In this document: one piece after another, positions 1 to 64,000 of the stretch | Position numbering within the stretch: position 1 is the first letter of the stretch | Layout of the letters: every line of letters starts with the position of its first letter | Assembly (NCBI GenBank): GCA_965661285.1 | Contig: CBFIDD010000005.1 | Location: 41,480 to 105,479 of the forward strand | Source: Poseidonia sp. | Lineage (GTDB): Archaea; Thermoplasmatota; Poseidoniia; Poseidoniales; Poseidoniaceae | DNA: 64,000 nt | Reading direction: 5' to 3' | Position numbers and translations under genes: made by a program | Notes under the pieces: generated by a model | Seen by the model: the letters and a program-made list of their open reading frames with translations, nothing else | What the model was told of the DNA's origin: nothing | The model's database searches: none

Positions 1-2
1 AC

Positions 3-815
3 GGCATCACGGGTGATGAAGTTGATGCGGTACGCTCGCAACTCTCGCTCGGCGAACAGGACGGCTTTGTCCTGTGCTGTGCGCCTGAGTGGCAAGCCAC
101 CTTGGCATTGGAGGCCGTGCTTGGCCGTGCCCGGTTGGCCTGGCATCGTATCCCTCAGGAGGTTCGCAATGTCGTCGTCAAAAAAGGTGCACCGGAAGAC
201 GGAACCACCGCTCCCATGCGACCGCTACCGGGGCGGTCTCGAATGTATCCGGAGACCGACATCCCTCCGCAAGCCCTGACCGCCGAGGATTGGCAGCACG
301 TGCTTGAAACCCTTCCCATGACGGACAAGGAGCGTACCGACCGTTTGTCCACGCACGATATTTCAACCGACCAATCCGACCAACTTCTCGCCAGAGAACT
401 TGATGATATCTTCTGCGACCACGCAGGCCAGTTGCCCGCCAAGGCGTGGGCAGCCCTGCTTCTGAATCACGACCAAGAGGACCCTGCAACGCTTGCCGCT
501 GTTCTCTCCCTGCGCGATGAAGGTCATCTTGCACGGGACCATGTGGACCGTGTCGTCGAAGCTCACCGAGGTCGGTCGGTGAGCCCAGAGGAATTGAGGG
601 CTTACTGCGAACAGCACGACCTCGCCCCGGCTGACATGGGGGGTTTGGAAGACGTGATCACCGGCATCGTCGCCGAGCGTCTGGACTTCGTCAAAGAGCG
701 AGGCATGGGCGCCATGGGGCCCTTGATGGGTGTGGTCATGAAGGCGGCCGGCGGTGCAGACGGAAAGCAAGTCAGTGCGTTGTTGCGTGCCGCCATACAA
801 GCCGTGTTGGAGTGA
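3..815 (+). CDS. gatE: Glu-tRNA(Gln) amidotransferase subunit E, C-terminal part (5' truncated by window edge)
   Basis: Frame is open from position 3. It has the GatE-type 'DGTT..MRPLPGRSRMYPETDIPP' and a C-terminal YqeY-like 'VKERGMGAMGPLMGVVMK...DGK' tail. Confidence 0.93.
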   Translation, partial: GITGDEVDAVRSQLSLGEQDGFVLCCAPEWQATLALEAVLGRARLAWHRIPQEVRNVVVKKGAPEDGTTAPMRPLPGRSRMYPETDIPPQALTAEDWQHVLETLPMTDKERTDRLSTHDISTDQSDQLLARELDDIFCDHAGQLPAKAWAALLLNHDQEDPATLAAVLSLRDEGHLARDHVDRVVEAHRGRSVSPEELRAYCEQHDLAPADMGGLEDVITGIVAERLDFVKERGMGAMGPLMGVVMKAAGGADGKQVSALLRAAIQAVLE

Positions 816-818
816 GCC

Positions 819-2486
819 TTGATGAGGCGTCTTGCGCTTCTTTCGGCTGTCCTCTTCGGCATCCTCTTTGCGCCGCAAGGAGCGGCTGGTTTGACGAGCG
901 ATTGGACGGCTGACTGGTCGGTTGATCTCGGCGAGGGCTACATCACGACCTCCCCGGTGGTCGACCAGCGGCATGTCTACGTGCGCACCTCGGGATTTTG
1001 GACGGATGCTGACCGGCCAGAAGTCAAGGCGTTCACGCACGAAGGGATGCCTGTTTGGAGTTATCAAAGCGACACCACCACCCAACATGACATGGCCCCC
1101 CTCCTGCTTCACGACGCTGGTTCAGGGGCGTGCGGTTCGTGGCCCGACCTGTTGCTGGTGGGGTGGGCCAACGGAGATTTTACCGCCCTTCATCGAGGCA
1201 ACGGAACGTTGGCCTGGGCAGTGAGCACGCCCGTGGACGGGTGGGGTATTACCGGAGCACCTCTCCTCGATGGCGACCATGTTGTGGTGCCCACACGAAG
1301 CGGTCTCACGCGCCTGTGCCTGGCCAACGGCGAGGTAGATTTCAGCGTGAATTTGAGTCTTGGTTGGCGCAACGGCGTCACCCTTACTGGAGGCCATTAT
1401 TGGACAGGAAGCGAGACCGACCACCTTTGGAAGGTGGACCTGACGGGGAGTGTGGTCAGCAGCATCAACCTCTCGGGACAACTCCGGCACGCCCCTGTCG
1501 CTGTGGGCCAGCACTTGCTCTTGCACGTGCAACAGGCCACCTCGAGCACGATACAAGCCTACGAGTTGACGACGGCGAATCTGACTGACCTCAAGGCCTC
1601 AGGGGGTTCGCCCGCTCTTCCATTATCTGTGGGCGACACGGTGGTCTTCGGGGACAACGAGGGGTTAACCTCCGTTCGTTGTGATGCAGCATGCGCCGTT
1701 GTTGACCAACTGCCAACAAAGGTGAACGGAGAGATGGCCAGCACTTCGCCTTCCACGTTCTACGCACCGGTGAATTTGCCGGACGAAGGATGGGTGGTCG
1801 CTCAACTCAACGCTTCGGGCTGGTTTTCTGACACAACGATGTTTTCAACGCCCTACGACGGGTACGGTACATCCTCGCCCGCTGCCATGGACACATGGCT
1901 GTTTCTTGGCAACGATGCTGGGGTGTTGATGGCGTATTCTTCCGCACCTCCAACAGGTGATTTCGTCTCAGAGGAAGACCAATCTTCAGAACCTCTTCTT
2001 GAGTTGGTTGTTTTCTGTTCGGTGTTGGTTGGGGTGGCATCGCTGGCTCATCGAGGACGACTACCGGCCGCATGGCGCCTCTTTTCGCTGTCTGTGTTGG
2101 TGGTGGCGGTCCTCATGCTGCCGGATGTGTCGAAGACATGGACCACCGCTTTGGTTGACGAGCAGGACGCCACGACATCTTGGGATGATGATTGGCCAGA
2201 GACGTGGCTGGGGACCCAAATTGTGGTGTTTGAATTTGCTGAGGAACGCCGTGTGATTGGTGGTTTGGTGGGTCATCAAAATGTCTGGAGCCTGACGCAA
2301 GAAGCCGCTGAACTGGAAGGCTTTTCACTTTCAACCGAAGAAACTGGCATCGGGCTCTACGTGGTGGCCATCAACGAAACCGAAGGTTCGGGATGGGAGT
2401 ATTTTCTCAACGATGTGCGAGGGGCCCTCGCCGTCGATGAAGCGGTTGTTGATTCAACCGTTGTAGTGCGGTGGAGCCTTGCTTGA
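819..2486 (+). CDS. Secreted PQQ-type beta-propeller protein with two TM helices and a C-terminal DUF4430/transcobalamin-C-like domain
   Basis: Signal peptide and W-containing propeller repeats (WSVDL..YITTSPVV, GTLAWAV..ITGAPLL). A TM hairpin follows, then 'GLYVVAINETEGSGWEYFLND...VVRWSL', typical of DUF4430. Confidence 0.7.
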   Translation: MMRRLALLSAVLFGILFAPQGAAGLTSDWTADWSVDLGEGYITTSPVVDQRHVYVRTSGFWTDADRPEVKAFTHEGMPVWSYQSDTTTQHDMAPLLLHDAGSGACGSWPDLLLVGWANGDFTALHRGNGTLAWAVSTPVDGWGITGAPLLDGDHVVVPTRSGLTRLCLANGEVDFSVNLSLGWRNGVTLTGGHYWTGSETDHLWKVDLTGSVVSSINLSGQLRHAPVAVGQHLLLHVQQATSSTIQAYELTTANLTDLKASGGSPALPLSVGDTVVFGDNEGLTSVRCDAACAVVDQLPTKVNGEMASTSPSTFYAPVNLPDEGWVVAQLNASGWFSDTTMFSTPYDGYGTSSPAAMDTWLFLGNDAGVLMAYSSAPPTGDFVSEEDQSSEPLLELVVFCSVLVGVASLAHRGRLPAAWRLFSLSVLVVAVLMLPDVSKTWTTALVDEQDATTSWDDDWPETWLGTQIVVFEFAEERRVIGGLVGHQNVWSLTQEAAELEGFSLSTEETGIGLYVVAINETEGSGWEYFLNDVRGALAVDEAVVDSTVVVRWSLA

Positions 2487-3187
2487 TGGTGGCAATGCTC
2501 AAGGCCATCGCCCTTGTCGGAGGAGACATGTTCCAAGCGCTCGGTGTCCACGGCCCCGTGTTGACGCCCTTTGCCAGTGCCCTGATGGACATCGCTTTGG
2601 TGAGCGTGGCGTTTGCATTTTTCGTCGGTGGCTCCCGTGCTAACCGCATGACGACGGGCATGTTGGGCACCATGGTGGTCGCCATGGCAGCGCTTCGAGT
2701 GCTGATGCAGCCACTTCCGAACGTCCAACCGCTCACGGTTGCAGCGCTTCTGGTCGGCGCTCATCTCGGGGCACGGCGAGGCATGGCGTTTGCCATCTTG
2801 GCAACACTCCTTTCCAATCTGTTGATCAGCCACGGCTGGTGGACCGTCTTCCAGGCTGTCGGTTGGGCGCTCGTGGCTGTTGTCGGCGCTCGAGCCAATC
2901 TTCTTCAGAACGGCCAACTCCAGACGGCTCGTTTGGCCGTGATGTCCGTGCTTTCTGCATTGTTGTTTGGTGTTGTTTCAACCCTCTCGCTCGTGACCTC
3001 CGCCATGACACCCGCCGCCTTCGTGGTCCTGCTTGGTCAAGGGCTTCCCTTTGATGTCGTTCACGCGCTTGGAAATCTCGCCTTTGTGGTGTGGATGGCG
3101 CCATCACTTCACCACTTCCTCAGCGGATTAGCGTCATCGGAGAGCGACTCGTCTGCGGTTGGTGAGGCACATGGCATCGATGCATGA
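2486..3187 (+). CDS. ECF transporter S component, CbrT-like (predicted cobalamin)
   Basis: About 6-7 TMs with 'PLPNVQPLT...G...G...LLSN...GWWTVFQAVGW' and 'GLPFDVVHALGN'. The ATG overlaps the upstream TGA; the start could instead be 2528. Confidence 0.78.
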   Translation: MVAMLKAIALVGGDMFQALGVHGPVLTPFASALMDIALVSVAFAFFVGGSRANRMTTGMLGTMVVAMAALRVLMQPLPNVQPLTVAALLVGAHLGARRGMAFAILATLLSNLLISHGWWTVFQAVGWALVAVVGARANLLQNGQLQTARLAVMSVLSALLFGVVSTLSLVTSAMTPAAFVVLLGQGLPFDVVHALGNLAFVVWMAPSLHHFLSGLASSESDSSAVGEAHGIDA

Positions 3188-3527
3188 CGCGCCGTCCATG
3201 GCGCTCATCGTGCGACAAGACCTGCCGTTGAGCACGGGGAAAATCGCCGCCCAATGCGCTCACGCTGCGGTTGAGGTTGTTCGGGCTGCTCGCCGCACCC
3301 GCCTCTTGGAACGATGGCGTGCTGGAGGGTCGAGAAAAATCGTCCTGGCCGCCGAAGACCTAGGGTCGCTGCAAGAGCTTCATGCATCCATCCCATCGGC
3401 GTGTCATGCCCATCTCGTCACCGACGCAGGCCGGACAGAGATTCCCGCGGGGACGGTCACCGTCCTCGGCGTCCTCGGCCCGCGGCGAACCATGGACACG
3501 TTGGTCCGCCACTTGAACACGTTATGA
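3171..3527 (+). CDS. pth2: Peptidyl-tRNA hydrolase Pth2 (paralogue 1)
   Basis: 'VRQDLPLSTGKIAAQCAHA', 'KIVL', 'DAGRTEIPAGTVTVLGVLGP'. GGTGA SD at 3161. Confidence 0.92.
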   Translation: MASMHDAPSMALIVRQDLPLSTGKIAAQCAHAAVEVVRAARRTRLLERWRAGGSRKIVLAAEDLGSLQELHASIPSACHAHLVTDAGRTEIPAGTVTVLGVLGPRRTMDTLVRHLNTL

Positions 3528-3539
3528 GGGGGCACTTGC

Positions 3540-3956
3540 ATGGGATTCCGTTCTTTTCTCCACCGCATAACAGCGCCCAAACCATCGCAGCGCTACGATG
3601 GAGCGCCCGTAAAACTGGTCTGCGTTGTGAACCAATCGCTCAAGATGGGCAAAGGAAAGGTAGCTGCGCAGGTCGGTCATGCTTCGGTTCAAGCCTTTCT
3701 CAATGCCGGAGTGTCCCATCCTTCCGAAGTGGAAGCATGGCTGGCCTCGGGTCAAAAGAAAATCTGCCTCAAAACACCGAAAGCTGACGATTTTGAGACG
3801 TTTCGCAACGAAGCAAAGCGGCGCGGCATTCCCACCCACGTGGTTCACGATGCAGGGCACACGCAAATTCCAAGCGGTTCGGCCACCGTGTTGGCGTTGG
3901 GTCCGTACGATGAAACCGTGCTCAATGAGCTGACCGGGCACCTCAAGTTGCTGTGA
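3540..3956 (+). CDS. pth2: Peptidyl-tRNA hydrolase Pth2 (paralogue 2, N-terminal extension)
   Basis: 'LKMGKGKVAAQVGHA', 'GQKKICLK', 'DAGHTQIPSGSATVLALGP'. Confidence 0.93.
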   Translation: MGFRSFLHRITAPKPSQRYDGAPVKLVCVVNQSLKMGKGKVAAQVGHASVQAFLNAGVSHPSEVEAWLASGQKKICLKTPKADDFETFRNEAKRRGIPTHVVHDAGHTQIPSGSATVLALGPYDETVLNELTGHLKLL

Positions 3957-3993
3957 ACACCGCCTTCATGAAGGAGAGCGTCGAGGCGTTTTC

Positions 3994-5040
3994 ATGCGCG
4001 AACACCCCTCATCACGAATTGATTTCCGTTCCGATACCGTTACGCAACCCACCCAAGCCATGCGGGAAGCGATGCTTGAGGCAGCGGTGGGCGATGATGT
4101 GCTGGGCGACGACCCGACGGTGATTGAACTCCAGGACCGCGTGGCGAAGATTTTTGGAAAGGAGGCCGGCTTGTTCGTCGCCTCTGGAACCATGTCCAAC
4201 GCCATCGCTCTGCGGACCCACACGGTGCCCGGCGACGAGATCGTGTGCGACAAAACGGCGCATATTTACCGGTACGAAGGCGGCGGATATGCTGCCCTCT
4301 GTGGGGCCTCCATTGCGCTGGTCGATGGCGCGGGGGGCTTGATGTCGCCCGAACAGGTACGGCAGGCCGTTCGCAAGGCAGAAGGCTCCGGCAGCCACTA
4401 CCCAAACGGGTCGCTCGTCTGCGTTGAGAACACCTCGAATCTTGGCGGCGGGTCTTGTTACGACCAAGACACCCTCGATGAAATCGCTCATGTCGCCAAG
4501 TCGCTGGATTGCAAAACTCACATCGACGGGGCCCGTATTTTCAACGCATCACTGGCGACAGGGGTTGATGTTGCTCGAATGTGCAAGCATTACGATTCGG
4601 TATCGATTTGTTTCTCAAAGGGGCTGGGTGCGCCCGTGGGCTCTGTCCTCGTGGGTTCGGCTGAATTCATTGCCCGTGCACACCGATGGCGCAAGATGTT
4701 CGGAGGCGGCTGGCGCCAAGCCGGCTTGCTCGCAGCGGGCTGTCTTCATGCGCTCGACCATCACGTTGCCCGTTTGAAGCACGACCATGAGCGGGCGCGC
4801 ACCGTTGCCAACATGCTCAACGCCCTGCCGATGTTTTCGGTTGACCTTGACTCAGTTCAAAGCAACATGGTCTACGCTGAGACCACCGAATCTGCCGCCG
4901 ACGTTGTGGCAAAATTCGCCGAGCACGGCATTGACATGTTCGACCTCTCGCCGCATCGCATTCGTATCGTCATTCATCTCCACATCACCGATGAGGACAT
5001 CGAACAGTTTCAAGCCATTTTGGAACGCTATTGGTCTTGA
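3994..5040 (+). CDS. ltaE: Low-specificity L-threonine aldolase (PLP)
   Basis: 'DFRSDTVTQPT', 'SGTMSN', 'HIDGARIFNA', PLP lysine in 'CFSKGLGAPVGS', 'GGGWRQAG'. Confidence 0.95.
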   Translation: MREHPSSRIDFRSDTVTQPTQAMREAMLEAAVGDDVLGDDPTVIELQDRVAKIFGKEAGLFVASGTMSNAIALRTHTVPGDEIVCDKTAHIYRYEGGGYAALCGASIALVDGAGGLMSPEQVRQAVRKAEGSGSHYPNGSLVCVENTSNLGGGSCYDQDTLDEIAHVAKSLDCKTHIDGARIFNASLATGVDVARMCKHYDSVSICFSKGLGAPVGSVLVGSAEFIARAHRWRKMFGGGWRQAGLLAAGCLHALDHHVARLKHDHERARTVANMLNALPMFSVDLDSVQSNMVYAETTESAADVVAKFAEHGIDMFDLSPHRIRIVIHLHITDEDIEQFQAILERYWS

Positions 5041-5073
5041 GATGTTCAAATAGCCTCGGCCAACTTGTCTGAT

Positions 5074-7428
5074 ATGACGAGCGTACGCGAGATTGACTGC
5101 AAGCACAACCCGCTGTCAACTGAGGATGAGCGTGTCTGTTCGCTGTGCCAGTCGATGATTGACTTTCAACCCAGCCATGGCTTTCAACCTCATCTTCATG
5201 TTGAAGACCACGAACGAGCCATGGCGATGTTTGGCGGCCCCGGTGGGACCTCAAAGCGACGGTGGAAGACGCTTGCAGCCAACATCAAGGATTCAGAGCA
5301 CGTCCATTGGGCCCGCCTGGACGGCGAGGTTGACCCCATCGCGGCCTTCCCGTCCTCACAGCAGGACTTCGAAGACCTCGCTGAAGCGGTCGGACGGGGG
5401 GCTCCGCTCACGCCCCAGCAAGAAGCGATGCTTCGCAACGGGATTTCGTTTTTTGACGGCTCGATGCTTCGCTATATGGATTCAACATGGAACCTCAACG
5501 GCGTTCCTCTCCAAGGGTTGGGGCTCGCCGTCGTCTTCGCTCTGATCGGCCATATTGAGCCACGAAAGGGATGGAACGTTCCCGCACTGCTGCTGGGCAT
5601 CTCTTCGGTCAATCCCAACCTGGGAGGACACCATCCAATGATGCAACGCTACCCTCGGGGCCAACGGGAACTCCACTCTCATTTTCGGCCGTTGGCAAGC
5701 ATGTTGACCTGGCTTTCAAACCGACTGAAGGTTGACCGGACGCTTTCCATGGATTCCACCGATTGCGTGCCGATGTTGGCTTGGTCTCACGACATCCAAA
5801 CCCACATGTTTCACCAACAACCCAACGATATGGAAGGCATGTTCCAAAATGCCTTGGGAAATCATCCACCCGGGTTATTTGAAGCCTATGACATGCCATG
5901 GATGCGTGGTTGGCGGGCTTTGGAGTCCGGCATGCAGTTTGCAGATACGCAAAAATGGGCCATGGACGTCAACCGAAAGAACGCCCGACTGCGGGTACGA
6001 ACATCGGCTGGAAAACTCCGTCTCATTCAAGTTCCAACGAACCCGGTCCTGTGGGCGTTCCTGATTTCCATCACGCTGTCACCGTTGAACAGTGAAGCGG
6101 GGCGCTTGCTTTTGGGAATCCAGCACAACTGGTCGGTACCGTATGCTGAACCGAATCAACCCTCAGCCCCGCTCGTCAAATCCCTGGAATTCTGCCATCA
6201 AATCATGAACGGCCTTGATCAGAACATCTTCGTTCAACACGGCAAGGTGCTGGTGGTTGGCCGCCTGGGTCACCTGTACGAAGTCGTCGTGGAGTCTGGC
6301 CAGCACGGTGCACCGTACACCATTCAGCATCTGGTTGATGTGGAACCCAACGTGAAGCACCCGATTTGCATCCACAGCGGACGCATCGGCGAATCCGTTC
6401 CGCTGGGCGACACCATCGGGGGTGTGTTGCTCTCAATGGTGAACGATGTCGAAGCGTCAAAGGACATCGAAAGTCTGCACGACCTCCTCCAGCACCACGC
6501 GCCTTTCGGCTTCCCACTCGCCAACATCCCCACCGCTTGGCTGGACCGTTTCGATGTTGACAACATGAGTCCTGCCAACCGTGCAACGGTTCGAGGGCTT
6601 CGGTGGTATCGAATTCGACATGAGATTGACCACGACCAGATCCCTCGACGCGGGTTGCATCAATTGATGCAACGAAATCGAGACCGACGTCGCCATTCGA
6701 GGTATTCTCAACGCTGGAATTCGCGATACCACTCCACCTTTGACCGAAACGGGACCTTTCCCCTCGATGAAGTGGTTGCGGCTTGGCGAAACACCGTGCC
6801 TCCCTATGTTCCAGGAAGTTCGGGTATTCGCCAGCACAGGGAGTACTTTGGCCATCAGTTCCACGCCTTTTACCGGCGTCGGTACCACCACATCATGCCT
6901 CACCGTCGTTTTGACGACGTTCACGACGAAGGCGATGTGCGGGACGGTGAGCGCCGCTGGTGCGAAGTGTTCGCTCGGGTTTGGGAGGTCCTTGTCCATC
7001 AACCGTTGGGCTCGCACGTGCGCATTCCAAACGATGACGGGCTTCCCCTCAGCTTCGAACATGCAGCCCTGCAGGTCACCATCCGTTCCCCTTTGGAACG
7101 AACCTTTGTCACGAGGATTTCACGGGTTCTGGGATATGTGAAACACGATGAAGAGGGCCAGAACAGCATCTTTGTTCGCCGAGACCACCCGCGCCCAAAC
7201 GCACGTCTCCAACTCACGGACCTTCTCCGCGACACGCAGGACCGGCAACGGGTCCGTGGCGCTCCCCCACGATGGTGGAACTATGTCGACGTGGTCGCGC
7301 CTCCTCAGGACATGCCCCGTTTGCGGTGGCAACTTCAGATCGATCACACCGATGACCGCCGCCCGCGGGCAGAGGATGACGCTCAAGTCCGCCTCAATTT
7401 CAACGATCTTGGCGACCTCTTTGGCTGA
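5074..7428 (+). CDS. Large hypothetical protein with an N-terminal Cys/His putative Zn site and an Arg/His-rich C-terminal half
   Basis: 787-aa ORF with CKH..CSLC near the N-terminus. A TTCAAATA box 29 nt before ATG 5074 supports this start. Confidence 0.75.
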   Translation: MTSVREIDCKHNPLSTEDERVCSLCQSMIDFQPSHGFQPHLHVEDHERAMAMFGGPGGTSKRRWKTLAANIKDSEHVHWARLDGEVDPIAAFPSSQQDFEDLAEAVGRGAPLTPQQEAMLRNGISFFDGSMLRYMDSTWNLNGVPLQGLGLAVVFALIGHIEPRKGWNVPALLLGISSVNPNLGGHHPMMQRYPRGQRELHSHFRPLASMLTWLSNRLKVDRTLSMDSTDCVPMLAWSHDIQTHMFHQQPNDMEGMFQNALGNHPPGLFEAYDMPWMRGWRALESGMQFADTQKWAMDVNRKNARLRVRTSAGKLRLIQVPTNPVLWAFLISITLSPLNSEAGRLLLGIQHNWSVPYAEPNQPSAPLVKSLEFCHQIMNGLDQNIFVQHGKVLVVGRLGHLYEVVVESGQHGAPYTIQHLVDVEPNVKHPICIHSGRIGESVPLGDTIGGVLLSMVNDVEASKDIESLHDLLQHHAPFGFPLANIPTAWLDRFDVDNMSPANRATVRGLRWYRIRHEIDHDQIPRRGLHQLMQRNRDRRRHSRYSQRWNSRYHSTFDRNGTFPLDEVVAAWRNTVPPYVPGSSGIRQHREYFGHQFHAFYRRRYHHIMPHRRFDDVHDEGDVRDGERRWCEVFARVWEVLVHQPLGSHVRIPNDDGLPLSFEHAALQVTIRSPLERTFVTRISRVLGYVKHDEEGQNSIFVRRDHPRPNARLQLTDLLRDTQDRQRVRGAPPRWWNYVDVVAPPQDMPRLRWQLQIDHTDDRRPRAEDDAQVRLNFNDLGDLFG

Positions 7429-8326
7429 AGGCCAACGCCAAGCCGACAGCGAGGACAGTGGAGACCATCGAGAGGGCTGGTGTGTCTTTACTGGGCTCAA
7501 AGGGGCGCGTTTCTTCGACCACTTCCGGTGGGTTGGGCATGATCTCGTAAATCAGATGGATTTCAAGGTCATCTCCGTCATGAGGTTCGGGAAGGTTGAC
7601 CACGGCTGAACCTTCGGTCGTGTCTCCAAGTGAGAAAATCTCCCGCACGATGTGAGGGTACGTACCTTGACCATTACTTCCTTCCTCGTATTCCGCAGAT
7701 GATTCTACGACCCAAGCCGTGACGTTGAGCGTCATGTTTTCGAGCATGCGGTCGTCAATATCAAGCACCCATCCGATGGTGCCGGACCTCTCGGTGGTTG
7801 GCGTCCAAGTGAACATGGTGCTCCCCTCGCCTAATCCGAGGTCCCGCTGAGCAAGTTGCGTGAACTCCTCCACTCGATTGTCGTGGTCGTTGTCGTGAAC
7901 GTTCGAATCCGGAACGCTCCCTGCTTTCTTGACCGTGCCGTTGAACACCGAACCTGGCGGTGAATGCGAATAGTCCGTGAGATGGACATAGCGGTCTCTG
8001 AATCGTTGCTCTAAGGCCTCGTCACCGAACGGGTCGCTCAGGGTCGAGTGGAAATGATAAGGCGTGAGGAGCCCATTCGCGTACACTTCCTCAATGGCAT
8101 GTTCGACGTAGACACAGTTATCACACCACGTGGCGGTGTAAATTTCTACCACCGCAGCCAAATCGCTGAGATTTTCCGTCATCGCACTGGCGTTGCTGGT
8201 CGTTGTTGACTGACCCCCGAAGATCATGCCGTTGTCAACTTCGACGGCTGGGAGCGCCGTCGTGGTCGGAGCGGTTGAGCCGAGAAGAAAAATTGACAGC
8301 AGGACTGCGGTTGCGTAGCGTCGCAT
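7400..8326 (-). CDS. Exported thioredoxin-like (Omp28-like) protein with C-terminal membrane anchor
   Basis: Signal peptide, 'VEIYTATWCDNC' CxxC motif, and C-terminal 'TPAL' + TM + basic tail. Confidence 0.72.
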   Translation of the reverse strand: MRRYATAVLLSIFLLGSTAPTTTALPAVEVDNGMIFGGQSTTTSNASAMTENLSDLAAVVEIYTATWCDNCVYVEHAIEEVYANGLLTPYHFHSTLSDPFGDEALEQRFRDRYVHLTDYSHSPPGSVFNGTVKKAGSVPDSNVHDNDHDNRVEEFTQLAQRDLGLGEGSTMFTWTPTTERSGTIGWVLDIDDRMLENMTLNVTAWVVESSAEYEEGSNGQGTYPHIVREIFSLGDTTEGSAVVNLPEPHDGDDLEIHLIYEIMPNPPEVVEETRPFEPSKDTPALSMVSTVLAVGLALAFSQRGRQDR

Positions 8327-8372
8327 GGGCTATGCGAGCAGCACGGAGGATATCAAACCGTCTTCAATCGGT

Positions 8373-9533
8373 TCATTCCCCGGCTTCTTCTTCCGAGTCT
8401 GCCTGTTCAGGGGCTTTCTTCGCCTCGTCCACGGACGTCACAAACAGCGCTTCAGCGCCCGGGAACCGGCCCTTCTCGTACAGCTCCTCCATAATTTCGA
8501 GGCGGCTCTTCAGCCCTGCACCGGTGCGTTGAACAGCCTTGGCGACGGCGTTGAGGTTTCCTTTGCCCAGACCCATTTGCTGAAGCACCTTGTACAGGAC
8601 ACAAGCGGACACCATGGGGATGGCCACGTTGGCTGTTGGGGCGTCGACGTTGGGCTCACCGATGTCGCTCATGGCGTTGAAGAAGGCCTCCATCACCGCG
8701 TCCAAATCATTCTCGCTCAACCGCGCAGCCAAGGCGTCTTCCAAGTTGATAACGGCCTTGTCCATCTCGTCTTCACGAGCAGCGGCGGCGTGGAGTTTGT
8801 TGGGCATGGGGGCCCACTTCATGCGGATGCGGGCTTGGTAGTTTTGACGAATGATTTTCATGGCGTTGACCAGCTGCTTCTGGGTGATGCCGTAGGTTTC
8901 CATCAATTTCTTTTCGTTGATGGGGACGGTGCGGAACATCTTGGAAGCGAGGGAAGCGATGGCGAGGGCCATGATTTGCAAGTTGTCCTGTTCGGTCGCT
9001 CCTCGCAATTCAGGGTGCTCTTTTCCTCCAGCGCGACAGATGGCCGTTTTCGGGCACTTGAGCAAGCGCTTTTCACTCGAGGTCAGCGTGCGTCGTCGGG
9101 CTTCTTGCCACGGCTTGAGTTTGCGGGCGGTGGCGCGGGCCAACAGCTCGACTGCGCGAGCCATGTCGGGACCAAACATCTCCTGGATGGTGGCCATCAA
9201 CGACGTGTACATCGGGTCGGTATCGCGTTGCGTAGCACGGTCTTTTCGAGCGAGGTCGCGGTATTTGCGGACCACGGCGTTGCTGAGTCGGTTGCCATGA
9301 GCGTCAAATTTGTCGCCCTTGGGGTTCATGCGTGCCCCGTGTTTTGCACCGGCCGTTGCTGCACTTTGGTTGGCGGCCTCGTTGTGTCGTTGCTCGCCCA
9401 GGGATGACCCGCTGTTGGTGTTGGCATCGTTCACCACGTGATCGAAGACCACGCCACAGTCACCGCACACAGCTTCCGCACGTGCATCGTCAAGTTCCAA
9501 TTTCCCGCCACATTCATCACAATTTTCTTTCAT
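8373..9533 (-). CDS. Divergent transcription initiation factor IIB (TFB)-like protein
   Basis: TFB Zn ribbon 'CDECGG..DDARAEAVCGDCGVV' and two degenerate cyclin-repeat HTH-like segments. GGAGG SD at 9545-9541 favours start 9533; 9554 is the alternative. Confidence 0.75.
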   Translation of the reverse strand: MKENCDECGGKLELDDARAEAVCGDCGVVFDHVVNDANTNSGSSLGEQRHNEAANQSAATAGAKHGARMNPKGDKFDAHGNRLSNAVVRKYRDLARKDRATQRDTDPMYTSLMATIQEMFGPDMARAVELLARATARKLKPWQEARRRTLTSSEKRLLKCPKTAICRAGGKEHPELRGATEQDNLQIMALAIASLASKMFRTVPINEKKLMETYGITQKQLVNAMKIIRQNYQARIRMKWAPMPNKLHAAAAREDEMDKAVINLEDALAARLSENDLDAVMEAFFNAMSDIGEPNVDAPTANVAIPMVSACVLYKVLQQMGLGKGNLNAVAKAVQRTGAGLKSRLEIMEELYEKGRFPGAEALFVTSVDEAKKAPEQADSEEEAGE

Positions 9534-9566
9534 CTTTTTGCCTCCGTATACCATTCACCGCCAGAG

Positions 9567-9574
9567 TATTTAAA
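9567..9574 (-). promoter_or_regulatory. TATA box of the TFB-like gene (TTTAAATA)
   Basis: Canonical archaeal TATA sequence about 29 nt upstream of the SD-containing leader. Confidence 0.6.
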
Positions 9575-9890
9575 CACTATCTCTGCTTTCCCGGCTTGGT
9601 TGATTCATAAAATCGGTTTGACGGAAAAAAAGAGCATCGTTCATCGTTGCGGCCGCTCATGACTATTTCATATCTATTTAACCAAGTATTTATACTTTTT
9701 GTGTAGAAGCCCTTTGAGACGTGCATCCAACACCCGTAAAAACTCACAACAAACGTAGAGGAAGCAAGGAATAGCGATTTCCGCCCGACCCTATATGAAC
9801 CACGCGATTCCTTTCACTGGCAAGGACCAAACATCATCCACCTTATCTTGAAATAGGCTCGGGTGTGTTGTTGGGGACGGGCTGGCATTC

Positions 9891-12800
9891 ATGGAATCTT
9901 CAACGGCGATAACTTCTGAATATGTTCCATCGGGGGAAGGCCTTCCCTCGTGGCTGTTCGAGGCGTTGTGCTCACCTTCCCAACACGCTGCGATGCTGGT
10001 GATTCATCCTACCGAACTCCATCGCCAGCAGACCCTTGAACGCCTTCATCAGCACGGCGTCTCCGTCTCACCACAGCATCACTTGACGCTCAACAGTCTC
10101 ATCCGTCTCCTTCATGTCGACCTCCGGCTTCCCGTCCTGCTCGATGATGAGGCGAGCACGTTCATGGCCCTCCATGGAAAATGTGTTGAGGCTGCAGAGG
10201 CAACGGCGCTCCCGTTTCTGTACACTCCCGGTGTTGGGTCATGGACACTCACCAAAACGCGTCGCCTCCAACGTTTGCACGGCGAACTTCTTCAACTGCG
10301 CAATCCGTTCAAGTGGGAGGGCGACCCGGGCGCTGAAGTCTTTCATCAACTCTGCCTTGAGGTTGAGGAAGCGGCTGGTGGAACCCTTCCGTCACTGATC
10401 ACCCTTCACGTGCTCGAAGCCCTGCGCAAGGCCACCGAATCACCCTTTCACCTCAGCGGGGTTGCAGGCATCGTGCTGCTGGACATGGCACCGGATTTCA
10501 CGGAAATTGAACACGACCTTCTTTCGGCCATCTCCGTGTTTTGTCCGGTTCACCAATTGCTCAACCCCGGCTCGTTTCGCTTGGGATTCCACGGCGCCTA
10601 TCTCGTCGATGAGGCACCCTGCACGGCGGAAACCCTGCCGTCCTGGCTTCCACCTCATGAACCGTGGTCATCAACTAACGAGGGATGGCAAACCGATGTG
10701 GGTCGACAAAACACAACGGAAATCACACGCCTGACCCTCGACGAGCGTGGCCAAGCAACGGATGCTGCCTTGGCGCTGATTCAGGCTTACAGAGCACGCC
10801 ACGACGGCGATGTTCTGGTTGTCGACGCTGCCGTTCGGGACCGGTCGCTTGCGTGGTCCTCTGCGCTTGCGAGCATTGGCCTCACCTGGCATGCAGGTTC
10901 GACGATGCTGAATCAACAACCCCTGCACCACGCCATTGCGCGGGCCGCTTCGATGGCGCTGGGGATGCGTTCTTGGGCACTTTCGTCCCTTCGCAGTGTC
11001 TTTTTTTCCGCCACCATCCCGCTTCTTGACGATCTTTTTCCCCGCCTCAATCACCCCACCGAGGGAACATGGCGCCCACGTCCCGACCCGAGTGTTCTCG
11101 AGGACATGGCGAGGAATTTCCACGTGCTCGGGGGCCCCGGGGCCATCGCTCGCTGGCTTGGCGTTCTCTCCTCGGCCACACCTTCGTTCGCTGAACGGCG
11201 ACCAGAAGAGAAAGCTCGGGCTTTGGAAGAAACCCAATGGTGGCTGGCATGCTTGCTTCAGATGTGGGCGCCGCTGCTTTCGCCCGAAGACAGACATTTG
11301 CTCCAGCGCCCCGTCGAAGGCTGCACGTCGGGTGCTTCACTTCCGCTCCCCGAACCAACATCTTCTGGCATGGCGTGGCTGTCGTGGTTTGTCTCCATCA
11401 TCGACGTTCATGCTTTGGCCTCACGCCGTGCTCCCCACGACGCTGGTGTGGGCACCCTCCAAGTGTTGATCGAATCCATGAACGATATCAAGCACCAACT
11501 TCAGGCCATGGGATTGCCCTTCGACGATGAGGGCGCGGCCTTCGTTGACCTGCTCGAACATGTCGGTGAGACGGCCAAGGTTACGCACCAAACCTCCCGC
11601 ACCCATCGTCTTCAGGTCGTTTCCCCCGAAGATGCGCTTGGTTGTGCGGCAGACCTGGTATTGTTGGTCGGCTTGGACGTGGATGCGTGGTCAATGAAAT
11701 CCTCCACCGTGCCTTGGTTGGACGCTCCCGCTCGGTTGGAACTTGGTCTCTTTCATACGGACCTTCGGGTGCGTCGTGGTCGCCATCACCTTCGTCATTT
11801 GCTCAACGCTGGAAAGCACCTGGTCGTGTTTGACTCCTCGCCCGAAGAAGGGGGCGGTCCGAGCGCACCTTTGGCTGAGTGGTTGAGCGACCAGCAACGG
11901 AGCAAGGCTTGGGATGCCATGCGCAGACCGCCGAGTTTCCTTCCGCCGTCCATGTACGAAGGCGACGAAGGGTCCCGATCTTTCGGATGGGTTCCGCGTG
12001 AGGAAGGGCACGGGAGCTGGCTCACGCCGGTCGTCCACGCATCCATTGAAACCGACGGTGGAACACATCTTGTACGGCACGGATTCAGTGGACGTGACCG
12101 ACGACAACAACTCGGCCTCGACCTCCATGCCGGCCTCCACGTGTCCGAGGAACTCAACCACCCAAGGGCTCTTCTCGACGCTTACGAGGGTGCCGTCCAG
12201 GCCGACCGTCGGCGGCGTCAGCCGCTTGCAAAACGGATTGAAGCCGGCCAAGCCTTCCCCTGGGAGCGACGGGCCGACCTCTTGAGTGTGGACGCCGTGA
12301 CGCTCCGGCCAACGGCTGCTTCGCTCAAGGTGGCCTCGGTGGCCTCGGGTGTATTTCCTCACCTCGGCTACCGTGGAGAGAAATCGGTCTCCTTGAGCGT
12401 CGACCCTCGCCCACTCCCTCCTTACAGCGCCACCGAAACAGGATTGGACCATCGCTTTGGCCAAATCGAGTCTTCGGTGGAACGGGAAACGTGGTCGCCC
12501 AGTCGCCTCGAAGGCTGGTTGAAATGCCCGCGTCAAGCATGGATGAAACAGGTGTTGGGTGCCGAAGACGATGAGGAGGTCGTTTCCGAAGACATCGATG
12601 TCAGGGTGCGAGGTCAAATCATCCACGATGCCGAGGCTGCCCTGTTGGCGGGTCACGGCATCCAACTCGGTCATGAGACCTCGAATGAACCCGTGCCTTT
12701 GCACGCAGGCCCGATGGGCCAAGGCCGTGCGGGCTGGGATACCATGCTCGCGTTCTTGGAGGAAAACGTGCTTTGGCTGGGACGAAAGAACGCCGTCTCC

Positions 12801-13628
12801 GTCCATCGCACAAAAGACCTCATCGACGCCACGGTTGAGGAGTGGCAAGCCTACAAAGAAGGCGAGATTGAATTGCCTCCCCAAGGACGCCTTGCTCGAT
12901 TGTTGGAGGCCGACCTCTCGCTGCGACACGCCGCGCCGGTCGCCGTTGAATGGTCGCCGTCCACGAACACAGAACGTTCGGTGTTGCTCGACGACGACCC
13001 GCAAAGCGGCGCTCAGGGCTTCCGCCTGTTTGGATACGCTGACCGCGTGGATGTGCTGGTGTTGCCCGATACGGTTCGCAGTGCTTTTGTGGAAAGTGGC
13101 GTCCTCTCCGAGGACACGTACGACACGCCCTATCCGCTTCATGGCGAACGTCGTCCTGCGCAGCGTTTGGTCATCATCCGCGATTTCAAAACCGTTGCTG
13201 GACCGAAACCCGAAAACGTGGGCATGCGGCATATGCGCTGTTTGTTCGAAGACCTCCAACTCGCACTGTACGCTCGAGCTTGGGAACTCCGCCATCCCAA
13301 CGACCGTGTGGTCGGTGTGGGCGCCAGCGAAGTGGGTGAATACACCAAACACCATGTTGAACTCGACGAAGATTTACTTCCTTACACCGAATTCCTTGAG
13401 GTCGGCGAGGTGAGCGATGTCTTTGCGAATCACTTCCCTGCCGAAACCCGAACCGGAAAGGCCACCACGCCGTTTCGTCGGTGGATGGCCGAACGGTTGG
13501 CGGTTGCTCAACGCGCCGTTGACACTGCGGCCCAGGGGCGCGTCAACCCGACGCCAGGGCGCCACTGCAGTTATTGTGCCCTCGCCCACTCTTGCGCCGT
13601 TTCCGACCACGCCGGGGGTGATTTTTGA
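9891..13628 (+). CDS. AddB/AdnA-like subunit: inactive helicase scaffold plus C-terminal PD-(D/E)XK RecB-family nuclease with 4-Cys motif
   Basis: 'WSPSRLEGWLKCPRQ', 'RGQIIH', 'GYADRVD', 'DFKT', 'QLALYA', 'CSYCALAHSC'. No Walker A is visible. Confidence 0.85.
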   Translation: MESSTAITSEYVPSGEGLPSWLFEALCSPSQHAAMLVIHPTELHRQQTLERLHQHGVSVSPQHHLTLNSLIRLLHVDLRLPVLLDDEASTFMALHGKCVEAAEATALPFLYTPGVGSWTLTKTRRLQRLHGELLQLRNPFKWEGDPGAEVFHQLCLEVEEAAGGTLPSLITLHVLEALRKATESPFHLSGVAGIVLLDMAPDFTEIEHDLLSAISVFCPVHQLLNPGSFRLGFHGAYLVDEAPCTAETLPSWLPPHEPWSSTNEGWQTDVGRQNTTEITRLTLDERGQATDAALALIQAYRARHDGDVLVVDAAVRDRSLAWSSALASIGLTWHAGSTMLNQQPLHHAIARAASMALGMRSWALSSLRSVFFSATIPLLDDLFPRLNHPTEGTWRPRPDPSVLEDMARNFHVLGGPGAIARWLGVLSSATPSFAERRPEEKARALEETQWWLACLLQMWAPLLSPEDRHLLQRPVEGCTSGASLPLPEPTSSGMAWLSWFVSIIDVHALASRRAPHDAGVGTLQVLIESMNDIKHQLQAMGLPFDDEGAAFVDLLEHVGETAKVTHQTSRTHRLQVVSPEDALGCAADLVLLVGLDVDAWSMKSSTVPWLDAPARLELGLFHTDLRVRRGRHHLRHLLNAGKHLVVFDSSPEEGGGPSAPLAEWLSDQQRSKAWDAMRRPPSFLPPSMYEGDEGSRSFGWVPREEGHGSWLTPVVHASIETDGGTHLVRHGFSGRDRRQQLGLDLHAGLHVSEELNHPRALLDAYEGAVQADRRRRQPLAKRIEAGQAFPWERRADLLSVDAVTLRPTAASLKVASVASGVFPHLGYRGEKSVSLSVDPRPLPPYSATETGLDHRFGQIESSVERETWSPSRLEGWLKCPRQAWMKQVLGAEDDEEVVSEDIDVRVRGQIIHDAEAALLAGHGIQLGHETSNEPVPLHAGPMGQGRAGWDTMLAFLEENVLWLGRKNAVSVHRTKDLIDATVEEWQAYKEGEIELPPQGRLARLLEADLSLRHAAPVAVEWSPSTNTERSVLLDDDPQSGAQGFRLFGYADRVDVLVLPDTVRSAFVESGVLSEDTYDTPYPLHGERRPAQRLVIIRDFKTVAGPKPENVGMRHMRCLFEDLQLALYARAWELRHPNDRVVGVGASEVGEYTKHHVELDEDLLPYTEFLEVGEVSDVFANHFPAETRTGKATTPFRRWMAERLAVAQRAVDTAAQGRVNPTPGRHCSYCALAHSCAVSDHAGGDF

Positions 13629-16600
13629 TGATCGAATTCAACAACAGTCAACGCTTGGGTTTGGACCTTGACCGACATATTGCTCTTGATGCTGGAGCAG
13701 GCACGGGGAAGACCACGGTGATGGCGGAACGCTACGTACAGCATCTGATCGCCGGCCAACAACGTGCGACCCATGTCACACCACCGGGGCCTCGCACACC
13801 CCTTACCGGCCAAGGTGCACTTCGAGCCCCGAAGCGCGAACGAACGTCACTCGAAGCGTGGCCCGGACTCCTTCCCTCCGAAACGGTTGCCATCACGTTT
13901 ACGCGCAAATCTGCGGCTGAACTCAAAGCGCGCATTCGCCACAGGCTCGCACTGACCCGTGCCCTTCCTCCCGATGAAGAGGATGTTGACGGTGTGTTTG
14001 ACCCTCGCTTGCGCCATGAAGGCGATGTCGAGATGTTGCTTTCAGGTCTCGATGAAGCGCCCATTTCCACCATTGACGCCTTCCTCAGTCAACTCGTCCA
14101 GCCCTACATCGACCTCGTGGCCCTCTATCCCTCCAACCAACAAGTTTCCGAGGAACGCAAGCCCTTGATGGTGCAGGATACGTTGCACGCGGTTTGGCGT
14201 ATTCGTTCGGTTGAAGACGCCCGAGAGGCCGGTGTTCTCTATCACCACCAGGCGTTCCTTGATGCACGTGACCGTTTGGTTGGCCGATTGGGCGGCCAAG
14301 ACCAAGCCGAGGTCGTTTTGGGAGGGCTCCTCGACCGTTCGCTCTTTGTTGAGCAATCTCACCGGTCCATGATTCAACGCGCTGAAACCATGGGTGCGGA
14401 TTGGAACGGTCGGGGGCCAGCACCGATTCAGGTTCTGCTCAACACCATCGCTGAACCCGTTGAGGATGTCCTCGAGGACTTTCTCGTTCCTTTTCACCAC
14501 GACCTCAATGCATGGGTGCAGGAATTTTTGCTGTACCGCACACAGTGCGTCGAGCCCGCAGAGGCCGACACACACCTCACGCGCTTCAACCACCTGACAC
14601 GTTTGGTCACGGGCGACCTTCCAAGCCAACCCGGTGAACAACTGGCTTGGTTTTGGAAAGCCTTGCTCGGTATCGCTACTGCGTCGGGCTTGGTCAAGCC
14701 GCAATGCACGTTCTTTCCCCGTGATTTGCTGCCCAACGGCGATGGTTGGCCATCTGGTCTGCTTTCGAAATCGAGGGCCAAAGGCATTGGCAAAGACGAC
14801 AAGGTCGCCCTGTATGCAAGGGCCCTCACCCACATCCAAAACCTGCGTCGCCGCTTGAATTCCGCCGATGGAACCCTGATGCGTCTCCTTGCACGCTCAG
14901 CCTTTTTGCTCAATCCGGGCGATGGCTTTGACGGTATGCCGCTTGAGAGTTCACTGCGTTTGGACCCCCTCGAAGACCCACTTCCCGCCGCACCAACCGA
15001 GCGAGGCATGTACGTCACGGCGACCTTACAGACGCAGGTTTTGAGCGACCTGCTCATCGTCCACAAAGCTTGCAACCAAATCCTGGCTCGTCGCAAATCC
15101 CTTGACAACATGCACGACTTTGACGACATGCAGCGCTTTGCTGCAGATTTGCTGCTGGCCCGCTGCCCTGACATCTGCCGGCATCGTTACCCTCCTGAGG
15201 TGATTGATGCGCTTGACGGACTTGGTGAGGAGCCGTGGAGTGACGCCCATATTTCACGAGCGCTTACGCTGCTCAACGACCGTCCTGCACTGCAGGAAGA
15301 CCTTCACCGGCGCTTTTCCATACTCGGGGAGTTACGACGCCAGTATCGAGCATTCATCATCGACGAATATCAGGACACCAACCCGTCCCACTATCGGCTC
15401 CTCGCTCGTTTGTGGGGGCGCCGCCGTCACCATACCGACGATCCGTCTCGCCCACTCGGCGCCTGGGACCCAACGATTTGCATCGTCGGCGATATGAAAC
15501 AGAGCATCTACCGTTTCCGGCAAGCCGAGGTTTCTGTCATGCGAAGGGCTGTCGAGGCGATTCGTCAGTTCAACGCGGAGGAAGCCGATGAGCCGCGCCT
15601 TCAACACCTTCGGGAATCGGGCTGCGGACGCGACCCTCGTCCGGTTGGCGGCGGTGGTGAAACCGGTTCGTTTTCCAATGAACATACGGGCGAGGTTTCG
15701 GCGCCTCACACCTTCGTTCGTTTTGCTGAGGAAGATGTCGAAGGGCAACCGGCCATTGCAGGGGAGCGTCTTCTTCGCCGGGTGGAGGGCCACATTGACC
15801 TGACGTCCAACCACCGAACACGCCATGATTTGATGGAGACGATGAACGACATGTTCGACGAGGTGTTTGACCCGAGGTACCACGCGCTTCCCGGGGATTG
15901 GCACGCTGAAGCCCAACGCCTTCGGCCAGCACGGAACACCTCTTCTTCCGGGGCGCTGGAATGGTTGCTTCCCATCCCGGGGTCCATCGAGGCGGTGCCA
16001 AGCGATCTCGATCTGGCGGTGAACACGTTTGCAGACCCCTCGGCTTCCATCGTTCATCTTGAACATGAACTTCTCGCAGACCGACTTCATGCGCTGCTGC
16101 ACCAGAGCCCCACGCGGGTTTGGGACAGTCAAGCACCGGGATGGGTTGAGGTGGTCGAGCCAGACGGTCCGCCCGTCCGCCCGCAGGACATTATGATTCT
16201 CATTAACTCGCGAAAACACCTTCCCGACCTCGTTGAACGCCTGCGCGCTCGAAACATCCCGGTGATGGCCGACCGACAAGGCCTCCTGTTGATGCAACCC
16301 GTCGTTCAGCCGTTGATGGCCATTCTTGCTCTCATGGCACGCCCCGCTTCACGGAGGGCGGCGGTTGAATTGGCCCGTTCTCCCGTCGTTGGGATGACCG
16401 AGCAACAGGTCCACGAATGCTTGACGACCCTGCCCGAGGGCGGTGAAGTGCTCCCTCACTTGCTTGAGCGTGCGCCGAGTGAAGGTGTTGCCACGCTGCT
16501 CAGGAGGCTTCAACACCGCATTCAATGGGGGGCGGTCTACGATGCGTTTGACCTTCTTTTGGATGAATCGGACCTTCTGGTTGCGTATCCAGACGATGCC

Positions 16601-18568
16601 CAGCGCCAATTTGCCGAGGCGTGGGTGGCCATGCTCCACGCCATGGGGAAGGATTCCGGACACGACCCGGCTGCGATGTATCGTCGACTGATGGACGTCC
16701 GTGCGCTCGGCAACCAAGGACCGCAAGCCATCACGCAGCCCACTGCATCCGCCGTCCAAATCATGACCATCCACGGCTCTAAGGGTCTTCAGGCTCCTGT
16801 GGTCGTTGTCACCGGCCTGTTTTCTGCAGGAAAGGCGGATGCGAGCATGTCCGTCCAAGACAACATCCTCGTGACTCCACAGGTGCTTGCTGGGCGCATC
16901 CAGCCTTGGCGAGCACGAGACCGCCCGCACGATGGCCTGTGGGCGTTCACGGCCGAGATGAACAAAGCCCAAGACAAGGCGGAACTGCGTCGCAAGTTTT
17001 ACGTGGCCCTGACCCGAGTCAAAGACCGCCTCATCGTCACGGGTTCGCCCGGAAATGCATCAACCTTCGACGCGTCCTCCGGCCTTCTTTCCGTTCGTTT
17101 CTCGCCTGACCCACGAACGATGGGACGCATGTTGGTCGAAGGCCTTCGCCGAGCGACCTGGCGCACCGGCACCCCTGCACCTTGGCTTTCCCAAAGCGAG
17201 GTTGAAAAGGCCACGCTCCCGCTCTTCAGTCCCCTGAAAACAGAGACGCTTCTCAATCCGGCCCAGTTGTTGAACACCATGCCGTTGGGCGAAAACGGGT
17301 TGGAAGGACTTCGTTTGTATCACCATCCCGATTGTTTTGAGACCACCACCACACGGTCGGCACAGGCACGTGCGAAGGCCCTTGCCCGTCATCTTCAGCA
17401 CCTTTCTCGCTCGCCCACGCCAACGACGCCACAGCTCGTCCTGGAGGAGAACATCAAGGGGGCTGCTCACCACCTTGATGCAACCTTTTCGTGTTCACGA
17501 AAATATTGGCTCGAACACGTCAAAGGATGGCCGACTGAACCGTTCCGACTGCCCAACACGGCTGCTGACCTGCCTTCGCCCAGTCGCTGGCCGGAACCCA
17601 CCACGTTTGGTTTGATGATGCACCGTGTTCTCGAAATCGGTTTGCGAAACCCGTGCCAGTTCGGTGCGACCACGCCTCACCTCGACACCTCGTGGCAACA
17701 CAAGAGCGACGCCGACCTCGCGAGCACCGAAACCATCGGACGCGTGATGAATGAATTTGGATACGGGCTCGAGCAAGAAGAAGGCTCGCAGCACGCGGTC
17801 TGGCGCGACCGACTGATGGACTTGAGTTCGCTCATCGACGAGGGCTTGCTCGGACGGTGGGTTCAGGGTGAATCGTTGAACGGATGGACGGTTGAGGCCG
17901 TCCGAACGGAACTGCCGTTTTTCCACCGTGAGGTGCTGACAACACCGCCTTCAACCGAAGGAACGCCGCAACCCTTCGCACAGCGAGACGGGGCGGCCGT
18001 GCACCACGTGAACATGGATTTCAACGGGCGAGCCGACTTGGTCCTGGCGCTGATGGATGATGACGGCCAGGGCGCGCTTCAGGTGGTTGACTTGAAGACA
18101 CGTGGTTGCCTTGGCGCCTTCAACCGAGAGGATGTATCGAAGGGTCACCCGCTCCAGGCGGTGCCGCCCAGCGAAACCAACCCCGTTCCCCAAAGCGACG
18201 AAGAAGCGGCCATCCTCCACGAACATCGCTTGCAGTTGACCTTGTATTCCATGGCGCTTGAAGCCGCCGAGGAAAAGAAACCGCCCTCAGAACAGCGACG
18301 CATTTTGCCTCCCGCTCTGCTTCTCGGGGCCAACGGCCGCATGGTCCAGTTATCGGAGGGCGCCTTTGCGCAGGCCAAAAAGGATCTCAGGGCGCATCTG
18401 GCCTGGCGAGCAACCGTTCACCTCAACCCGCATGCAGAGGAGCCGCGACGCCTTCCAAGCGGCTCGGAGACGTGCCGTCAATGCCCCTTTTACCGAGGCG
18501 ACTTGCGTCGTTGTGGGCCGGAGGGCGAGCCGCTGGGCTTCATCCATTTGATGGACGCTGAGCCGTGA
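13625..18568 (+). CDS. AddA/AdnB-like UvrD (SF1) helicase-nuclease
   Basis: 'AGAGTGKT', 'AITFTRKSAAELKARI', 'DEYQDTN', 'VGDMKQSIYRFRQA', 'TIHGSKGLQ', 'YVALTRVK'. Nuclease motifs 'GRADLV..DLKT..QLTLY' and 'CRQCPF..C'. Overlaps the upstream stop. Confidence 0.92.
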   Translation: MMIEFNNSQRLGLDLDRHIALDAGAGTGKTTVMAERYVQHLIAGQQRATHVTPPGPRTPLTGQGALRAPKRERTSLEAWPGLLPSETVAITFTRKSAAELKARIRHRLALTRALPPDEEDVDGVFDPRLRHEGDVEMLLSGLDEAPISTIDAFLSQLVQPYIDLVALYPSNQQVSEERKPLMVQDTLHAVWRIRSVEDAREAGVLYHHQAFLDARDRLVGRLGGQDQAEVVLGGLLDRSLFVEQSHRSMIQRAETMGADWNGRGPAPIQVLLNTIAEPVEDVLEDFLVPFHHDLNAWVQEFLLYRTQCVEPAEADTHLTRFNHLTRLVTGDLPSQPGEQLAWFWKALLGIATASGLVKPQCTFFPRDLLPNGDGWPSGLLSKSRAKGIGKDDKVALYARALTHIQNLRRRLNSADGTLMRLLARSAFLLNPGDGFDGMPLESSLRLDPLEDPLPAAPTERGMYVTATLQTQVLSDLLIVHKACNQILARRKSLDNMHDFDDMQRFAADLLLARCPDICRHRYPPEVIDALDGLGEEPWSDAHISRALTLLNDRPALQEDLHRRFSILGELRRQYRAFIIDEYQDTNPSHYRLLARLWGRRRHHTDDPSRPLGAWDPTICIVGDMKQSIYRFRQAEVSVMRRAVEAIRQFNAEEADEPRLQHLRESGCGRDPRPVGGGGETGSFSNEHTGEVSAPHTFVRFAEEDVEGQPAIAGERLLRRVEGHIDLTSNHRTRHDLMETMNDMFDEVFDPRYHALPGDWHAEAQRLRPARNTSSSGALEWLLPIPGSIEAVPSDLDLAVNTFADPSASIVHLEHELLADRLHALLHQSPTRVWDSQAPGWVEVVEPDGPPVRPQDIMILINSRKHLPDLVERLRARNIPVMADRQGLLLMQPVVQPLMAILALMARPASRRAAVELARSPVVGMTEQQVHECLTTLPEGGEVLPHLLERAPSEGVATLLRRLQHRIQWGAVYDAFDLLLDESDLLVAYPDDAQRQFAEAWVAMLHAMGKDSGHDPAAMYRRLMDVRALGNQGPQAITQPTASAVQIMTIHGSKGLQAPVVVVTGLFSAGKADASMSVQDNILVTPQVLAGRIQPWRARDRPHDGLWAFTAEMNKAQDKAELRRKFYVALTRVKDRLIVTGSPGNASTFDASSGLLSVRFSPDPRTMGRMLVEGLRRATWRTGTPAPWLSQSEVEKATLPLFSPLKTETLLNPAQLLNTMPLGENGLEGLRLYHHPDCFETTTTRSAQARAKALARHLQHLSRSPTPTTPQLVLEENIKGAAHHLDATFSCSRKYWLEHVKGWPTEPFRLPNTAADLPSPSRWPEPTTFGLMMHRVLEIGLRNPCQFGATTPHLDTSWQHKSDADLASTETIGRVMNEFGYGLEQEEGSQHAVWRDRLMDLSSLIDEGLLGRWVQGESLNGWTVEAVRTELPFFHREVLTTPPSTEGTPQPFAQRDGAAVHHVNMDFNGRADLVLALMDDDGQGALQVVDLKTRGCLGAFNREDVSKGHPLQAVPPSETNPVPQSDEEAAILHEHRLQLTLYSMALEAAEEKKPPSEQRRILPPALLLGANGRMVQLSEGAFAQAKKDLRAHLAWRATVHLNPHAEEPRRLPSGSETCRQCPFYRGDLRRCGPEGEPLGFIHLMDAEP

Positions 18569-19166
18569 GAACGAGGGTACCATTCCAGCCTTCTTTAGCA
18601 CCGATTTGGGTTGCCTCAACTCCGGTAAATCCGGCTTGTTGCAGACCTTCGGACCATTGCTCAATGGAGAGCAGCGCCATGTGGACGTTGAGTGAAGGCC
18701 CCCAGCCGTGACTGGATGGATTTTCGAGGTAGTGGTCAACACCGATCACGATGCGGCCACCGGGATTCATCCACGTGTCGTGAATCGTTTTGAGAAAGTC
18801 AAGCGGTTCTGAAAGATAGTACAGGAATTCCATCGTGTGGATAAGGTCAACAGGTTCTGACGGCGCCCAATCGGGCAGCATGGCCTCGACATACTCGCCT
18901 TCGGGGTCTATTTCTCGGGCCTTGGCGATCATGGACGGCGCGCCGTCTACACCAAAAGCTTGGGTGCACAGGGGATGCTCGCTGAGTCGGCGCACCACCC
19001 ATCCGTTGCCACAACCAATATCGAGGGCGGTGAACGGCTCGTTGCGTCCGTTGAGCAAGCGCTCAAGCATGACGTTGACGCTGGCTGTGTGGCCTCTTTC
19101 CATGCCTTCATCCCGTCCCTTTTCCGCCCATTCGCTGAACAGGTCCGTTGCGCTTCGAAGTCCCAT
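18540..19166 (-). CDS. Class I SAM-dependent methyltransferase
   Basis: 'ALDIGCGNGW', 'GVDGAPSMI', 'EFLYYL', 'PGGRIVIG'. A TTCATTGA box 30 nt upstream supports ATG 19166. Confidence 0.88.
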   Translation of the reverse strand: MGLRSATDLFSEWAEKGRDEGMERGHTASVNVMLERLLNGRNEPFTALDIGCGNGWVVRRLSEHPLCTQAFGVDGAPSMIAKAREIDPEGEYVEAMLPDWAPSEPVDLIHTMEFLYYLSEPLDFLKTIHDTWMNPGGRIVIGVDHYLENPSSHGWGPSLNVHMALLSIEQWSEGLQQAGFTGVEATQIGAKEGWNGTLVLTAQRPSNG

Positions 19167-19243
19167 GGTTGCCGTGGATTCACGGCGTTCAATGAAGGTG
19201 TTCATGGCGAAAGGAACATGCAGGCCCTCGTTTTGGGCGTTGC

Positions 19244-20206
19244 ATGCTCGACACCGCCACCTCCTTGGCTGACGTTCTCTATCCTTCGATCGAACCTCAT
19301 ACCGAGGGCATGCTGGAGGTCTCTTCGCTTCACACCATCGCATGGGAACAAAGCGGCAATCCAGACGGGCTTCCCGTCGTGGTCATTCACGGCGGTCCTG
19401 GTGGCGGAGGTCAACCTTCGTACAGGCGGTACTTCGACCCCGAGGCGTTCAACATCGTCCAGTTCGACCAGCGTGGGTGCGGGAAATCCACGCCCTATGC
19501 GGAGTTGGAAGACAACAACACGCACGCCTCGGTGGCCGATATTGAAGCGCTTCGAGAACACCTCGGCATCGATTCGTGGCATGTGTTTGGCGGTTCATGG
19601 GGCTCAACCCTCGCACTGATTTACGCTCAACATCATCCAGACCGTGTGCGCAGCCTTGTACTGCGTGGCATTTTCATGTGCCGTAAATCCGAACTCCACT
19701 GGTTCTATCAGGACGGTGCGAGCCATATTTTTCCGGACGCCTTTGCACCGTACCGCGACCACATTCCCGAGGCAGAACGTTCGGATTTGATTCGCGCCTA
19801 TTATGCTCGCCTGACCAGCGACAACGTCGAGGTTCGGCGCGCCGCAGCCAAGGAGTGGACGCGCTGGGAGATGGCCACCAGCCGCCTCTTCCCCGACCCT
19901 GAGTACCTTGACAAGGCCGAAGACCTCGATTTTGCCGTGGCCTTCGCCCGCATTGAATGCCATTATTTCATCAACGCCATTTTCGTTGAAGAAGCCTATA
20001 TTCTGAACCATGTTGACCGCATTCAACACCTGCCCACCATCATCGTTCAAGGACGCTATGACGTGGTTTGTCCGCCGCGTAGCGCGTGGGAACTGCATCA
20101 GGCCATGCCCGATAGCCGCCTGGTGATGGTTCCAGACGCGGGACATTCGATGGGCGAAGTCAGCATTGCTCGTGAATTGGTCGCCGCGACCGACGCCTTG
20201 CGCTGA
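19244..20206 (+). CDS. pip: Proline iminopeptidase (peptidase S33)
   Basis: 'HGGPGGG', 'FDQRGCGKSTP', nucleophile 'GGSWGSTL', 'GRYDVVCP', 'AGHS'. Confidence 0.95.
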   Translation: MLDTATSLADVLYPSIEPHTEGMLEVSSLHTIAWEQSGNPDGLPVVVIHGGPGGGGQPSYRRYFDPEAFNIVQFDQRGCGKSTPYAELEDNNTHASVADIEALREHLGIDSWHVFGGSWGSTLALIYAQHHPDRVRSLVLRGIFMCRKSELHWFYQDGASHIFPDAFAPYRDHIPEAERSDLIRAYYARLTSDNVEVRRAAAKEWTRWEMATSRLFPDPEYLDKAEDLDFAVAFARIECHYFINAIFVEEAYILNHVDRIQHLPTIIVQGRYDVVCPPRSAWELHQAMPDSRLVMVPDAGHSMGEVSIARELVAATDALR

Positions 20207-20312
20207 GGGGAATATGCCGGTAAGGCGAGCCCCGGAGATGCGCTTTCAAGCGTCGGCTTGATAGGGAGGAATGGCCTCGCCGTGGATGGAGGCTTGACCT
20301 CCGGGTGAAGAC

Positions 20313-21080
20313 ATGACGGAAGGAACCATCACGCCTGAGGTCCAAATCAAAGAGCTCCAAGAGGCGCTCGCCACCGAAACCGACCGTTTGCAGAAGCTGT
20401 TTGCAGCCTACGAAACCCAAGAGAAGGAACTCGTTGACGCCAAGGCGGAGATTGAAGTCCTCGAAAAGGAAATCATCGACCGTGAAATCGAGAAAGAATC
20501 GCTTGAGTCCATCATCGCAGAAAAAGACGTTCGGGTCCGCGAATTGGAGATGAAAGCCACCAAGAATTCCAAGCGTGTTGAACATCTTGAACCAGAATTG
20601 GAAAAGATGGAAGAAAAGTACTCCCGTGAAAAAGACCGACTCGGCAAGGTCTTCGGCATCGCAGAGGAACTGGACAACGACCTTCGCCTGGCCGTCACTG
20701 AAATGAAAGCCCGAGACGACTGGTACGTCGATCACATGCAGATTTTTGAAGACCTGAACAAGGCGATCAAGGTGCGCTACGAGATGATCGAGCGAGCCGT
20801 TGAATCCGAACGCAAGTCGCAACACATGTCCCGTGCCTTCACCGAACGCGTGGAAGAAATGGTCCAAGCACGAAGCGAAGAGATGGCTAAATCCGAAGCC
20901 GAAACCGCCGAGGCAGAGGAAGCCACCGCCGCCGTTGAAGTGGTCGAAGAAGCACCTGCTGAAGAAGCCCCAGCCGAAGAAGAAGTTGAGGCTGAGGAAG
21001 AAGCAACTTCCGAAGAAGCAGCCGAAGAGAGCGCCCCCGCAGCGTGGGGAGACGAACAAGACCCCTGGGCCACGGAGTAA
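20313..21080 (+). CDS. Long coiled-coil protein with acidic Glu/Ala-rich tail
   Basis: About 190 aa of heptad-like E/K-rich helix, then EEAPAEEAPAEEE and a terminal WGDEQDPWATE. GGGTGA SD upstream. Confidence 0.8.
   Translation: MTEGTITPEVQIKELQEALATETDRLQKLFAAYETQEKELVDAKAEIEVLEKEIIDREIEKESLESIIAEKDVRVRELEMKATKNSKRVEHLEPELEKMEEKYSREKDRLGKVFGIAEELDNDLRLAVTEMKARDDWYVDHMQIFEDLNKAIKVRYEMIERAVESERKSQHMSRAFTERVEEMVQARSEEMAKSEAETAEAEEATAAVEVVEEAPAEEAPAEEEVEAEEEATSEEAAEESAPAAWGDEQDPWATE
20900..21040 (+). repeat. Low-complexity GAAGAAGCN repeat encoding EEA(PA)
   Basis: Imperfect tandem gaagaagcacctgct/gaagaagccccagcc inside the CDS. Confidence 0.55.
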
Positions 21081-21088
21081 GTGATTGA

Positions 21089-21949
21089 ATGGCCGGATTG
21101 GCCCCGGGCGGCCACGGTCCTGTTTTGACGATGACCATGATGGGCGTGAGCGCCCTCATCATCGGTTCGCTCATCGACCCGATTGCAGGCTTGGTCCCGC
21201 TTTTCGGCATGGGCTGTCTCATGGTCGCCGTGTTCTTCGGATATTTTTGGCGCGACCCCGACCGTCCAATTCCGCGATCAAGCGACGTGTTGGTCGCTCC
21301 TGCGGACGGGCATGCGATGTTTCTGAGAAGAGAGCGAGCCACAGGACGCCGCCCGACAAAGGATGAGGTCGCTCAGGGACTCGTGGAAACCGACCCGCTC
21401 ACCGGTGATTGGTTTCCCGAACCGCTCGACGACCCGCTGAGCTTTGCCACCGAGCAGCGATACGAACCCGTTTCTCGCGGTGAGGAACAAGCAAACGATG
21501 TCTTGCGCTTGGCCCTGTTCATGTCGCCCCTCGACGTCCACGTCAATCGCGCCCCCGCTGCCGCAACGGTGGAGCGAATCGAACATCGCACGGGCAAGGG
21601 TTTGCGCCGAGGGCCGTTTCGTCCAGCGTTTCAGAAGGAAAGCGAGCATAACGAACGGGTACGCTCGGTGCATCTTCTCGAGAACGGTAAGCGACTTGAA
21701 CTGACGCAAATTGCCGGAGCGTTGGCCAGAACGGTTGTGCCGTATGCGTTTGAAGGCGATGCTCTGCGTCGCGGGCAGCGTCTCGGCATGATTCGGTTGG
21801 GTTCAAGAGTGGACCTTCGGGTACCGGCTGAGTCATACATTTCTTCAATCATCACCGCAGAGGACGGGAAGAAGGAACATCCGAAGGGGATGCATGTCAT
21901 GGCAGGTTCCAGCGTGGTGTTCGAACGAATTTTGGAGGAAGAAGCGTGA
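21089..21949 (+). CDS. psd: Phosphatidylserine/archaetidylserine decarboxylase proenzyme
   Basis: 'FWRDPDR', 'APADG', 'FMSPLDVHVNRAP', autocleavage site 'GMIRLGSRVDL'. Confidence 0.92.
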   Translation: MAGLAPGGHGPVLTMTMMGVSALIIGSLIDPIAGLVPLFGMGCLMVAVFFGYFWRDPDRPIPRSSDVLVAPADGHAMFLRRERATGRRPTKDEVAQGLVETDPLTGDWFPEPLDDPLSFATEQRYEPVSRGEEQANDVLRLALFMSPLDVHVNRAPAAATVERIEHRTGKGLRRGPFRPAFQKESEHNERVRSVHLLENGKRLELTQIAGALARTVVPYAFEGDALRRGQRLGMIRLGSRVDLRVPAESYISSIITAEDGKKEHPKGMHVMAGSSVVFERILEEEA

Positions 21950-23019
21950 GTGGTTGGCGCAGAACAGTACCGGCGATGTTGATCTTTCTTATCGCAAGCC
22001 TCCCCTTTGCGTATTTCCAAGTGGGGAATCTTGTCTACACTCAGGCAGCCGCCAGCAGCCCAGATTGTTCGGGGCACTCAGCCCGTAACTCACCGGACGA
22101 GTTTAGCGTAGAACTGTGGCACGAAGACGTCACTACGGTCACTCACCAGAAGAACGAGACGCTCGCAGCTGAACTTGAACCGCTGTGGTTTGACCAATGG
22201 GACAACGTCACCATCGATGTGCCCGATGAACCCATCACGTTGGCGGCGTGGGTGATGGAGCACGACACATCTCAACCTTGGGTCATCATCGTCCACGGTA
22301 TCCGTTCTTGCAAGGCCAATCATGAGGTGCTGATTCCTGCTGCTTGGCTTCACGATGCTGGCTTCAATGTCATTCTGTTTGACATGAGGGACCATGGCGA
22401 CAGCACGACCGAGGACGGTTTGGTTTCAGCAGGACAGCGAGAGTACCGCGATCTGCTCGCCGTTTGGCAGTGGATTCAGGACGAAAAGGGGGCGTCGCCA
22501 GAGAACATTGGTGCCATCGGTATCTCCATGGGTGCGGGAGCGGTCACCATTGCCTTTGAGCAAGAACCTCAACTGCAATCGATTTTCCTTGAATCGCCCT
22601 TCTCATCGATGGGCACCATCATTCACGAAGAATTGGAGTTTGCCGGCTTTCCGCCGTTCCTCAAGAACGCCGCCATCTTCGCTGGCAAAGTCTCCTCCGG
22701 GGATGATTTGGTCAAGTACGAACCCATCAACGCCATGGCTGAGGTGGGCAATCGTTCGGTGTTCATCACGCAATCTTTGGAGGATGTTCGCATCAATATC
22801 CATCACGGGGAGTCCATGTGTGAAGCTGCTCAAGCGGGCATGAACGGGGACGGTTTCGTCGACTGCTGGTTTGAATCCTCAGGCGTCGCTCACAACGACC
22901 GTGACAGGGAAGGCATTCTTTCCCACATCACGCTGATGCTTACCCAATCGGACGAATATCAGGCCCGAATGGTGAGTTTCTTTGAAAACAGCATCGGAAA
23001 ACCGGATGCGGTGGTTTGA
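21946..23019 (+). CDS. Membrane-anchored/exported alpha/beta hydrolase
   Basis: N-terminal TM, 'VHG', 'FDMRDHGDS', nucleophile 'GISMGA'. Confidence 0.85.
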   Translation: MSGWRRTVPAMLIFLIASLPFAYFQVGNLVYTQAAASSPDCSGHSARNSPDEFSVELWHEDVTTVTHQKNETLAAELEPLWFDQWDNVTIDVPDEPITLAAWVMEHDTSQPWVIIVHGIRSCKANHEVLIPAAWLHDAGFNVILFDMRDHGDSTTEDGLVSAGQREYRDLLAVWQWIQDEKGASPENIGAIGISMGAGAVTIAFEQEPQLQSIFLESPFSSMGTIIHEELEFAGFPPFLKNAAIFAGKVSSGDDLVKYEPINAMAEVGNRSVFITQSLEDVRINIHHGESMCEAAQAGMNGDGFVDCWFESSGVAHNDRDREGILSHITLMLTQSDEYQARMVSFFENSIGKPDAVV

Positions 23020-23055
23020 AACAGGAGACGCTGACGGCGACCTGCGGTGAAGCCC

Positions 23056-24222
23056 ATGACCGATACACCCGTTCTTCCGTTGCTCGGTCAAGGGAAGAAG
23101 GGTTTGCGCATTCACGATTTGGTCAAAGCCCCCGCCAACACGCCGTGGGCAAAAGCCAAGCAACAATCGTGGGATGCCAGCGAGCCAGCCACGGTCTACA
23201 CCACGCCGGAAGTCTTGGCCGACGGCACGCCCTGCAGTGCGGTAACCGTCATCTTGCGAACAAAAGGCTGCCACTGGTGGTGGTCGTCCGGCTGCACCTT
23301 TTGCGGTTACTTCAACGATACACGGGACGATGTCACCAACGACGACTTGCATGCCCAATGGGCGGCAGCGAAAGAAAAGTTTGACAATTTCGCTGAACAA
23401 GCCATGGTCAAAGTCTACACCTCCGGAAGCTTGCTCGAAGACCGGGAGATTCCCGTTGCTTTTCAGGAGACGGTGCTGCGAGACTGTGCTGAGATGGGGA
23501 AGGAACTCATCGTCGAGAGCCGCTGTGAGCAGTTGACAGAGGAGAAACTCTCCTGGGCCACCTCCATCAACGATTCTTTCACCGTCGCCATCGGACTTGA
23601 GGCCTACGACGACGAAGTGCTTCGTTTCCATGTCAACAAAGGGTTCAGTACGGCTTCGTGGGATCGAGCGGTGGCCAATTTGGAGAAGTTCAACTTGCGC
23701 ATCAAAACCTACCTCATGTTCAAACCGCCCTTCATGAACGAAGCCGACGCACTTGACCACTGTGTCAAATGGATTGGAGCGGTGGCCGAGCAATCCGATG
23801 AAATCTCCGTCAATCCGATGAACATCCAACGTGGGACCGTCATCGACCGTCTTCACCGCCACAACGAATACCGGCCGCCATGGCTATGGTCGCTGGTCGA
23901 TATGATCCGACGTGCTCACCCATTGATTCACCCCGAAGGCGGGGTCAATGGCGACGACGACCAAGTCGCACGCCTCATCGTTCACCCCACGGCAGGTGGA
24001 AAAATACGCGGTTCGCACAATTGCGGTTCGTGCGACGCCGAAGTCGTTGCGGCCATAGAGCGCTATGCTGTTTCGGGAAGCCTGCTTGAATTTGACGGTC
24101 TGAAGTGTGATTGCGAGGCTGTTTGGCGAAACGAAGTGAAGTTGGAACGCCAACTCCCTGTTCCTCTCGGCCTCTCCAAGCCCCGTCGGGGCTCGGCGGT
24201 TGACCGTTTGCGTTCGCCTTGA
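23056..24222 (+). CDS. Archaeosine biosynthesis radical SAM protein (RaSEA/TIGR01210-like)
   Basis: 'ILRTKGCHWWWSSGCTFCG' (Cx7Cx2C), 'YTSGS', 'YRPPWLWS', 'RGSHNCGSCD'. Confidence 0.88.
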   Translation: MTDTPVLPLLGQGKKGLRIHDLVKAPANTPWAKAKQQSWDASEPATVYTTPEVLADGTPCSAVTVILRTKGCHWWWSSGCTFCGYFNDTRDDVTNDDLHAQWAAAKEKFDNFAEQAMVKVYTSGSLLEDREIPVAFQETVLRDCAEMGKELIVESRCEQLTEEKLSWATSINDSFTVAIGLEAYDDEVLRFHVNKGFSTASWDRAVANLEKFNLRIKTYLMFKPPFMNEADALDHCVKWIGAVAEQSDEISVNPMNIQRGTVIDRLHRHNEYRPPWLWSLVDMIRRAHPLIHPEGGVNGDDDQVARLIVHPTAGGKIRGSHNCGSCDAEVVAAIERYAVSGSLLEFDGLKCDCEAVWRNEVKLERQLPVPLGLSKPRRGSAVDRLRSP

Positions 24223-24296
24223 GATTCGCCTCGCAGCCCGTGCTTTTTCGTTCAAAGAAGTGGTGAATGTTTATCACCGCCCATCAAGTCGCAGGC

Positions 24297-24315
24297 TTGA
24301 CCCCTATGGGGTCAA
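24297..24315. promoter_or_regulatory. Perfect inverted repeat TTGACCCC-TAT-GGGGTCAA (putative operator or 5' hairpin)
   Basis: 8-bp arms with a 3-nt spacer, between a TATA-like TTTATC (24270) and the SD GAGGTGA (24319). Confidence 0.6.
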
Positions 24316-24330
24316 TTTGAGGTGAACCGT

Positions 24331-24603
24331 ATGACAAACTCTCGAGCCCTCCCCGACACCACTGTCGGCACCGGCGAACCAGCCGCTAGCCGAATTGTTT
24401 TGACGTTGTTTTTTGTGGGCCTCCTCGGCCTCTATTCGCTCTTCTCAAATGTCTTCGGTTGGGACAACCTTCCCCTCCTTGGCGAACTCGTCCCTCTGGT
24501 GCAGAATCTCGGTGGGAGCGGCATCTGGTACTATTTGATTGGCTTCTTGATTGGCATCGGTGCCATCGTGGCGACGTTGGTGGGCGAGGTACTCGCTGAA
24601 TGA
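24331..24603 (+). CDS. Small two-TM membrane protein
   Basis: Strong SD GAGGTGA, two hydrophobic helices, operonic with the next gene. Confidence 0.75.
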   Translation: MTNSRALPDTTVGTGEPAASRIVLTLFFVGLLGLYSLFSNVFGWDNLPLLGELVPLVQNLGGSGIWYYLIGFLIGIGAIVATLVGEVLAE

Positions 24604-24617
24604 TGGAGGTGTGATGC

Positions 24618-26603
24618 ATGGAAACCATCTTCATTTCTGGCGGCTTTTTGGTCGCGCTCCTCTTCTTCCTCTCACAATCCCTCTCCAAGGGCGTCGGCTC
24701 TGTTGGCGGTGCGTTGAAACAAATCGGTCTGTTCATCCTCCAAAAGAACCCACCTGGCTTGGTCGACATCTTTGACGACCGAGACGGCAGCGGCTCCCGC
24801 ACATGGATGAACTTCAGCATGCTCTGGCTCGTCTTTGCCTCGCTGCTTGGTTTCCTTGGCGGGTGGCACAAGTACGACCCAACCGCTCTTGATTCCCTCG
24901 CCAGCGTGGGCTGGTCGTACGACGACGGTTCCGCATTGACCGACGCTACCCTCAATTTCCTCACCATCGCCCTTCTCTACGGCATGATCGGTAGCGGAAT
25001 GGTCGCCACCGCTCGAAACAGCAACGGCCGCATGGCAAGCGAAGCCAACGCCTCCATGGTGGCCCTTCTCTTGACTGCGGTTCTCCTCGCCAGCTACCTC
25101 CTCCCGTTCATCTTCGGTTTCCTTGACATCGATACAGAAACCGGAGCGGTTGCAACCATGCTCTACAGCCTCGAGACGTTGGCCCTCGGCCTCCTCCTCG
25201 TTCCGGTGTTCATCAACGTCCTGATCACCGCTGCCAACCGAGGAGAGCAGGAGCTCCAAACCAGCGTTTGGTTCCTCATCATGGGTCTCGCCGCCTTCAT
25301 CCTCTCCATGGTGTACATGTTCTTTGGCGAACTGGCTGACGCCACCCAAACGGTCTGGCTTGCCGAACGCGTCGCTCACGGTTGGGTTCCACTCGCGTTG
25401 ATGTTCTCCGTCGGCTACCACGTCATCCCGATGACGGCGAAGCAACCCATCTGGTCGGGCTCGATGCGCACCGCAAGCATGCTCTTGCTCTTCATCACCA
25501 TCCCGCCCTTCTTCATGACCGAAGCCTCGGCCAGCAACTTCGTGACCAACCTCGGGGCCATCCTTCTCACCTTGGGCGTGCTCCCCATCTTTGCCGCCTC
25601 CATCAACCTCCTGATGACGGCCAGTTCGGGGCTCAGTTCCATCGTCAAGCAACCCGGTGCCATTGCGGCCACCATGGCGTTCCTGGCCCTCCCCTTCTTC
25701 GCCGTAGGCGGTTATTTCACCGCCATGGACACCTTTGTCGGCACTGGCGAACTTGGCACGATGGGTGAGATTGTGAACATTGGTATGTTGTTCACGGTCG
25801 GTGGGCTCCTCGTGCTTGCTGGTGCGTTCACCAACTACCCCAACGCCATCGGAAAACCACTCGCTACTCCACCAACGGCGACCTTGGCCACGTGGATGGT
25901 CCTCGTTGGTGGTGTCGCCTCCACCCTGACCTATCTCATCGGAGAATTCACCACAAACGCCGTCGCTTCCTCAGAAGTTGAGGACGTCGTGGCCAACAGC
26001 GGTGGATTCTATTTGACGGGTGCAGCCTTGTTTTACTTAGCATCCATCGGGACCATCCTTTCCACGATGGTCGTGATTCGAACCGGCATCTCTTCCACCG
26101 GCCGCTCTAAGGTTGTTGAAGAGACGTCGGACATGGCCAGCTACACCTTGACCTCCGGTTCCTCCACCACGATTCGAGATCTTATCGGTCGTGGCGTGGG
26201 CGTCGATACCACGCTGGTTGTGAGCGAGACCGAACCTAGCGAAGGTGGCTCCACCATCATCGCTGTGGATTCTGCACTTCACAACGACGAGATCAAAGAA
26301 TTCCCGACCACGGCCACGTCGGTCATGGTTGAGTTTGTCCAGTACCTCACCAACACCAAGCAGTCCGTGTTTGAATTGTTCCGAGGCATGGATTTGGACG
26401 ACTCGGGTAAAATCGACAGTCAGGAATTCCTCGCAGCGCTTGAAGGATCAGACGTAGAGGCCCTTTCCTCCATGGACGCAAAGGAACTTGTTGAGCGTAT
26501 GGACCTTGACGGTGATGGCGAGTTGAACCTTCCAGAACTTGACATCGCCATCGCACAGATCAAGCGCGACCACAACATCGTGGCCTCTGAAGAAGAGGAA
26601 TGA
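24618..26603 (+). CDS. Polytopic membrane protein resembling haem-copper oxidase subunit I (CcoN-like, ligand-less) with C-terminal EF-hand pair
   Basis: About 13 TMs with segments resembling CcoN. EF-hands [12 protein letters not shown] and [21 protein letters not shown] upstream. Confidence 0.7.
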   Translation: [661 protein letters not shown]

Positions 26604-26624
26604 GGCTTTGCAGGGCGTGCTTCC

Positions 26625-27905
26625 GTGCGCATCGGTTTGGTCGGCAAACCCAACGTGGGCAAATCCACGTTTTTCAGCGCAGCAACCCTGGCACAGGTTG
26701 ACATTGCCAACTACCCTTTTTGCACCATCGACCCGAACGTCGGCGTAGCGTTTGTTGAGGCACGTTTGGACTGCCCCTGTCGCGAACTTCGGGAGAAATT
26801 GGAGGCCGAGGGCCGACTCGGTGCCGCCGAAGAAGACGACCCTCGCCAGGGCAGTTTGTGCGAGCCACGAACCGGAACGTGCATCGGTCACCGCCGTTCG
26901 GTCCCTGTTGCCCTTGTCGACGTGGCCGGTCTCGTCCCCGGTGCCAGTGAGGGACGCGGTCGGGGGAATGCCTTCCTTGCCGACCTTGCCAATTGTGATG
27001 TGCTGATCCAGGTGGTTGATGCCGCAGGATCAACCGATATCGAGGGCCAATTCACCGGTTCGACATCCTCGACCGAAGAGGCCGTTCATGCCGTTCAAGC
27101 CGAGATAGAATTTCTCGAACGAGAACTTGATGCTTGGATTGGTGGCCTTTTGCACGAGGGTTGGAATCGCGGGGTTCGCCGTGTGCAAGCCGAGGGCGAG
27201 AAGGGCTTGATGACCTTCGTACAAGAACGCTTGAGCGGATTGGGGGCCACGGCTCCTCTGGTCGCTCAGGGGATGGCGGCGTTCAATGCGATCCACGCCT
27301 CGGAGGCCCAGCCATGGGATTGGGACCGAACGTCGCTTGACCTTCTGGGGCGCTGCATGCGAGAACAACTGTTCCCCGTCGTCTACGCCGCGAACAAAAT
27401 GGACATCGCCCCAAAAGGGGTCATCGAGGCCTTTCCCAATCGCTCGATGTACGCCTGCATGGCCGACATGGAACTGGCGCTTCGGCGTGCATCATCGGCC
27501 GGTCTCATCGAGTATCGGAGCGGGCAAGCTCGTTTTGAAACGGCCGCGGATGCATCGTTAAACGACGCTCAGAAAAAAGCCCTTGATCACATGCAAGAAC
27601 GACTGCAATCCGCTGGAGGGACGGGACTTGCCAACCTCATGGACGAGGTGTTGTTTGACCGGCTGGATCACATGGTGGTCTACCCGGTCCAGGACGAGAC
27701 GCATTGGGTGGACGGGGATGGACGTGTGCTTCCCGATGCTTTGGTCGTCCCTTCGGGCCTTCACGCCAAGGCCCTTGCAGGACGCGTTCACACCGATTTA
27801 GAAACCGGTTTCATCAAAGGCGTCGACGGTCGAACGCGGCGTGTTGTTGGCGCTGACCATGAGTTGGCTGACGGCGACGTGTTGAAAATTCACGCCAAGT
27901 CTTGA
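26625..27905 (+). CDS. YchF/Ygr210-family Obg-like GTPase with TGS domain
   Basis: 'GKPNVGKST', 'NYPFCTIDPN', 'DVAGLVPGA..GRGRGNAFL', 'NKMD', C-terminal TGS domain. Confidence 0.92.
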   Translation: MRIGLVGKPNVGKSTFFSAATLAQVDIANYPFCTIDPNVGVAFVEARLDCPCRELREKLEAEGRLGAAEEDDPRQGSLCEPRTGTCIGHRRSVPVALVDVAGLVPGASEGRGRGNAFLADLANCDVLIQVVDAAGSTDIEGQFTGSTSSTEEAVHAVQAEIEFLERELDAWIGGLLHEGWNRGVRRVQAEGEKGLMTFVQERLSGLGATAPLVAQGMAAFNAIHASEAQPWDWDRTSLDLLGRCMREQLFPVVYAANKMDIAPKGVIEAFPNRSMYACMADMELALRRASSAGLIEYRSGQARFETAADASLNDAQKKALDHMQERLQSAGGTGLANLMDEVLFDRLDHMVVYPVQDETHWVDGDGRVLPDALVVPSGLHAKALAGRVHTDLETGFIKGVDGRTRRVVGADHELADGDVLKIHAKS

Positions 27906-27911
27906 ACGCGT

Positions 27912-28298
27912 TCAGTGGCCCTTGGGTCGGTCGTAGGCTGGCGTAAGGCGGGACATATCACCTGAGTATTGACCGCCTCGATAGATAAAGAGAACCGGAG
28001 CGGCGAGGGTGAGCAGAATCAGCAGAATGAGGAAAAACAGCCCCCACGGCTTGACTCCGGACAGGGTAGAGGCCCACAAAATCCACAAGAATGGAAGGTA
28101 GAGGAAGATGCTGTATCGGCGTGCGACGGCAGAGAAGCGAGCACTTGCCGCGCTTTTCTCAAAGAGAACAGGGACGTCTTCTTTGTTCACCAAACCCTTG
28201 TCCACGCCGCATCGAACGCAAACCTGCGTGTACTGGCCATTTCCGTGAATGAAGAACTCACGAGGATAGGTGCTGGCACAGTGTCTGCAGGTCGGCAT
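27912..28298 (-). CDS. Small Zn-ribbon membrane protein
   Basis: CRHC..CVRC at the N-terminus and two TM helices. Confidence 0.7.
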   Translation of the reverse strand: MPTCRHCASTYPREFFIHGNGQYTQVCVRCGVDKGLVNKEDVPVLFEKSAASARFSAVARRYSIFLYLPFLWILWASTLSGVKPWGLFFLILLILLTLAAPVLFIYRGGQYSGDMSRLTPAYDRPKGH

Positions 28299-28334
28299 GG
28301 CTGTTCCCTGTCCAACCCAGCCGGAAGGGATTCT

Positions 28335-30575
28335 TCAAGCATCCGATTGAACGGCAAGGAATTGCTCAATGATGCGCTGGCCTTGTCGTGAACCGATGGA
28401 CTCCGGGTGGAACTGCACGCCATGAATGGGGAGGTCGGGGTGGCGCAATCCCATGATGAGGCCAGAGGCGGTTTCTGTGGCGTTCACGAGCAACTTGTGC
28501 TCCCCGTCTTCAATGGCGATGAGGGAATTGTAGCGCGTCATTTTCAACCCCTGCTCGAGATCTTCAAAAATTCCTGTGCCGTCGTGGTCGATATCAACAG
28601 GCACGCCATGAACGGGGCCAAAGGGTGAGGAGACGACCTGCCGCCCATCGGCCAAGGCCAAGGCCTGATGTCCAAGACATACGCCCAGAACGGGTACTGA
28701 GAGCTGACCGTCGAGGGCGAGGTGCGCCAGGGCCATGGTCAGCCGTGCGTCCTGGGGGCGGCCAGGTCCAGGTCCGAGGATCACATGGGTTGGTTGGAGG
28801 TGCTCCAACACATCGTGCAGGGCGACCGGATCCAGCAACCGTTGACTCGCAGGGGAGCGTCCTTCGAGGACTACGACATCGCGTCCGGTTTGCGCGATGG
28901 CATCGGCGATGTTGAGCGAAAAGGAATCGAGGTTGTCAATGAAAAGAACACCCGCTTCGCTTCCTGTTGCAAGCGCCTCGTTCAATGAATGGATTTGACC
29001 GCAATCCAAGGTGGTCGGGCGTCGTTTTGGGGGCTGCAGTGGATGGATGCCGAGTGTGCCTGTCGGCAACGTGCTTTGCTGGGCTTTCATCCAGCCCGCT
29101 GCGACCCGTAGTGCAGCACCTTTCCACGCTGCTTCCTCCACCTCGTTTTTGGGTTGCGAGGCGATGGTGATGCCGCCACCAGCACCGACCGAGGCTTGCC
29201 AGCGTCCACCGTGCGTATGGGCCTCGAGCGTTCGAATCAAGATGTTCCAAGCGGATTGGCCACCGTAAACATCGACGTAGCCGATGGACCCTGTCCAAAA
29301 CGAACGCGGCATCTCTTCCAAACGGTCGATAACAGCACAGACGACGGTACGAGGGCAACCCGTGATGGAGCCGCCAGGGAAGACAGCCTGCAGTGCGCGA
29401 CCCCCAGCATCGGCAGGACGGCGCTGGGCCGTGATGTGACTGACCAGATGCTGAACATTGGCGTAGGCTTCCACGTCAAAACGTTCGACGTTGATGGTAC
29501 CGGGCTGGGCGATTTGGGTCAGATCGTTGCGCATCAAATCAACGAGCATACGGTGTTCAGCACGCTCCTTTTGGTCGCCGATCATCGATTCACGGTGGCG
29601 TGCCGCTTCATCAGGGGTTGAACCCTGCGGGCAGGTGCCCTTGATGGGAGAGGTTTGGAGGAGCTGGCCGTCGCACATCAAGAGTGATTCAGGAGAGGAA
29701 CTTGCGAGCGCGAATCCAAGGTCGTGCGCCTCGGTGTAAGCGGAAAAGGGTGCGGGGTTGCTTCGCATCAGGCGCTGAAACACAGCATAGGGGTGGTCGA
29801 TTTCTCCCAGCCAGTGTTTGCCGATGTTCACCTGATACACCTGTCCGTTCACAATACCTTGACGAACGGCTTCCACGTTCATTTCGTGGGTTTCGTCGGT
29901 GTGTGTCACGGCTTCACGATGTGGCTGGGGCGGTGAAACGACAACGTTCTGCCCGTTCCATTCCACATTGGGCTTGGCCGATGTGCACCATGTCTCGTCG
30001 CTTCCAAACACGTCAACGCTCCCGGATTGGTGGTCGAGGACCACCCCTCCCGTCACCAACCAAAGGACGGCCAGAAGTGCGCCCTCGTCAGGGGGATGTT
30101 GCAGGCGAAGGGGCTGGGTCCACTGCACGAGATCGTAGGCCAGAGCGCCGGACCAAAACGGTCGTTTGGGCAGGGAGGTGGCGTGGGTTTGGGAGAACGG
30201 TTCTTGGGGTGTTTCCGCCTTGAGTTTGGTGAACACGTCTTCGACGTCGCTCGCTCGCAAGGTCACGCTGTGATACCAAGAGCCGTGTTTCCACTCCTCG
30301 ACTTCGGCATGAAGCAGCGGTCGGTCATGTGTCAAACGAAGTTCACCCTCAAGCGGGTTATGCGCCTCGGCTGCAGGCAGGTACGTGCGTGATGGTTGCC
30401 GGAGAACGACACGTTTGGTCGGGGGAGACGCAATCAGCGAATGTTTGGCCAGGTGGGAGACCGGCCCACCGGAGACCAGGAGAACTTTGTCGGGGGAACC
30501 GAATCGGAACGCCCCTTCTCCCAGAAGTTGGTTGGCTTCGAGTTGGTCCACGATGGCCATCACGTGTTCAGACAT
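28335..30575 (-). CDS. pabAB: Fused aminodeoxychorismate synthase (PabB domain + PabA glutamine amidotransferase)
   Basis: 'SSSPE', 'PIKGT' (PabB-type Lys; TrpE has PIAGT), 'KERAEHRMLVDLMRNDL', 'FPGGSITG'. GATase motifs 'IDNLDSF', 'GPGPG', 'GVCLGHQ', 'QFHPES'. Confidence 0.88.
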   Translation of the reverse strand: MSEHVMAIVDQLEANQLLGEGAFRFGSPDKVLLVSGGPVSHLAKHSLIASPPTKRVVLRQPSRTYLPAAEAHNPLEGELRLTHDRPLLHAEVEEWKHGSWYHSVTLRASDVEDVFTKLKAETPQEPFSQTHATSLPKRPFWSGALAYDLVQWTQPLRLQHPPDEGALLAVLWLVTGGVVLDHQSGSVDVFGSDETWCTSAKPNVEWNGQNVVVSPPQPHREAVTHTDETHEMNVEAVRQGIVNGQVYQVNIGKHWLGEIDHPYAVFQRLMRSNPAPFSAYTEAHDLGFALASSSPESLLMCDGQLLQTSPIKGTCPQGSTPDEAARHRESMIGDQKERAEHRMLVDLMRNDLTQIAQPGTINVERFDVEAYANVQHLVSHITAQRRPADAGGRALQAVFPGGSITGCPRTVVCAVIDRLEEMPRSFWTGSIGYVDVYGGQSAWNILIRTLEAHTHGGRWQASVGAGGGITIASQPKNEVEEAAWKGAALRVAAGWMKAQQSTLPTGTLGIHPLQPPKRRPTTLDCGQIHSLNEALATGSEAGVLFIDNLDSFSLNIADAIAQTGRDVVVLEGRSPASQRLLDPVALHDVLEHLQPTHVILGPGPGRPQDARLTMALAHLALDGQLSVPVLGVCLGHQALALADGRQVVSSPFGPVHGVPVDIDHDGTGIFEDLEQGLKMTRYNSLIAIEDGEHKLLVNATETASGLIMGLRHPDLPIHGVQFHPESIGSRQGQRIIEQFLAVQSDA

Positions 30576-31317
30576 CGTGGGGCCTCACCATAGACCACGT
30601 GCTCTCCTCGGTAAAATGTTGGGCCAAGAGGTCATGACACGCGGAGGAGAGGGCCGTTGACGAACCGAGGCTTTCGCCGTCTAAATCGTTGATTCGGCAG
30701 ACGCCCATTCCCGTACCGACCACGATCAGCTCAGCACACCGAGCCACCGTTCGTTCGTTCAGTTTCCCCTTGATCACAGGAAAGCCAACTCCCGGGAGTT
30801 GCGCTTCAAGCACGGCGGCTGTGATGCCGTCCACGCCCCCATCGGCGGAGGGTGCAACCCATACCGTACCGTCTTCATCCAGGAGCATTGGTGTGCCTCG
30901 GTCTGCATCAACAATGGCGTAATCATGAACCAACATGGCTGCGTCGCAACCGGCGTCAAGAGCGGCCTGCGTGGCGCGTTGATAGCCCGTCCAATCACCG
31001 TGTTTGGTACCGTTGGTTCGCTCGTTCCATCGCGGCGCAGGTACGGTGATGGCCTCGATCGCTTCGTTGCGAAACGATAGAGGTCGCAGTTCAACCTTCC
31101 AGTCGCTTTCGGATGCTGAGAAGGAAACACGCGCCAGCCGCCAATCCGCCGTATCAGCGCTGGTCGATACGCTTGGCGCCTCGGTGGGCAAGGTGATTCG
31201 CAATCGTTTGGCGTGGTCTTCCAGTCGGTTTCGGTGGGCAGGCCAGTCGGCAACTTCCCCACGCTCGTTGACAAGCACCGTCGTGAACACCTCTGAGCGT
31301 GGTCCAGCGGGCGCCAT
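30568..31317 (-). CDS. pabC: Class IV aminotransferase-fold protein, probable 4-amino-4-deoxychorismate lyase
   Basis: 'VFTT', 'HRNRL', Lys in 'GTKH', 'DGIT'. Overlaps pabAB. Confidence 0.72.
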   Translation of the reverse strand: MAPAGPRSEVFTTVLVNERGEVADWPAHRNRLEDHAKRLRITLPTEAPSVSTSADTADWRLARVSFSASESDWKVELRPLSFRNEAIEAITVPAPRWNERTNGTKHGDWTGYQRATQAALDAGCDAAMLVHDYAIVDADRGTPMLLDEDGTVWVAPSADGGVDGITAAVLEAQLPGVGFPVIKGKLNERTVARCAELIVVGTGMGVCRINDLDGESLGSSTALSSACHDLLAQHFTEESTWSMVRPHDV

Positions 31318-31326
31318 GGTGTTCCC

Positions 31327-34300
31327 TCACAACAAATCGTCAAGGAACGACGTGTCAATTTGTGGTGCTTTTTGCGCCGGTGCTGGCTCGTCGAGCAACC
31401 CATCGAGAAGCGCGGGGTCAACCTGCGGTTTGAGGACCGGTTGAGCGGCTTGATAGGCAGGACGGCCGTAATCGGAGGATTGGATCTGGTTGGCAGCGGT
31501 GTAAATGTCGTTGGCTTGTTGTGTGGTGATGCCCGGCGGTGGTGCTGGCGCTGCCACTGGTGGAGCGGCTTGCGGGGCTGCTGCGGGCGTGTTCCAATTC
31601 GAATCTTGGATACCCCACGTCGCCTCCTGAAGTTCCCATGACTTCGACCGTTGCTTTGAGTTGCTTCGCCCGCGAACGACCAGAACGAGCAGCAGGACCA
31701 CGATGAGGAACATCCCCGCAGCAATAAGGTTCGGCGTGGTGAGAAGTGATTCCAGCGACAACGGGCTGTCCGAATCCGAGGCGCCATCACCTTCACCTGC
31801 AGCGCCGAGCGCTCCGAGTTCCACCGCTTCAACCGTTGATTTTGCCACGGCATCATCGTAGGGGACGACGGCGATGTAGTAGGTTGAGGCATTGGTGAGA
31901 CCATCAAACATGTCTTGCGAGATGAGCAGCGAGTTCGCCGAGGCGGTTTCGCCCACCATCGTTGCGTCATCCGTGCTCGTGAACATCTCTTCGCTGATGT
32001 AGACGTGGTAGCCACGAACGTTCGCGTTGACCGAATGTTCCCATTCAACGAAAATGCTGGTTTCTTCAAACCACGCCGCCTCCACACCTTCGATGTCAGG
32101 GAGGTACACGCCCGGGTCGGTGATGCCTTCATCGGTAGCGGCGCTGGACGCCATGGTCAGCCCGTCAACGTGGGCGTTTCCAGCCGAGTCCACGACGACC
32201 ACGGCGACCCAGACCTCTTGTCCGGGTATGACGGGGATGTCGCCTGCCAAGAGGTCAATGACCAACGGAAGTTCAGGGGTTCGGTCGAGTGTCGCAACCG
32301 GGTTGAGCGCCATTTGGGTACCTTCCTGGCCAACGCTTCCCTCAAAGTTGAAGCTCTCCGCATAGACGAGATACTGCGAGGCATCATCGGCTTCAGACAG
32401 GTCGAATGAGAGCAGCAAGGCACGACCATCATCGTTTGGCCGGTCGGTGAGTGTGAGGTCCTCAAGTCGGTCGGGGGCGATGTTGTCGTTGATGTTGTCA
32501 ATTGGCGTGACGCTCACTTGGGTGAGGTCCGTGAGATGGACGTTACCTTTCAGGTCGTGAACGGTCACGGCCACGTAGAGTTCCACATCCGGTTGAATCA
32601 AGCCGGGTGTGCCCTGTGAGAGGTCGTTGCCACTTTTGACGTAGAGTGCGGTTGAAATCGTGAGTTCAATCGGATTGGTACGTTCGTCGATCCATTGTTT
32701 GTCGAAGGTGAAGCACCCGCAGACGTTCGCATTGTTGCCAAAGGCAGCGTACGCCAGGGAGAGGTCCTCAACCGGGGCATTGGCGACCCAAACCGTGTAG
32801 GAAGCGAAATCCTCGACCGTTGATGGCTCCCATACTACATCGATGGCCGTCCCATCGTCGTTGGCGTGGTCAAACGCCATCAAGGACGTAATTCGTGGCG
32901 GCGTGGTGCCTTGGCCGATGATGTTCTGGAGCGGTGTGGCGGTCACCAGCACGACCTCGTCGGCGTTGCCGTTGAGCCAAACGTCGTAAGCGACCACACC
33001 AACGGTGTAGATTTGACCGTCGATGAGCGGGACGCCGTCCAACGAGGAGATGATGGTTTGATTTTCATCGCAGGGGTTGACCACCGCTGCTTGGGAGAAA
33101 CCGTCCACGGCACCCACGTCGTCCGAAGTGTGATCGCCCTGTTTCATGAACACCGTGTAGAAGGCGCAGTCTTCGGCCGTGCTGATGTTCCAACTGACAG
33201 CGATACGCCCGCCTTCGTCATCTGGGACATCGCTGGCTTCGGTTCCTTCCACCGGAGCGGGAGCATCGTTGTCGTTGAGTTCGCCGGTGGGGACCACAGG
33301 TCCAACAATGGTCACGTTGGAGAGGTTCTCTTGACCCGCTTCGTCAACGCACGTAAATCCAATCCACACGGGAACACCGGGGGTTTGTGAGATGACCGAC
33401 TGATTGCCTTCGTTGGGTGCGTACGATGTGTAGGGCGTGCGACCGAGTGCATCCAACATCGGTGTGGTCGACACATACACGTTGGTGGTCGCCAAATCGA
33501 GCGCCGTGCATCGGGCCCATTCGAGTTCGATGTCGCCGTCATCGCCGTTGCTGCCCATGGCGCTGGCCGCGGCCCACAGCGGTGCGCCGGGGATCTCATC
33601 GCTGGGTGAAGCCGGTCCGAACGGTGGCGAAATCTTCCCCCATCGTCCGTCGGTGTATTCAGCCACCACGACACTGTAGTAGTCCGTTCCGTCCTTGAGC
33701 GGAACGCCGTTGGCTGTTTCAATGTCGGCTCCTAGACGGCTGTGAAGCGAAATGGCCTTGTCTGGCGTTTGGCCGAGCAGGTCAAGTTCCGTCGGGGCTG
33801 TCGCCCACGGACCCTCGTTGAGGAAGACGAGGTAGCGAGCGAAGTCCTCATCGTGAACCAACGACCACGAAGCGCTTAACACGCTTCCACCGTCGTCCGG
33901 GCGGTCTTCTAGGCCCACCATGGTGACGGGCGTATCGCTGCGAACGTAATCGTAGGTCAATCGGGCTTCGAGCGAACCGTTTGCAGGTGAAAACAGGCGA
34001 AGGGTAACGTGTCGGGTGTTGTTGTACAGCATCCCGTTGTCCACGGCATCTTGGAGGTTGAGCGAGAGTGATGGGTCTTGGCTGAGATTCAGGAGTACAT
34101 CGTATTCCAACGCCACCGATTTGGCCCAAACCGCTGCTCCGGTGACCGGGGAGGTCAACACAACCGGGACGTTTTGGAACAAAAGGCCGTGAATTCCCGG
34201 CGTTCCTACCGTATTGTCAAGGCTGTAGGCGCCGTTAGGGTCGGCGAGGTCAAGGGACATGCCAGGATGGGTCATGGCGGTGATGTCCAGACCGCCGTTG

Positions 34301-37300
34301 TTGAGGGTCCGGACGGTCAGCGGTGAGGCTCGACGCATTGAGGTGGCGTCCACGGGCGCAAACTGGCCTGTTCGGTCCCACCCCTGAAGACCTTCTTCTG
34401 TGATGGCCCAGATGTGGTTAGCCCCCAACGTCCCCATGTCAGCCTCCATGGCGCTGAGGAAGGTCGTGACAGAATGTGCGCTCGAACGAGCCTCGGAGAG
34501 CATGATGTTGTTTTGAGAGCCAACGGAAAGGACGTCCTCTCCATCGCTCATCATGTGGATAACAGGATATTGAATTTGGAAGGAAGATGTACCGTCCTCG
34601 AAATCACCGCTCGAAGCGTTCCAGTGGGTCAACGGACCCACATCGGTGGCCATGTGGATACCCCACCAGTCAGCCGCCAGAGCCGTCACGGTGTTCGAAG
34701 GCAACTGGTCGAAGCGATGGGTGGAACTGACCTGGAGAGAGCTGGGGTCGACCAGCGACACACCGGGGCGGTCGGTTGCACTGCGTCCGTCATGTCCGAC
34801 GATGAGCGTGGAGGCGCCGAGGTTGTTCGTGGTGACGGCGAGTCCCCATGCCGATTGGCCCATCAAACCGTTCGCTTTGGTCAGCGTTGTACCGCTCTGG
34901 GTGGATGGGTCCCAGACAAAGAGACCCGAAGGCGTTGCCATGTAGACGGTTGAACCGATGACCACAACATCTTCCACGACGTTGGTGGGGAGTCCGTTGG
35001 AGGCGGTGATGGAATCCATCCAGTCGTTGGTGCTGTAGTTCCAACGTCCCACGCCACCGTCGGTGGCGATGTAGAGCACGCCCGTGCTGTCGGCAAAGCC
35101 GTTGACGATGTTTGACGGCAGGCCGGCGATGAGGCGTCCGTTCCCGAACTGGTCGGTGTTCGGATTGAACATCTGTACGCCGGGTGGGCTTCCACCATCA
35201 CCGGCAAGGCCAATCACAACTTGACTGTTGTAGGTGTGCATCGTGTCGAATTTTGTATGGAGTGATCCACCGATGCTGGAGATAAGCTTGGTCGTGGTGT
35301 CGAGTTTGAGCATGCCGCCGGGAGAAGAAGCGATGTACAAATCCGTGCCGTGAAGATGAAGGTCGCTGGCCACCGTGTTGCCAGGGAGGGTCCAGCCGTA
35401 TTGCCATTCAACCGTTCCGTTGGGCAGGAAGGTCCCCTGGAGCAAGCCGGTTCCGGTGCCGCCAAAGTTTCCTGTGGTGGCCGATGTTCCGGTTGAAACC
35501 CACAGGTGCGTGGCGTTGGCCACCATCGTGGGCACTTGGCCGCTGACCAGTCCCGGTAGGTCGACGACCGTTTGCCGTCCTGAAGACGAAAGGGTGGCGA
35601 CTTCGCTGTAGCCGGAAGAGCCACCGGCTCGCCCGATGAGCCACTCGGACGAACCACTGAGCCACTGCAAGGATGTCACAGGGGAACCTGCACCTTGGAT
35701 TTGCGCTTGGAGGGCCGTGGCACCGCTGGCCACCAAGGTTGAGTATCCTCCTGCGATGAGGTTTGAGCCCGAGTTTCCAACGGCATGGCCGACGATGAGT
35801 TGTGTGCCCGAGTGTGAGAGGGCGTCGTACCACACGCGGTCGCTGGGAAGGTTGTGGCTTGATGTGGTGAGACTGGAGAGGAAGGCCGACGTTGTGTAGC
35901 TGTAGCGGCTGATGGGTTGGTTGTCGGCGTAGTAGCCGATGTAGAGCGTGTCTTGGTTGTCGCAGGTGACCGAGGCCGGGCCGAACCCGTCAAGTTGACT
36001 GCGGTCAAAGCCTGCATTCACCGTGGCGTTTTGCAGGTCGATGCGGGCAATACCGCCGTTGTTGTTGTACATGGCGATGTTGAGCATGCCGCCGCACATC
36101 TCCATGGAAATGGGGTAGCCGTCGGGGATGTTGTTGTTGGAATCGGCAGGGTAAGCCGTCCACGCACCGGCACCGTTGCGGTGCGAGATGATGCCTTCGT
36201 TGAACTGCCCAAATCTGTTGAAATCCGCACCGCCAACCACCAAGTGCGTGCCGTCGGTCCACAATTCGTAAAAGATATCGCCGGCGTTGCTGGGCAGCCC
36301 GTTTCCGGCCTCCCACGTGGTGTTCCACGTGTTGGTGTTCTCGTTGTACCGTTCCACGCCGTCCTCGGTCGCAAAGAGCGTCTCGCCGTTGTGCTCCACG
36401 ATGCCCCGTATAGGGAAGCCAAGGTTGGTCCACGAATTCACGAGGTTTTGGCTGCTGTCGTAAAGTTCCAGTTTCAACTCGCCCCACGAAACCCACGTGT
36501 TGCCGTTCGTGGATTCATACGCCGTAACACGGTCGATGGAACCCGTTGGCAGAATGTTCCCTTCCCACGAGGAGTTGGTGGTGTTCCATCGGGCGATACC
36601 GCCAGAACCGTCGCTGTTCCACCACTGGCCGGACACCACGCTCACCATGAGCGTATCACCCGACAATTCCATGCTGACGATGTCGCCGCCGTTCTGACCG
36701 ACCTGGGCGCCGATGTCGAGGTTGGTCAAGGCAGTCAGATTGGCCACGTCGAGCCGGCTGACTTCATCGCTCTGGTCGCCCGCATGGTAGTACAGGATGT
36801 TGTTGTGAATCATCATGTCTCGTGGGGCGCCGTTGGCGTTGTACAGGCTGCTGGAACGCTCGATATCGTAAGCCTCGCCCCCAGTTGTGACATTGATGAG
36901 TTGGAACCCATCATCACCACCCACCCACAGAAGGTTGGGGCGGATGTCAGCCACCAGTCCGGTGACATCGTCGTTGCCGCCGTCGAGCACACCGTTGTCT
37001 TCGGTGAAGGGTGTGAGCCACTGGTTGTTGGTGATGTCGTAGCGCAAGACGCCGAGGCCCTCGGTGCCGATGTAAGCGATATTACCCATGATTTCGACCA
37101 CGGCGTTGCCCGTTTGGGTGCCCTGGCCCCAATTCTCATCGTGTTGGAAATTGGATTTCGTGATGAGACCCACACCCGAATTGGTGCCGCCGTACACGTA
37201 GGTGCTGTCGAAGCCCACGCTGTAGGTGGCCCAGTTGGGCATGCCGTCGTAGACGTTCTGACAGTCGTCAATGCTCATGGTGGCGATGCTGTATTTGCAG

Positions 37301-39657
37301 ACGCCGATGTTGGTGCCGGCGTAGAGGCTGCCACTTCCAGTACTGAATTCAACAGCGAAGTCGAAGAATTGCTGGGGGCGTGTTTGCCAGGAAGAGCCCT
37401 GGCCGAAACCGGTCATCTGGTTGCCGTCCCACTTGCGTGCGCCCTGTTGCGTGCCGATGTAGAGGTTGGTCCCGTCGGTGTCCAAGGCGTAAATTTGGTC
37501 GGAGGGAAGTTGTCCACCGCGGTTACTTGCGATCAACGGCGAGAGAATCTCACCGGTGCTGAGGTCCTTTCGCACGACGCCAAAGCCCTGCAGGCCGAGG
37601 TGGAGGATGTCGCCGACCATGGCGACGGGCGCATTGTTGACACCGTTGATGCCGGTGGACCCCCATGGTTCAAGCCAAGTGTCGTTGATGATGTCGTACC
37701 GGAGCAGACCTTTGTCTTCGGTGGCCATGTAGGCGATGTCGTCAAAAAGCGCCACATCACCGACAAAGGAGGTCGGCAGGCCGTTGGTCGAGTCGTAGGC
37801 GGTGCAGCCGACGTTCGCTCGGTCAAAGTGGACGAACACGCCTGTTTCCAGCGACATCACAACGTTGTCATCGTTGACGGCGATGCCGAGAATATCGGCC
37901 GATGAGGGATAGCACCCTGAGGTTCCGTCGTATGTTTGGATGGTGTTCCCGTTGCCGTCCAGTTCTTCCACAGTCGGGCTCCCTTCCATCGCGACGAACA
38001 GCGACGAAGTTCCTTGTTGCGGGTTTGTTGCGGCAACCAAGTCCACCACGTTGTCGCTCAAACTCCAAGGCGTCAACCACGCAGCATCGCCAATATCGTA
38101 GCGAAGTAACTGCATCGAATTGTCGCCCGTTCCCACGTAGAGGATGCTGTCCACTTCCACCAGCGCCGTCATGTCGTTGGTCGATGGTGCGCTGGCGAGA
38201 CGGATGTTTCCTTCCACAAAGGTCGCTTGATTGGGCGAGAGGTGAATCAAATTGCCGCTCCCATCGTCAACCAAAACGGCGTCAACCGCAGGGGATGCAC
38301 CGCCGCTGGAGGGCCACTGCAACAGCGACGCGCCGTCGTTGGCAAGGCCCAGCGTCACAAGGTCGTACGTGGTGGAGAACACCCCGCTGCTGGTGTTGTA
38401 GGTGTGGAGCGAATCGCCGCTGAGGATGAGCAAGGACGGGCCCACACGAGCCAACCCTGCGATGACATCGCTGGCCAACCAATTCCCAGCGTTCCACGTC
38501 GAGAGCCAAAAGCCGGCGACGTAATCAAAGCGCGCCAGCCCGTTGTCCGGGGACCCAAAGAGGAGTTGATTTCCGGAGGTGGCCATGTGGGTGATGCTGT
38601 CGGAATGAAGGTTGTTCGCCGAGCTCCAGGTGGAGAGTGCGCTTCCGGTGTTGGTGTCGTATCGCAGGACGCCCGCCCCTTCAAACGCAGCGTAGACGAT
38701 CCCGTTGACTTCAATCATGGAGAGAGGTGATGAAGATGTCGAGGCACCGAGGGATGAAACAGCATTCCATGCTGCACCGTCCCACTTTGAAAGGCCCACA
38801 TCATTCGCTGCGAACACTTCGCCACCGCTCGTCATCAGGAAGCGCTCGTGGTCACCATCGGCCAGCGGTGTGACGAAACTGCTGTCGGTGGTCTGGAGGG
38901 CGCGGAAGGTGCCGTCGCCCATCAAGAGGTGAAGGATGTCGGTGCTGTCATCCATGACCATGTCGAGCACGCCGCCCTCGGTGGTGTAGTCGTAGACGTC
39001 GATGATGTTCGGGTCGTTGCTGGCATGGAGGACGAAGAGGTGGTCGTTGACAGCGAGGTAGAGAAGGCCAGAATCCGGGTTGGTAACGTGGTCTCGTATC
39101 TCAACATCAAGCGGCGTGAGGGAGACGATCGGGTCGGCAGGAGCAAGAGCTTCAATGACCATCTTGGTGATTTCAGCGTCGGATGGCAAATCCCAGCCGG
39201 CACCTGAATTGCTGTTGGGGTTGAGCCGCCCCGTGTAGGTGTTGCCGGTGCTGAACGCATTTGCTTCTCCAAGTACGCCCAGCCCGCGCCAGTCAAACAA
39301 CGATGTTCCAAGTCCATCAACGACGAGTTGTGGCTCCTGAATGGTCGTACCGTCTTGACCGCTGGCGCGAATTTCTAACGTGATGTTGGATAATTCTGCT
39401 CCGGGTGCGAACGCCAATTCCCAGTCAGCGCTCGCTCGTTGACCGGTTTCAGGAACCGCTCCGACGGCATCGAGGGTGACCCATCCCGTGTCGTTACTTC
39501 CTTCCAGTGGCCATGTTACGCCGCTTGGTTCGGCGTGTGCAGAAACCATGGGCGTCGTGAGCAGAGGACCCATCGACATGAGCACCATCAGGGCTACCAT
39601 CGAGAGCGCTCGTTGACGATGGGCACCGACCTCGTTGGCATGCGCCCTGTGATTCAT
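31327..39657 (-). CDS. Giant (2776 aa) surface protein: multiple beta-propellers, FN3-like repeats, C-terminal TM and cytoplasmic tail
   Basis: Signal peptide, recurring '(N)GLPS(N/D)xV' blade motifs, four 'D(R/V/H)xxDxG' repeats, TM followed by RGR, Pro/Ala/Gln tail. Confidence 0.85.
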   Translation of the reverse strand: MNHRAHANEVGAHRQRALSMVALMVLMSMGPLLTTPMVSAHAEPSGVTWPLEGSNDTGWVTLDAVGAVPETGQRASADWELAFAPGAELSNITLEIRASGQDGTTIQEPQLVVDGLGTSLFDWRGLGVLGEANAFSTGNTYTGRLNPNSNSGAGWDLPSDAEITKMVIEALAPADPIVSLTPLDVEIRDHVTNPDSGLLYLAVNDHLFVLHASNDPNIIDVYDYTTEGGVLDMVMDDSTDILHLLMGDGTFRALQTTDSSFVTPLADGDHERFLMTSGGEVFAANDVGLSKWDGAAWNAVSSLGASTSSSPLSMIEVNGIVYAAFEGAGVLRYDTNTGSALSTWSSANNLHSDSITHMATSGNQLLFGSPDNGLARFDYVAGFWLSTWNAGNWLASDVIAGLARVGPSLLILSGDSLHTYNTSSGVFSTTYDLVTLGLANDGASLLQWPSSGGASPAVDAVLVDDGSGNLIHLSPNQATFVEGNIRLASAPSTNDMTALVEVDSILYVGTGDNSMQLLRYDIGDAAWLTPWSLSDNVVDLVAATNPQQGTSSLFVAMEGSPTVEELDGNGNTIQTYDGTSGCYPSSADILGIAVNDDNVVMSLETGVFVHFDRANVGCTAYDSTNGLPTSFVGDVALFDDIAYMATEDKGLLRYDIINDTWLEPWGSTGINGVNNAPVAMVGDILHLGLQGFGVVRKDLSTGEILSPLIASNRGGQLPSDQIYALDTDGTNLYIGTQQGARKWDGNQMTGFGQGSSWQTRPQQFFDFAVEFSTGSGSLYAGTNIGVCKYSIATMSIDDCQNVYDGMPNWATYSVGFDSTYVYGGTNSGVGLITKSNFQHDENWGQGTQTGNAVVEIMGNIAYIGTEGLGVLRYDITNNQWLTPFTEDNGVLDGGNDDVTGLVADIRPNLLWVGGDDGFQLINVTTGGEAYDIERSSSLYNANGAPRDMMIHNNILYYHAGDQSDEVSRLDVANLTALTNLDIGAQVGQNGGDIVSMELSGDTLMVSVVSGQWWNSDGSGGIARWNTTNSSWEGNILPTGSIDRVTAYESTNGNTWVSWGELKLELYDSSQNLVNSWTNLGFPIRGIVEHNGETLFATEDGVERYNENTNTWNTTWEAGNGLPSNAGDIFYELWTDGTHLVVGGADFNRFGQFNEGIISHRNGAGAWTAYPADSNNNIPDGYPISMEMCGGMLNIAMYNNNGGIARIDLQNATVNAGFDRSQLDGFGPASVTCDNQDTLYIGYYADNQPISRYSYTTSAFLSSLTTSSHNLPSDRVWYDALSHSGTQLIVGHAVGNSGSNLIAGGYSTLVASGATALQAQIQGAGSPVTSLQWLSGSSEWLIGRAGGSSGYSEVATLSSSGRQTVVDLPGLVSGQVPTMVANATHLWVSTGTSATTGNFGGTGTGLLQGTFLPNGTVEWQYGWTLPGNTVASDLHLHGTDLYIASSPGGMLKLDTTTKLISSIGGSLHTKFDTMHTYNSQVVIGLAGDGGSPPGVQMFNPNTDQFGNGRLIAGLPSNIVNGFADSTGVLYIATDGGVGRWNYSTNDWMDSITASNGLPTNVVEDVVVIGSTVYMATPSGLFVWDPSTQSGTTLTKANGLMGQSAWGLAVTTNNLGASTLIVGHDGRSATDRPGVSLVDPSSLQVSSTHRFDQLPSNTVTALAADWWGIHMATDVGPLTHWNASSGDFEDGTSSFQIQYPVIHMMSDGEDVLSVGSQNNIMLSEARSSAHSVTTFLSAMEADMGTLGANHIWAITEEGLQGWDRTGQFAPVDATSMRRASPLTVRTLNNGGLDITAMTHPGMSLDLADPNGAYSLDNTVGTPGIHGLLFQNVPVVLTSPVTGAAVWAKSVALEYDVLLNLSQDPSLSLNLQDAVDNGMLYNNTRHVTLRLFSPANGSLEARLTYDYVRSDTPVTMVGLEDRPDDGGSVLSASWSLVHDEDFARYLVFLNEGPWATAPTELDLLGQTPDKAISLHSRLGADIETANGVPLKDGTDYYSVVVAEYTDGRWGKISPPFGPASPSDEIPGAPLWAAASAMGSNGDDGDIELEWARCTALDLATTNVYVSTTPMLDALGRTPYTSYAPNEGNQSVISQTPGVPVWIGFTCVDEAGQENLSNVTIVGPVVPTGELNDNDAPAPVEGTEASDVPDDEGGRIAVSWNISTAEDCAFYTVFMKQGDHTSDDVGAVDGFSQAAVVNPCDENQTIISSLDGVPLIDGQIYTVGVVAYDVWLNGNADEVVLVTATPLQNIIGQGTTPPRITSLMAFDHANDDGTAIDVVWEPSTVEDFASYTVWVANAPVEDLSLAYAAFGNNANVCGCFTFDKQWIDERTNPIELTISTALYVKSGNDLSQGTPGLIQPDVELYVAVTVHDLKGNVHLTDLTQVSVTPIDNINDNIAPDRLEDLTLTDRPNDDGRALLLSFDLSEADDASQYLVYAESFNFEGSVGQEGTQMALNPVATLDRTPELPLVIDLLAGDIPVIPGQEVWVAVVVVDSAGNAHVDGLTMASSAATDEGITDPGVYLPDIEGVEAAWFEETSIFVEWEHSVNANVRGYHVYISEEMFTSTDDATMVGETASANSLLISQDMFDGLTNASTYYIAVVPYDDAVAKSTVEAVELGALGAAGEGDGASDSDSPLSLESLLTTPNLIAAGMFLIVVLLLVLVVRGRSNSKQRSKSWELQEATWGIQDSNWNTPAAAPQAAPPVAAPAPPPGITTQQANDIYTAANQIQSSDYGRPAYQAAQPVLKPQVDPALLDGLLDEPAPAQKAPQIDTSFLDDLL

Positions 39658-39678
39658 AGAAAGCCGTGCTTTTTCACT

Positions 39679-39686
39679 TATTTGAA
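39679..39686 (-). promoter_or_regulatory. TATA-like box TTCAAATA of the giant gene (leaderless)
   Basis: Begins 29 nt before ATG 39657, the same motif and spacing as at 5045. Confidence 0.6.
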
Positions 39687-39875
39687 GGAAAGCCTTCGCT
39701 GTCTGTACAATGCTCTTGAACAGGGGGGGAGAGGGTTGGCATACCTCGTGCTAATCTGTAATGGTTGAAATCTCACCACGGGGCGGTTTACGAGGCGGTT
39801 AAAACACCGTAGAACGGGTCATCCTCTCGCACAACAATCAAACCCCGCCTTCTCGCCCTTTTTTTGGGGAAGCCC

Positions 39876-42200
39876 ATGTCCATGAGCCAAAAAGACCGGA
39901 TGCTGCGCAAGGAAGCGCTTGAGTATCACGAGGCTGAGCCTCAAGGAAAAATCAAGGTCGTTCCGACCAAACCCCACGCTACGGCTCACGAATTGAGCCT
40001 GGCTTATTCCCCGGGTGTGGCTTACCCCTGTTTGGAAATTGAAAAACGCTCGGAAGACGCATACCGTTACACGTCAAAAGGCAACCTCGTCGCTGTTATT
40101 TCCAACGGCACCGCCGTGCTTGGCTTGGGTAATATCGGGGCCCTCGCCAGTAAACCGGTCATGGAAGGCAAGGGCCTCCTCCTGAAGACCTTCGCCGGTA
40201 TTGATGTCTTTGACATCGAAGTGGACACCGAAGACCCTGAAGAATTCATCAACACCGTCGTCAACATATCAAAGACGTTTGGCGGCATCAACCTTGAGGA
40301 TATCAAAGCCCCGGAATGCTTTGAGATCGAGCGCCGAATCGCGGAAGCCACCGACATTCCGGTCATGCACGACGACCAGCACGGGACGGCCATAATCTCC
40401 GCCGCCGCCCTGCTCAATGCCGCAGAATTGCAGGGCAAAGAACTGGCTGACCTCTCGGTGGTCGTCATCGGTGCTGGTGCATCCGCCATCGCTTGTGCCA
40501 ATCACTACGTCGCCGTGGGCGTGAGCATGGGGAACATCACGCTGGTCGACAGTCAAGGCATCATCACCAAGGCTCGGTTGGATGCGGGTGAATTGAACGA
40601 GTACAAGGCACCGTTTGCACAAGACCGTCCCGCTGGAGACCTTGCAGACGCTCTCAAGGGCGCAGACGTCATGTTGGGGCTTTCCAAGGGCGGCTTGGTC
40701 ACCAAGGACATGGTTGCCAGCATGGCTCAGAAACCCATCATCTTCGCACTGGCCAACCCGACACCCGAAATCCTACCTGAAGAGGTCCTCAAGGTCCGCG
40801 AGGATGCCATCATCGCAACCGGACGCTCGGACTACCCCAACCAGGTGAACAACGTGCTCGGCTTTCCTTACATCTTCCGAGGTGCCTTGGACGTTCGGGC
40901 GCGCGACATCACGCAGAACATGAAAATGGCCGCCACCCGAGCGCTCGCGGCTCTTGCCAAAGAGCCGGTGCCCGACTACATTTCTGCGGCGTACGACGGC
41001 GTGGTCATGCAGTACGGCCCTGAGTACATCATTCCCAAACCGTTTGACCGCCGCGTCTTGATTTGGGAGGCTGCTGCCGTTGCCCAGGCTGCCGTCGATG
41101 AAGGCATCGCTGCGGTTTCAGCCGACGATTTTGACGTGAATCGATACAGAGAGGAACTCGAGGCTCGTTTGGGAGAATCCTACTCTGTCATGCGGCAGAT
41201 GATCAATCAGGTCAAGGGCAAGGGCAAACGGATCGTGTTCCCTGAAGGCGACAAAGAATCGGTGTTGCGAGCTGCCGCTCAACTTGTGGAGCAAAACATC
41301 TGCCACCCCATCCTTCTCGGCCCCGTCGACCGCATCGACCGCATGGTTGAGGAATTGGGGTTGAACTTTGAATACGAAGCCTACGACCCTCGCTACGACG
41401 AACGCCGAAAAACGAAGTACGCCAACGCCTTCTTCAAGCGAAGACAGCGAAAAGGCACGACCTGGCCGGATGCTGCACGGCTGCTCAAGAGCCGCCCTTA
41501 CTTCGCAGCGCAGATGGTGAAGTCGGGTGATGCCGACGGCTTTGTCGGGGGCGTCAGTCGAAACTACGCCGACGTGCTGAGGCCAACCCTCGAACTTATT
41601 GGAAAAGCCGACGATGCGCATTGCGTCATCGGTTGCTACATGATGAACATCAAAGGGCGCACCATCTTCCTGGCGGATGCGACGGTCAACGTCTACCCCG
41701 ACAGTCGAACACTGGCTGAAATCGCAGTTCAAACCGCCAAAGTCGCACGCAGGTTCGGCGTGGCCCCGCGGGTCGCGATGCTTTCGTTCTCCAACTTTGG
41801 CTCGACCCGAGCCCAGCGGTCTGAACGCATCGAGGACGCCGTTGAGATGGCGCGAACCTTGGACCCGACCCTCATGATCGACGGTCCAATGCAAAGCGAT
41901 ACAGCGCTGAATCCGACCATCCAAGAGGAATACCCTTTCATGAAACTCGCCGGCCCGGCGAACGTGTTGATCCTGCCAAACCTCGCCTCGGCCAACATTG
42001 CCTACAAACTCCTCGAGGAACTTGGGGATGCAGAAATGACCGGCCCCATCCTCGAGGGCATGGCGCATCCCGTTCAACTCGTGGCTCGCCAAGACGGTGT
42101 TCGTCACATCGTCAACATGGCCACGATTTGTACCGCCGATGCGATTCGAAAAGACACCTATTGGGCGACGCTCATCGAGGAAGACTCCACGTCATCGTAG
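39876..42200 (+). CDS. maeB: NADP-dependent malic enzyme with phosphotransacetylase-like domain
   Basis: '[10 protein letters not shown]', '[17 protein letters not shown]', 'HDDQHGTAI', 'GAGAS', '[12 protein letters not shown]'. PTA domain 'RIVFPEG', '[10 protein letters not shown]'. Confidence 0.97.
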
Positions 42201-43024
42201 CGCAGAATCGGTCGCCGAGGACGCCAAATCGCTCCGGTGAAGAATCCGGCGCACAACCCCCCAAACAGCAAGTTGACCCAACCTTCCGTCGCATAGTCGC
42301 CCATCCCTCTCAGCACGGGAATCAGAAAGGAAGGAACGATGCCCAAGAGCGTCGTCCACACCAGTTCTGAGCGCACGTTCTTCCATCGGTCGGTGTGCTC
42401 GGGAACACGCTTGGGATCCTCTTTGCGTACCGGCGTGAGGGCCAACCTGACGACCACGTTGGGCAGCGGGCGGTCAAGCGGTACGCTGGTCATGGCGGTG
42501 ATGGTGTCGTTGCGGGGATGAACGGCGATGGCGGCGGTTTGGGCTGACGCAGGGCCAAGGAGTTCGTTGGGCCGAGGACGTCCGTCCATCATCGCACCAC
42601 GGTTGTTGGAGGTGGGTGCGTCGGCCAATCGCTCCGTGAGGCCGTTGTCGAGCATCAACACGCCTTGGGTCCGAGCAGCCTGCCACTCGGCTTGGGAAAG
42701 GGCTCGCAGTTCCCATTCGCCCTCGAGCGGCTGGGTCGCTGAGGTGAACGCTGCGGTCCCCATGATGTGGTCGGCCAACTCGGCGAGTTCGAGGGAGGTG
42801 AGTTCTTCGGTCGGTCGACCGTTCTCGCCACTTTCCTCTTTCACGCCCATGGCGTTGGCGACTTCTCCAGCGGTCAGCGGGGAAGCCATGACGTAGAACA
42901 TCGGTGTCTTCGCCTCGTAACAAGGGCGCTGGCTGGCGTAAACCCAACCGCCTTTGGTGGTGCCCATGACGGTGGTGGCTTGGCTGACGGGCGTGAACTC
43001 AAGACCGCTGAGGCTGATGGTCAC
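42158..43024 (-). CDS. Hypothetical protein, degenerate FGE/SUMF1-like domain plus two C-terminal TMs
   Basis: 'MG..P....FYVMASPLT', '[11 protein letters not shown]' (cf. RLPTEAEWE), 'VVVRLA', and a TM hairpin. Confidence 0.55.
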
Positions 43025-43033
43025 GGCAACCCC

Positions 43034-43726
43034 TCAATTCAACGAAGCTTCCATCCGCTTGTACCAAGACATGCCGTTCACATGGTCGGTCAGTTGCTGA
43101 AATTGTGGGTAGGGCGATACCGAGCGCATGTAGCCAAAGGCGGCGAAGTCCACCAAGTCGGGCTCGTCACCTCCGAAGAAGGGTTGACCGTCATGGGCAT
43201 CGGTGAACTCCGTGAGCAAATCATGCCAGAGCTGTTTGGGTTTCCGACCATCGTTCTTTACACGCTTTCTGGCGATGATGCCCCACATGATGGGGAAGCC
43301 TGCCCAGGCGTAAAGTCGCTTGGAAATGAAGCCAAAGTTTTCGATTTTGGAGATGCGCGTGGTGGTTTTGAGGGCGGAGCCGAGGCTGCCGTAGAGAATC
43401 GGGACGGTGGCTTTGGACATGTGGGTGTCAACCCAGGTCATCCAGGTATCTTGACGGGTTTTATCCCCACGAGCGGCCAATTTGCCTTCGTTGTATTTCT
43501 CGTCGATCGCCCGCATGATGGGCGTGGAATCGACATGGTGTTGACCCGCTTCATCGGTAAAGACCGGCACCTTTCCCCAATCGCCTGCGAAGGCGACCTC
43601 CTTTTTGATGCGCATGCCGTTGACCGGAATGTAATCGGTATCGACCTTGAGATGCTCGAGCACACCGCGCACTTTCCAACAGAAAGGGCACGAGTACAGC
43701 AGATGCAGGGCAGGGGTCTGGCCCAT
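43034..43726 (-). CDS. Glutathione S-transferase, prostaglandin E synthase 2-like
   Basis: 'YSCPFCWKVR', 'KVPV', 'DSTPIM', 'FFGGDEPDLVDFAAFG'. A TTGAAGAA box 30 nt before ATG 43726. Confidence 0.85.
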   Translation of the reverse strand: MGQTPALHLLYSCPFCWKVRGVLEHLKVDTDYIPVNGMRIKKEVAFAGDWGKVPVFTDEAGQHHVDSTPIMRAIDEKYNEGKLAARGDKTRQDTWMTWVDTHMSKATVPILYGSLGSALKTTTRISKIENFGFISKRLYAWAGFPIMWGIIARKRVKNDGRKPKQLWHDLLTEFTDAHDGQPFFGGDEPDLVDFAAFGYMRSVSPYPQFQQLTDHVNGMSWYKRMEASLN

Positions 43727-43752
43727 GATTCTCCCTGCGTGCGTGTCCTTCT

Positions 43753-44118
43753 TCAAGGCTCGTTCTCTTCATCCATGCCGGGTTTCCAGCCTGCTTTCCA
43801 AAAGTTGAGGTCGTCCAGCCACCCTATCCATTCTTTGTCGGTGCAGTTGAGCAAGCGGAAGGCACGCCCTTCGAGTCCCTCGCGAAGCGACGGCGACATG
43901 TCGCCTCTGTCCATGGCTTCCTTCCATTCAACTTGCATGTGTCTGATTTGACGTCGCGCCTCTTCGGGCTGGTCGAAATTCATCTCGCACGTATCGCGCA
44001 GTTCGGCGAGCCACGTACGCGTGTCTTTCAAAATGGGGTCGTTGTTGTTGGAGGCCTGTTTTGCCTTTTTCCCAAACGGCCACCAGCCCATGCCCCGTTG
44101 TAGGCGGTTTTGGTTCAT
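43753..44118 (-). CDS. Hypothetical protein with Trp-rich termini
   Basis: 121-aa ORF filling the gap, with MGWWPFGKK near the start. Confidence 0.65.
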   Translation of the reverse strand: MNQNRLQRGMGWWPFGKKAKQASNNNDPILKDTRTWLAELRDTCEMNFDQPEEARRQIRHMQVEWKEAMDRGDMSPSLREGLEGRAFRLLNCTDKEWIGWLDDLNFWKAGWKPGMDEENEP

Positions 44119-44170
44119 GGTCTTGTTTATCCGTCAACGGGTTCAAGTGGCGGCTTCGCAAGAGCGGTTC

Positions 44171-44605
44171 ATGGGCCGTCTGACCGTTCACACGCACGGC
44201 GTCCCCAAAGAAAAGGCGATGAAACATCTCGTTGAGATGTACGCTGAGCGTCTCAAAGGACGCGGGATGTCCGTGCAGCACCATCCTTCCAAATTGGATG
44301 CAACCGCCTATGTTGACCGTCTTCTGGCCATACGAGGGCGCCTCATTTTGCTCGATGAAGATGGTCTGCAAGAATCCTCCACCGCCTTCGCCGCTCGCTG
44401 TGAACGATGGCAGTTGGGCAGCGATGACGTGCATCTTGCGTTGGGGCCTGCTGAGGGATGGCCATCTCGCAGCGACCTGGACGATACGGAGCGGCTTTCC
44501 CTCTCGTCAATGACCTTTCCTCACGAACTGGCGGCGGTGATGTTGGTTGAGCAACTCTACCGGGCGAGCGAGATAAAACGTGGCTCTGGCTATCACAAAG
44601 CATGA
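44171..44605 (+). CDS. rlmH: 23S rRNA pseudouridine-1915 N3-methyltransferase (SPOUT)
   Basis: 'LLDEDG', 'LGPAEG', 'LSLSSMTFPHELAAVMLVEQLYRA..I..GSGYHK'. Confidence 0.92.
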   Translation: MGRLTVHTHGVPKEKAMKHLVEMYAERLKGRGMSVQHHPSKLDATAYVDRLLAIRGRLILLDEDGLQESSTAFAARCERWQLGSDDVHLALGPAEGWPSRSDLDDTERLSLSSMTFPHELAAVMLVEQLYRASEIKRGSGYHKA

Positions 44606-44632
44606 TATTACTCGGCGAGCAGGCCTTGGTTG

Positions 44633-45406
44633 ATGGATACGATGTTTCTTGACGAAACCTCGGGAAAATTGCTCGCTATTACCGTCCTCACCGTGGTTTC
44701 CGTCTCGCTCATTGGGGGCAGTCGACATCAACCCTTCCCGGAAATTTCCGGTCGATTCGGCTGGGTGCTCGCCAGCATCACCGCCCTGCTCGCCCTCGGT
44801 GAATCAGCTCCACGCCCAATGTCGCTGACCTTCCTGCTCGTGGTGGTGCTCGGTCTGGGGAGCTATGGCGTGCTGGTCGGTGTTCATCACATGGTGCGAA
44901 CGCGGCGGGACGTGTTCATCGCGCCGATGTCGGGCTTTGTGTTTTGTACCGGGGCGGGTGGACTCATGGTCCTGACCTGGCCCGACTTGAACACCCTCGA
45001 ACAGTGGGCTGGATTCCTCTTGCTCGTCCTGCTCGCCGGTGGTCAAACCTGGATGGTCTTCCGTGGCCTGCTCATCGGGCGTCTTCCGCTCGCTTGGAGT
45101 CAAGCCGGCATGGTGGCGTTGCAGCGACGCCAACTCCACGGCCCTCATGGTGCCATCGCCTGCTTTGAGCGTGGATGGGACGCTGACGAAGAGCACCTCA
45201 ATCCCATGGCCTACGTCGCTTTGCATCGCATCCATCTCTTCCTTGAGCAGCCCAAACAAGCGCGTCGGTGGCTGGAGGCGTTCGAAGACGCCGGTGGAGA
45301 AGCGGCGGTGGCCCCCGAATGGATCGATGCCATTCACGCGGCGTTGACCGAGATGGGTGCAGATTTTGCCGCCTTACTTCCCGAATCCATAGTGGAAGAG
45401 GGTTGA
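44633..45406 (+). CDS. Membrane protein (about 5 TMs) with C-terminal TPR-like helices
   Basis: Hydrophobic N-terminal region and helical C-terminus. Confidence 0.65.
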   Translation: MDTMFLDETSGKLLAITVLTVVSVSLIGGSRHQPFPEISGRFGWVLASITALLALGESAPRPMSLTFLLVVVLGLGSYGVLVGVHHMVRTRRDVFIAPMSGFVFCTGAGGLMVLTWPDLNTLEQWAGFLLLVLLAGGQTWMVFRGLLIGRLPLAWSQAGMVALQRRQLHGPHGAIACFERGWDADEEHLNPMAYVALHRIHLFLEQPKQARRWLEAFEDAGGEAAVAPEWIDAIHAALTEMGADFAALLPESIVEEG

Positions 45407-45449
45407 GATTGCACTTTTCCGGGGAAAAATGACACAAAACAAACGAGGA

Positions 45450-45457
45450 CTTATATC
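45450..45457 (+). promoter_or_regulatory. TATA box CTTATATC
   Basis: 29 nt before ATG 45479, preceded by an A-rich BRE-like tract. Confidence 0.6.
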
Positions 45458-45478
45458 CTTCGAGGTCGATATAATACC

Positions 45479-45760
45479 ATGAACCACCTTCAAGAGGCAC
45501 CCGATGACTGGCCCCTCGGAAACATCCTCTGGTTTGCCGTCCTCGTTTGGTTCTCCTCAAGCCTCCTCTCCCAATCGGCATACATGGCGATTCATGGCTT
45601 GCCCTATGACGCCGTGTCGATGCTCGAATCGCTCGGCCCGTTCTACTATCTCATCATCGCTCTTGAGGTGGCCATGTGGGGCGGACTCTTGGTGATGGGT
45701 TGGCTCAAGTTGAGTCGGTCGGGAGCCGACGATGCTGCCTCCGTGGGCACGTCTGCATGA
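45479..45760 (+). CDS. Small two-TM membrane protein
   Basis: Has its own TATA box and two hydrophobic helices. Confidence 0.7.
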   Translation: MNHLQEAPDDWPLGNILWFAVLVWFSSSLLSQSAYMAIHGLPYDAVSMLESLGPFYYLIIALEVAMWGGLLVMGWLKLSRSGADDAASVGTSA

Positions 45761-45854
45761 CGAATCCGTCGGATGTTTGATTTTCATCGATAAAAGCATA
45801 TTTCCCATCACGGGCATCCGATGACTACAAGAAGCGTCAAGTCAAGCGCTTACC

Positions 45855-46340
45855 GTGACTGCACCTTCTGACGAACCTCTCTATTCGGGGCTCCCCATGG
45901 CGCTGGACGAACTCTCCTCCGAGGAGATTTTGCCCTACCCGCTTCCCGAAGGGGCGATGGTGGTCACCATTGAGGAGGCCCGGGCATCGCTGCACGAAGC
46001 CAGCAACGTGCTGATGGTGCTGCAGGCGATGAGCGATGAAGCACACGACCTGACCAATGAACTCGAATTGCTCCTCGACCAATACGCCATGACGCATCCA
46101 CACGTGATGGAGGTCGCTGAGCATCTCGGTCAGTTGGTCGGCCAGTGGCAGGCCAGCGTGGCTCGCCTCGAGAGCATCGGTGCACGCATCGTTTCCATGG
46201 ACCCCGGCCGTCTGGAATGGTACGGTGTGGTTGACCACCGCATGGCCTTGTTTTCCTGGGCGGTCGGCGAGACTGATATCGAGTGGTATTATCGAATGGA
46301 GGAAGGCTTTCCTTCCCGCAAACCCCTCATAGAGGCATGA
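45855..46340 (+). CDS. DUF2203-family protein
   Basis: 'TIEEA..L', coiled region, 'G.LEW...SWAVGE..IEWY....EGF..RKPL'. Confidence 0.75.
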   Translation: MTAPSDEPLYSGLPMALDELSSEEILPYPLPEGAMVVTIEEARASLHEASNVLMVLQAMSDEAHDLTNELELLLDQYAMTHPHVMEVAEHLGQLVGQWQASVARLESIGARIVSMDPGRLEWYGVVDHRMALFSWAVGETDIEWYYRMEEGFPSRKPLIEA

Positions 46341-46363
46341 GGTCGCAGGGTTGAGGTCGGCCG

Positions 46364-47059
46364 ATGGTCAAGATCAATCGCGTGTATACCGGTGGAGGCG
46401 ACGAGGGCGAGTCTTCGCTCGTGGACGGGTCTCGACGTAAGAAATCGGACCCGAGGTTCCATGTGGTTGGCACGTGTGATGAAGCCAACAGTTGGCTTGG
46501 TTTGGTGTTGGCCGAAATCAATCGACTTCCGAACCACGATGACGGTGGCGAGAGGACCAGCGTTCATCGGGTACAAACGGTGCTTAACGAGGCCATCGCC
46601 CGCGTGCAGAACGAACTGTTTGACCTCGGCGCAGAGCTGGCTTGTCCTCCCGAAACCCTGCCCGAGTACATGGTCCTCCTCTCGCAGGCTCAAACCGATG
46701 TGCTGATGGCAGAAATGGACGCATGGTTGGCGACCCTTCCCGAATTGACCAGTTTCATCCTTCCCGCAGGCTCACCGCCGGTGGCCTGTATGCAGGTCGC
46801 TCGCACCGTCGTAAGGCGGCTGGAACGCGACATCGTTCAACTGCAAGAACGTGAAGGCGAAGCTTCGGTTCGGCCGCTGGTGAAGGTGTACGTCAATCGC
46901 CTCTCGGACTGGTTGTTCGTTATGGGGCGATGGGTCAGCACAACCCTCAACGAAGAGGAAGCGCTCTGGGTTCCCTTGGGCAAACGACCGGCCGAACAGG
47001 GTGTCGCTCATCGCGTCGAGCAAATGCAAGCGAATGACGATGACTTTTCTGCGCTTTGA
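46364..47059 (+). CDS. pduO: ATP:cob(I)alamin adenosyltransferase, PduO/MMAB type
   Basis: 'VYTGGGDEGESSL', 'GTCDEANSWLG', 'QNELFDLGAELA', 'FILPAG', 'RTVVRRLER', 'NRLSDWLF'. Confidence 0.93.
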   Translation: MVKINRVYTGGGDEGESSLVDGSRRKKSDPRFHVVGTCDEANSWLGLVLAEINRLPNHDDGGERTSVHRVQTVLNEAIARVQNELFDLGAELACPPETLPEYMVLLSQAQTDVLMAEMDAWLATLPELTSFILPAGSPPVACMQVARTVVRRLERDIVQLQEREGEASVRPLVKVYVNRLSDWLFVMGRWVSTTLNEEEALWVPLGKRPAEQGVAHRVEQMQANDDDFSAL

Positions 47060-47061
47060 CG

Positions 47062-47472
47062 CTACTGCGACCCGTGAAGTTGAACGAATCGCCGGGCCAG
47101 TTGAACCACTCCTCTGGTCTCATCGTGGGTCAGGGTGTCCAACGCTTGGTCCCAGTCCAGCCAGAGATAACCTCGGTGCTCATGGGAGAGATGAATCTCC
47201 ATTTCGTCGGTTTCGGCAACATACCAGTACACCTGTTTTGATGTGCGTTTGCCCTTATGCCGGAAAGTGTACTCGGTGCGTTCTTCAAACCCCTCAAAAA
47301 TTCGAATGTCCTCAATGCCGGTTTCTTCTGCGAGTTCCCTTCGCATCGTCGCATGTCGGTCGTCGTCGTCTGCTTCGACGTGGCCTTTGGGAAGGTCCCA
47401 GTGGCCCTGCGGATACTGCAACAGCAGCACGGTTCCGTAATTGACCAGCACCACCCCGCATGAGGTCTCCAT
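47062..47472 (-). CDS. NUDIX hydrolase, Ap4A hydrolase (NUDT2)-like
   Basis: 'SCG', 'HWDLPKGHVE..RRELAEETGI', 'LSHEH'. Confidence 0.88.
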   Translation of the reverse strand: METSCGVVLVNYGTVLLLQYPQGHWDLPKGHVEADDDDRHATMRRELAEETGIEDIRIFEGFEERTEYTFRHKGKRTSKQVYWYVAETDEMEIHLSHEHRGYLWLDWDQALDTLTHDETRGVVQLARRFVQLHGSQ

Positions 47473-47557
47473 AGCCCCGGCTCGTCACTTCTCATTCATG
47501 GTCGTAACGGGTGGCCGCCACCCAACCTTGATGGACATGAAACCGAGGCACGGATGC

Positions 47558-48547
47558 ATGGGCATCCTTCCACTGCGCGTCGAAGAGGTGCCTGCCTACC
47601 GCCGCATCGTCGCCGACTCGGACATGGACGGGTTGTTTGGCGCCGCAGTCCTCAAGGCGTTCCGCCCAGATGCAGAGGTGGTCTTCTCGCATGCTGCGGC
47701 GTTGCGCGCAGGTCTGGTCGACGACGTTATTGGACGGGACACCGTGCTTGTTGACTTGCCTTTTCATCCCGCATGCGGTTGGTTTGTCGATCACCATTTG
47801 ACGAATCGCCCAAACGAGGCTGAGGCCTCGGCGTTTGCGTCGCAGGGCGGCACACAGCACTGGGAGGCGACGCCGTCGGCTGCCCGTCTTGCTTACGAAC
47901 TGCTGGCGGACATCACGGACATGGACCATCTCGCACCCATGATGCCGGTGGTTGACGCATTGGATTCCGGGGGCATCAGCAAGGAAGACTTCCTTGCCGA
48001 CGGTCCGCTCTTGCAACTGTCTCGGACGTGCACGTCTCGCGACCCCGAGTACATGATGCACCTCGTGAACCTTCTCGCCAACGGGGCCTCGTTTGAGGCC
48101 TTGCTCGCCGACCCCGTGGTGAATGCCAGATGCGAACAAGCGGCGAGCGAACGTGCCACGGCTCAACAGCATGTTGAGAAGAACACCACGATCCACGACC
48201 GTCTCGCTGTCTGTCGAATGGACGAAACATCGTTGCGAAGCAACGGGTATTTGGTCACCGCTTGGGTCGGTGACGCCGCCGATGCCTGCTGCATTGTCCA
48301 CGGCTACGCCGACGGGAGTTTGGAAACACCTGAACGCCCCCCCCTCGGCGCCAGTTTCTACGCCAACTCGTTCTTGCCCAACGGCCAAGGCCGCTACGAC
48401 CTTTCTCGGATGGCGACGTCGCTCGATCCCACCGGTGGTGGTCACGCCAATGCGTGCGGTTGTCGGATTCAGCCGCCCGGGCTGGAGGCCAACATGGAGC
48501 ATTGGTTGTCGATGTGGGCTCAGCGCGACGTCGTGCTGAAGCTCTAA
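47558..48547 (+). CDS. DHH-family phosphoesterase
   Basis: 'DSDMDG', 'VDL', 'VDHH', 'SAA', DHHA1 'GGGHANACG'. Confidence 0.85.
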   Translation: MGILPLRVEEVPAYRRIVADSDMDGLFGAAVLKAFRPDAEVVFSHAAALRAGLVDDVIGRDTVLVDLPFHPACGWFVDHHLTNRPNEAEASAFASQGGTQHWEATPSAARLAYELLADITDMDHLAPMMPVVDALDSGGISKEDFLADGPLLQLSRTCTSRDPEYMMHLVNLLANGASFEALLADPVVNARCEQAASERATAQQHVEKNTTIHDRLAVCRMDETSLRSNGYLVTAWVGDAADACCIVHGYADGSLETPERPPLGASFYANSFLPNGQGRYDLSRMATSLDPTGGGHANACGCRIQPPGLEANMEHWLSMWAQRDVVLKL

Positions 48548-48548
48548 A

Positions 48549-48785
48549 TCAGAACTTTCGTGTCATCGTGATGTTTGAGGAGTTCTCGATATCGATGTCC
48601 TCGTCAACGTCCTCAACCGGTGCTTCGGCTTGGACAGTCGCCTTCTTCAGGCGTTTGACGGTGGCTTTGAGGACTTCAAACTCGATTTCGAGGTCTTCAA
48701 GCGCATCTCGGGTTTGTTCGATGTGCTTCTCCACGCGGTTCAACACTTTGTTGACTTTCTTGAGGGTGCGTGCCTCTCGGGCCAT
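48549..48785 (-). CDS. Small coiled-coil protein with acidic tail
   Basis: 78 aa with a heptad pattern. A TTCAAATC box lies 29 nt upstream. Confidence 0.72.
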   Translation of the reverse strand: MAREARTLKKVNKVLNRVEKHIEQTRDALEDLEIEFEVLKATVKRLKKATVQAEAPVEDVDEDIDIENSSNITMTRKF

Positions 48786-48836
48786 GGTGGAGGGTCAGTC
48801 CACCTTGATTTGAAGGTTCTCCACAGGAAAAGGGGG

Positions 48837-51197
48837 TCACTCTTGCTCGGTTTTTGCTGTTCCTTCCGGGGGTGAGATGCCCGAAGCAGCGGCATGGGCC
48901 GTTGGTTTGGGGCCGCGTAGGAAGGCCGGCGCCCACCAGTTCCACTTCCCCATCAGGCGCATCGTCGACGGCACCACCAGTGCTCTGACCAAGGTGGCGT
49001 CGATGAGGATGGCCAGCGCAAGACCGAGACCGATTTGCTTGAGAATGATGACCGAGGACAGGCCAAAGGCACTGAACACGACCACCATGATGGCCGCTGC
49101 ACCCGTGATGAGTCCACCGGTTTTCTGCAGACCGTTGGCCACAGCCAGCGTGTTGTCACCGGTCCGTTCCCATTCTTCGTGAATCCTCGAAAGCATCAGT
49201 ACCTCATAGTCCATCGATAGCCCGAACACGATGCAGAACATGATGACGGGGTTGCCTGAATCAATGGGTTGGGGCGTGAAGTTGAGCAGTTCAGATCCAT
49301 ACCCCCACTGGAACACCCAGACAAGCATACCAAAGGAAGCCGAAATCGAGAGGATGTTCATGGCGATGGCTTTCAGCGGAATGACCACGGAACGGACCTG
49401 CATGAAGATGAGGAAGGTGGTGGCGATGAGAATGAACGCCAAGGCTCGAGGCAGGTTGTCGGAGATGGCCTCCAGATTGTCGGCGTTGTACGCGGCAAAG
49501 CCCGCAACCAACAGGCGGTCGTTCTCGCCGGTCAGCTCGTCCAAGAAACCGCCACGTTCGTTGCGAATGTCTTCAACCACTTCGCGAGAGTCGACGTTGG
49601 TTTGCGCCCCCTTGAGTTGCACCGACATCATCGTGGCATCGTCGCCAACAAAGGCACTCCGCAGGCTTTCACGCATGGCGATTTGCTCGGCCGTGAGAAA
49701 CGCATCGGGTGCGCTCCAGTACTGCACGACATCGTCAGCACTCATATCCGGTGCTGGCAGACCAACACCAATGCCGCCGGCCACCCTTGAATCGTTGAGC
49801 AGTTCCGTGAGGTAGGCGTGCTGGGCGCGGAGGTTGACCTCGCTGAGCGGGTCAGCACCGTCGGTGTCGATCACGAGGAAAATTGAGTTCGCTGCCTGGT
49901 CTGGCCACTGCTCGTCGATGAGTTCCATGCCCAGCCGCGACTCGTCATCGGGCGGAAGCGCCTTCCACGAGGAGAGCGAGAATTCAGCGTAGGCAAAGGG
50001 CAACCCTGCACCGATGAGCAGCACCAAGGTTGGAATCAGCACCGCCCAAGGACGGTCCATGACGCGCTTAGCGATGCGTGCCCACATACCGTCGTCCTTT
50101 GCGGACATGTCTAGCGCGTACGGGATTTTCAGGCTGTTCACGCGGTGCCCGAGCCACGCCATGACGGCGGGCAACACGATGGTTGAGTACACCATGGCGA
50201 TGGTCACGGAAATGGTGCCGCCGATGCCCAAGGAAGGGAGCGAGGTGTTGGTGAAAAACAGCATACCCATCAAGCCGATGGCCACGGTGATACCGGAGTA
50301 AAAGACCGCTTTTCCGGCGGTGGCACAACTCATGGCCGTAGCGGTTCGAACATCGTGTCCTCGGCCCAACTCCTCGCGGAACCGATTGACCAGGAACAGG
50401 GAATAGTCAATGGAAACACCGATGCCGATCAACGATATGATGTTGGTCGCATAGACCGTCACGTCGGTTACATTGGATAACCAAATGGTCATCCCGATGG
50501 CGGCCAGGACGGTTCCAATGCCCACGCCGACGGGCAACAACGCAGCGATGAGGGAACCGAAGACGAGCCCCAGAATCATCAAGGACAGCGGTCCTGAAAC
50601 CAATTCGGCTTTGATGAGGTCGTTTTTGATGCGGTCGTCAAAGGTCCAATCAACGGCGATGCCGTCGGTCATCCAACCCTCAAAATCATCATCGATATCG
50701 ACGCTCTCGTGGAGGTCGTCCATGATGGATTTTGCCTCTTTTCGGTTGGTGTTGAACACCACTTTGTTGATGGCGTACTGGCCGTCGGGATCGCTGGCCA
50801 CCACGTCTTCTCGGTCGACTTCGTCAATGTCCCAGGAGAACTCGATGACGACATCGGGATGGTCGCTGAAATCAGCCAGCGCTGCTCGCACGGCGTTTTG
50901 CCATACCTCGCTGCTGTCGTTCAGTTCAGGATGGAAGACGAGGTAGCGAAACGAAGGGCCACTGTTGTCGTCGTCGGTGGAAAACCGTTCGGAAATCAAC
51001 CGACCAGCGTTCACCGATTCAACGTCGTCCTCACCAAAGCCTTCCGCCCAATCGGCCCCCATGGACATGAGCCCCGTCATCAGAATACAGGAGACCAAAC
51101 CGAACGCCATCATGGCCTTTTTTCGGTCGTGTATGAACAAACCGAGTTTGTAGAACGCCCTGTCTTTGAGCATCTCCGGGTCGGTGGCACCTTCCAT
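48837..51197 (-). CDS. MMPL/RND-family transporter
   Basis: Two MMPL halves, 'IGIGVSIDYSLFLVNRFREE', 'FGLSMDYEVLMLSRIHEE', 'DATLVRALVVPS', 'NWWAP'. Confidence 0.93.
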   Translation of the reverse strand: MEGATDPEMLKDRAFYKLGLFIHDRKKAMMAFGLVSCILMTGLMSMGADWAEGFGEDDVESVNAGRLISERFSTDDDNSGPSFRYLVFHPELNDSSEVWQNAVRAALADFSDHPDVVIEFSWDIDEVDREDVVASDPDGQYAINKVVFNTNRKEAKSIMDDLHESVDIDDDFEGWMTDGIAVDWTFDDRIKNDLIKAELVSGPLSLMILGLVFGSLIAALLPVGVGIGTVLAAIGMTIWLSNVTDVTVYATNIISLIGIGVSIDYSLFLVNRFREELGRGHDVRTATAMSCATAGKAVFYSGITVAIGLMGMLFFTNTSLPSLGIGGTISVTIAMVYSTIVLPAVMAWLGHRVNSLKIPYALDMSAKDDGMWARIAKRVMDRPWAVLIPTLVLLIGAGLPFAYAEFSLSSWKALPPDDESRLGMELIDEQWPDQAANSIFLVIDTDGADPLSEVNLRAQHAYLTELLNDSRVAGGIGVGLPAPDMSADDVVQYWSAPDAFLTAEQIAMRESLRSAFVGDDATMMSVQLKGAQTNVDSREVVEDIRNERGGFLDELTGENDRLLVAGFAAYNADNLEAISDNLPRALAFILIATTFLIFMQVRSVVIPLKAIAMNILSISASFGMLVWVFQWGYGSELLNFTPQPIDSGNPVIMFCIVFGLSMDYEVLMLSRIHEEWERTGDNTLAVANGLQKTGGLITGAAAIMVVVFSAFGLSSVIILKQIGLGLALAILIDATLVRALVVPSTMRLMGKWNWWAPAFLRGPKPTAHAAASGISPPEGTAKTEQE

Positions 51198-51302
51198 GAT
51201 TCCTATCCACAAAAAAGGTGTATTTGAATCGGCGTCTTGTTACCCAACACTGGACGGTGAAGAAATCAGGTGGTGCATCGCGAGGCGAGCACGGCCGGTG
51301 CA

Positions 51303-51773
51303 TCACGTCAGCACGTCAAACGTGTAAATGAAACCGAGGAAGGCGTGGATGAAGACGAGGTAGATGATGAGGTCCGCTGCACGTCCGTGCTTGAGTTTGG
51401 CCGCAGCGAACGATTCCCCTGCTTTGCGTTGGGTTCGGGCCTGCTTGCCCAGGCGCGTCATGAACACCATCAAGCCGAAGCCGACGGGGCCCATGAAGCC
51501 GTGAAGGGATTGAGGTATCAGTGATACGGCGATGGCCTCGCCGGCGTACCAACCTTCAACACCTCGGGCAAGGAAGGCGACGAGAATGACGATTCCGGTG
51601 GCCCATAGCAGGCGCTCCCCGTTCGTTTCATGACGAGCGAGGTGAAGGGCTCGCTCTTCACCTTTGAGTTCGTAGGATTTCTTCCGCCAGGCGTACTGCC
51701 ACCACATCCAGCCCACCAAGGCACTCGCGAGCAACGGGTGCAGGAGCAAGACAACGGTGGGCACAAGTTCCAT
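51303..51773 (-). CDS. DUF4079-like four-TM protein (cytochrome b561-like His pattern)
   Basis: Four TMs, each with a His (HP, RHE, HG, KHG..H). Confidence 0.6.
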   Translation of the reverse strand: MELVPTVVLLLHPLLASALVGWMWWQYAWRKKSYELKGEERALHLARHETNGERLLWATGIVILVAFLARGVEGWYAGEAIAVSLIPQSLHGFMGPVGFGLMVFMTRLGKQARTQRKAGESFAAAKLKHGRAADLIIYLVFIHAFLGFIYTFDVLT

Positions 51774-51899
51774 ACAGACTCATCATCCGGAGGCGTCTTG
51801 GGTTCAAGGAGGTATGCCTCGAGGCCTTGAATTGAGCAAACCAGCCCATCGGTGGATTGAAAGGGCTCCCGTCGTGGGGAAAAACGAGGGGATGAAGGG

Positions 51900-54800
51900 T
51901 TGGACGAGCAGTACATGGAGACCTGCCTCAAGGCAGCGTTTTCAAAACCCAAGTCGGGGGCTGCTCGCGTTTCCATCATGAACCGCGAATCAGCGTGGAA
52001 AATGCTGGACAAACCGCTCCGCGCTCATCTCGTCATCGCCGCTCACGAGCAAGAGCCGCCCGCATCCGACGATGACGATGATGCAACGCCTCGTCGGCCG
52101 GCGATGAACCGCCCACGTGGCCGGATGCGTCGGTCTGGACGCCAAACGGGCCCTTCGCACATGGGCTGGCTTCACAAACCGCAGGAGGTCATCGACGAGT
52201 CGCCCTACACGACTGCGTACCAACTCGCTACCCTGCTGGTTCACAAGCAACTCGATGAAGACGGTTGGGATGAAGCCTGGAACGCCCATGAAAACCTGCT
52301 TCGCGAGACCTGCATGGTCGAGGGCGTTCACCCCGTCTGGCACACCATCGGTGAAAAGACGCCACTTCTCGGTCAATTTCTTGCTTTCCCCAAGGCCAAG
52401 GCGGTCAAGGCGAAGGCGACCACGACGATGGGGACGGATTTCTTTTGGATTGACCCGCGGGACAAGGACGCCGTGGTCACGGTGTTGAAATTGGCCGGTG
52501 CGGGCGTCAACGATCCGGACATCAAAGTGGCGTTGCAAAAGGCAACCAACCAAATCTCGGGTGGCCGATCGTTGACGTTGGAGCACCCCTTGGACGCTCT
52601 GGACGGTTCCATGTCGTTCATCACCGTGCTTCTGGCGCTCCATGCGAGTCAAGAGGTTCCTGCATCTGCACGAAAGTCCTGTAAAAAAGCAGATGGCGAC
52701 CTTGCTGAAGCGCTCGAGGAGTTCGAACACCTCCTGAACGGAACGGTGAACGATTGGCCGGGGCTCCTGTCGCTCAACCGAGACGATACGCTTTCGGTTG
52801 CCCGTCGAACCCTTGGATGGCAACATGCACCCTCTGAGGCCGAAGCCTGCACCTCAACCGAACTTGAAACAGGCTTGGATTTGCTTGAACAGGCCGGCAT
52901 TCATGAAGGGCGCGACCGACTGACATGGTGGCGCTTGAAGGCGCTGTTGCGAGAGGGCAAACAGGAAGAAGCGGTCGATGTGCTTGAACAACGCCGGCTC
53001 GATGCTTCTTCGGCCGTTGAGGAATTGATACCGCTCGTCGCCTCACTCGCCAGCGAGCGTGCCGATGCTTGGCTCATGCGCTTCATGGACGACGTTGACG
53101 AGCACGCTCTGTTCCACATCGCTCAAGATACGGCTCTCAACCCGCTCCTGCGTCGTAAGGCTGCCCAGCGTCTGTGCGACGAGCAAGGAGCGATGTGGGA
53201 CGAATGCCGTCCTGTAGCCTTGACCTTGCTGCTGGAAGACCTCGACGTGAACCGTTTGGCACGCGTCTTTGCCAGCGACGCCATGCTCTCGCTCTCCTAT
53301 CCTTACATGTCGTTGCTCGTCAGCCACCTTGCTCCGGCCAACATCGACGCTGAGCTCCGACCGCACATTCATGCCTGCCGAAGCCAAGCCCTGCAGGCCA
53401 TTCACGGGGCCGATGTCCCCGATGTGTTGAGTCCGCTGGCCGAGCATCTTCTTTTCTTGATGGAAGGCATCTACAAGGAAACACCCGAAGTGGTTGATGT
53501 TCTCAACGCGAAAGCCATCAAAGCCTTCTCACCGATCAGCAGGGCGCTGGCCGACAACGGCGTGGTCAACGCCACACAAATTCGCAACATGGAGGCCAGT
53601 TTGGACGAGTTGGACCTCTCCGCCATCGAACGTCGTTTGTTTGATGTTATGTTGGTCACGCTGACAATGAACCGCCATTTGCAGGCCTACAACATCGGCA
53701 TGGCGAAGACAGAGGATGCCAAGGAATTGAACGACCTCTTGGAGAATGAAACCCTTCCACTCCGTTTGATTCAATCCTTTTCGGTGTTGATGGTGGAACA
53801 TGATTTGGGGCTTGAAAACTTGGTCGTTTGGTATCAAAAGAACGACCCGTTGTCTCCCTGGGCTCCCCTCGCCCGAGCGGCTCATTTTGCCGCACTGGGA
53901 GACGAGTTGAACTCTGCTCGCGAGTATTCACGAGCGGCCGAACTTTTCACGAAGGAGCGAAAAAGCGGCGGCACATCGACGCAATGGGCATCGGAAAGCG
54001 AGGACGACGATTTCGTTCTCTCGTTGCCGCTGATGCTGTATCGTAAATCGCTCATCCACTACGCGCACGCCACCTCGTGGGCGGAGGCCATCGATTTGCT
54101 CGAACGCGTGCCATCGCTGAAAACAGCCATTACGGAACGTTTCAAGCTCTATCTGCGCGTGTGTTTCACGGCCAAAACCGATACCAACGCAGCCGCTCGG
54201 CTGATCCGAAACCACGTTCAGCAACGGAAGACCGTGCTTGAGGAAGACGTTGAAGGCAACATGGTGGAAAAAACAAGGACGTCCTACAACGAGGAAGAAC
54301 TTGACCTGCTTCGAAACTATCCCTTTGAACAAGCCCACCTCCTCCCTCCTGAGCCTTTCCTCGGGCGGGTGACGGCCGCTTCGACCCACATCAGTCGCGA
54401 CCTTCGCCGTTCACGAACACAGTTCGAGCACCTCTTCCGACAGGCCATGCAGAGCCCTTCGCCTTCGATGGAGGAGGTCTATGAGATCGCCAAGAACGCC
54501 GCTGAGGAAGGGGCGTTTGAGGGCTTGATGTACCTCGAGCGGGCACAAAATTCCAGTAAATTTTCCATTACCGCCCGCAATCGGCTGGCCGGTGTTGAGC
54601 AGTCGCTGTTTTCCCAATACAAAGACGACATACCAACATCCAAGCGTCGTTTCTTACACAACCTGTCGTTGTCACCGCTGGTGATTGTTGACACCAACGT
54701 CCTGGTTGATGCCCTCGTGGAGCGGATGTATCAGCGCATGGATTTGGTTCTTGATACCAACGTGAACATCATCGCGTCGAATCAATTCCATCGCATCTTG

Positions 54801-55358
54801 CTTCATCACGCTAAGTCGAAGCGCTTGGAGCTGATGATTCCCGAAGATGTTCGTGGTGAACTCAAGCAGTTTGCGAAAGACCAGCGTCTCGTCTCTCGAT
54901 TCAAGGGTGCCATGGTCGACACATCCACGCTTGAAGCGACACTCAACGAGGAGGTCATGATGAAACTCGTTGAAGAGGTGCTTTCGGAATACAACACGTG
55001 GCGACCCACCGCCGATATGCTCGCCGACGTTCCCGAGGCTTCAGACGACCTCAATGCATTCTTGATTCGCCACAGCGATGTGTTTGAGGAACTCTCCGAA
55101 CTCAAGGGTTACCGGGGCATCACCTACCGAACCGAACTTGAGGGAAGAGCGATTTATCCGGAATCTACTGACCTTGATGTCTACCGTTTGGCCACCCATC
55201 TTGCGTCTTTGCCGCTGCCCAACATTGGGGCGGTTTTGGTCGCCACCATGGACGGTGATTTCACCTTGGTTGACCGAGCCATCGAAGAGCGATTTGGGTT
55301 CAGTGTTGCCAAAAATAACCGCTCGCTCAAGCCGTGGTTGAAGCGTCAGACAGCCTGA
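51900..55358 (+). CDS. Large alpha-helical protein with C-terminal PIN domain
   Basis: 'LVIVDTNVLVD', 'VRGEL', 'TDLD', 'VATMDGDF', after a long TPR/solenoid-like N-terminal part. Confidence 0.78.
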   Translation: MDEQYMETCLKAAFSKPKSGAARVSIMNRESAWKMLDKPLRAHLVIAAHEQEPPASDDDDDATPRRPAMNRPRGRMRRSGRQTGPSHMGWLHKPQEVIDESPYTTAYQLATLLVHKQLDEDGWDEAWNAHENLLRETCMVEGVHPVWHTIGEKTPLLGQFLAFPKAKAVKAKATTTMGTDFFWIDPRDKDAVVTVLKLAGAGVNDPDIKVALQKATNQISGGRSLTLEHPLDALDGSMSFITVLLALHASQEVPASARKSCKKADGDLAEALEEFEHLLNGTVNDWPGLLSLNRDDTLSVARRTLGWQHAPSEAEACTSTELETGLDLLEQAGIHEGRDRLTWWRLKALLREGKQEEAVDVLEQRRLDASSAVEELIPLVASLASERADAWLMRFMDDVDEHALFHIAQDTALNPLLRRKAAQRLCDEQGAMWDECRPVALTLLLEDLDVNRLARVFASDAMLSLSYPYMSLLVSHLAPANIDAELRPHIHACRSQALQAIHGADVPDVLSPLAEHLLFLMEGIYKETPEVVDVLNAKAIKAFSPISRALADNGVVNATQIRNMEASLDELDLSAIERRLFDVMLVTLTMNRHLQAYNIGMAKTEDAKELNDLLENETLPLRLIQSFSVLMVEHDLGLENLVVWYQKNDPLSPWAPLARAAHFAALGDELNSAREYSRAAELFTKERKSGGTSTQWASESEDDDFVLSLPLMLYRKSLIHYAHATSWAEAIDLLERVPSLKTAITERFKLYLRVCFTAKTDTNAAARLIRNHVQQRKTVLEEDVEGNMVEKTRTSYNEEELDLLRNYPFEQAHLLPPEPFLGRVTAASTHISRDLRRSRTQFEHLFRQAMQSPSPSMEEVYEIAKNAAEEGAFEGLMYLERAQNSSKFSITARNRLAGVEQSLFSQYKDDIPTSKRRFLHNLSLSPLVIVDTNVLVDALVERMYQRMDLVLDTNVNIIASNQFHRILLHHAKSKRLELMIPEDVRGELKQFAKDQRLVSRFKGAMVDTSTLEATLNEEVMMKLVEEVLSEYNTWRPTADMLADVPEASDDLNAFLIRHSDVFEELSELKGYRGITYRTELEGRAIYPESTDLDVYRLATHLASLPLPNIGAVLVATMDGDFTLVDRAIEERFGFSVAKNNRSLKPWLKRQTA

Positions 55359-55383
55359 GCCTCTTCGTTGAGTGTCAACCGAC

Positions 55384-56610
55384 TCACATGTGTTGGATCA
55401 TGGCCTCGCCGAAAGCACTGCAGGAAAGCAGCGTGGCATCGTCCATCAACCGCTCAAAGTCATAGGTCACCGTCTTGTTCGAGATGGCGCCTTCCATGCC
55501 TTTGACGATGAGGTCGGCGGCGTCCTTCCAGCCCATATGGCGGAGCATCATCTCAGCGGAGAGAATGAGCGACCCGGGATTGACCTTGTCCTGGCCGGCG
55601 TATTTGGGTGCGGTGCCGTGGGTGGCTTCGAAGATGGAGATGCCGGTGTCGTAGTTGATGTTGGCGCCAGGTGCGATGCCGATACCACCGACCTGCGCTG
55701 CAAGAGCGTCAGAGATGTAGTCGCCGTTGAGGTTCATGGTGGTCAGCACGCTGTATTCAGCAGGTCGGGTGATGATCTGCTGGAGCATGGCGTCAGCAAT
55801 GACATCCTTGATGACGATCTCGTTTCCGGTGTTCGGGTTGGTGAGCGTGCACCAGGGGCCGCCGTCAAGTTCCTTCGCACCGAATTCTTCCTGAGCGAGG
55901 GTGTAGCCCCAGTCTCGGAATCCGCCTTCGGTGAATTTCATGATGTTCCCTTTGTGGACCAGCGTGACGCTTGGTTGGTCGTTGTCGATGGCGTATTGGA
56001 TGGCCGCACGGACGATACGGGCCGTGCCTTCCTTGGAGACCGGCTTGATACCGATACCGGAGGTGTTGGGGAATCGGATTTTGTCGACGCCCATCACGTT
56101 TTGAAGGAAATCGATGACCTGTTTGGCGCCGTCGCTTTCAGCTTCCCACTCAATGCCAGCGTAGACGTCTTCGCTGTTTTCTCGAAAGATGACCATGTCC
56201 ACATCTTGGGGTGCTCGGACCGGGGAAGGTGTGCCGTCGTACCAGCGGACCGGTCGGACGCACGCATAGAGGTCGAGTTTCTGTCGAAGCGCGACGTTGA
56301 GGGAGCGGATGCCGCCACCGACGGGCGTGGTGAGGGGGCCTTTGATGGAGACCAAACCGGTCTTCATCGCATCAAGTGTGGCTTGAGGCAGCCATTCTCC
56401 GGTGGCGTTGAAGGCCTTCTCGCCGGCGAGCACTTCTGACCAAACGATGGTTTTCTCGCCGCCGTAGGCTTTCTCCACGGCTGCGTCGACCACACGAATC
56501 ATCACCGGGGTGATGTCGACGCCGATACCGTCGCCCTCGATGTAGTGAATCACAGGGTCGTTGGGGACCTTGAGTTGGCCGTTGTCCATGGTTACCGGTG
56601 TACCTGTCAT
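55384..56610 (-). CDS. icd: NADP-dependent isocitrate dehydrogenase
   Basis: '[10 protein letters not shown]', '[21 protein letters not shown]', '[12 protein letters not shown]', '[12 protein letters not shown]', '[12 protein letters not shown]'. Confidence 0.97.
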
Positions 56611-56668
56611 GTCTCTCAGCATCGCCCACATACCTCTCCTTCAAGAATGAACCGCCCCTGCCATGTGC

Positions 56669-57064
56669 ATGCAGGGACGCGTGGAATGGCGAGGTGGCTC
56701 ATCGGCCGTTGGTTATACTTCATCAGGCCAGGAAGTTGCATACGATTGGAACGACGGGCCATCGCCCATGCAAGTGGCGTTGCAAACGGTGGGCTTGTGC
56801 ACGCTTGTCGATGTCGTCATCGGCATGAAGGACCGTGCGTTCAGCAAGGCATGGGTCGAACTCGATTCCACTCGGGCCTCCGAGCCGCCCCGGCGTTTTC
56901 TTTCCATCAGCATGGTGTTTCATATCGTCGGTGATGTGCCTGTCAAACTGGTTGAGCGAATCGTTGACAAGACGCTTGAGAAATATTGCAGCGTCGCAAG
57001 CTCCCTGAACCCCGATATTCCAATCGACTTCAAGGTCGTCGTCCACGAAGACTCAGAGGCTTGA
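56669..57064 (+). CDS. OsmC/Ohr-like (YhfA-type) protein
   Basis: 'GPSPMQ..GLCT..DV', 'EKYCSVASSL'. A TTCAAGAA box 29 nt before ATG 56669. Confidence 0.85.
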   Translation: MQGRVEWRGGSSAVGYTSSGQEVAYDWNDGPSPMQVALQTVGLCTLVDVVIGMKDRAFSKAWVELDSTRASEPPRRFLSISMVFHIVGDVPVKLVERIVDKTLEKYCSVASSLNPDIPIDFKVVVHEDSEA

Positions 57065-57559
57065 GGGCCGACCCTGTTGGGCAAGCGCATCGGTCAGTGC
57101 TTTGCAAAGGGAGTCGTACACAGGCTTCCAGCGAGCATGCAGGCCTTTGGGAGCGGCCATGGGTTTCCATGCGTCTTCGACAGCCAACACGGTGGCGAAG
57201 GGCTTGATGTGTTCACCGCCCATGTCGACGATGAGTGAGAGATGGTAGGCCTCTCGGTCTCGCTCGACCTTGAGGCTGGCCATGTCCACTTGTCCGCCAG
57301 AGAGCGAGGCGACGAGGCGTTCGTGGTCCAGCAAATCACGAGCCAACGTTGCGAGGAGTGATTCAACGCTCTCGGCGGAGACGCTTGGGCTCGCCATCAA
57401 CTCGGCCACCGGCTCTTCGTCGTCCTCCATAAAGGCGGCCAGCGGGTCGTAGGCTTGGACAGCAGGCTGCTCGTTTGAAACAGGCGTGTTGAGGCCGAGG
57501 GCTTCGTAAATGTCGATGTCTTCATTATCGGTCTCGGGAACACCGAACTCCTCAATCAT
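57053..57559 (-). CDS. Hypothetical protein with acidic disordered N-terminus
   Basis: ORF with TTAAGTAT 30 nt before ATG 57559. Confidence 0.65.
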   Translation of the reverse strand: MIEEFGVPETDNEDIDIYEALGLNTPVSNEQPAVQAYDPLAAFMEDDEEPVAELMASPSVSAESVESLLATLARDLLDHERLVASLSGGQVDMASLKVERDREAYHLSLIVDMGGEHIKPFATVLAVEDAWKPMAAPKGLHARWKPVYDSLCKALTDALAQQGRPSSL

Positions 57560-57671
57560 AGTATTATATTCGCGCCTCTTCATACTTAATGCATGGTTTC
57601 TTTTGTCCCTTGTTGCATCACGGATTGAGATAAAAAGCAAGCCTCTTACCACCCCCCTTGCTGGAGACGGC

Positions 57672-58283
57672 ATGGTCCGCCCCCGCACCTTGTTCTTGGC
57701 GACCATGTTCCTGTTGCTGTGGGGGAATCAACTGGCGGTCGCCTCGCCGTACGGATTGGGGGACGAAGCCAATGAAGGATGCCTCTGTCACACGCCCGAG
57801 GCCGAAACGAAGGTGCAGCTTACCGGGCTTCCCGATGCGTTTGAATCCAACATCACCTACACGCTAACCCTTGAAGTCATCAGCCCGATTGAAGCCGTCG
57901 ATAACCGCTCACAGGGCGGTTTCCGGATGTTGATTTCAGACGGAGAACTGGCCTACGACAACACGAGCGTGCAGGAGCGTGACAACGGATGGACGCAGAC
58001 CTCAAACGGTTCGTATCATCGAGCATGGACCTTTGCATGGACGGCCCCACCCGCTAACGACACCGCCACGACCTTTACCGTTCACGGCAATGCTGTCAAC
58101 GGAAACAACGCACAAACAGGTGATGCGTGGTCAACGCTGGAGACCGTTGTTCCCGGTGTTATGTACGAAGGGGACCTTTCGCCCGAGGAGGGCATTGACG
58201 GTGTCAGTCAAACCGACCGGATGCTGCTTGCCGTTGGCCTCCTGCTCATCCTCGCACTGCTTTGGTCGGTTGCCCGGCCGTGA
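57672..58283 (+). CDS. Exported Reeler-like (choice-of-anchor V-like) protein with CxCH motif and C-terminal TM
   Basis: Signal peptide, 'GCLCH', 'GGF', 'WTFAWTAP', 'GNAVNGN..TGD', terminal TM. Confidence 0.72.
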   Translation: MVRPRTLFLATMFLLLWGNQLAVASPYGLGDEANEGCLCHTPEAETKVQLTGLPDAFESNITYTLTLEVISPIEAVDNRSQGGFRMLISDGELAYDNTSVQERDNGWTQTSNGSYHRAWTFAWTAPPANDTATTFTVHGNAVNGNNAQTGDAWSTLETVVPGVMYEGDLSPEEGIDGVSQTDRMLLAVGLLLILALLWSVARP

Positions 58284-59438
58284 TCAGTTGACGAACTCGA
58301 TTTGCCGATTGCGCAACGCTCGAAGTTGACGGTTTTCGGTCGAGCCGTGAATTTGGTCGCTTTTCACGCCGGTGAGAACCAACATCACGCGCAACTCGTC
58401 ATCGCCAAGTTCTTCGCGTACAGCAGCTCCCCAGATGATTTTAGCATTCGGTGAAATCTGTTCCTTGATGAGTTGGGAGCAACGCTCTGCTTCGCCCAAC
58501 GTCAGCGTGGTTCCAGCGACGACGTTGATGAGGGCGCCACGAGCGTCGCTCATGTCCAAATCAAGCAAGGGCGAATGCAACGCTTCCATCGTCGCAGCGT
58601 CGGCACGTCCCGGCCCTTTGGCGCTGCCAAGACCGATCATCGCGACGCCAGCGCCCGAATTGACAATGGATTTCAGATCTTCAAAGTCAAGATTCACCAT
58701 GCCGTCGGTGGTGAGCAGTTCGGTCACGCCGGTGATGGAACGGACCAACAATTCGTCCCCAACCCGGAAGGCACTTGCGATCGGGAGGTCTTTGACACCC
58801 TCGATTTCCAACAAGCGCTCGTTGGGAATGACCAAAATGGTGTCGCAGTGTTCTCGCAAGCGCTCAAGACCCCACTCAGCGTTTTGCTTACGAAGGGATC
58901 CCTCGGATTTGAACGGGTAGGTTACCACGGCGATGGTCATGGCGCCCTGCGCTTTGGCGAGACGTGCGATATGTCCAGCAGCACCGGTCCCGGAACCGCC
59001 TCCCATGCCCGCCGTGATGATGGCGAGTTGGGTGTCGTTCGTGATGCGACGTAGCACACGTTCAGACTCCAACGCTGCTGCCTCGCCCTTGGTCGGGTCG
59101 CCTCCGGCCCCTCGGCCTCGGGCCGTCCGGCCAATCAGGATTTTTTCCTGAATGGGTGATTGGAGGAGGGCCTGTGCATCGGTGTTGATGGCGTACCCTG
59201 TCACGTAGGAGGATTCGAACAACTTTTCATCGAACAATCGGTTGATAGCGTTGCATCCAGCACCCCCAACACCGTAGACACGGATGCGAGGCTGGAGCGA
59301 TTCAAGCAGCGCCTTCAGCTCTTCTTCGGTGCCTTGGTCGGGCACCTCAGCATGTTGGACCACGCGTTGTTCCTCTTCGGAGAGTTCCAGTACACGTTCG
59401 ATCAAATGGCGCATGACCACATTTTCCGTTGTGGACAT
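58284..59438 (-). CDS. ftsZ: Cell division protein FtsZ
   Basis: 'GVGGAGCNAINR', 'AINTDAQAL', 'GAGGDP', 'GMGGGSGTGAA', 'NLDFED', archaeal-type C-terminus 'IEFV'. Confidence 0.95.
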   Translation of the reverse strand: MSTTENVVMRHLIERVLELSEEEQRVVQHAEVPDQGTEEELKALLESLQPRIRVYGVGGAGCNAINRLFDEKLFESSYVTGYAINTDAQALLQSPIQEKILIGRTARGRGAGGDPTKGEAAALESERVLRRITNDTQLAIITAGMGGGSGTGAAGHIARLAKAQGAMTIAVVTYPFKSEGSLRKQNAEWGLERLREHCDTILVIPNERLLEIEGVKDLPIASAFRVGDELLVRSITGVTELLTTDGMVNLDFEDLKSIVNSGAGVAMIGLGSAKGPGRADAATMEALHSPLLDLDMSDARGALINVVAGTTLTLGEAERCSQLIKEQISPNAKIIWGAAVREELGDDELRVMLVLTGVKSDQIHGSTENRQLRALRNRQIEFVN

Positions 59439-59503
59439 CTTCAATGTGCCGCCACTGGAAGGGCGCGGGAGACGGGTTTGAGAGGCCGTTTCTCGAAGCC
59501 GGT

Positions 59504-60553
59504 TCAGTCGCGCAGTCCTTCTTCGGTGACCTGATAGACACACTCACCGTCGGGGAGGTTCGGTGAGTCGACCAAACGAGCGATGCGTCGTCCGCCCTTC
59601 GCCTTGCGTAAGTAGAGTCGGAAGGTGCTGGCGTGCGCCAGAATGTGACCGCCAATGGGCTTCGTGGGGTCGCCCCACATGGCGTCGGGCTTGGAGTGAA
59701 CTTGGTTGGTCACCAGCACGAGCGCGTTGTTCACATCGGCGAGCTTCTTGAGGTCCTTCAGGTGGCTGTTGAGCTTTTGTTGTCGGCGAGCCAGCATGCC
59801 TCGTCCAATGAACTCAGCACGGAAGTGGCTGGTCAACGAGTCGACGATGATCATTTTCACGTTGAGTCCCTTGCTCATTCGCTTGATTTCGTCAGCCAGA
59901 AGCATTTGGTGAGCGGAGTTGTAGGCTCGGGCGACATGGATACGGGACAGCACGTAGTCGGGGTCCAGTCCATGCCCTCGGGCCATCTGAGTGATGCGCT
60001 CGGGTCGGAAGGTGTCCTCGGTGTCGATGTAGAACACATCACCGTCGAGACCGCCCTGGTCCTCCGGGAGCGTGCAGTTCACGGCGAGTTGGTGCCCAAT
60101 CTGGGTCTTACCGCTACCGAATTCACCGTAGACTTCCACGAGTGCTTGGGTTTCGAATCCACCGCCGAGCAGGTCGTCAATGGATTGAACCTTGGAGGAG
60201 AGCTTCTGGACTTCACGGCGTCGCTCGAGGAGTGCATCACCTGAAACGAAGCCGCCGATGTTGGCCATCTTCTTTGCAGCGGCGATGATCTTGGCCGAGA
60301 CGGCCTCACCGAGTTCGGCTTCTTCTGCGAGGTCGGCAGGCGACATCACGGCGAGTCCCAAGAGTTCCTCAAATCCGGCTTCGCGTAGTTTTTCTGCTGT
60401 TGCAGGCCCTACACCTGGCAGGTCTTCGATGGTCACCTTGACCTCTTCTTCTTCAGCCATTGGTGCGACCTTCTCGTCCACCGGTGCTTCATTCTTTTCA
60501 ACTTCAATGCTGACTTTTTTCTTCGATTTTGTTGGCATGTTCCATCCCTTCAT
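59504..60553 (-). CDS. radA: DNA repair and recombination protein RadA
   Basis: HhH '[13 protein letters not shown]', 'GEFGSGKTQ', '[12 protein letters not shown]', '[10 protein letters not shown]', 'DSPNLP'. No intein. Start is 60553 or 60538. Confidence 0.97.
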
Positions 60554-60702
60554 TTTGGCGGTGGCGTGCTTCACTATATGAAGGAGCGAAGGAGGGTGGC
60601 CGAACTCGAACGGGTTGACGACGGAAGATTTGCGATAATATCGTGCGCTCAGTGCATCGTTTTCTTCACTTTTAGTTTTGATTTCGTCAAACTGAAAGTG
60701 AA

Positions 60703-61524
60703 TCATGAGCGCCGAACGGTCGCCTCTGTTTCCAAGGGGTTCGGCGATGATTCAACCGCCTCATAGGCGATGGTGACGATGTGATGAATATCGATGGAAT
60801 CGTTTCCTGCGTCAATGGAGACATTGAGTGCCCAATCTCCGCCATCAACATTGTATTGGCTGTGCGTCCAAGATGCTTCCTGCCCGTCGCCAATCTGTTC
60901 GGTATGGAAGGCCTGCTCTTCACCCTCCGGGTCAACGAGGTGCCAGGTCACCGTGATTTGGGTTCCGGGAAGGATATCGTTTCGGTTGGTGATGGTGGAT
61001 TGCACGGCAAGATGTTCAGGGGTTGGGCACTGGCAGTCAGGGGTGGTGGCGAGCACCATGGAATCGGGGTCGTCGGTGTTGGTTTGAGTCCAATCGATTT
61101 CCTTATCGATGCGCAATACGAGTTCCATTGAGGCTTCGTTGTCGCTTTCATCGGTTGCCGAAAGGACGGCGGTGAACAACCCGTGGGTTTGGTAGGTGTA
61201 GGTAATGGTGGCTTGTTCATTGGCATTCACCGTAATGGCGTTGACCCCGTCGTCGTCGTCGCCAGGGTCAAACGAGAACGTCTTCATCATCCCGGCTTTT
61301 GAGGACACCCTTGCGAAATCAAACGACAATTCAACGCCCGTCGTTGAGATGACCGCTCCATTTTGCACCAGTTCTGCGATGGTGCCCGAAGTGGTGTCGT
61401 AGTGGACGTTCATTGAAATCGGGTTGTTGTCCCCATCCCCGTCGCCGTTGGAGAGACACCCCGTCAGCGTTGCAGCGAGCATGACGGCGAGCACGGCCAT
61501 CGTCTTGACGCAGTCGCCTCGCAT
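60703..61524 (-). CDS. Lipoprotein with PKD-like domain
   Basis: Lipobox 'LTGC' and PKD-like 'FDPGD...[19 protein letters not shown]'. Confidence 0.72.
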
Positions 61525-61618
61525 GAATAGGGTAGGTCGTACCACCTCATCAAATCACCCGTTTTCATGATGGGGTCGAGACGGTGGTTTGAAAGCGGTG
61601 AACCTTGGCGGACGGAGT

Positions 61619-61696
61619 AGCGAGGTGGGGTAGTCTGGATATCCCGTCGGGCTCATAACCCGGAGATCGATGGTTCAAATCCATCCCTCGCTACCA
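61619..61696 (+). tRNA. tRNA-Met(CAT), initiator
   Basis: Acceptor stem AGCGAGG/CCTCGCT with A1:U72, anticodon stem GGG-CTCATAA-CCC, T-loop TTCAAAT, encoded CCA. Confidence 0.96.
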
Positions 61697-62437
61697 TCAA
61701 CCGTACTGGTAGTAATCGTGCTTTGGCTGCAAACTGTCCAACGCTGTTTGAAGCCGAGCGTTTGCCGCTTGTTCTCCCGCGATGATGGCCGCCTGTTGCC
61801 CCTCAAGCCGCGTGCGCTCCGCTTGAAACCGCTCGGCATGTTTGGGCACCGAGGTTGCGGCATGGTGCAGGGTGGTCAACACGTCGTGGAGCGCCACCGC
61901 AGGCGAACCTTTCGGTTCGAGTTGAAACACACCGTTGGCCTGAATGACGTCGCCTGCCGAAGCGATGGCCCCCAGAAAGCGTTCAGCATGCTGTGGGTTC
62001 GGTATCGCGTTCAACGCTGCTTGAGCTGCTGCCAAATGACCTGGCATCAACTTCTCACACACACTGAAGGCTTTGGCCGCCTTGCGAGACTTTCCCGCCG
62101 CAGCCCAAAGAAGGCCTGCACGGAGGTGGTCTTCGTGTTCGGGTTGCATTGAGGCGAGCATCTGGGGCGCATGTTTCCGCAGCACCTTGACCAGCGCCTT
62201 GCGTTCGCCGTGCATGCGTTTGATCGTGGCCATGCTCTGGTCGGCTTTGCCTCGCAACAGGTAGATGTCGCACATCAAGCGAAGCCCTTTGAGCAGGAAG
62301 ATTTGGTCTTGAGGCTCCCGCTTTTTCTTGGCGAGCATCATGTCGCAAAACTGGGTTGCCATCACTTCGGAGAGTTCCAACCGTCCCTCCTGAACATATC
62401 GTTCAATTTGATGCAAGGTCTGTGAGGGGTCTTGCAT
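61697..62437 (-). CDS. Hypothetical TPR-like helical protein
   Basis: Helical-repeat pattern. The stop codon abuts the tRNA 3' end. Confidence 0.7.
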   Translation of the reverse strand: MQDPSQTLHQIERYVQEGRLELSEVMATQFCDMMLAKKKREPQDQIFLLKGLRLMCDIYLLRGKADQSMATIKRMHGERKALVKVLRKHAPQMLASMQPEHEDHLRAGLLWAAAGKSRKAAKAFSVCEKLMPGHLAAAQAALNAIPNPQHAERFLGAIASAGDVIQANGVFQLEPKGSPAVALHDVLTTLHHAATSVPKHAERFQAERTRLEGQQAAIIAGEQAANARLQTALDSLQPKHDYYQYG

Positions 62438-62548
62438 CCCGAACATGCTACCAATCCACCTGAGGGCCTCCGAGGCTATGGAGCCTTTGCTGCCGTGGTT
62501 CGCATTCTGCCTTCTGCGTTTATCAACCACCGCCAGCGAGAATGCCGT

Positions 62549-63097
62549 ATGGACCCCTGCGTTTTGGCCGTCTCCGGTACGCCGGGCGTGGGCAAGACCC
62601 ACCTCTGCACCACGCTCGAATCCCGAGGTTGGGCGGTCCTCTCGCTGGGTGACGTGGCCGAAGAACACGGCTGCTTGGGCGAGGTTGATACCACCGACGG
62701 CGCCGCTCCTATCGACATTCACCGTCTTGCTGAGGCATGGAAACCCCCGACATCGGGTTGCTGGTTGGTCGATGGGCATCTGGCCCATCTGCTGGAGGTC
62801 GATGGATTGGTTCTTCTACGCTGCCGACCTTCATCGCTCGCGCAGCGGCTTGAAACTCGAGGGTACAATGCAGACAAAGTTCGTGCCAATGTCGAATGGG
62901 AAATGACGGCAGGCCACTGGGCGGAACTGCTGGAATTTGAGGTCGACCTTCCGCTCTTGGAATTGGATGCTGGACAGCATGCGTCCTCTGAACTCGCCGA
63001 CGAGGTCGAGGCGTGGTACCGCAAAGGATTGCCGAGCGAGCCGCTGTCGGCCATGGCTGACGGGGCGTTGGATTGGCTGAGCGAATCCATGGGTTGA
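62549..63097 (+). CDS. Archaeal AK6/Fap7-type adenylate kinase
   Basis: 'VSGTPGVGKT', 'VDGHLAH', 'LRC.P..L..RL..RGY...KV..NVE.E'. TTTATC lies 30 nt upstream. Confidence 0.9.
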   Translation: MDPCVLAVSGTPGVGKTHLCTTLESRGWAVLSLGDVAEEHGCLGEVDTTDGAAPIDIHRLAEAWKPPTSGCWLVDGHLAHLLEVDGLVLLRCRPSSLAQRLETRGYNADKVRANVEWEMTAGHWAELLEFEVDLPLLELDAGQHASSELADEVEAWYRKGLPSEPLSAMADGALDWLSESMG

Positions 63098-63146
63098 CCC
63101 GCTCGGCTTCCATAAACCATAACACCCCCTTGGAGGTGGTGCTTCC

Positions 63147-63857
63147 ATGGCCCTTGAGAAAATGCGTCGTCGTTGGGAAGCGTGGCTCCAGCCTTTGTTG
63201 ACGACCTTCTACAAAATGTCGCCCAACACCGTGACATGGCTGGCCCTTCCCTTCGGTGTCGTCGGCGGTTTGTTGGCGATGTACGCCCCCGACGACTCGA
63301 CCGGCGGGGGATGGTTGCTCAGTGCTGCACTCATGATTGGGCTTGCGATGATCATCGACGGCCTTGACGGGTCTTTGGCCCGAGCCAAAGGTGAAGTCAC
63401 CCGGTGGGGCGACTACCTCGACCACACGATTGACCGCATCTTGGACGGCACGTGGGTGGTCTGCATCAGCGCCTCGGTGTTTGTTGGCGATACGACCCTC
63501 GGGTTTGCCGCCGCCTTCCTGACCTTGTTGGGCTCCTACATGGGCACACAGGCCCAAGCCGTTGCCGGTTCGAGGAACTACCGTGGATTTTCAAGAGCGG
63601 ACCGGACGGTCTTGACACTTCTCTCACTGGTCGTGATGGGCGTGATGGTGCTGGCGGGTTGGAGCATTGACGCCATGTACCCCGGCATGTTTGACCACAT
63701 CGAGGTCAATCCGTTGAGCCTCATCGTGTTCATTTCCGGTATCGGCGGCTTGTGGACCTTCACCGTACGCTTTGTTCAAGCCAAAGGGGAAATTCAGGCG
63801 CTTGATGCGGCCGACCCGTTGCCCCAACCCGGCATTGAAAACGAGTCGGATTCGTGA
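63147..63857 (+). CDS. CDP-alcohol phosphatidyltransferase (archaetidylinositol-phosphate synthase-like)
   Basis: 'SPNTVT' and signature 'DGLDGSLAR...TRWGDYLDHTIDRILD'. SD GGAGGTG upstream. Confidence 0.9.
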   Translation: MALEKMRRRWEAWLQPLLTTFYKMSPNTVTWLALPFGVVGGLLAMYAPDDSTGGGWLLSAALMIGLAMIIDGLDGSLARAKGEVTRWGDYLDHTIDRILDGTWVVCISASVFVGDTTLGFAAAFLTLLGSYMGTQAQAVAGSRNYRGFSRADRTVLTLLSLVVMGVMVLAGWSIDAMYPGMFDHIEVNPLSLIVFISGIGGLWTFTVRFVQAKGEIQALDAADPLPQPGIENESDS

Positions 63858-63946
63858 AGGATTGGCAGGCTCAAAACGGTCCCTTGATGGGCTGATTTGT
63901 CCTTTTTGAAGCGACATAGTGATAACGGACCAAGGCGACATGGTAG

Positions 63947-64000
63947 ATGATGGGTAGCCCAACGGCTGAACGAAACGGTGGTCTGCGCGCCGTCATCTTG
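63947..64000 (+). CDS. Possible 5' end of a gene running off the window
   Basis: Open frame MMGSPTAERNGGLRAVIL to the edge; too short to identify. Confidence 0.3.
   Translation, partial: MMGSPTAERNGGLRAVIL

Follow-up and report, generated by a model that had tools for sequence, protein, structure and literature searches.

The Poseidoniales (Marine Group II archaea) carry a two-gene unit whose larger product very probably descends from a haem-copper oxidase subunit I, closest to CcoN of the C-family (cbb3) oxidases, and keeps the twelve-helix fold but has none of the six histidine ligands and no cross-link tyrosine. As it lacks these residues, the large protein cannot hold the canonical haem b and haem b3-CuB set, and in all likelihood it reduces neither O2 nor NO in any known way. 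Its gene is paired with one for a dedicated 90-residue, two-helix protein, and the genome also has a normal A-type oxidase. For the function of this emptied scaffold we tentatively favour a platform facing the cytoplasm; taken together, we give the identification as a cofactor-less CcoN descendant and this mode of action an even chance of being right.

The gene pair, its neighbours and its distribution

We analyzed a window of 64,000 nucleotides from Poseidonia sp. (assembly GCA_965661285.1, contig CBFIDD010000005.1, forward strand, positions 41,480-105,479). Both open reading frames lie where an earlier, sequence-only reading had placed them, and the protein segments that it quoted are found at residues 200, 266, 312 and 402. 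Table 1 lists the features of the pair and of its flanking genes.

Table 1. The gene pair, the parts of the large protein and the flanking genes (coordinates in the window)
Feature	Coordinates	Strand	Basis or description
RaSEA, archaeosine radical SAM protein (upstream neighbour)	23047..24222	+	TIGR01210, 279 bits vs cut-off 212
Small partner gene	24331..24603	+	ORF, 90 aa, two membrane helices
Large gene	24618..26603	+	ORF, 661 aa, 13 membrane helices and C-terminal EF-hand pair
N-terminal addition, residues 1-57	24618..24788	+	Helices from AlphaFold model, family conservation
Twelve-helix oxidase-fold core, residues 58-491	24789..26090	+	Profile vs PDB, Foldseek, ligand columns
Conserved cytoplasmic linker after TM12, residues 506-536	26133..26225	+	Family conservation
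EF-hand pair, residues 583-641	26364..26540	+	Pfam PF13499 and PF00036
EF loop 1 (residue 592)	26391-26426	+	12-residue loop
EF loop 2 (residue 629)	26502-26537	+	12-residue loop
YchF-related GTPase with TGS domain (downstream neighbour)	26625..27905	+	NF007171, 408 bits vs cut-off 387; Pfam

The small gene starts at an ATG (24331) that is common to relatives, with an alternative GTG at 24322. Its product has the motifs LPDV, G..EP and SGIWYYLIG conserved in the family alignment. No Pfam or NCBIfam family matched it, and an Atlas feature search with it returned only unnamed archaeal clusters, which are probably its own. The large protein consists of a cofactor-less membrane domain resembling haem-copper oxidase subunit I, a conserved linker and the EF-hand pair. 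Its N-terminal addition forms an extra membrane helix, TM0 (residues 2-24), followed by a conserved amphipathic segment that would be cytoplasmic, judging from the distribution of lysine and arginine; G25, F39, K43 and G57 are invariant in this region and D50 nearly so. The linker after TM12 bears the motif G-T-T-I-R-x-L-L-x-x-G-x-G-x-D-T, which is found in all family members, minimal MGIIb forms included, with G526 and T531 invariant and G514, I519 and L522 near-invariant. AlphaFold models it, at low confidence, as strand-helix-strand.

In all 34 loci the large gene is directly preceded, on the same strand, by a homologue of the small gene, which bears out the description of the latter as a dedicated partner. 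In the two least saturated comparisons, dN/dS is 0.032 and 0.010 for the small gene and 0.059 and 0.057 for the large gene; by these ratios the pair is under strong purifying selection. We presume the small protein to be a subunit of a complex with the large one; a complex prediction that combined it with the large membrane domain scored 0.01 against a mark of 0.32.

The sequence-only reading had proposed that the distribution of the system across genomes be surveyed. Leaving the window's own genome aside, the pair is present in 93 of the 94 Poseidoniales genomes sampled: the membrane-only profile A3 detects it in 56 of 57 and 37 of 37 genomes of the two families in the order, and in none of 306 genomes of other Thermoplasmatota. 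At E <= 1e-60, 244 of 251 Poseidoniales genomes match. The pair is a single-copy core gene pair of this order. A search beside the YchF-related GTPase gene, covering four sister-family genomes and a single genome of a further Thermoplasmatota family, turned up no hidden divergent homologue; in those four sister-family genomes a different gene, coding for an unrelated surface-type protein, precedes the GTPase gene.

The neighbours of the pair are conserved too. The RaSEA gene lies upstream in 34 of 34 loci; the GTPase gene begins 21 bases past the stop codon of the large gene and follows it directly on the same strand in 32 loci, the other two ending before that point. The GTPase may be co-transcribed with the pair. 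The arrangement next to RaSEA and the GTPase may, on the other hand, reflect no more than synteny across the order. With these two genes as flanks, neither ccoO nor ccoP is found near the pair, as the sequence-only reading had noted. A scan for bacterial-type promoters found none and gave 9 terminator-like elements against 6.1 expected from shuffled sequence; as the host is an archaeon, both scans are uninformative here.

Oxidase fold, ligand positions and the resident oxidase

Searched against the PDB with HMMER, the family profile A1 finds cbb3 CcoN (3mk7_A, E 6.7e-17, covering chain residues 61-406). The membrane-only profile A3 reaches E 1.8e-14, and the five distinct sequences that it finds at E <= 1 are all cbb3 CcoN. 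Homology to CcoN at the profile level spans TM2-TM11. In the HMMER alignment with 3mk7_A, a family segment ending in WF is set against a CcoN segment with the same ending, the YHVIP..QPIWS segment of the family is matched to CcoN and YPNAIGK to VPKVFGR, the register into which these proteins had earlier been aligned by eye; at E 6.7e-17 such a match is far from accidental. NCBIfam gives the same picture: the only oxidase models that match the family are those for cbb3 (PRK14485 in 4 and ccoN in 2 of 27 sequences). Pfam COX1 (PF00115) matches 5 of 34 orthologues at E <= 0.01, and two relatives exceed its cut-off of 34.8 bits, P0148 with 42.0 bits and P0132 with 43.2 bits. The large protein of the window has no match to this model at E <= 1; the COX1 homology, drawn from the family profile and the relatives, would therefore hold for the family as a whole and not from the window sequence alone.

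Structural comparison agrees with the profiles. AlphaFold models the large protein of the window with pLDDT 80.9 and pTM 0.73, and a minimal MGIIb orthologue with pLDDT 82.4. Submitted to Foldseek, a check that had been suggested from the sequence alone, the window model has seven chains of cbb3 CcoN as its top matches (E 4.5e-9 to 4e-8, target TM 0.72-0.77); for the MGIIb model the seven best matches are again cbb3 CcoN (E 1.5e-13 to 2.6e-11). At E <= 0.001 there are 33 matches for the window model and 91 for the MGIIb model, the best of them subunit I chains. The haem-copper oxidase fold is thus recovered from two models.

Subunit I of the haem-copper superfamily has six conserved histidines, of which two are axial ligands of the low-spin haem, one is the proximal ligand of the high-spin haem and three bind CuB or FeB. 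We mapped the corresponding CcoN ligands, H60, H207, H257, H258, H345 and H347; residue identities in CcoN were read from the alignment, and H60 lies one residue outside the 3mk7_A alignment. In the window protein, the equivalents of H207 and the four following ligands are R251, F298, F299, V386 and I388, none of them a histidine, and no histidine occurs near the equivalent of H60. The HH motif of CcoN is replaced by FF (298-299) and its HxH motif by V386 and I388, so the absence of both motifs, first noticed by eye, holds on a profile alignment. The same is true of the family: among 27 sequences, histidine is found at the equivalents of H257, H258 and H345 in none, at those of H207 and H347 in four each, and near that of H60 in five. 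The axial pair of haem b, a histidine near the H60 equivalent together with one at the H347 equivalent, occurs in 0 of 27 sequences, and in no member does the mapping give a ligand set. At the position of the helix VII tyrosine that is cross-linked to a CuB histidine, the window protein has F292, and the column holds F in 22 sequences, L in 2, and Y, M and V in one each.

Could a haem or metal centre be held by non-histidine or shifted ligands, the protein still being a redox enzyme? The fold is fully kept, a few members have a stray histidine at one or another of the ligand-equivalent positions, Y473 does not vary, and 17 of 27 sequences carry H268. The H268 column, however, is the best histidine column anywhere in the family, and no cysteine column, nor any methionine column other than that of the start methionine, reaches 80%; no histidine column does either, and three ligand positions never carry one. 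The window protein has no cysteine and only three histidines (84, 254 and 268) in its membrane domain. Furthermore, the whole 93%-complete genome has no match to FixO/CcoO (PF02433) at E <= 0.01, and hence no electron-entry subunit. We regard a surviving redox function as very improbable.

A canonical A-type COX1 is found in the same genome (487.6 bits to PF00115), and it is the only match in a PF00115 search of that genome at E <= 0.01, in which the large gene was not detected. It keeps the invariant histidines in the motifs FFTLHG, WFFGHPEVY, WGHHM and VAHFHY. An hhalign comparison of our family with the order's own A-type COX1 gives a probability of 3.5% and E 0.012 over TM8-12 only, from a shallow template (Neff about 2). 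Its register puts the HxH motif four residues off the CcoN-based register, and histidine is conserved in neither; the global mode of hhalign gave nothing useful against the A-type COX1 alignment.

Many pseudoenzymes act on their active relatives, and the large protein could be a dead copy that binds, assembles or regulates the A-type oxidase or another respiratory complex. Of 61 genomes sampled from the order, 59 also have a canonical COX1, as does the window genome, and the fold is kept under the strong selection described above. However, the pair and the cox genes lie on different contigs (C5 and C1), and the large gene has a dedicated partner and conserved neighbours of its own. Its nearest relatives belong to the C-family; the resident oxidase forms a COX1 lineage apart, which profile A3 fails to detect. 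Two genomes without a COX1 match, G019 and G021, still carry the family, a weak argument as both are 92% complete. We therefore consider a pseudo-subunit or regulator of the resident oxidase or of another respiratory complex improbable.

Conservation, tail domains and possible roles

Membrane sides were assigned from AlphaFold helix limits and the positive-inside rule; alignment columns are not independent, and the counts that follow should be read with this in mind. Lysine and arginine make up 178 of 1846 residues in inner loops against 8 of 1269 in outer loops. The helices have a mean conservation of 2.55 bits in their inner and 2.19 bits in their outer halves, with the lowest value (2.09 bits) in the outer third. 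Positions at least 90% identical follow the same gradient, with 14 inner and 6 outer helix positions and 11 inner and 4 outer loop positions. By these measures, conservation appears to concentrate on the cytoplasmic face.

The cytoplasmic tail varies from lineage to lineage. In the window protein, PF13499 matches at 30.2 bits, marginally above its cut-off of 30, and PF00036 at 27.1 against 25.4; the best PDB sequence matches of the EF-hand pair are centrin-2 and calmodulin (E 2e-5). The two canonical loops claimed from sequence are present and conserved in the 24 MGIIa-type sequences, all of which keep positions 1, 3, 5 and 12 in both loops; glycine at position 6 is found in 21 of 24 sequences in loop 1 and in all 24 in loop 2. 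A canonical loop of 12 residues is acidic or polar at positions 1, 3 and 5, with Gly at 6, a hydrophobic side chain at 8 and Glu at 12. From such loops, calcium binding by the pair can be predicted. None of the 10 MGIIb orthologues has EF-hands, and calcium control would thus be a lineage-specific add-on. Among 34 orthologues, tail domains are EF-hands in 24, SAP (PF02037) in 22 and helix-hairpin-helix in one. Four MGIIb forms have SAP without EF-hands, the minimal MGIIb forms (526-558 aa) have neither, and SAP is absent from the window protein and from its whole genus.

These data bear on the suggestion of the sequence-only reading that an oxidase scaffold was repurposed as a Ca-gated channel, transporter or sensor. 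Oxidase subunit I scaffolds contain proton pathways, and the large protein might have retained some of the route by which cbb3 oxidases take in protons from the cytoplasm, and might conduct H+ or cations, with the EF-hand pair, which is canonical, as its gate in MGIIa. N330 (27/27) and T334 (26/27) align with CcoN N289 and T293, and Y267 aligns with Y223 in 14 of 27 sequences; we assume that these three CcoN residues belong to the K-channel analogue, and a literature search on their role in the proton channel found nothing usable. Also, in 20 of 27 sequences K, R, Q, H or E stands where CcoN has its first CuB histidine. Yet the other sites of the K-channel analogue are lost, S240 being opposite a mixed column, H243 opposite S, T, G, N or A, and Y317 opposite L in 25 of 27 sequences. 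Y473 is the only polar or charged residue at least 90% conserved in the middle third of any membrane helix, and the outer third is, as we saw, the least conserved. Moreover, Phe, Leu, Met or Val predominates at the former ligand and cross-link positions 292, 298, 299 and 386, which suggests a filled hydrophobic core rather than a polar pore. Since EF-hands are lacking in all ten MGIIb forms, calcium gating cannot be the core function, and on this point the earlier suggestion is not supported. We judge an ion or proton conduit or a transporter, gated or not, to be unlikely; a sensor role, also part of that suggestion, is possible.

The membrane domain might instead be chiefly an anchor for the SAP or helix-hairpin-helix module, holding DNA or RNA at the membrane, with calcium as a modulator in MGIIa. 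The frequency of SAP, which extends to the four MGIIb forms devoid of EF-hands, the single helix-hairpin-helix tail and the cytoplasmic location of the tail all argue for such a tether. It is difficult to reconcile with the genus of the window, where SAP is lacking, or with the minimal MGIIb forms, and a mere anchor needs neither a twelve-helix domain with dN/dS near 0.05 nor a dedicated partner. A tether for nucleic acids thus seems quite improbable.

What selection seems to have preserved is the cytoplasmic face together with the linker after TM12. Selection on these two surfaces points to a platform that faces the cytoplasm, the former active site not being used. We therefore favour, as a possibility that falls short of even odds, a complex in which the emptied oxidase scaffold would act as a membrane-anchored platform on the cytoplasmic side, with the small protein as a subunit. 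Lineage-specific modules would attach to the linker: in MGIIa, the window protein included, an EF-hand pair that would make the platform calcium-responsive, and in many relatives, the window protein excepted, a SAP or helix-hairpin-helix module of nucleic-acid-binding type. The YchF-related GTPase encoded next door is a candidate client. This platform reading draws on conservation patterns and domain logic.

A bolder hypothesis, possible though rather doubtful, is that we are dealing with the first pseudoenzyme branch of the haem-copper oxidases. A cbb3 subunit, presumably acquired by the ancestor of Poseidoniales, would have lost all cofactors, gained a new two-helix subunit and turned into an essential membrane machine without redox function. 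Clients would be recruited by its linker and cytoplasmic face (candidates being the GTPase, and nucleic acid through SAP or helix-hairpin-helix), and in MGIIa this recruitment, or a residual proton path through N330 and T334, would be switched by intracellular calcium. If true, EF-hand calcium signalling would here be coupled to a membrane complex, which is rare in archaea.

It is the metal centres that define the haem-copper oxidases. That a fold so strongly selected has lost every ligand indicates that an oxidase scaffold can serve a second, non-redox purpose. Poseidoniales are a dominant archaeal group in sunlit waters, rank among the most abundant archaea of the surface ocean and have no cultured member; the role of a protein universal in this order is a real gap. 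There is also a practical consequence: as some relatives score above the Pfam COX1 cut-off, automatic annotation can take them for additional or cbb3-like oxidases and so give a wrong picture of how these organisms deal with oxygen. Finally, calcium signalling in archaea, a poorly known field, can be approached through the EF-hand and SAP tails.

Relation to known systems

CcoN (FixN; PDB 3mk7, 8smr, 6xkw, 9g6b and 9g83) is the closest known relative. The large protein has in common with it the twelve-helix fold (Foldseek target TM 0.72-0.78), a topology with the C-terminus in the cytoplasm and the cytoplasmic-side motifs T..R....WF, Y..P.....P.WS, P......N...T and P...G(R/K). It differs in lacking the histidine ligand set and the cross-link tyrosine, in a genome without a CcoO match, and in adding an N-terminal helix and the conserved linker after TM12. 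In contrast to CcoN, the family carries EF-hand, SAP or helix-hairpin-helix tails, has its own two-helix partner, is archaeal and, among the genomes searched, is confined to Poseidoniales.

NorB, of the cytochrome c-dependent NO reductases (PDB 3o0r and 4xyd), comes next and takes Foldseek ranks 8 and 9 with the window model (E about 1e-5, target TM 0.72-0.74). It is a twelve-helix subunit I without a proton pump, and it keeps all six histidine ligands as well as the glutamate ligands for FeB. The large-protein family keeps none of the ligands of NorB and has no sequence-profile match to it at E <= 1. The A-type COX1 of the same organism belongs to the same superfamily; it differs from the large protein in its retained histidine motifs and its location on another contig, and is only weakly alignable.

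A literature search, covering main texts, found no description of this family, in keeping with the earlier remark that the architecture had no known description. A parallel case is 'fam02696' of Halobacteria, a family that has no annotation and is distantly homologous to oxidase subunit I (PMC9258230). Like ours, it is an archaeal hypothetical family tied to haem-copper oxidase subunit I by profile comparison alone; unlike ours, it is halobacterial, and its members are encoded close to cbb3 or NorB genes (PMC9258230). The same paper reports Poseidoniales-specific modules that hold calcium-binding domains; its main text contains no Poseidoniales oxidase-like family, and its supplementary tables may list ours (PMC9258230).

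The tail of the window protein resembles the EF-hand pairs of calmodulin and centrin in its helix-loop-helix pair with two canonical 12-residue loops. It differs from them in that there is a single pair, with predicted Ca sites, and that this pair is joined to a polytopic membrane protein at its cytoplasmic end.

Relationship to the cbb3 oxidases

The locus consists of two adjacent genes, listed with other features of the window in the table below; GTG at 24322 is an alternative start for the small gene. Database proteins from Poseidoniales, also known as Marine Group II archaea, with 86-91% identity to the large protein carry at NCBI only the name 'EF-hand domain-containing protein'. Searched alone, the window protein gives no match to Pfam COX1 (PF00115). 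The sole Pfam domain found is an EF-hand pair at residues 583-641 (PF13499, 30.2 bits for a cut-off of 30; PF00036, 27.1 bits for a cut-off of 25.4), and a PDB search with this single sequence returns centrins and calmodulins only.

Features of the locus and of the surrounding window
Feature	Position	Strand	Description
Small partner gene	24331-24603	+	ORF, 90 aa, two hydrophobic helices
Large gene	24618-26603	+	ORF, 661 aa; starts 15 bases downstream of small gene
Nuclease gene	9891-13628	+	PD-(D/E)XK nuclease domain
Helicase-nuclease gene	13625-18568	+	UvrD helicase, UvrD_C and PD-(D/E)XK domains
Coiled-coil-type protein	20313-21080	+	255 aa, very acidic
Fusion gene	28335-30575	-	Chorismate-binding / glutamine amidotransferase (PabAB- or TrpEG-like)
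Aminotransferase gene	30568-31317	-	Class IV (PabC-like); overlaps fusion gene
Long ORF	31327-39657	-	2776 aa, no Pfam family at E <= 0.001
Long ORF	51900-55358	+	1152 aa, no Pfam family at E <= 0.001
tRNA-Met (CAT)	61619-61696	+	Sole tRNA gene in the 64-kb window

A search of 1.84 billion representatives yielded 466 matches at E <= 0.001, and 20 full-length relatives were aligned with the window protein (alignment A1). COX1 matches at E <= 1 occur in three of the 21 A1 sequences. Two relatives, 26-29% identical to the window protein, exceed the COX1 cut-off: P0132 scores 43.2 bits, and P0148 scores 42.0 bits in a match that spans positions 4-404 of the 436 in the profile. Against PDB, the A1 profile matches CcoN, subunit I of cbb3-type oxidases (3mk7_A), with E 6.7e-17 over chain residues 61-406. 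The register of this alignment is that drawn by eye in the sequence-only reading, whose four quoted segments we located at residues 200, 266, 312 and 402, and whose two EF loops lie at residues 592 and 629, in agreement with Pfam.

At E <= 1, a membrane-only profile built from 27 sequences of genome loci (A3) retrieved cbb3 CcoN alone, as five distinct PDB sequences (best 1.8e-14), and no NOR, A-type or B-type chain. NCBIfam oxidase models matching these 27 sequences are likewise cbb3 models only (PRK14485 in four, ccoN in two). The hhalign comparison of A3 with the A-type COX1 of Poseidoniales themselves, represented by a shallow alignment, was weaker, with a probability of 3.5% and E 0.012 over TM8-12 only. 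An AlphaFold prediction for the window protein (pLDDT 80.9, pTM 0.73, 48-row alignment) has cbb3 CcoN chains as its first seven Foldseek matches (E 4.5e-9 to 4e-8, target TM 0.72-0.77), followed by NorB and then ba3 oxidase. For a minimal 526-aa MGIIb orthologue, the model (pLDDT 82.4, pTM 0.87) ranks the matches alike, with E between 1.5e-13 and 2.6e-11. A language-model feature search, taken as a lead only, assigned 27 of 30 named matches to COX1 clusters. Several independent lines, from sequence profiles to predicted structures, agree on an oxidase fold for the large protein, as the sequence-only reading had proposed.

Ligand positions and the resident oxidase

Ligands were mapped by counting along the A1-profile alignment to 3mk7_A. 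CcoN H207, Y251, H257, H258, H345 and H347, which we take to be the ligand residues from cbb3 structure work, stand opposite R251, F292, F298, F299, V386 and I388 of the window protein; H60 falls one residue ahead of the aligned stretch. None of the 27 sequences has a histidine at the equivalents of H257, H258 or H345, which bears out the earlier claim that the HH and HxH motifs are lost. Histidine occurs in 4/27 at the H207 equivalent, in 4/27 at that of H347 and in 5/27 near that of H60, and no sequence among the 27 combines the last two, the pair binding haem b. Phe, Leu, Met and Val predominate at the former ligand sites, except at the first CuB position, which is polar or charged in 20 of the 27.

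The protein could be a redox enzyme with unorthodox ligands, a reading we find scarcely credible. In a count that depends on neither the ligand mapping nor the register, the membrane-domain column richest in His (H268) has it in 17 of the 27 sequences, and if the start Met is set aside, neither Cys nor Met reaches 80% in any column. In the window protein, this domain contains three His and lacks Cys. CcoO, the cbb3 cytochrome c subunit, was not found in the 93%-complete genome, so there is no electron-entry subunit. We conclude that the large protein is unable to hold the canonical redox centres. It descends from a C-family-like subunit I and is redox-dead: a superfamily member by origin, yet failing the defining functional features.

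Unlike this family, the canonical COX1 of the window's genome (on another contig, 487.6 bits) and 15 orthologues have invariant histidines in the textbook motifs. Of 61 Poseidoniales genomes sampled, 59 have a canonical COX1. We think it rather improbable that the large protein belongs to a genuine respiratory complex as a pseudo-subunit. The order's canonical COX1 (L001, G000:C1:542009-546370 in the window's genome; L045-L059) lies in open frames of 770-800 aa; about 210 residues precede the first oxidase helix, which suggests fusion to another subunit or domain. One genome, G045, additionally contains a divergent COX1 match, which lies in a 559-aa frame and scores 129.5 bits.

Distribution, gene partner and variable tails

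The A1 profile matches 250 of 251 Poseidoniales genomes at E <= 1e-5 and 244 at E <= 1e-60; weaker matches may be fragments or tail-only, and the sole genome lacking a match is 81% complete. A3 matches 56/57 and 37/37 genomes of the two main families, nearly always in one copy; it has no match in 306 genomes belonging to the other families of Thermoplasmatota, ten of them in the same class. At all 34 loci, in both families, the gene immediately upstream, in the same orientation, encodes a homologue of the small protein, so that the partner pointed out from sequence is a dedicated one, core to Poseidoniales like the large protein itself. The order is RaSEA (the archaeosine radical SAM protein), small gene, large gene, YchF-related GTPase, with RaSEA at 34/34 loci and the GTPase at 32/34, the remaining two loci ending short of it. 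In four genomes of a sister family within the class, the GTPase is preceded by another gene (L060-L062, L064), for a long surface-type protein with a single membrane helix, a zinc-ribbon-like CxxC...CxxC motif and a tail rich in proline and acidic residues that ends in FGPSIGG.

To gauge selection by dN/dS, eight congeners were compared with the window, the small gene being recovered by pattern in six. The large gene gave 0.059 and 0.057 in the two pairs with the least saturation (dS about 0.94 and 1.02), its membrane part 0.053 and 0.048, and the small gene 0.032 and 0.010; five other pairs, with dS > 1.3, are unreliable and one is saturated.

By the AlphaFold helices, an additional helix at the N-terminus of the large protein and a conserved amphipathic stretch precede the 12-helix core, which is followed by a conserved linker (GTTIRxLLxxGxGxDT, with G526 and T531 invariant). 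Of the 1846 residues in loops assigned to the cytoplasm, 178 are Lys or Arg, vs 8 of 1269 in outer loops, and because of this concentration the linker and EF-hands are predicted to be cytoplasmic, the side on which the C-terminal region of CcoN also lies. Among 34 orthologues, EF-hands occur in 24, SAP in 22 and helix-hairpin-helix in one; the window protein has the EF pair and lacks SAP. Conservation of the EF loops, whose lack the sequence-only reading had named as a refutation, holds within MGIIa, where both are canonical in 24/24 MGIIa-type sequences and the family has a cytoplasmic calcium-binding-type tail, but not in MGIIb, where they are missing from 10/10 (SAP without EF-hands in four, neither module in six).

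Minimal MGIIb orthologues of 526-533 aa that lack both EF-hand and SAP (L026:2001-3578, L028:1998-3596, L034:2004-3581, L035:1998-3596) end a few residues past the linker in a CxxC and an acidic run (...CDRCEEEE or similar); the CxxC could be half a metal site or a dimerisation motif. The single HHH_5 / Cdd1 / DNA polymerase lambda fingers match comes from an 862-aa MGIIa orthologue (L022:1501-4086), whose C-terminal helix-hairpin-helix module, with a GIG hairpin, is a second tail of the nucleic-acid-binding type on the oxidase-fold scaffold. We regard a role of the whole protein as nucleic-acid tether as quite improbable.

Conservation and a possible function

Helices are more conserved in their cytoplasmic half (2.55 bits) than in their outer half (2.19), although alignment columns are not independent and the nominal P is indicative only. 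The outer third, where the metal centres of oxidases sit, is the least conserved (2.09 bits). Identity of at least 90% is reached at 14 helix positions in the inner half and 6 in the outer half, and at 11 inner and 4 outer loop positions; every motif in common with CcoN is found in a cytoplasmic loop or at the cytoplasmic end of a helix. As a tentative hypothesis, held with less than even confidence, the cytoplasmic face and linker would form the functional surface, and the large and small proteins together a membrane platform whose output would be tuned by modules hung on the linker, in the window protein the EF-hand pair. Nucleic acid and the neighbouring YchF-related GTPase would be candidate clients. 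We think it unlikely that the protein acts as a residual conduit for protons or ions. Our literature searches turned up no account of an oxidase-fold family in Poseidoniales that lacks the ligands, nor had the sequence-only reading known of this architecture. PMC9258230 reports calcium-binding families specific to Poseidoniales and another oxidase-like family, in Halobacteria; its supplementary tables may list the present one.

Elsewhere in the window, the two overlapping nuclease and helicase genes look like an AddAB-type pair. The acidic coiled-coil-type protein has weak matches only, to the crescentin rod (Pfam) and SMC (NCBIfam), and the fusion and aminotransferase genes suggest a para-aminobenzoate branch.
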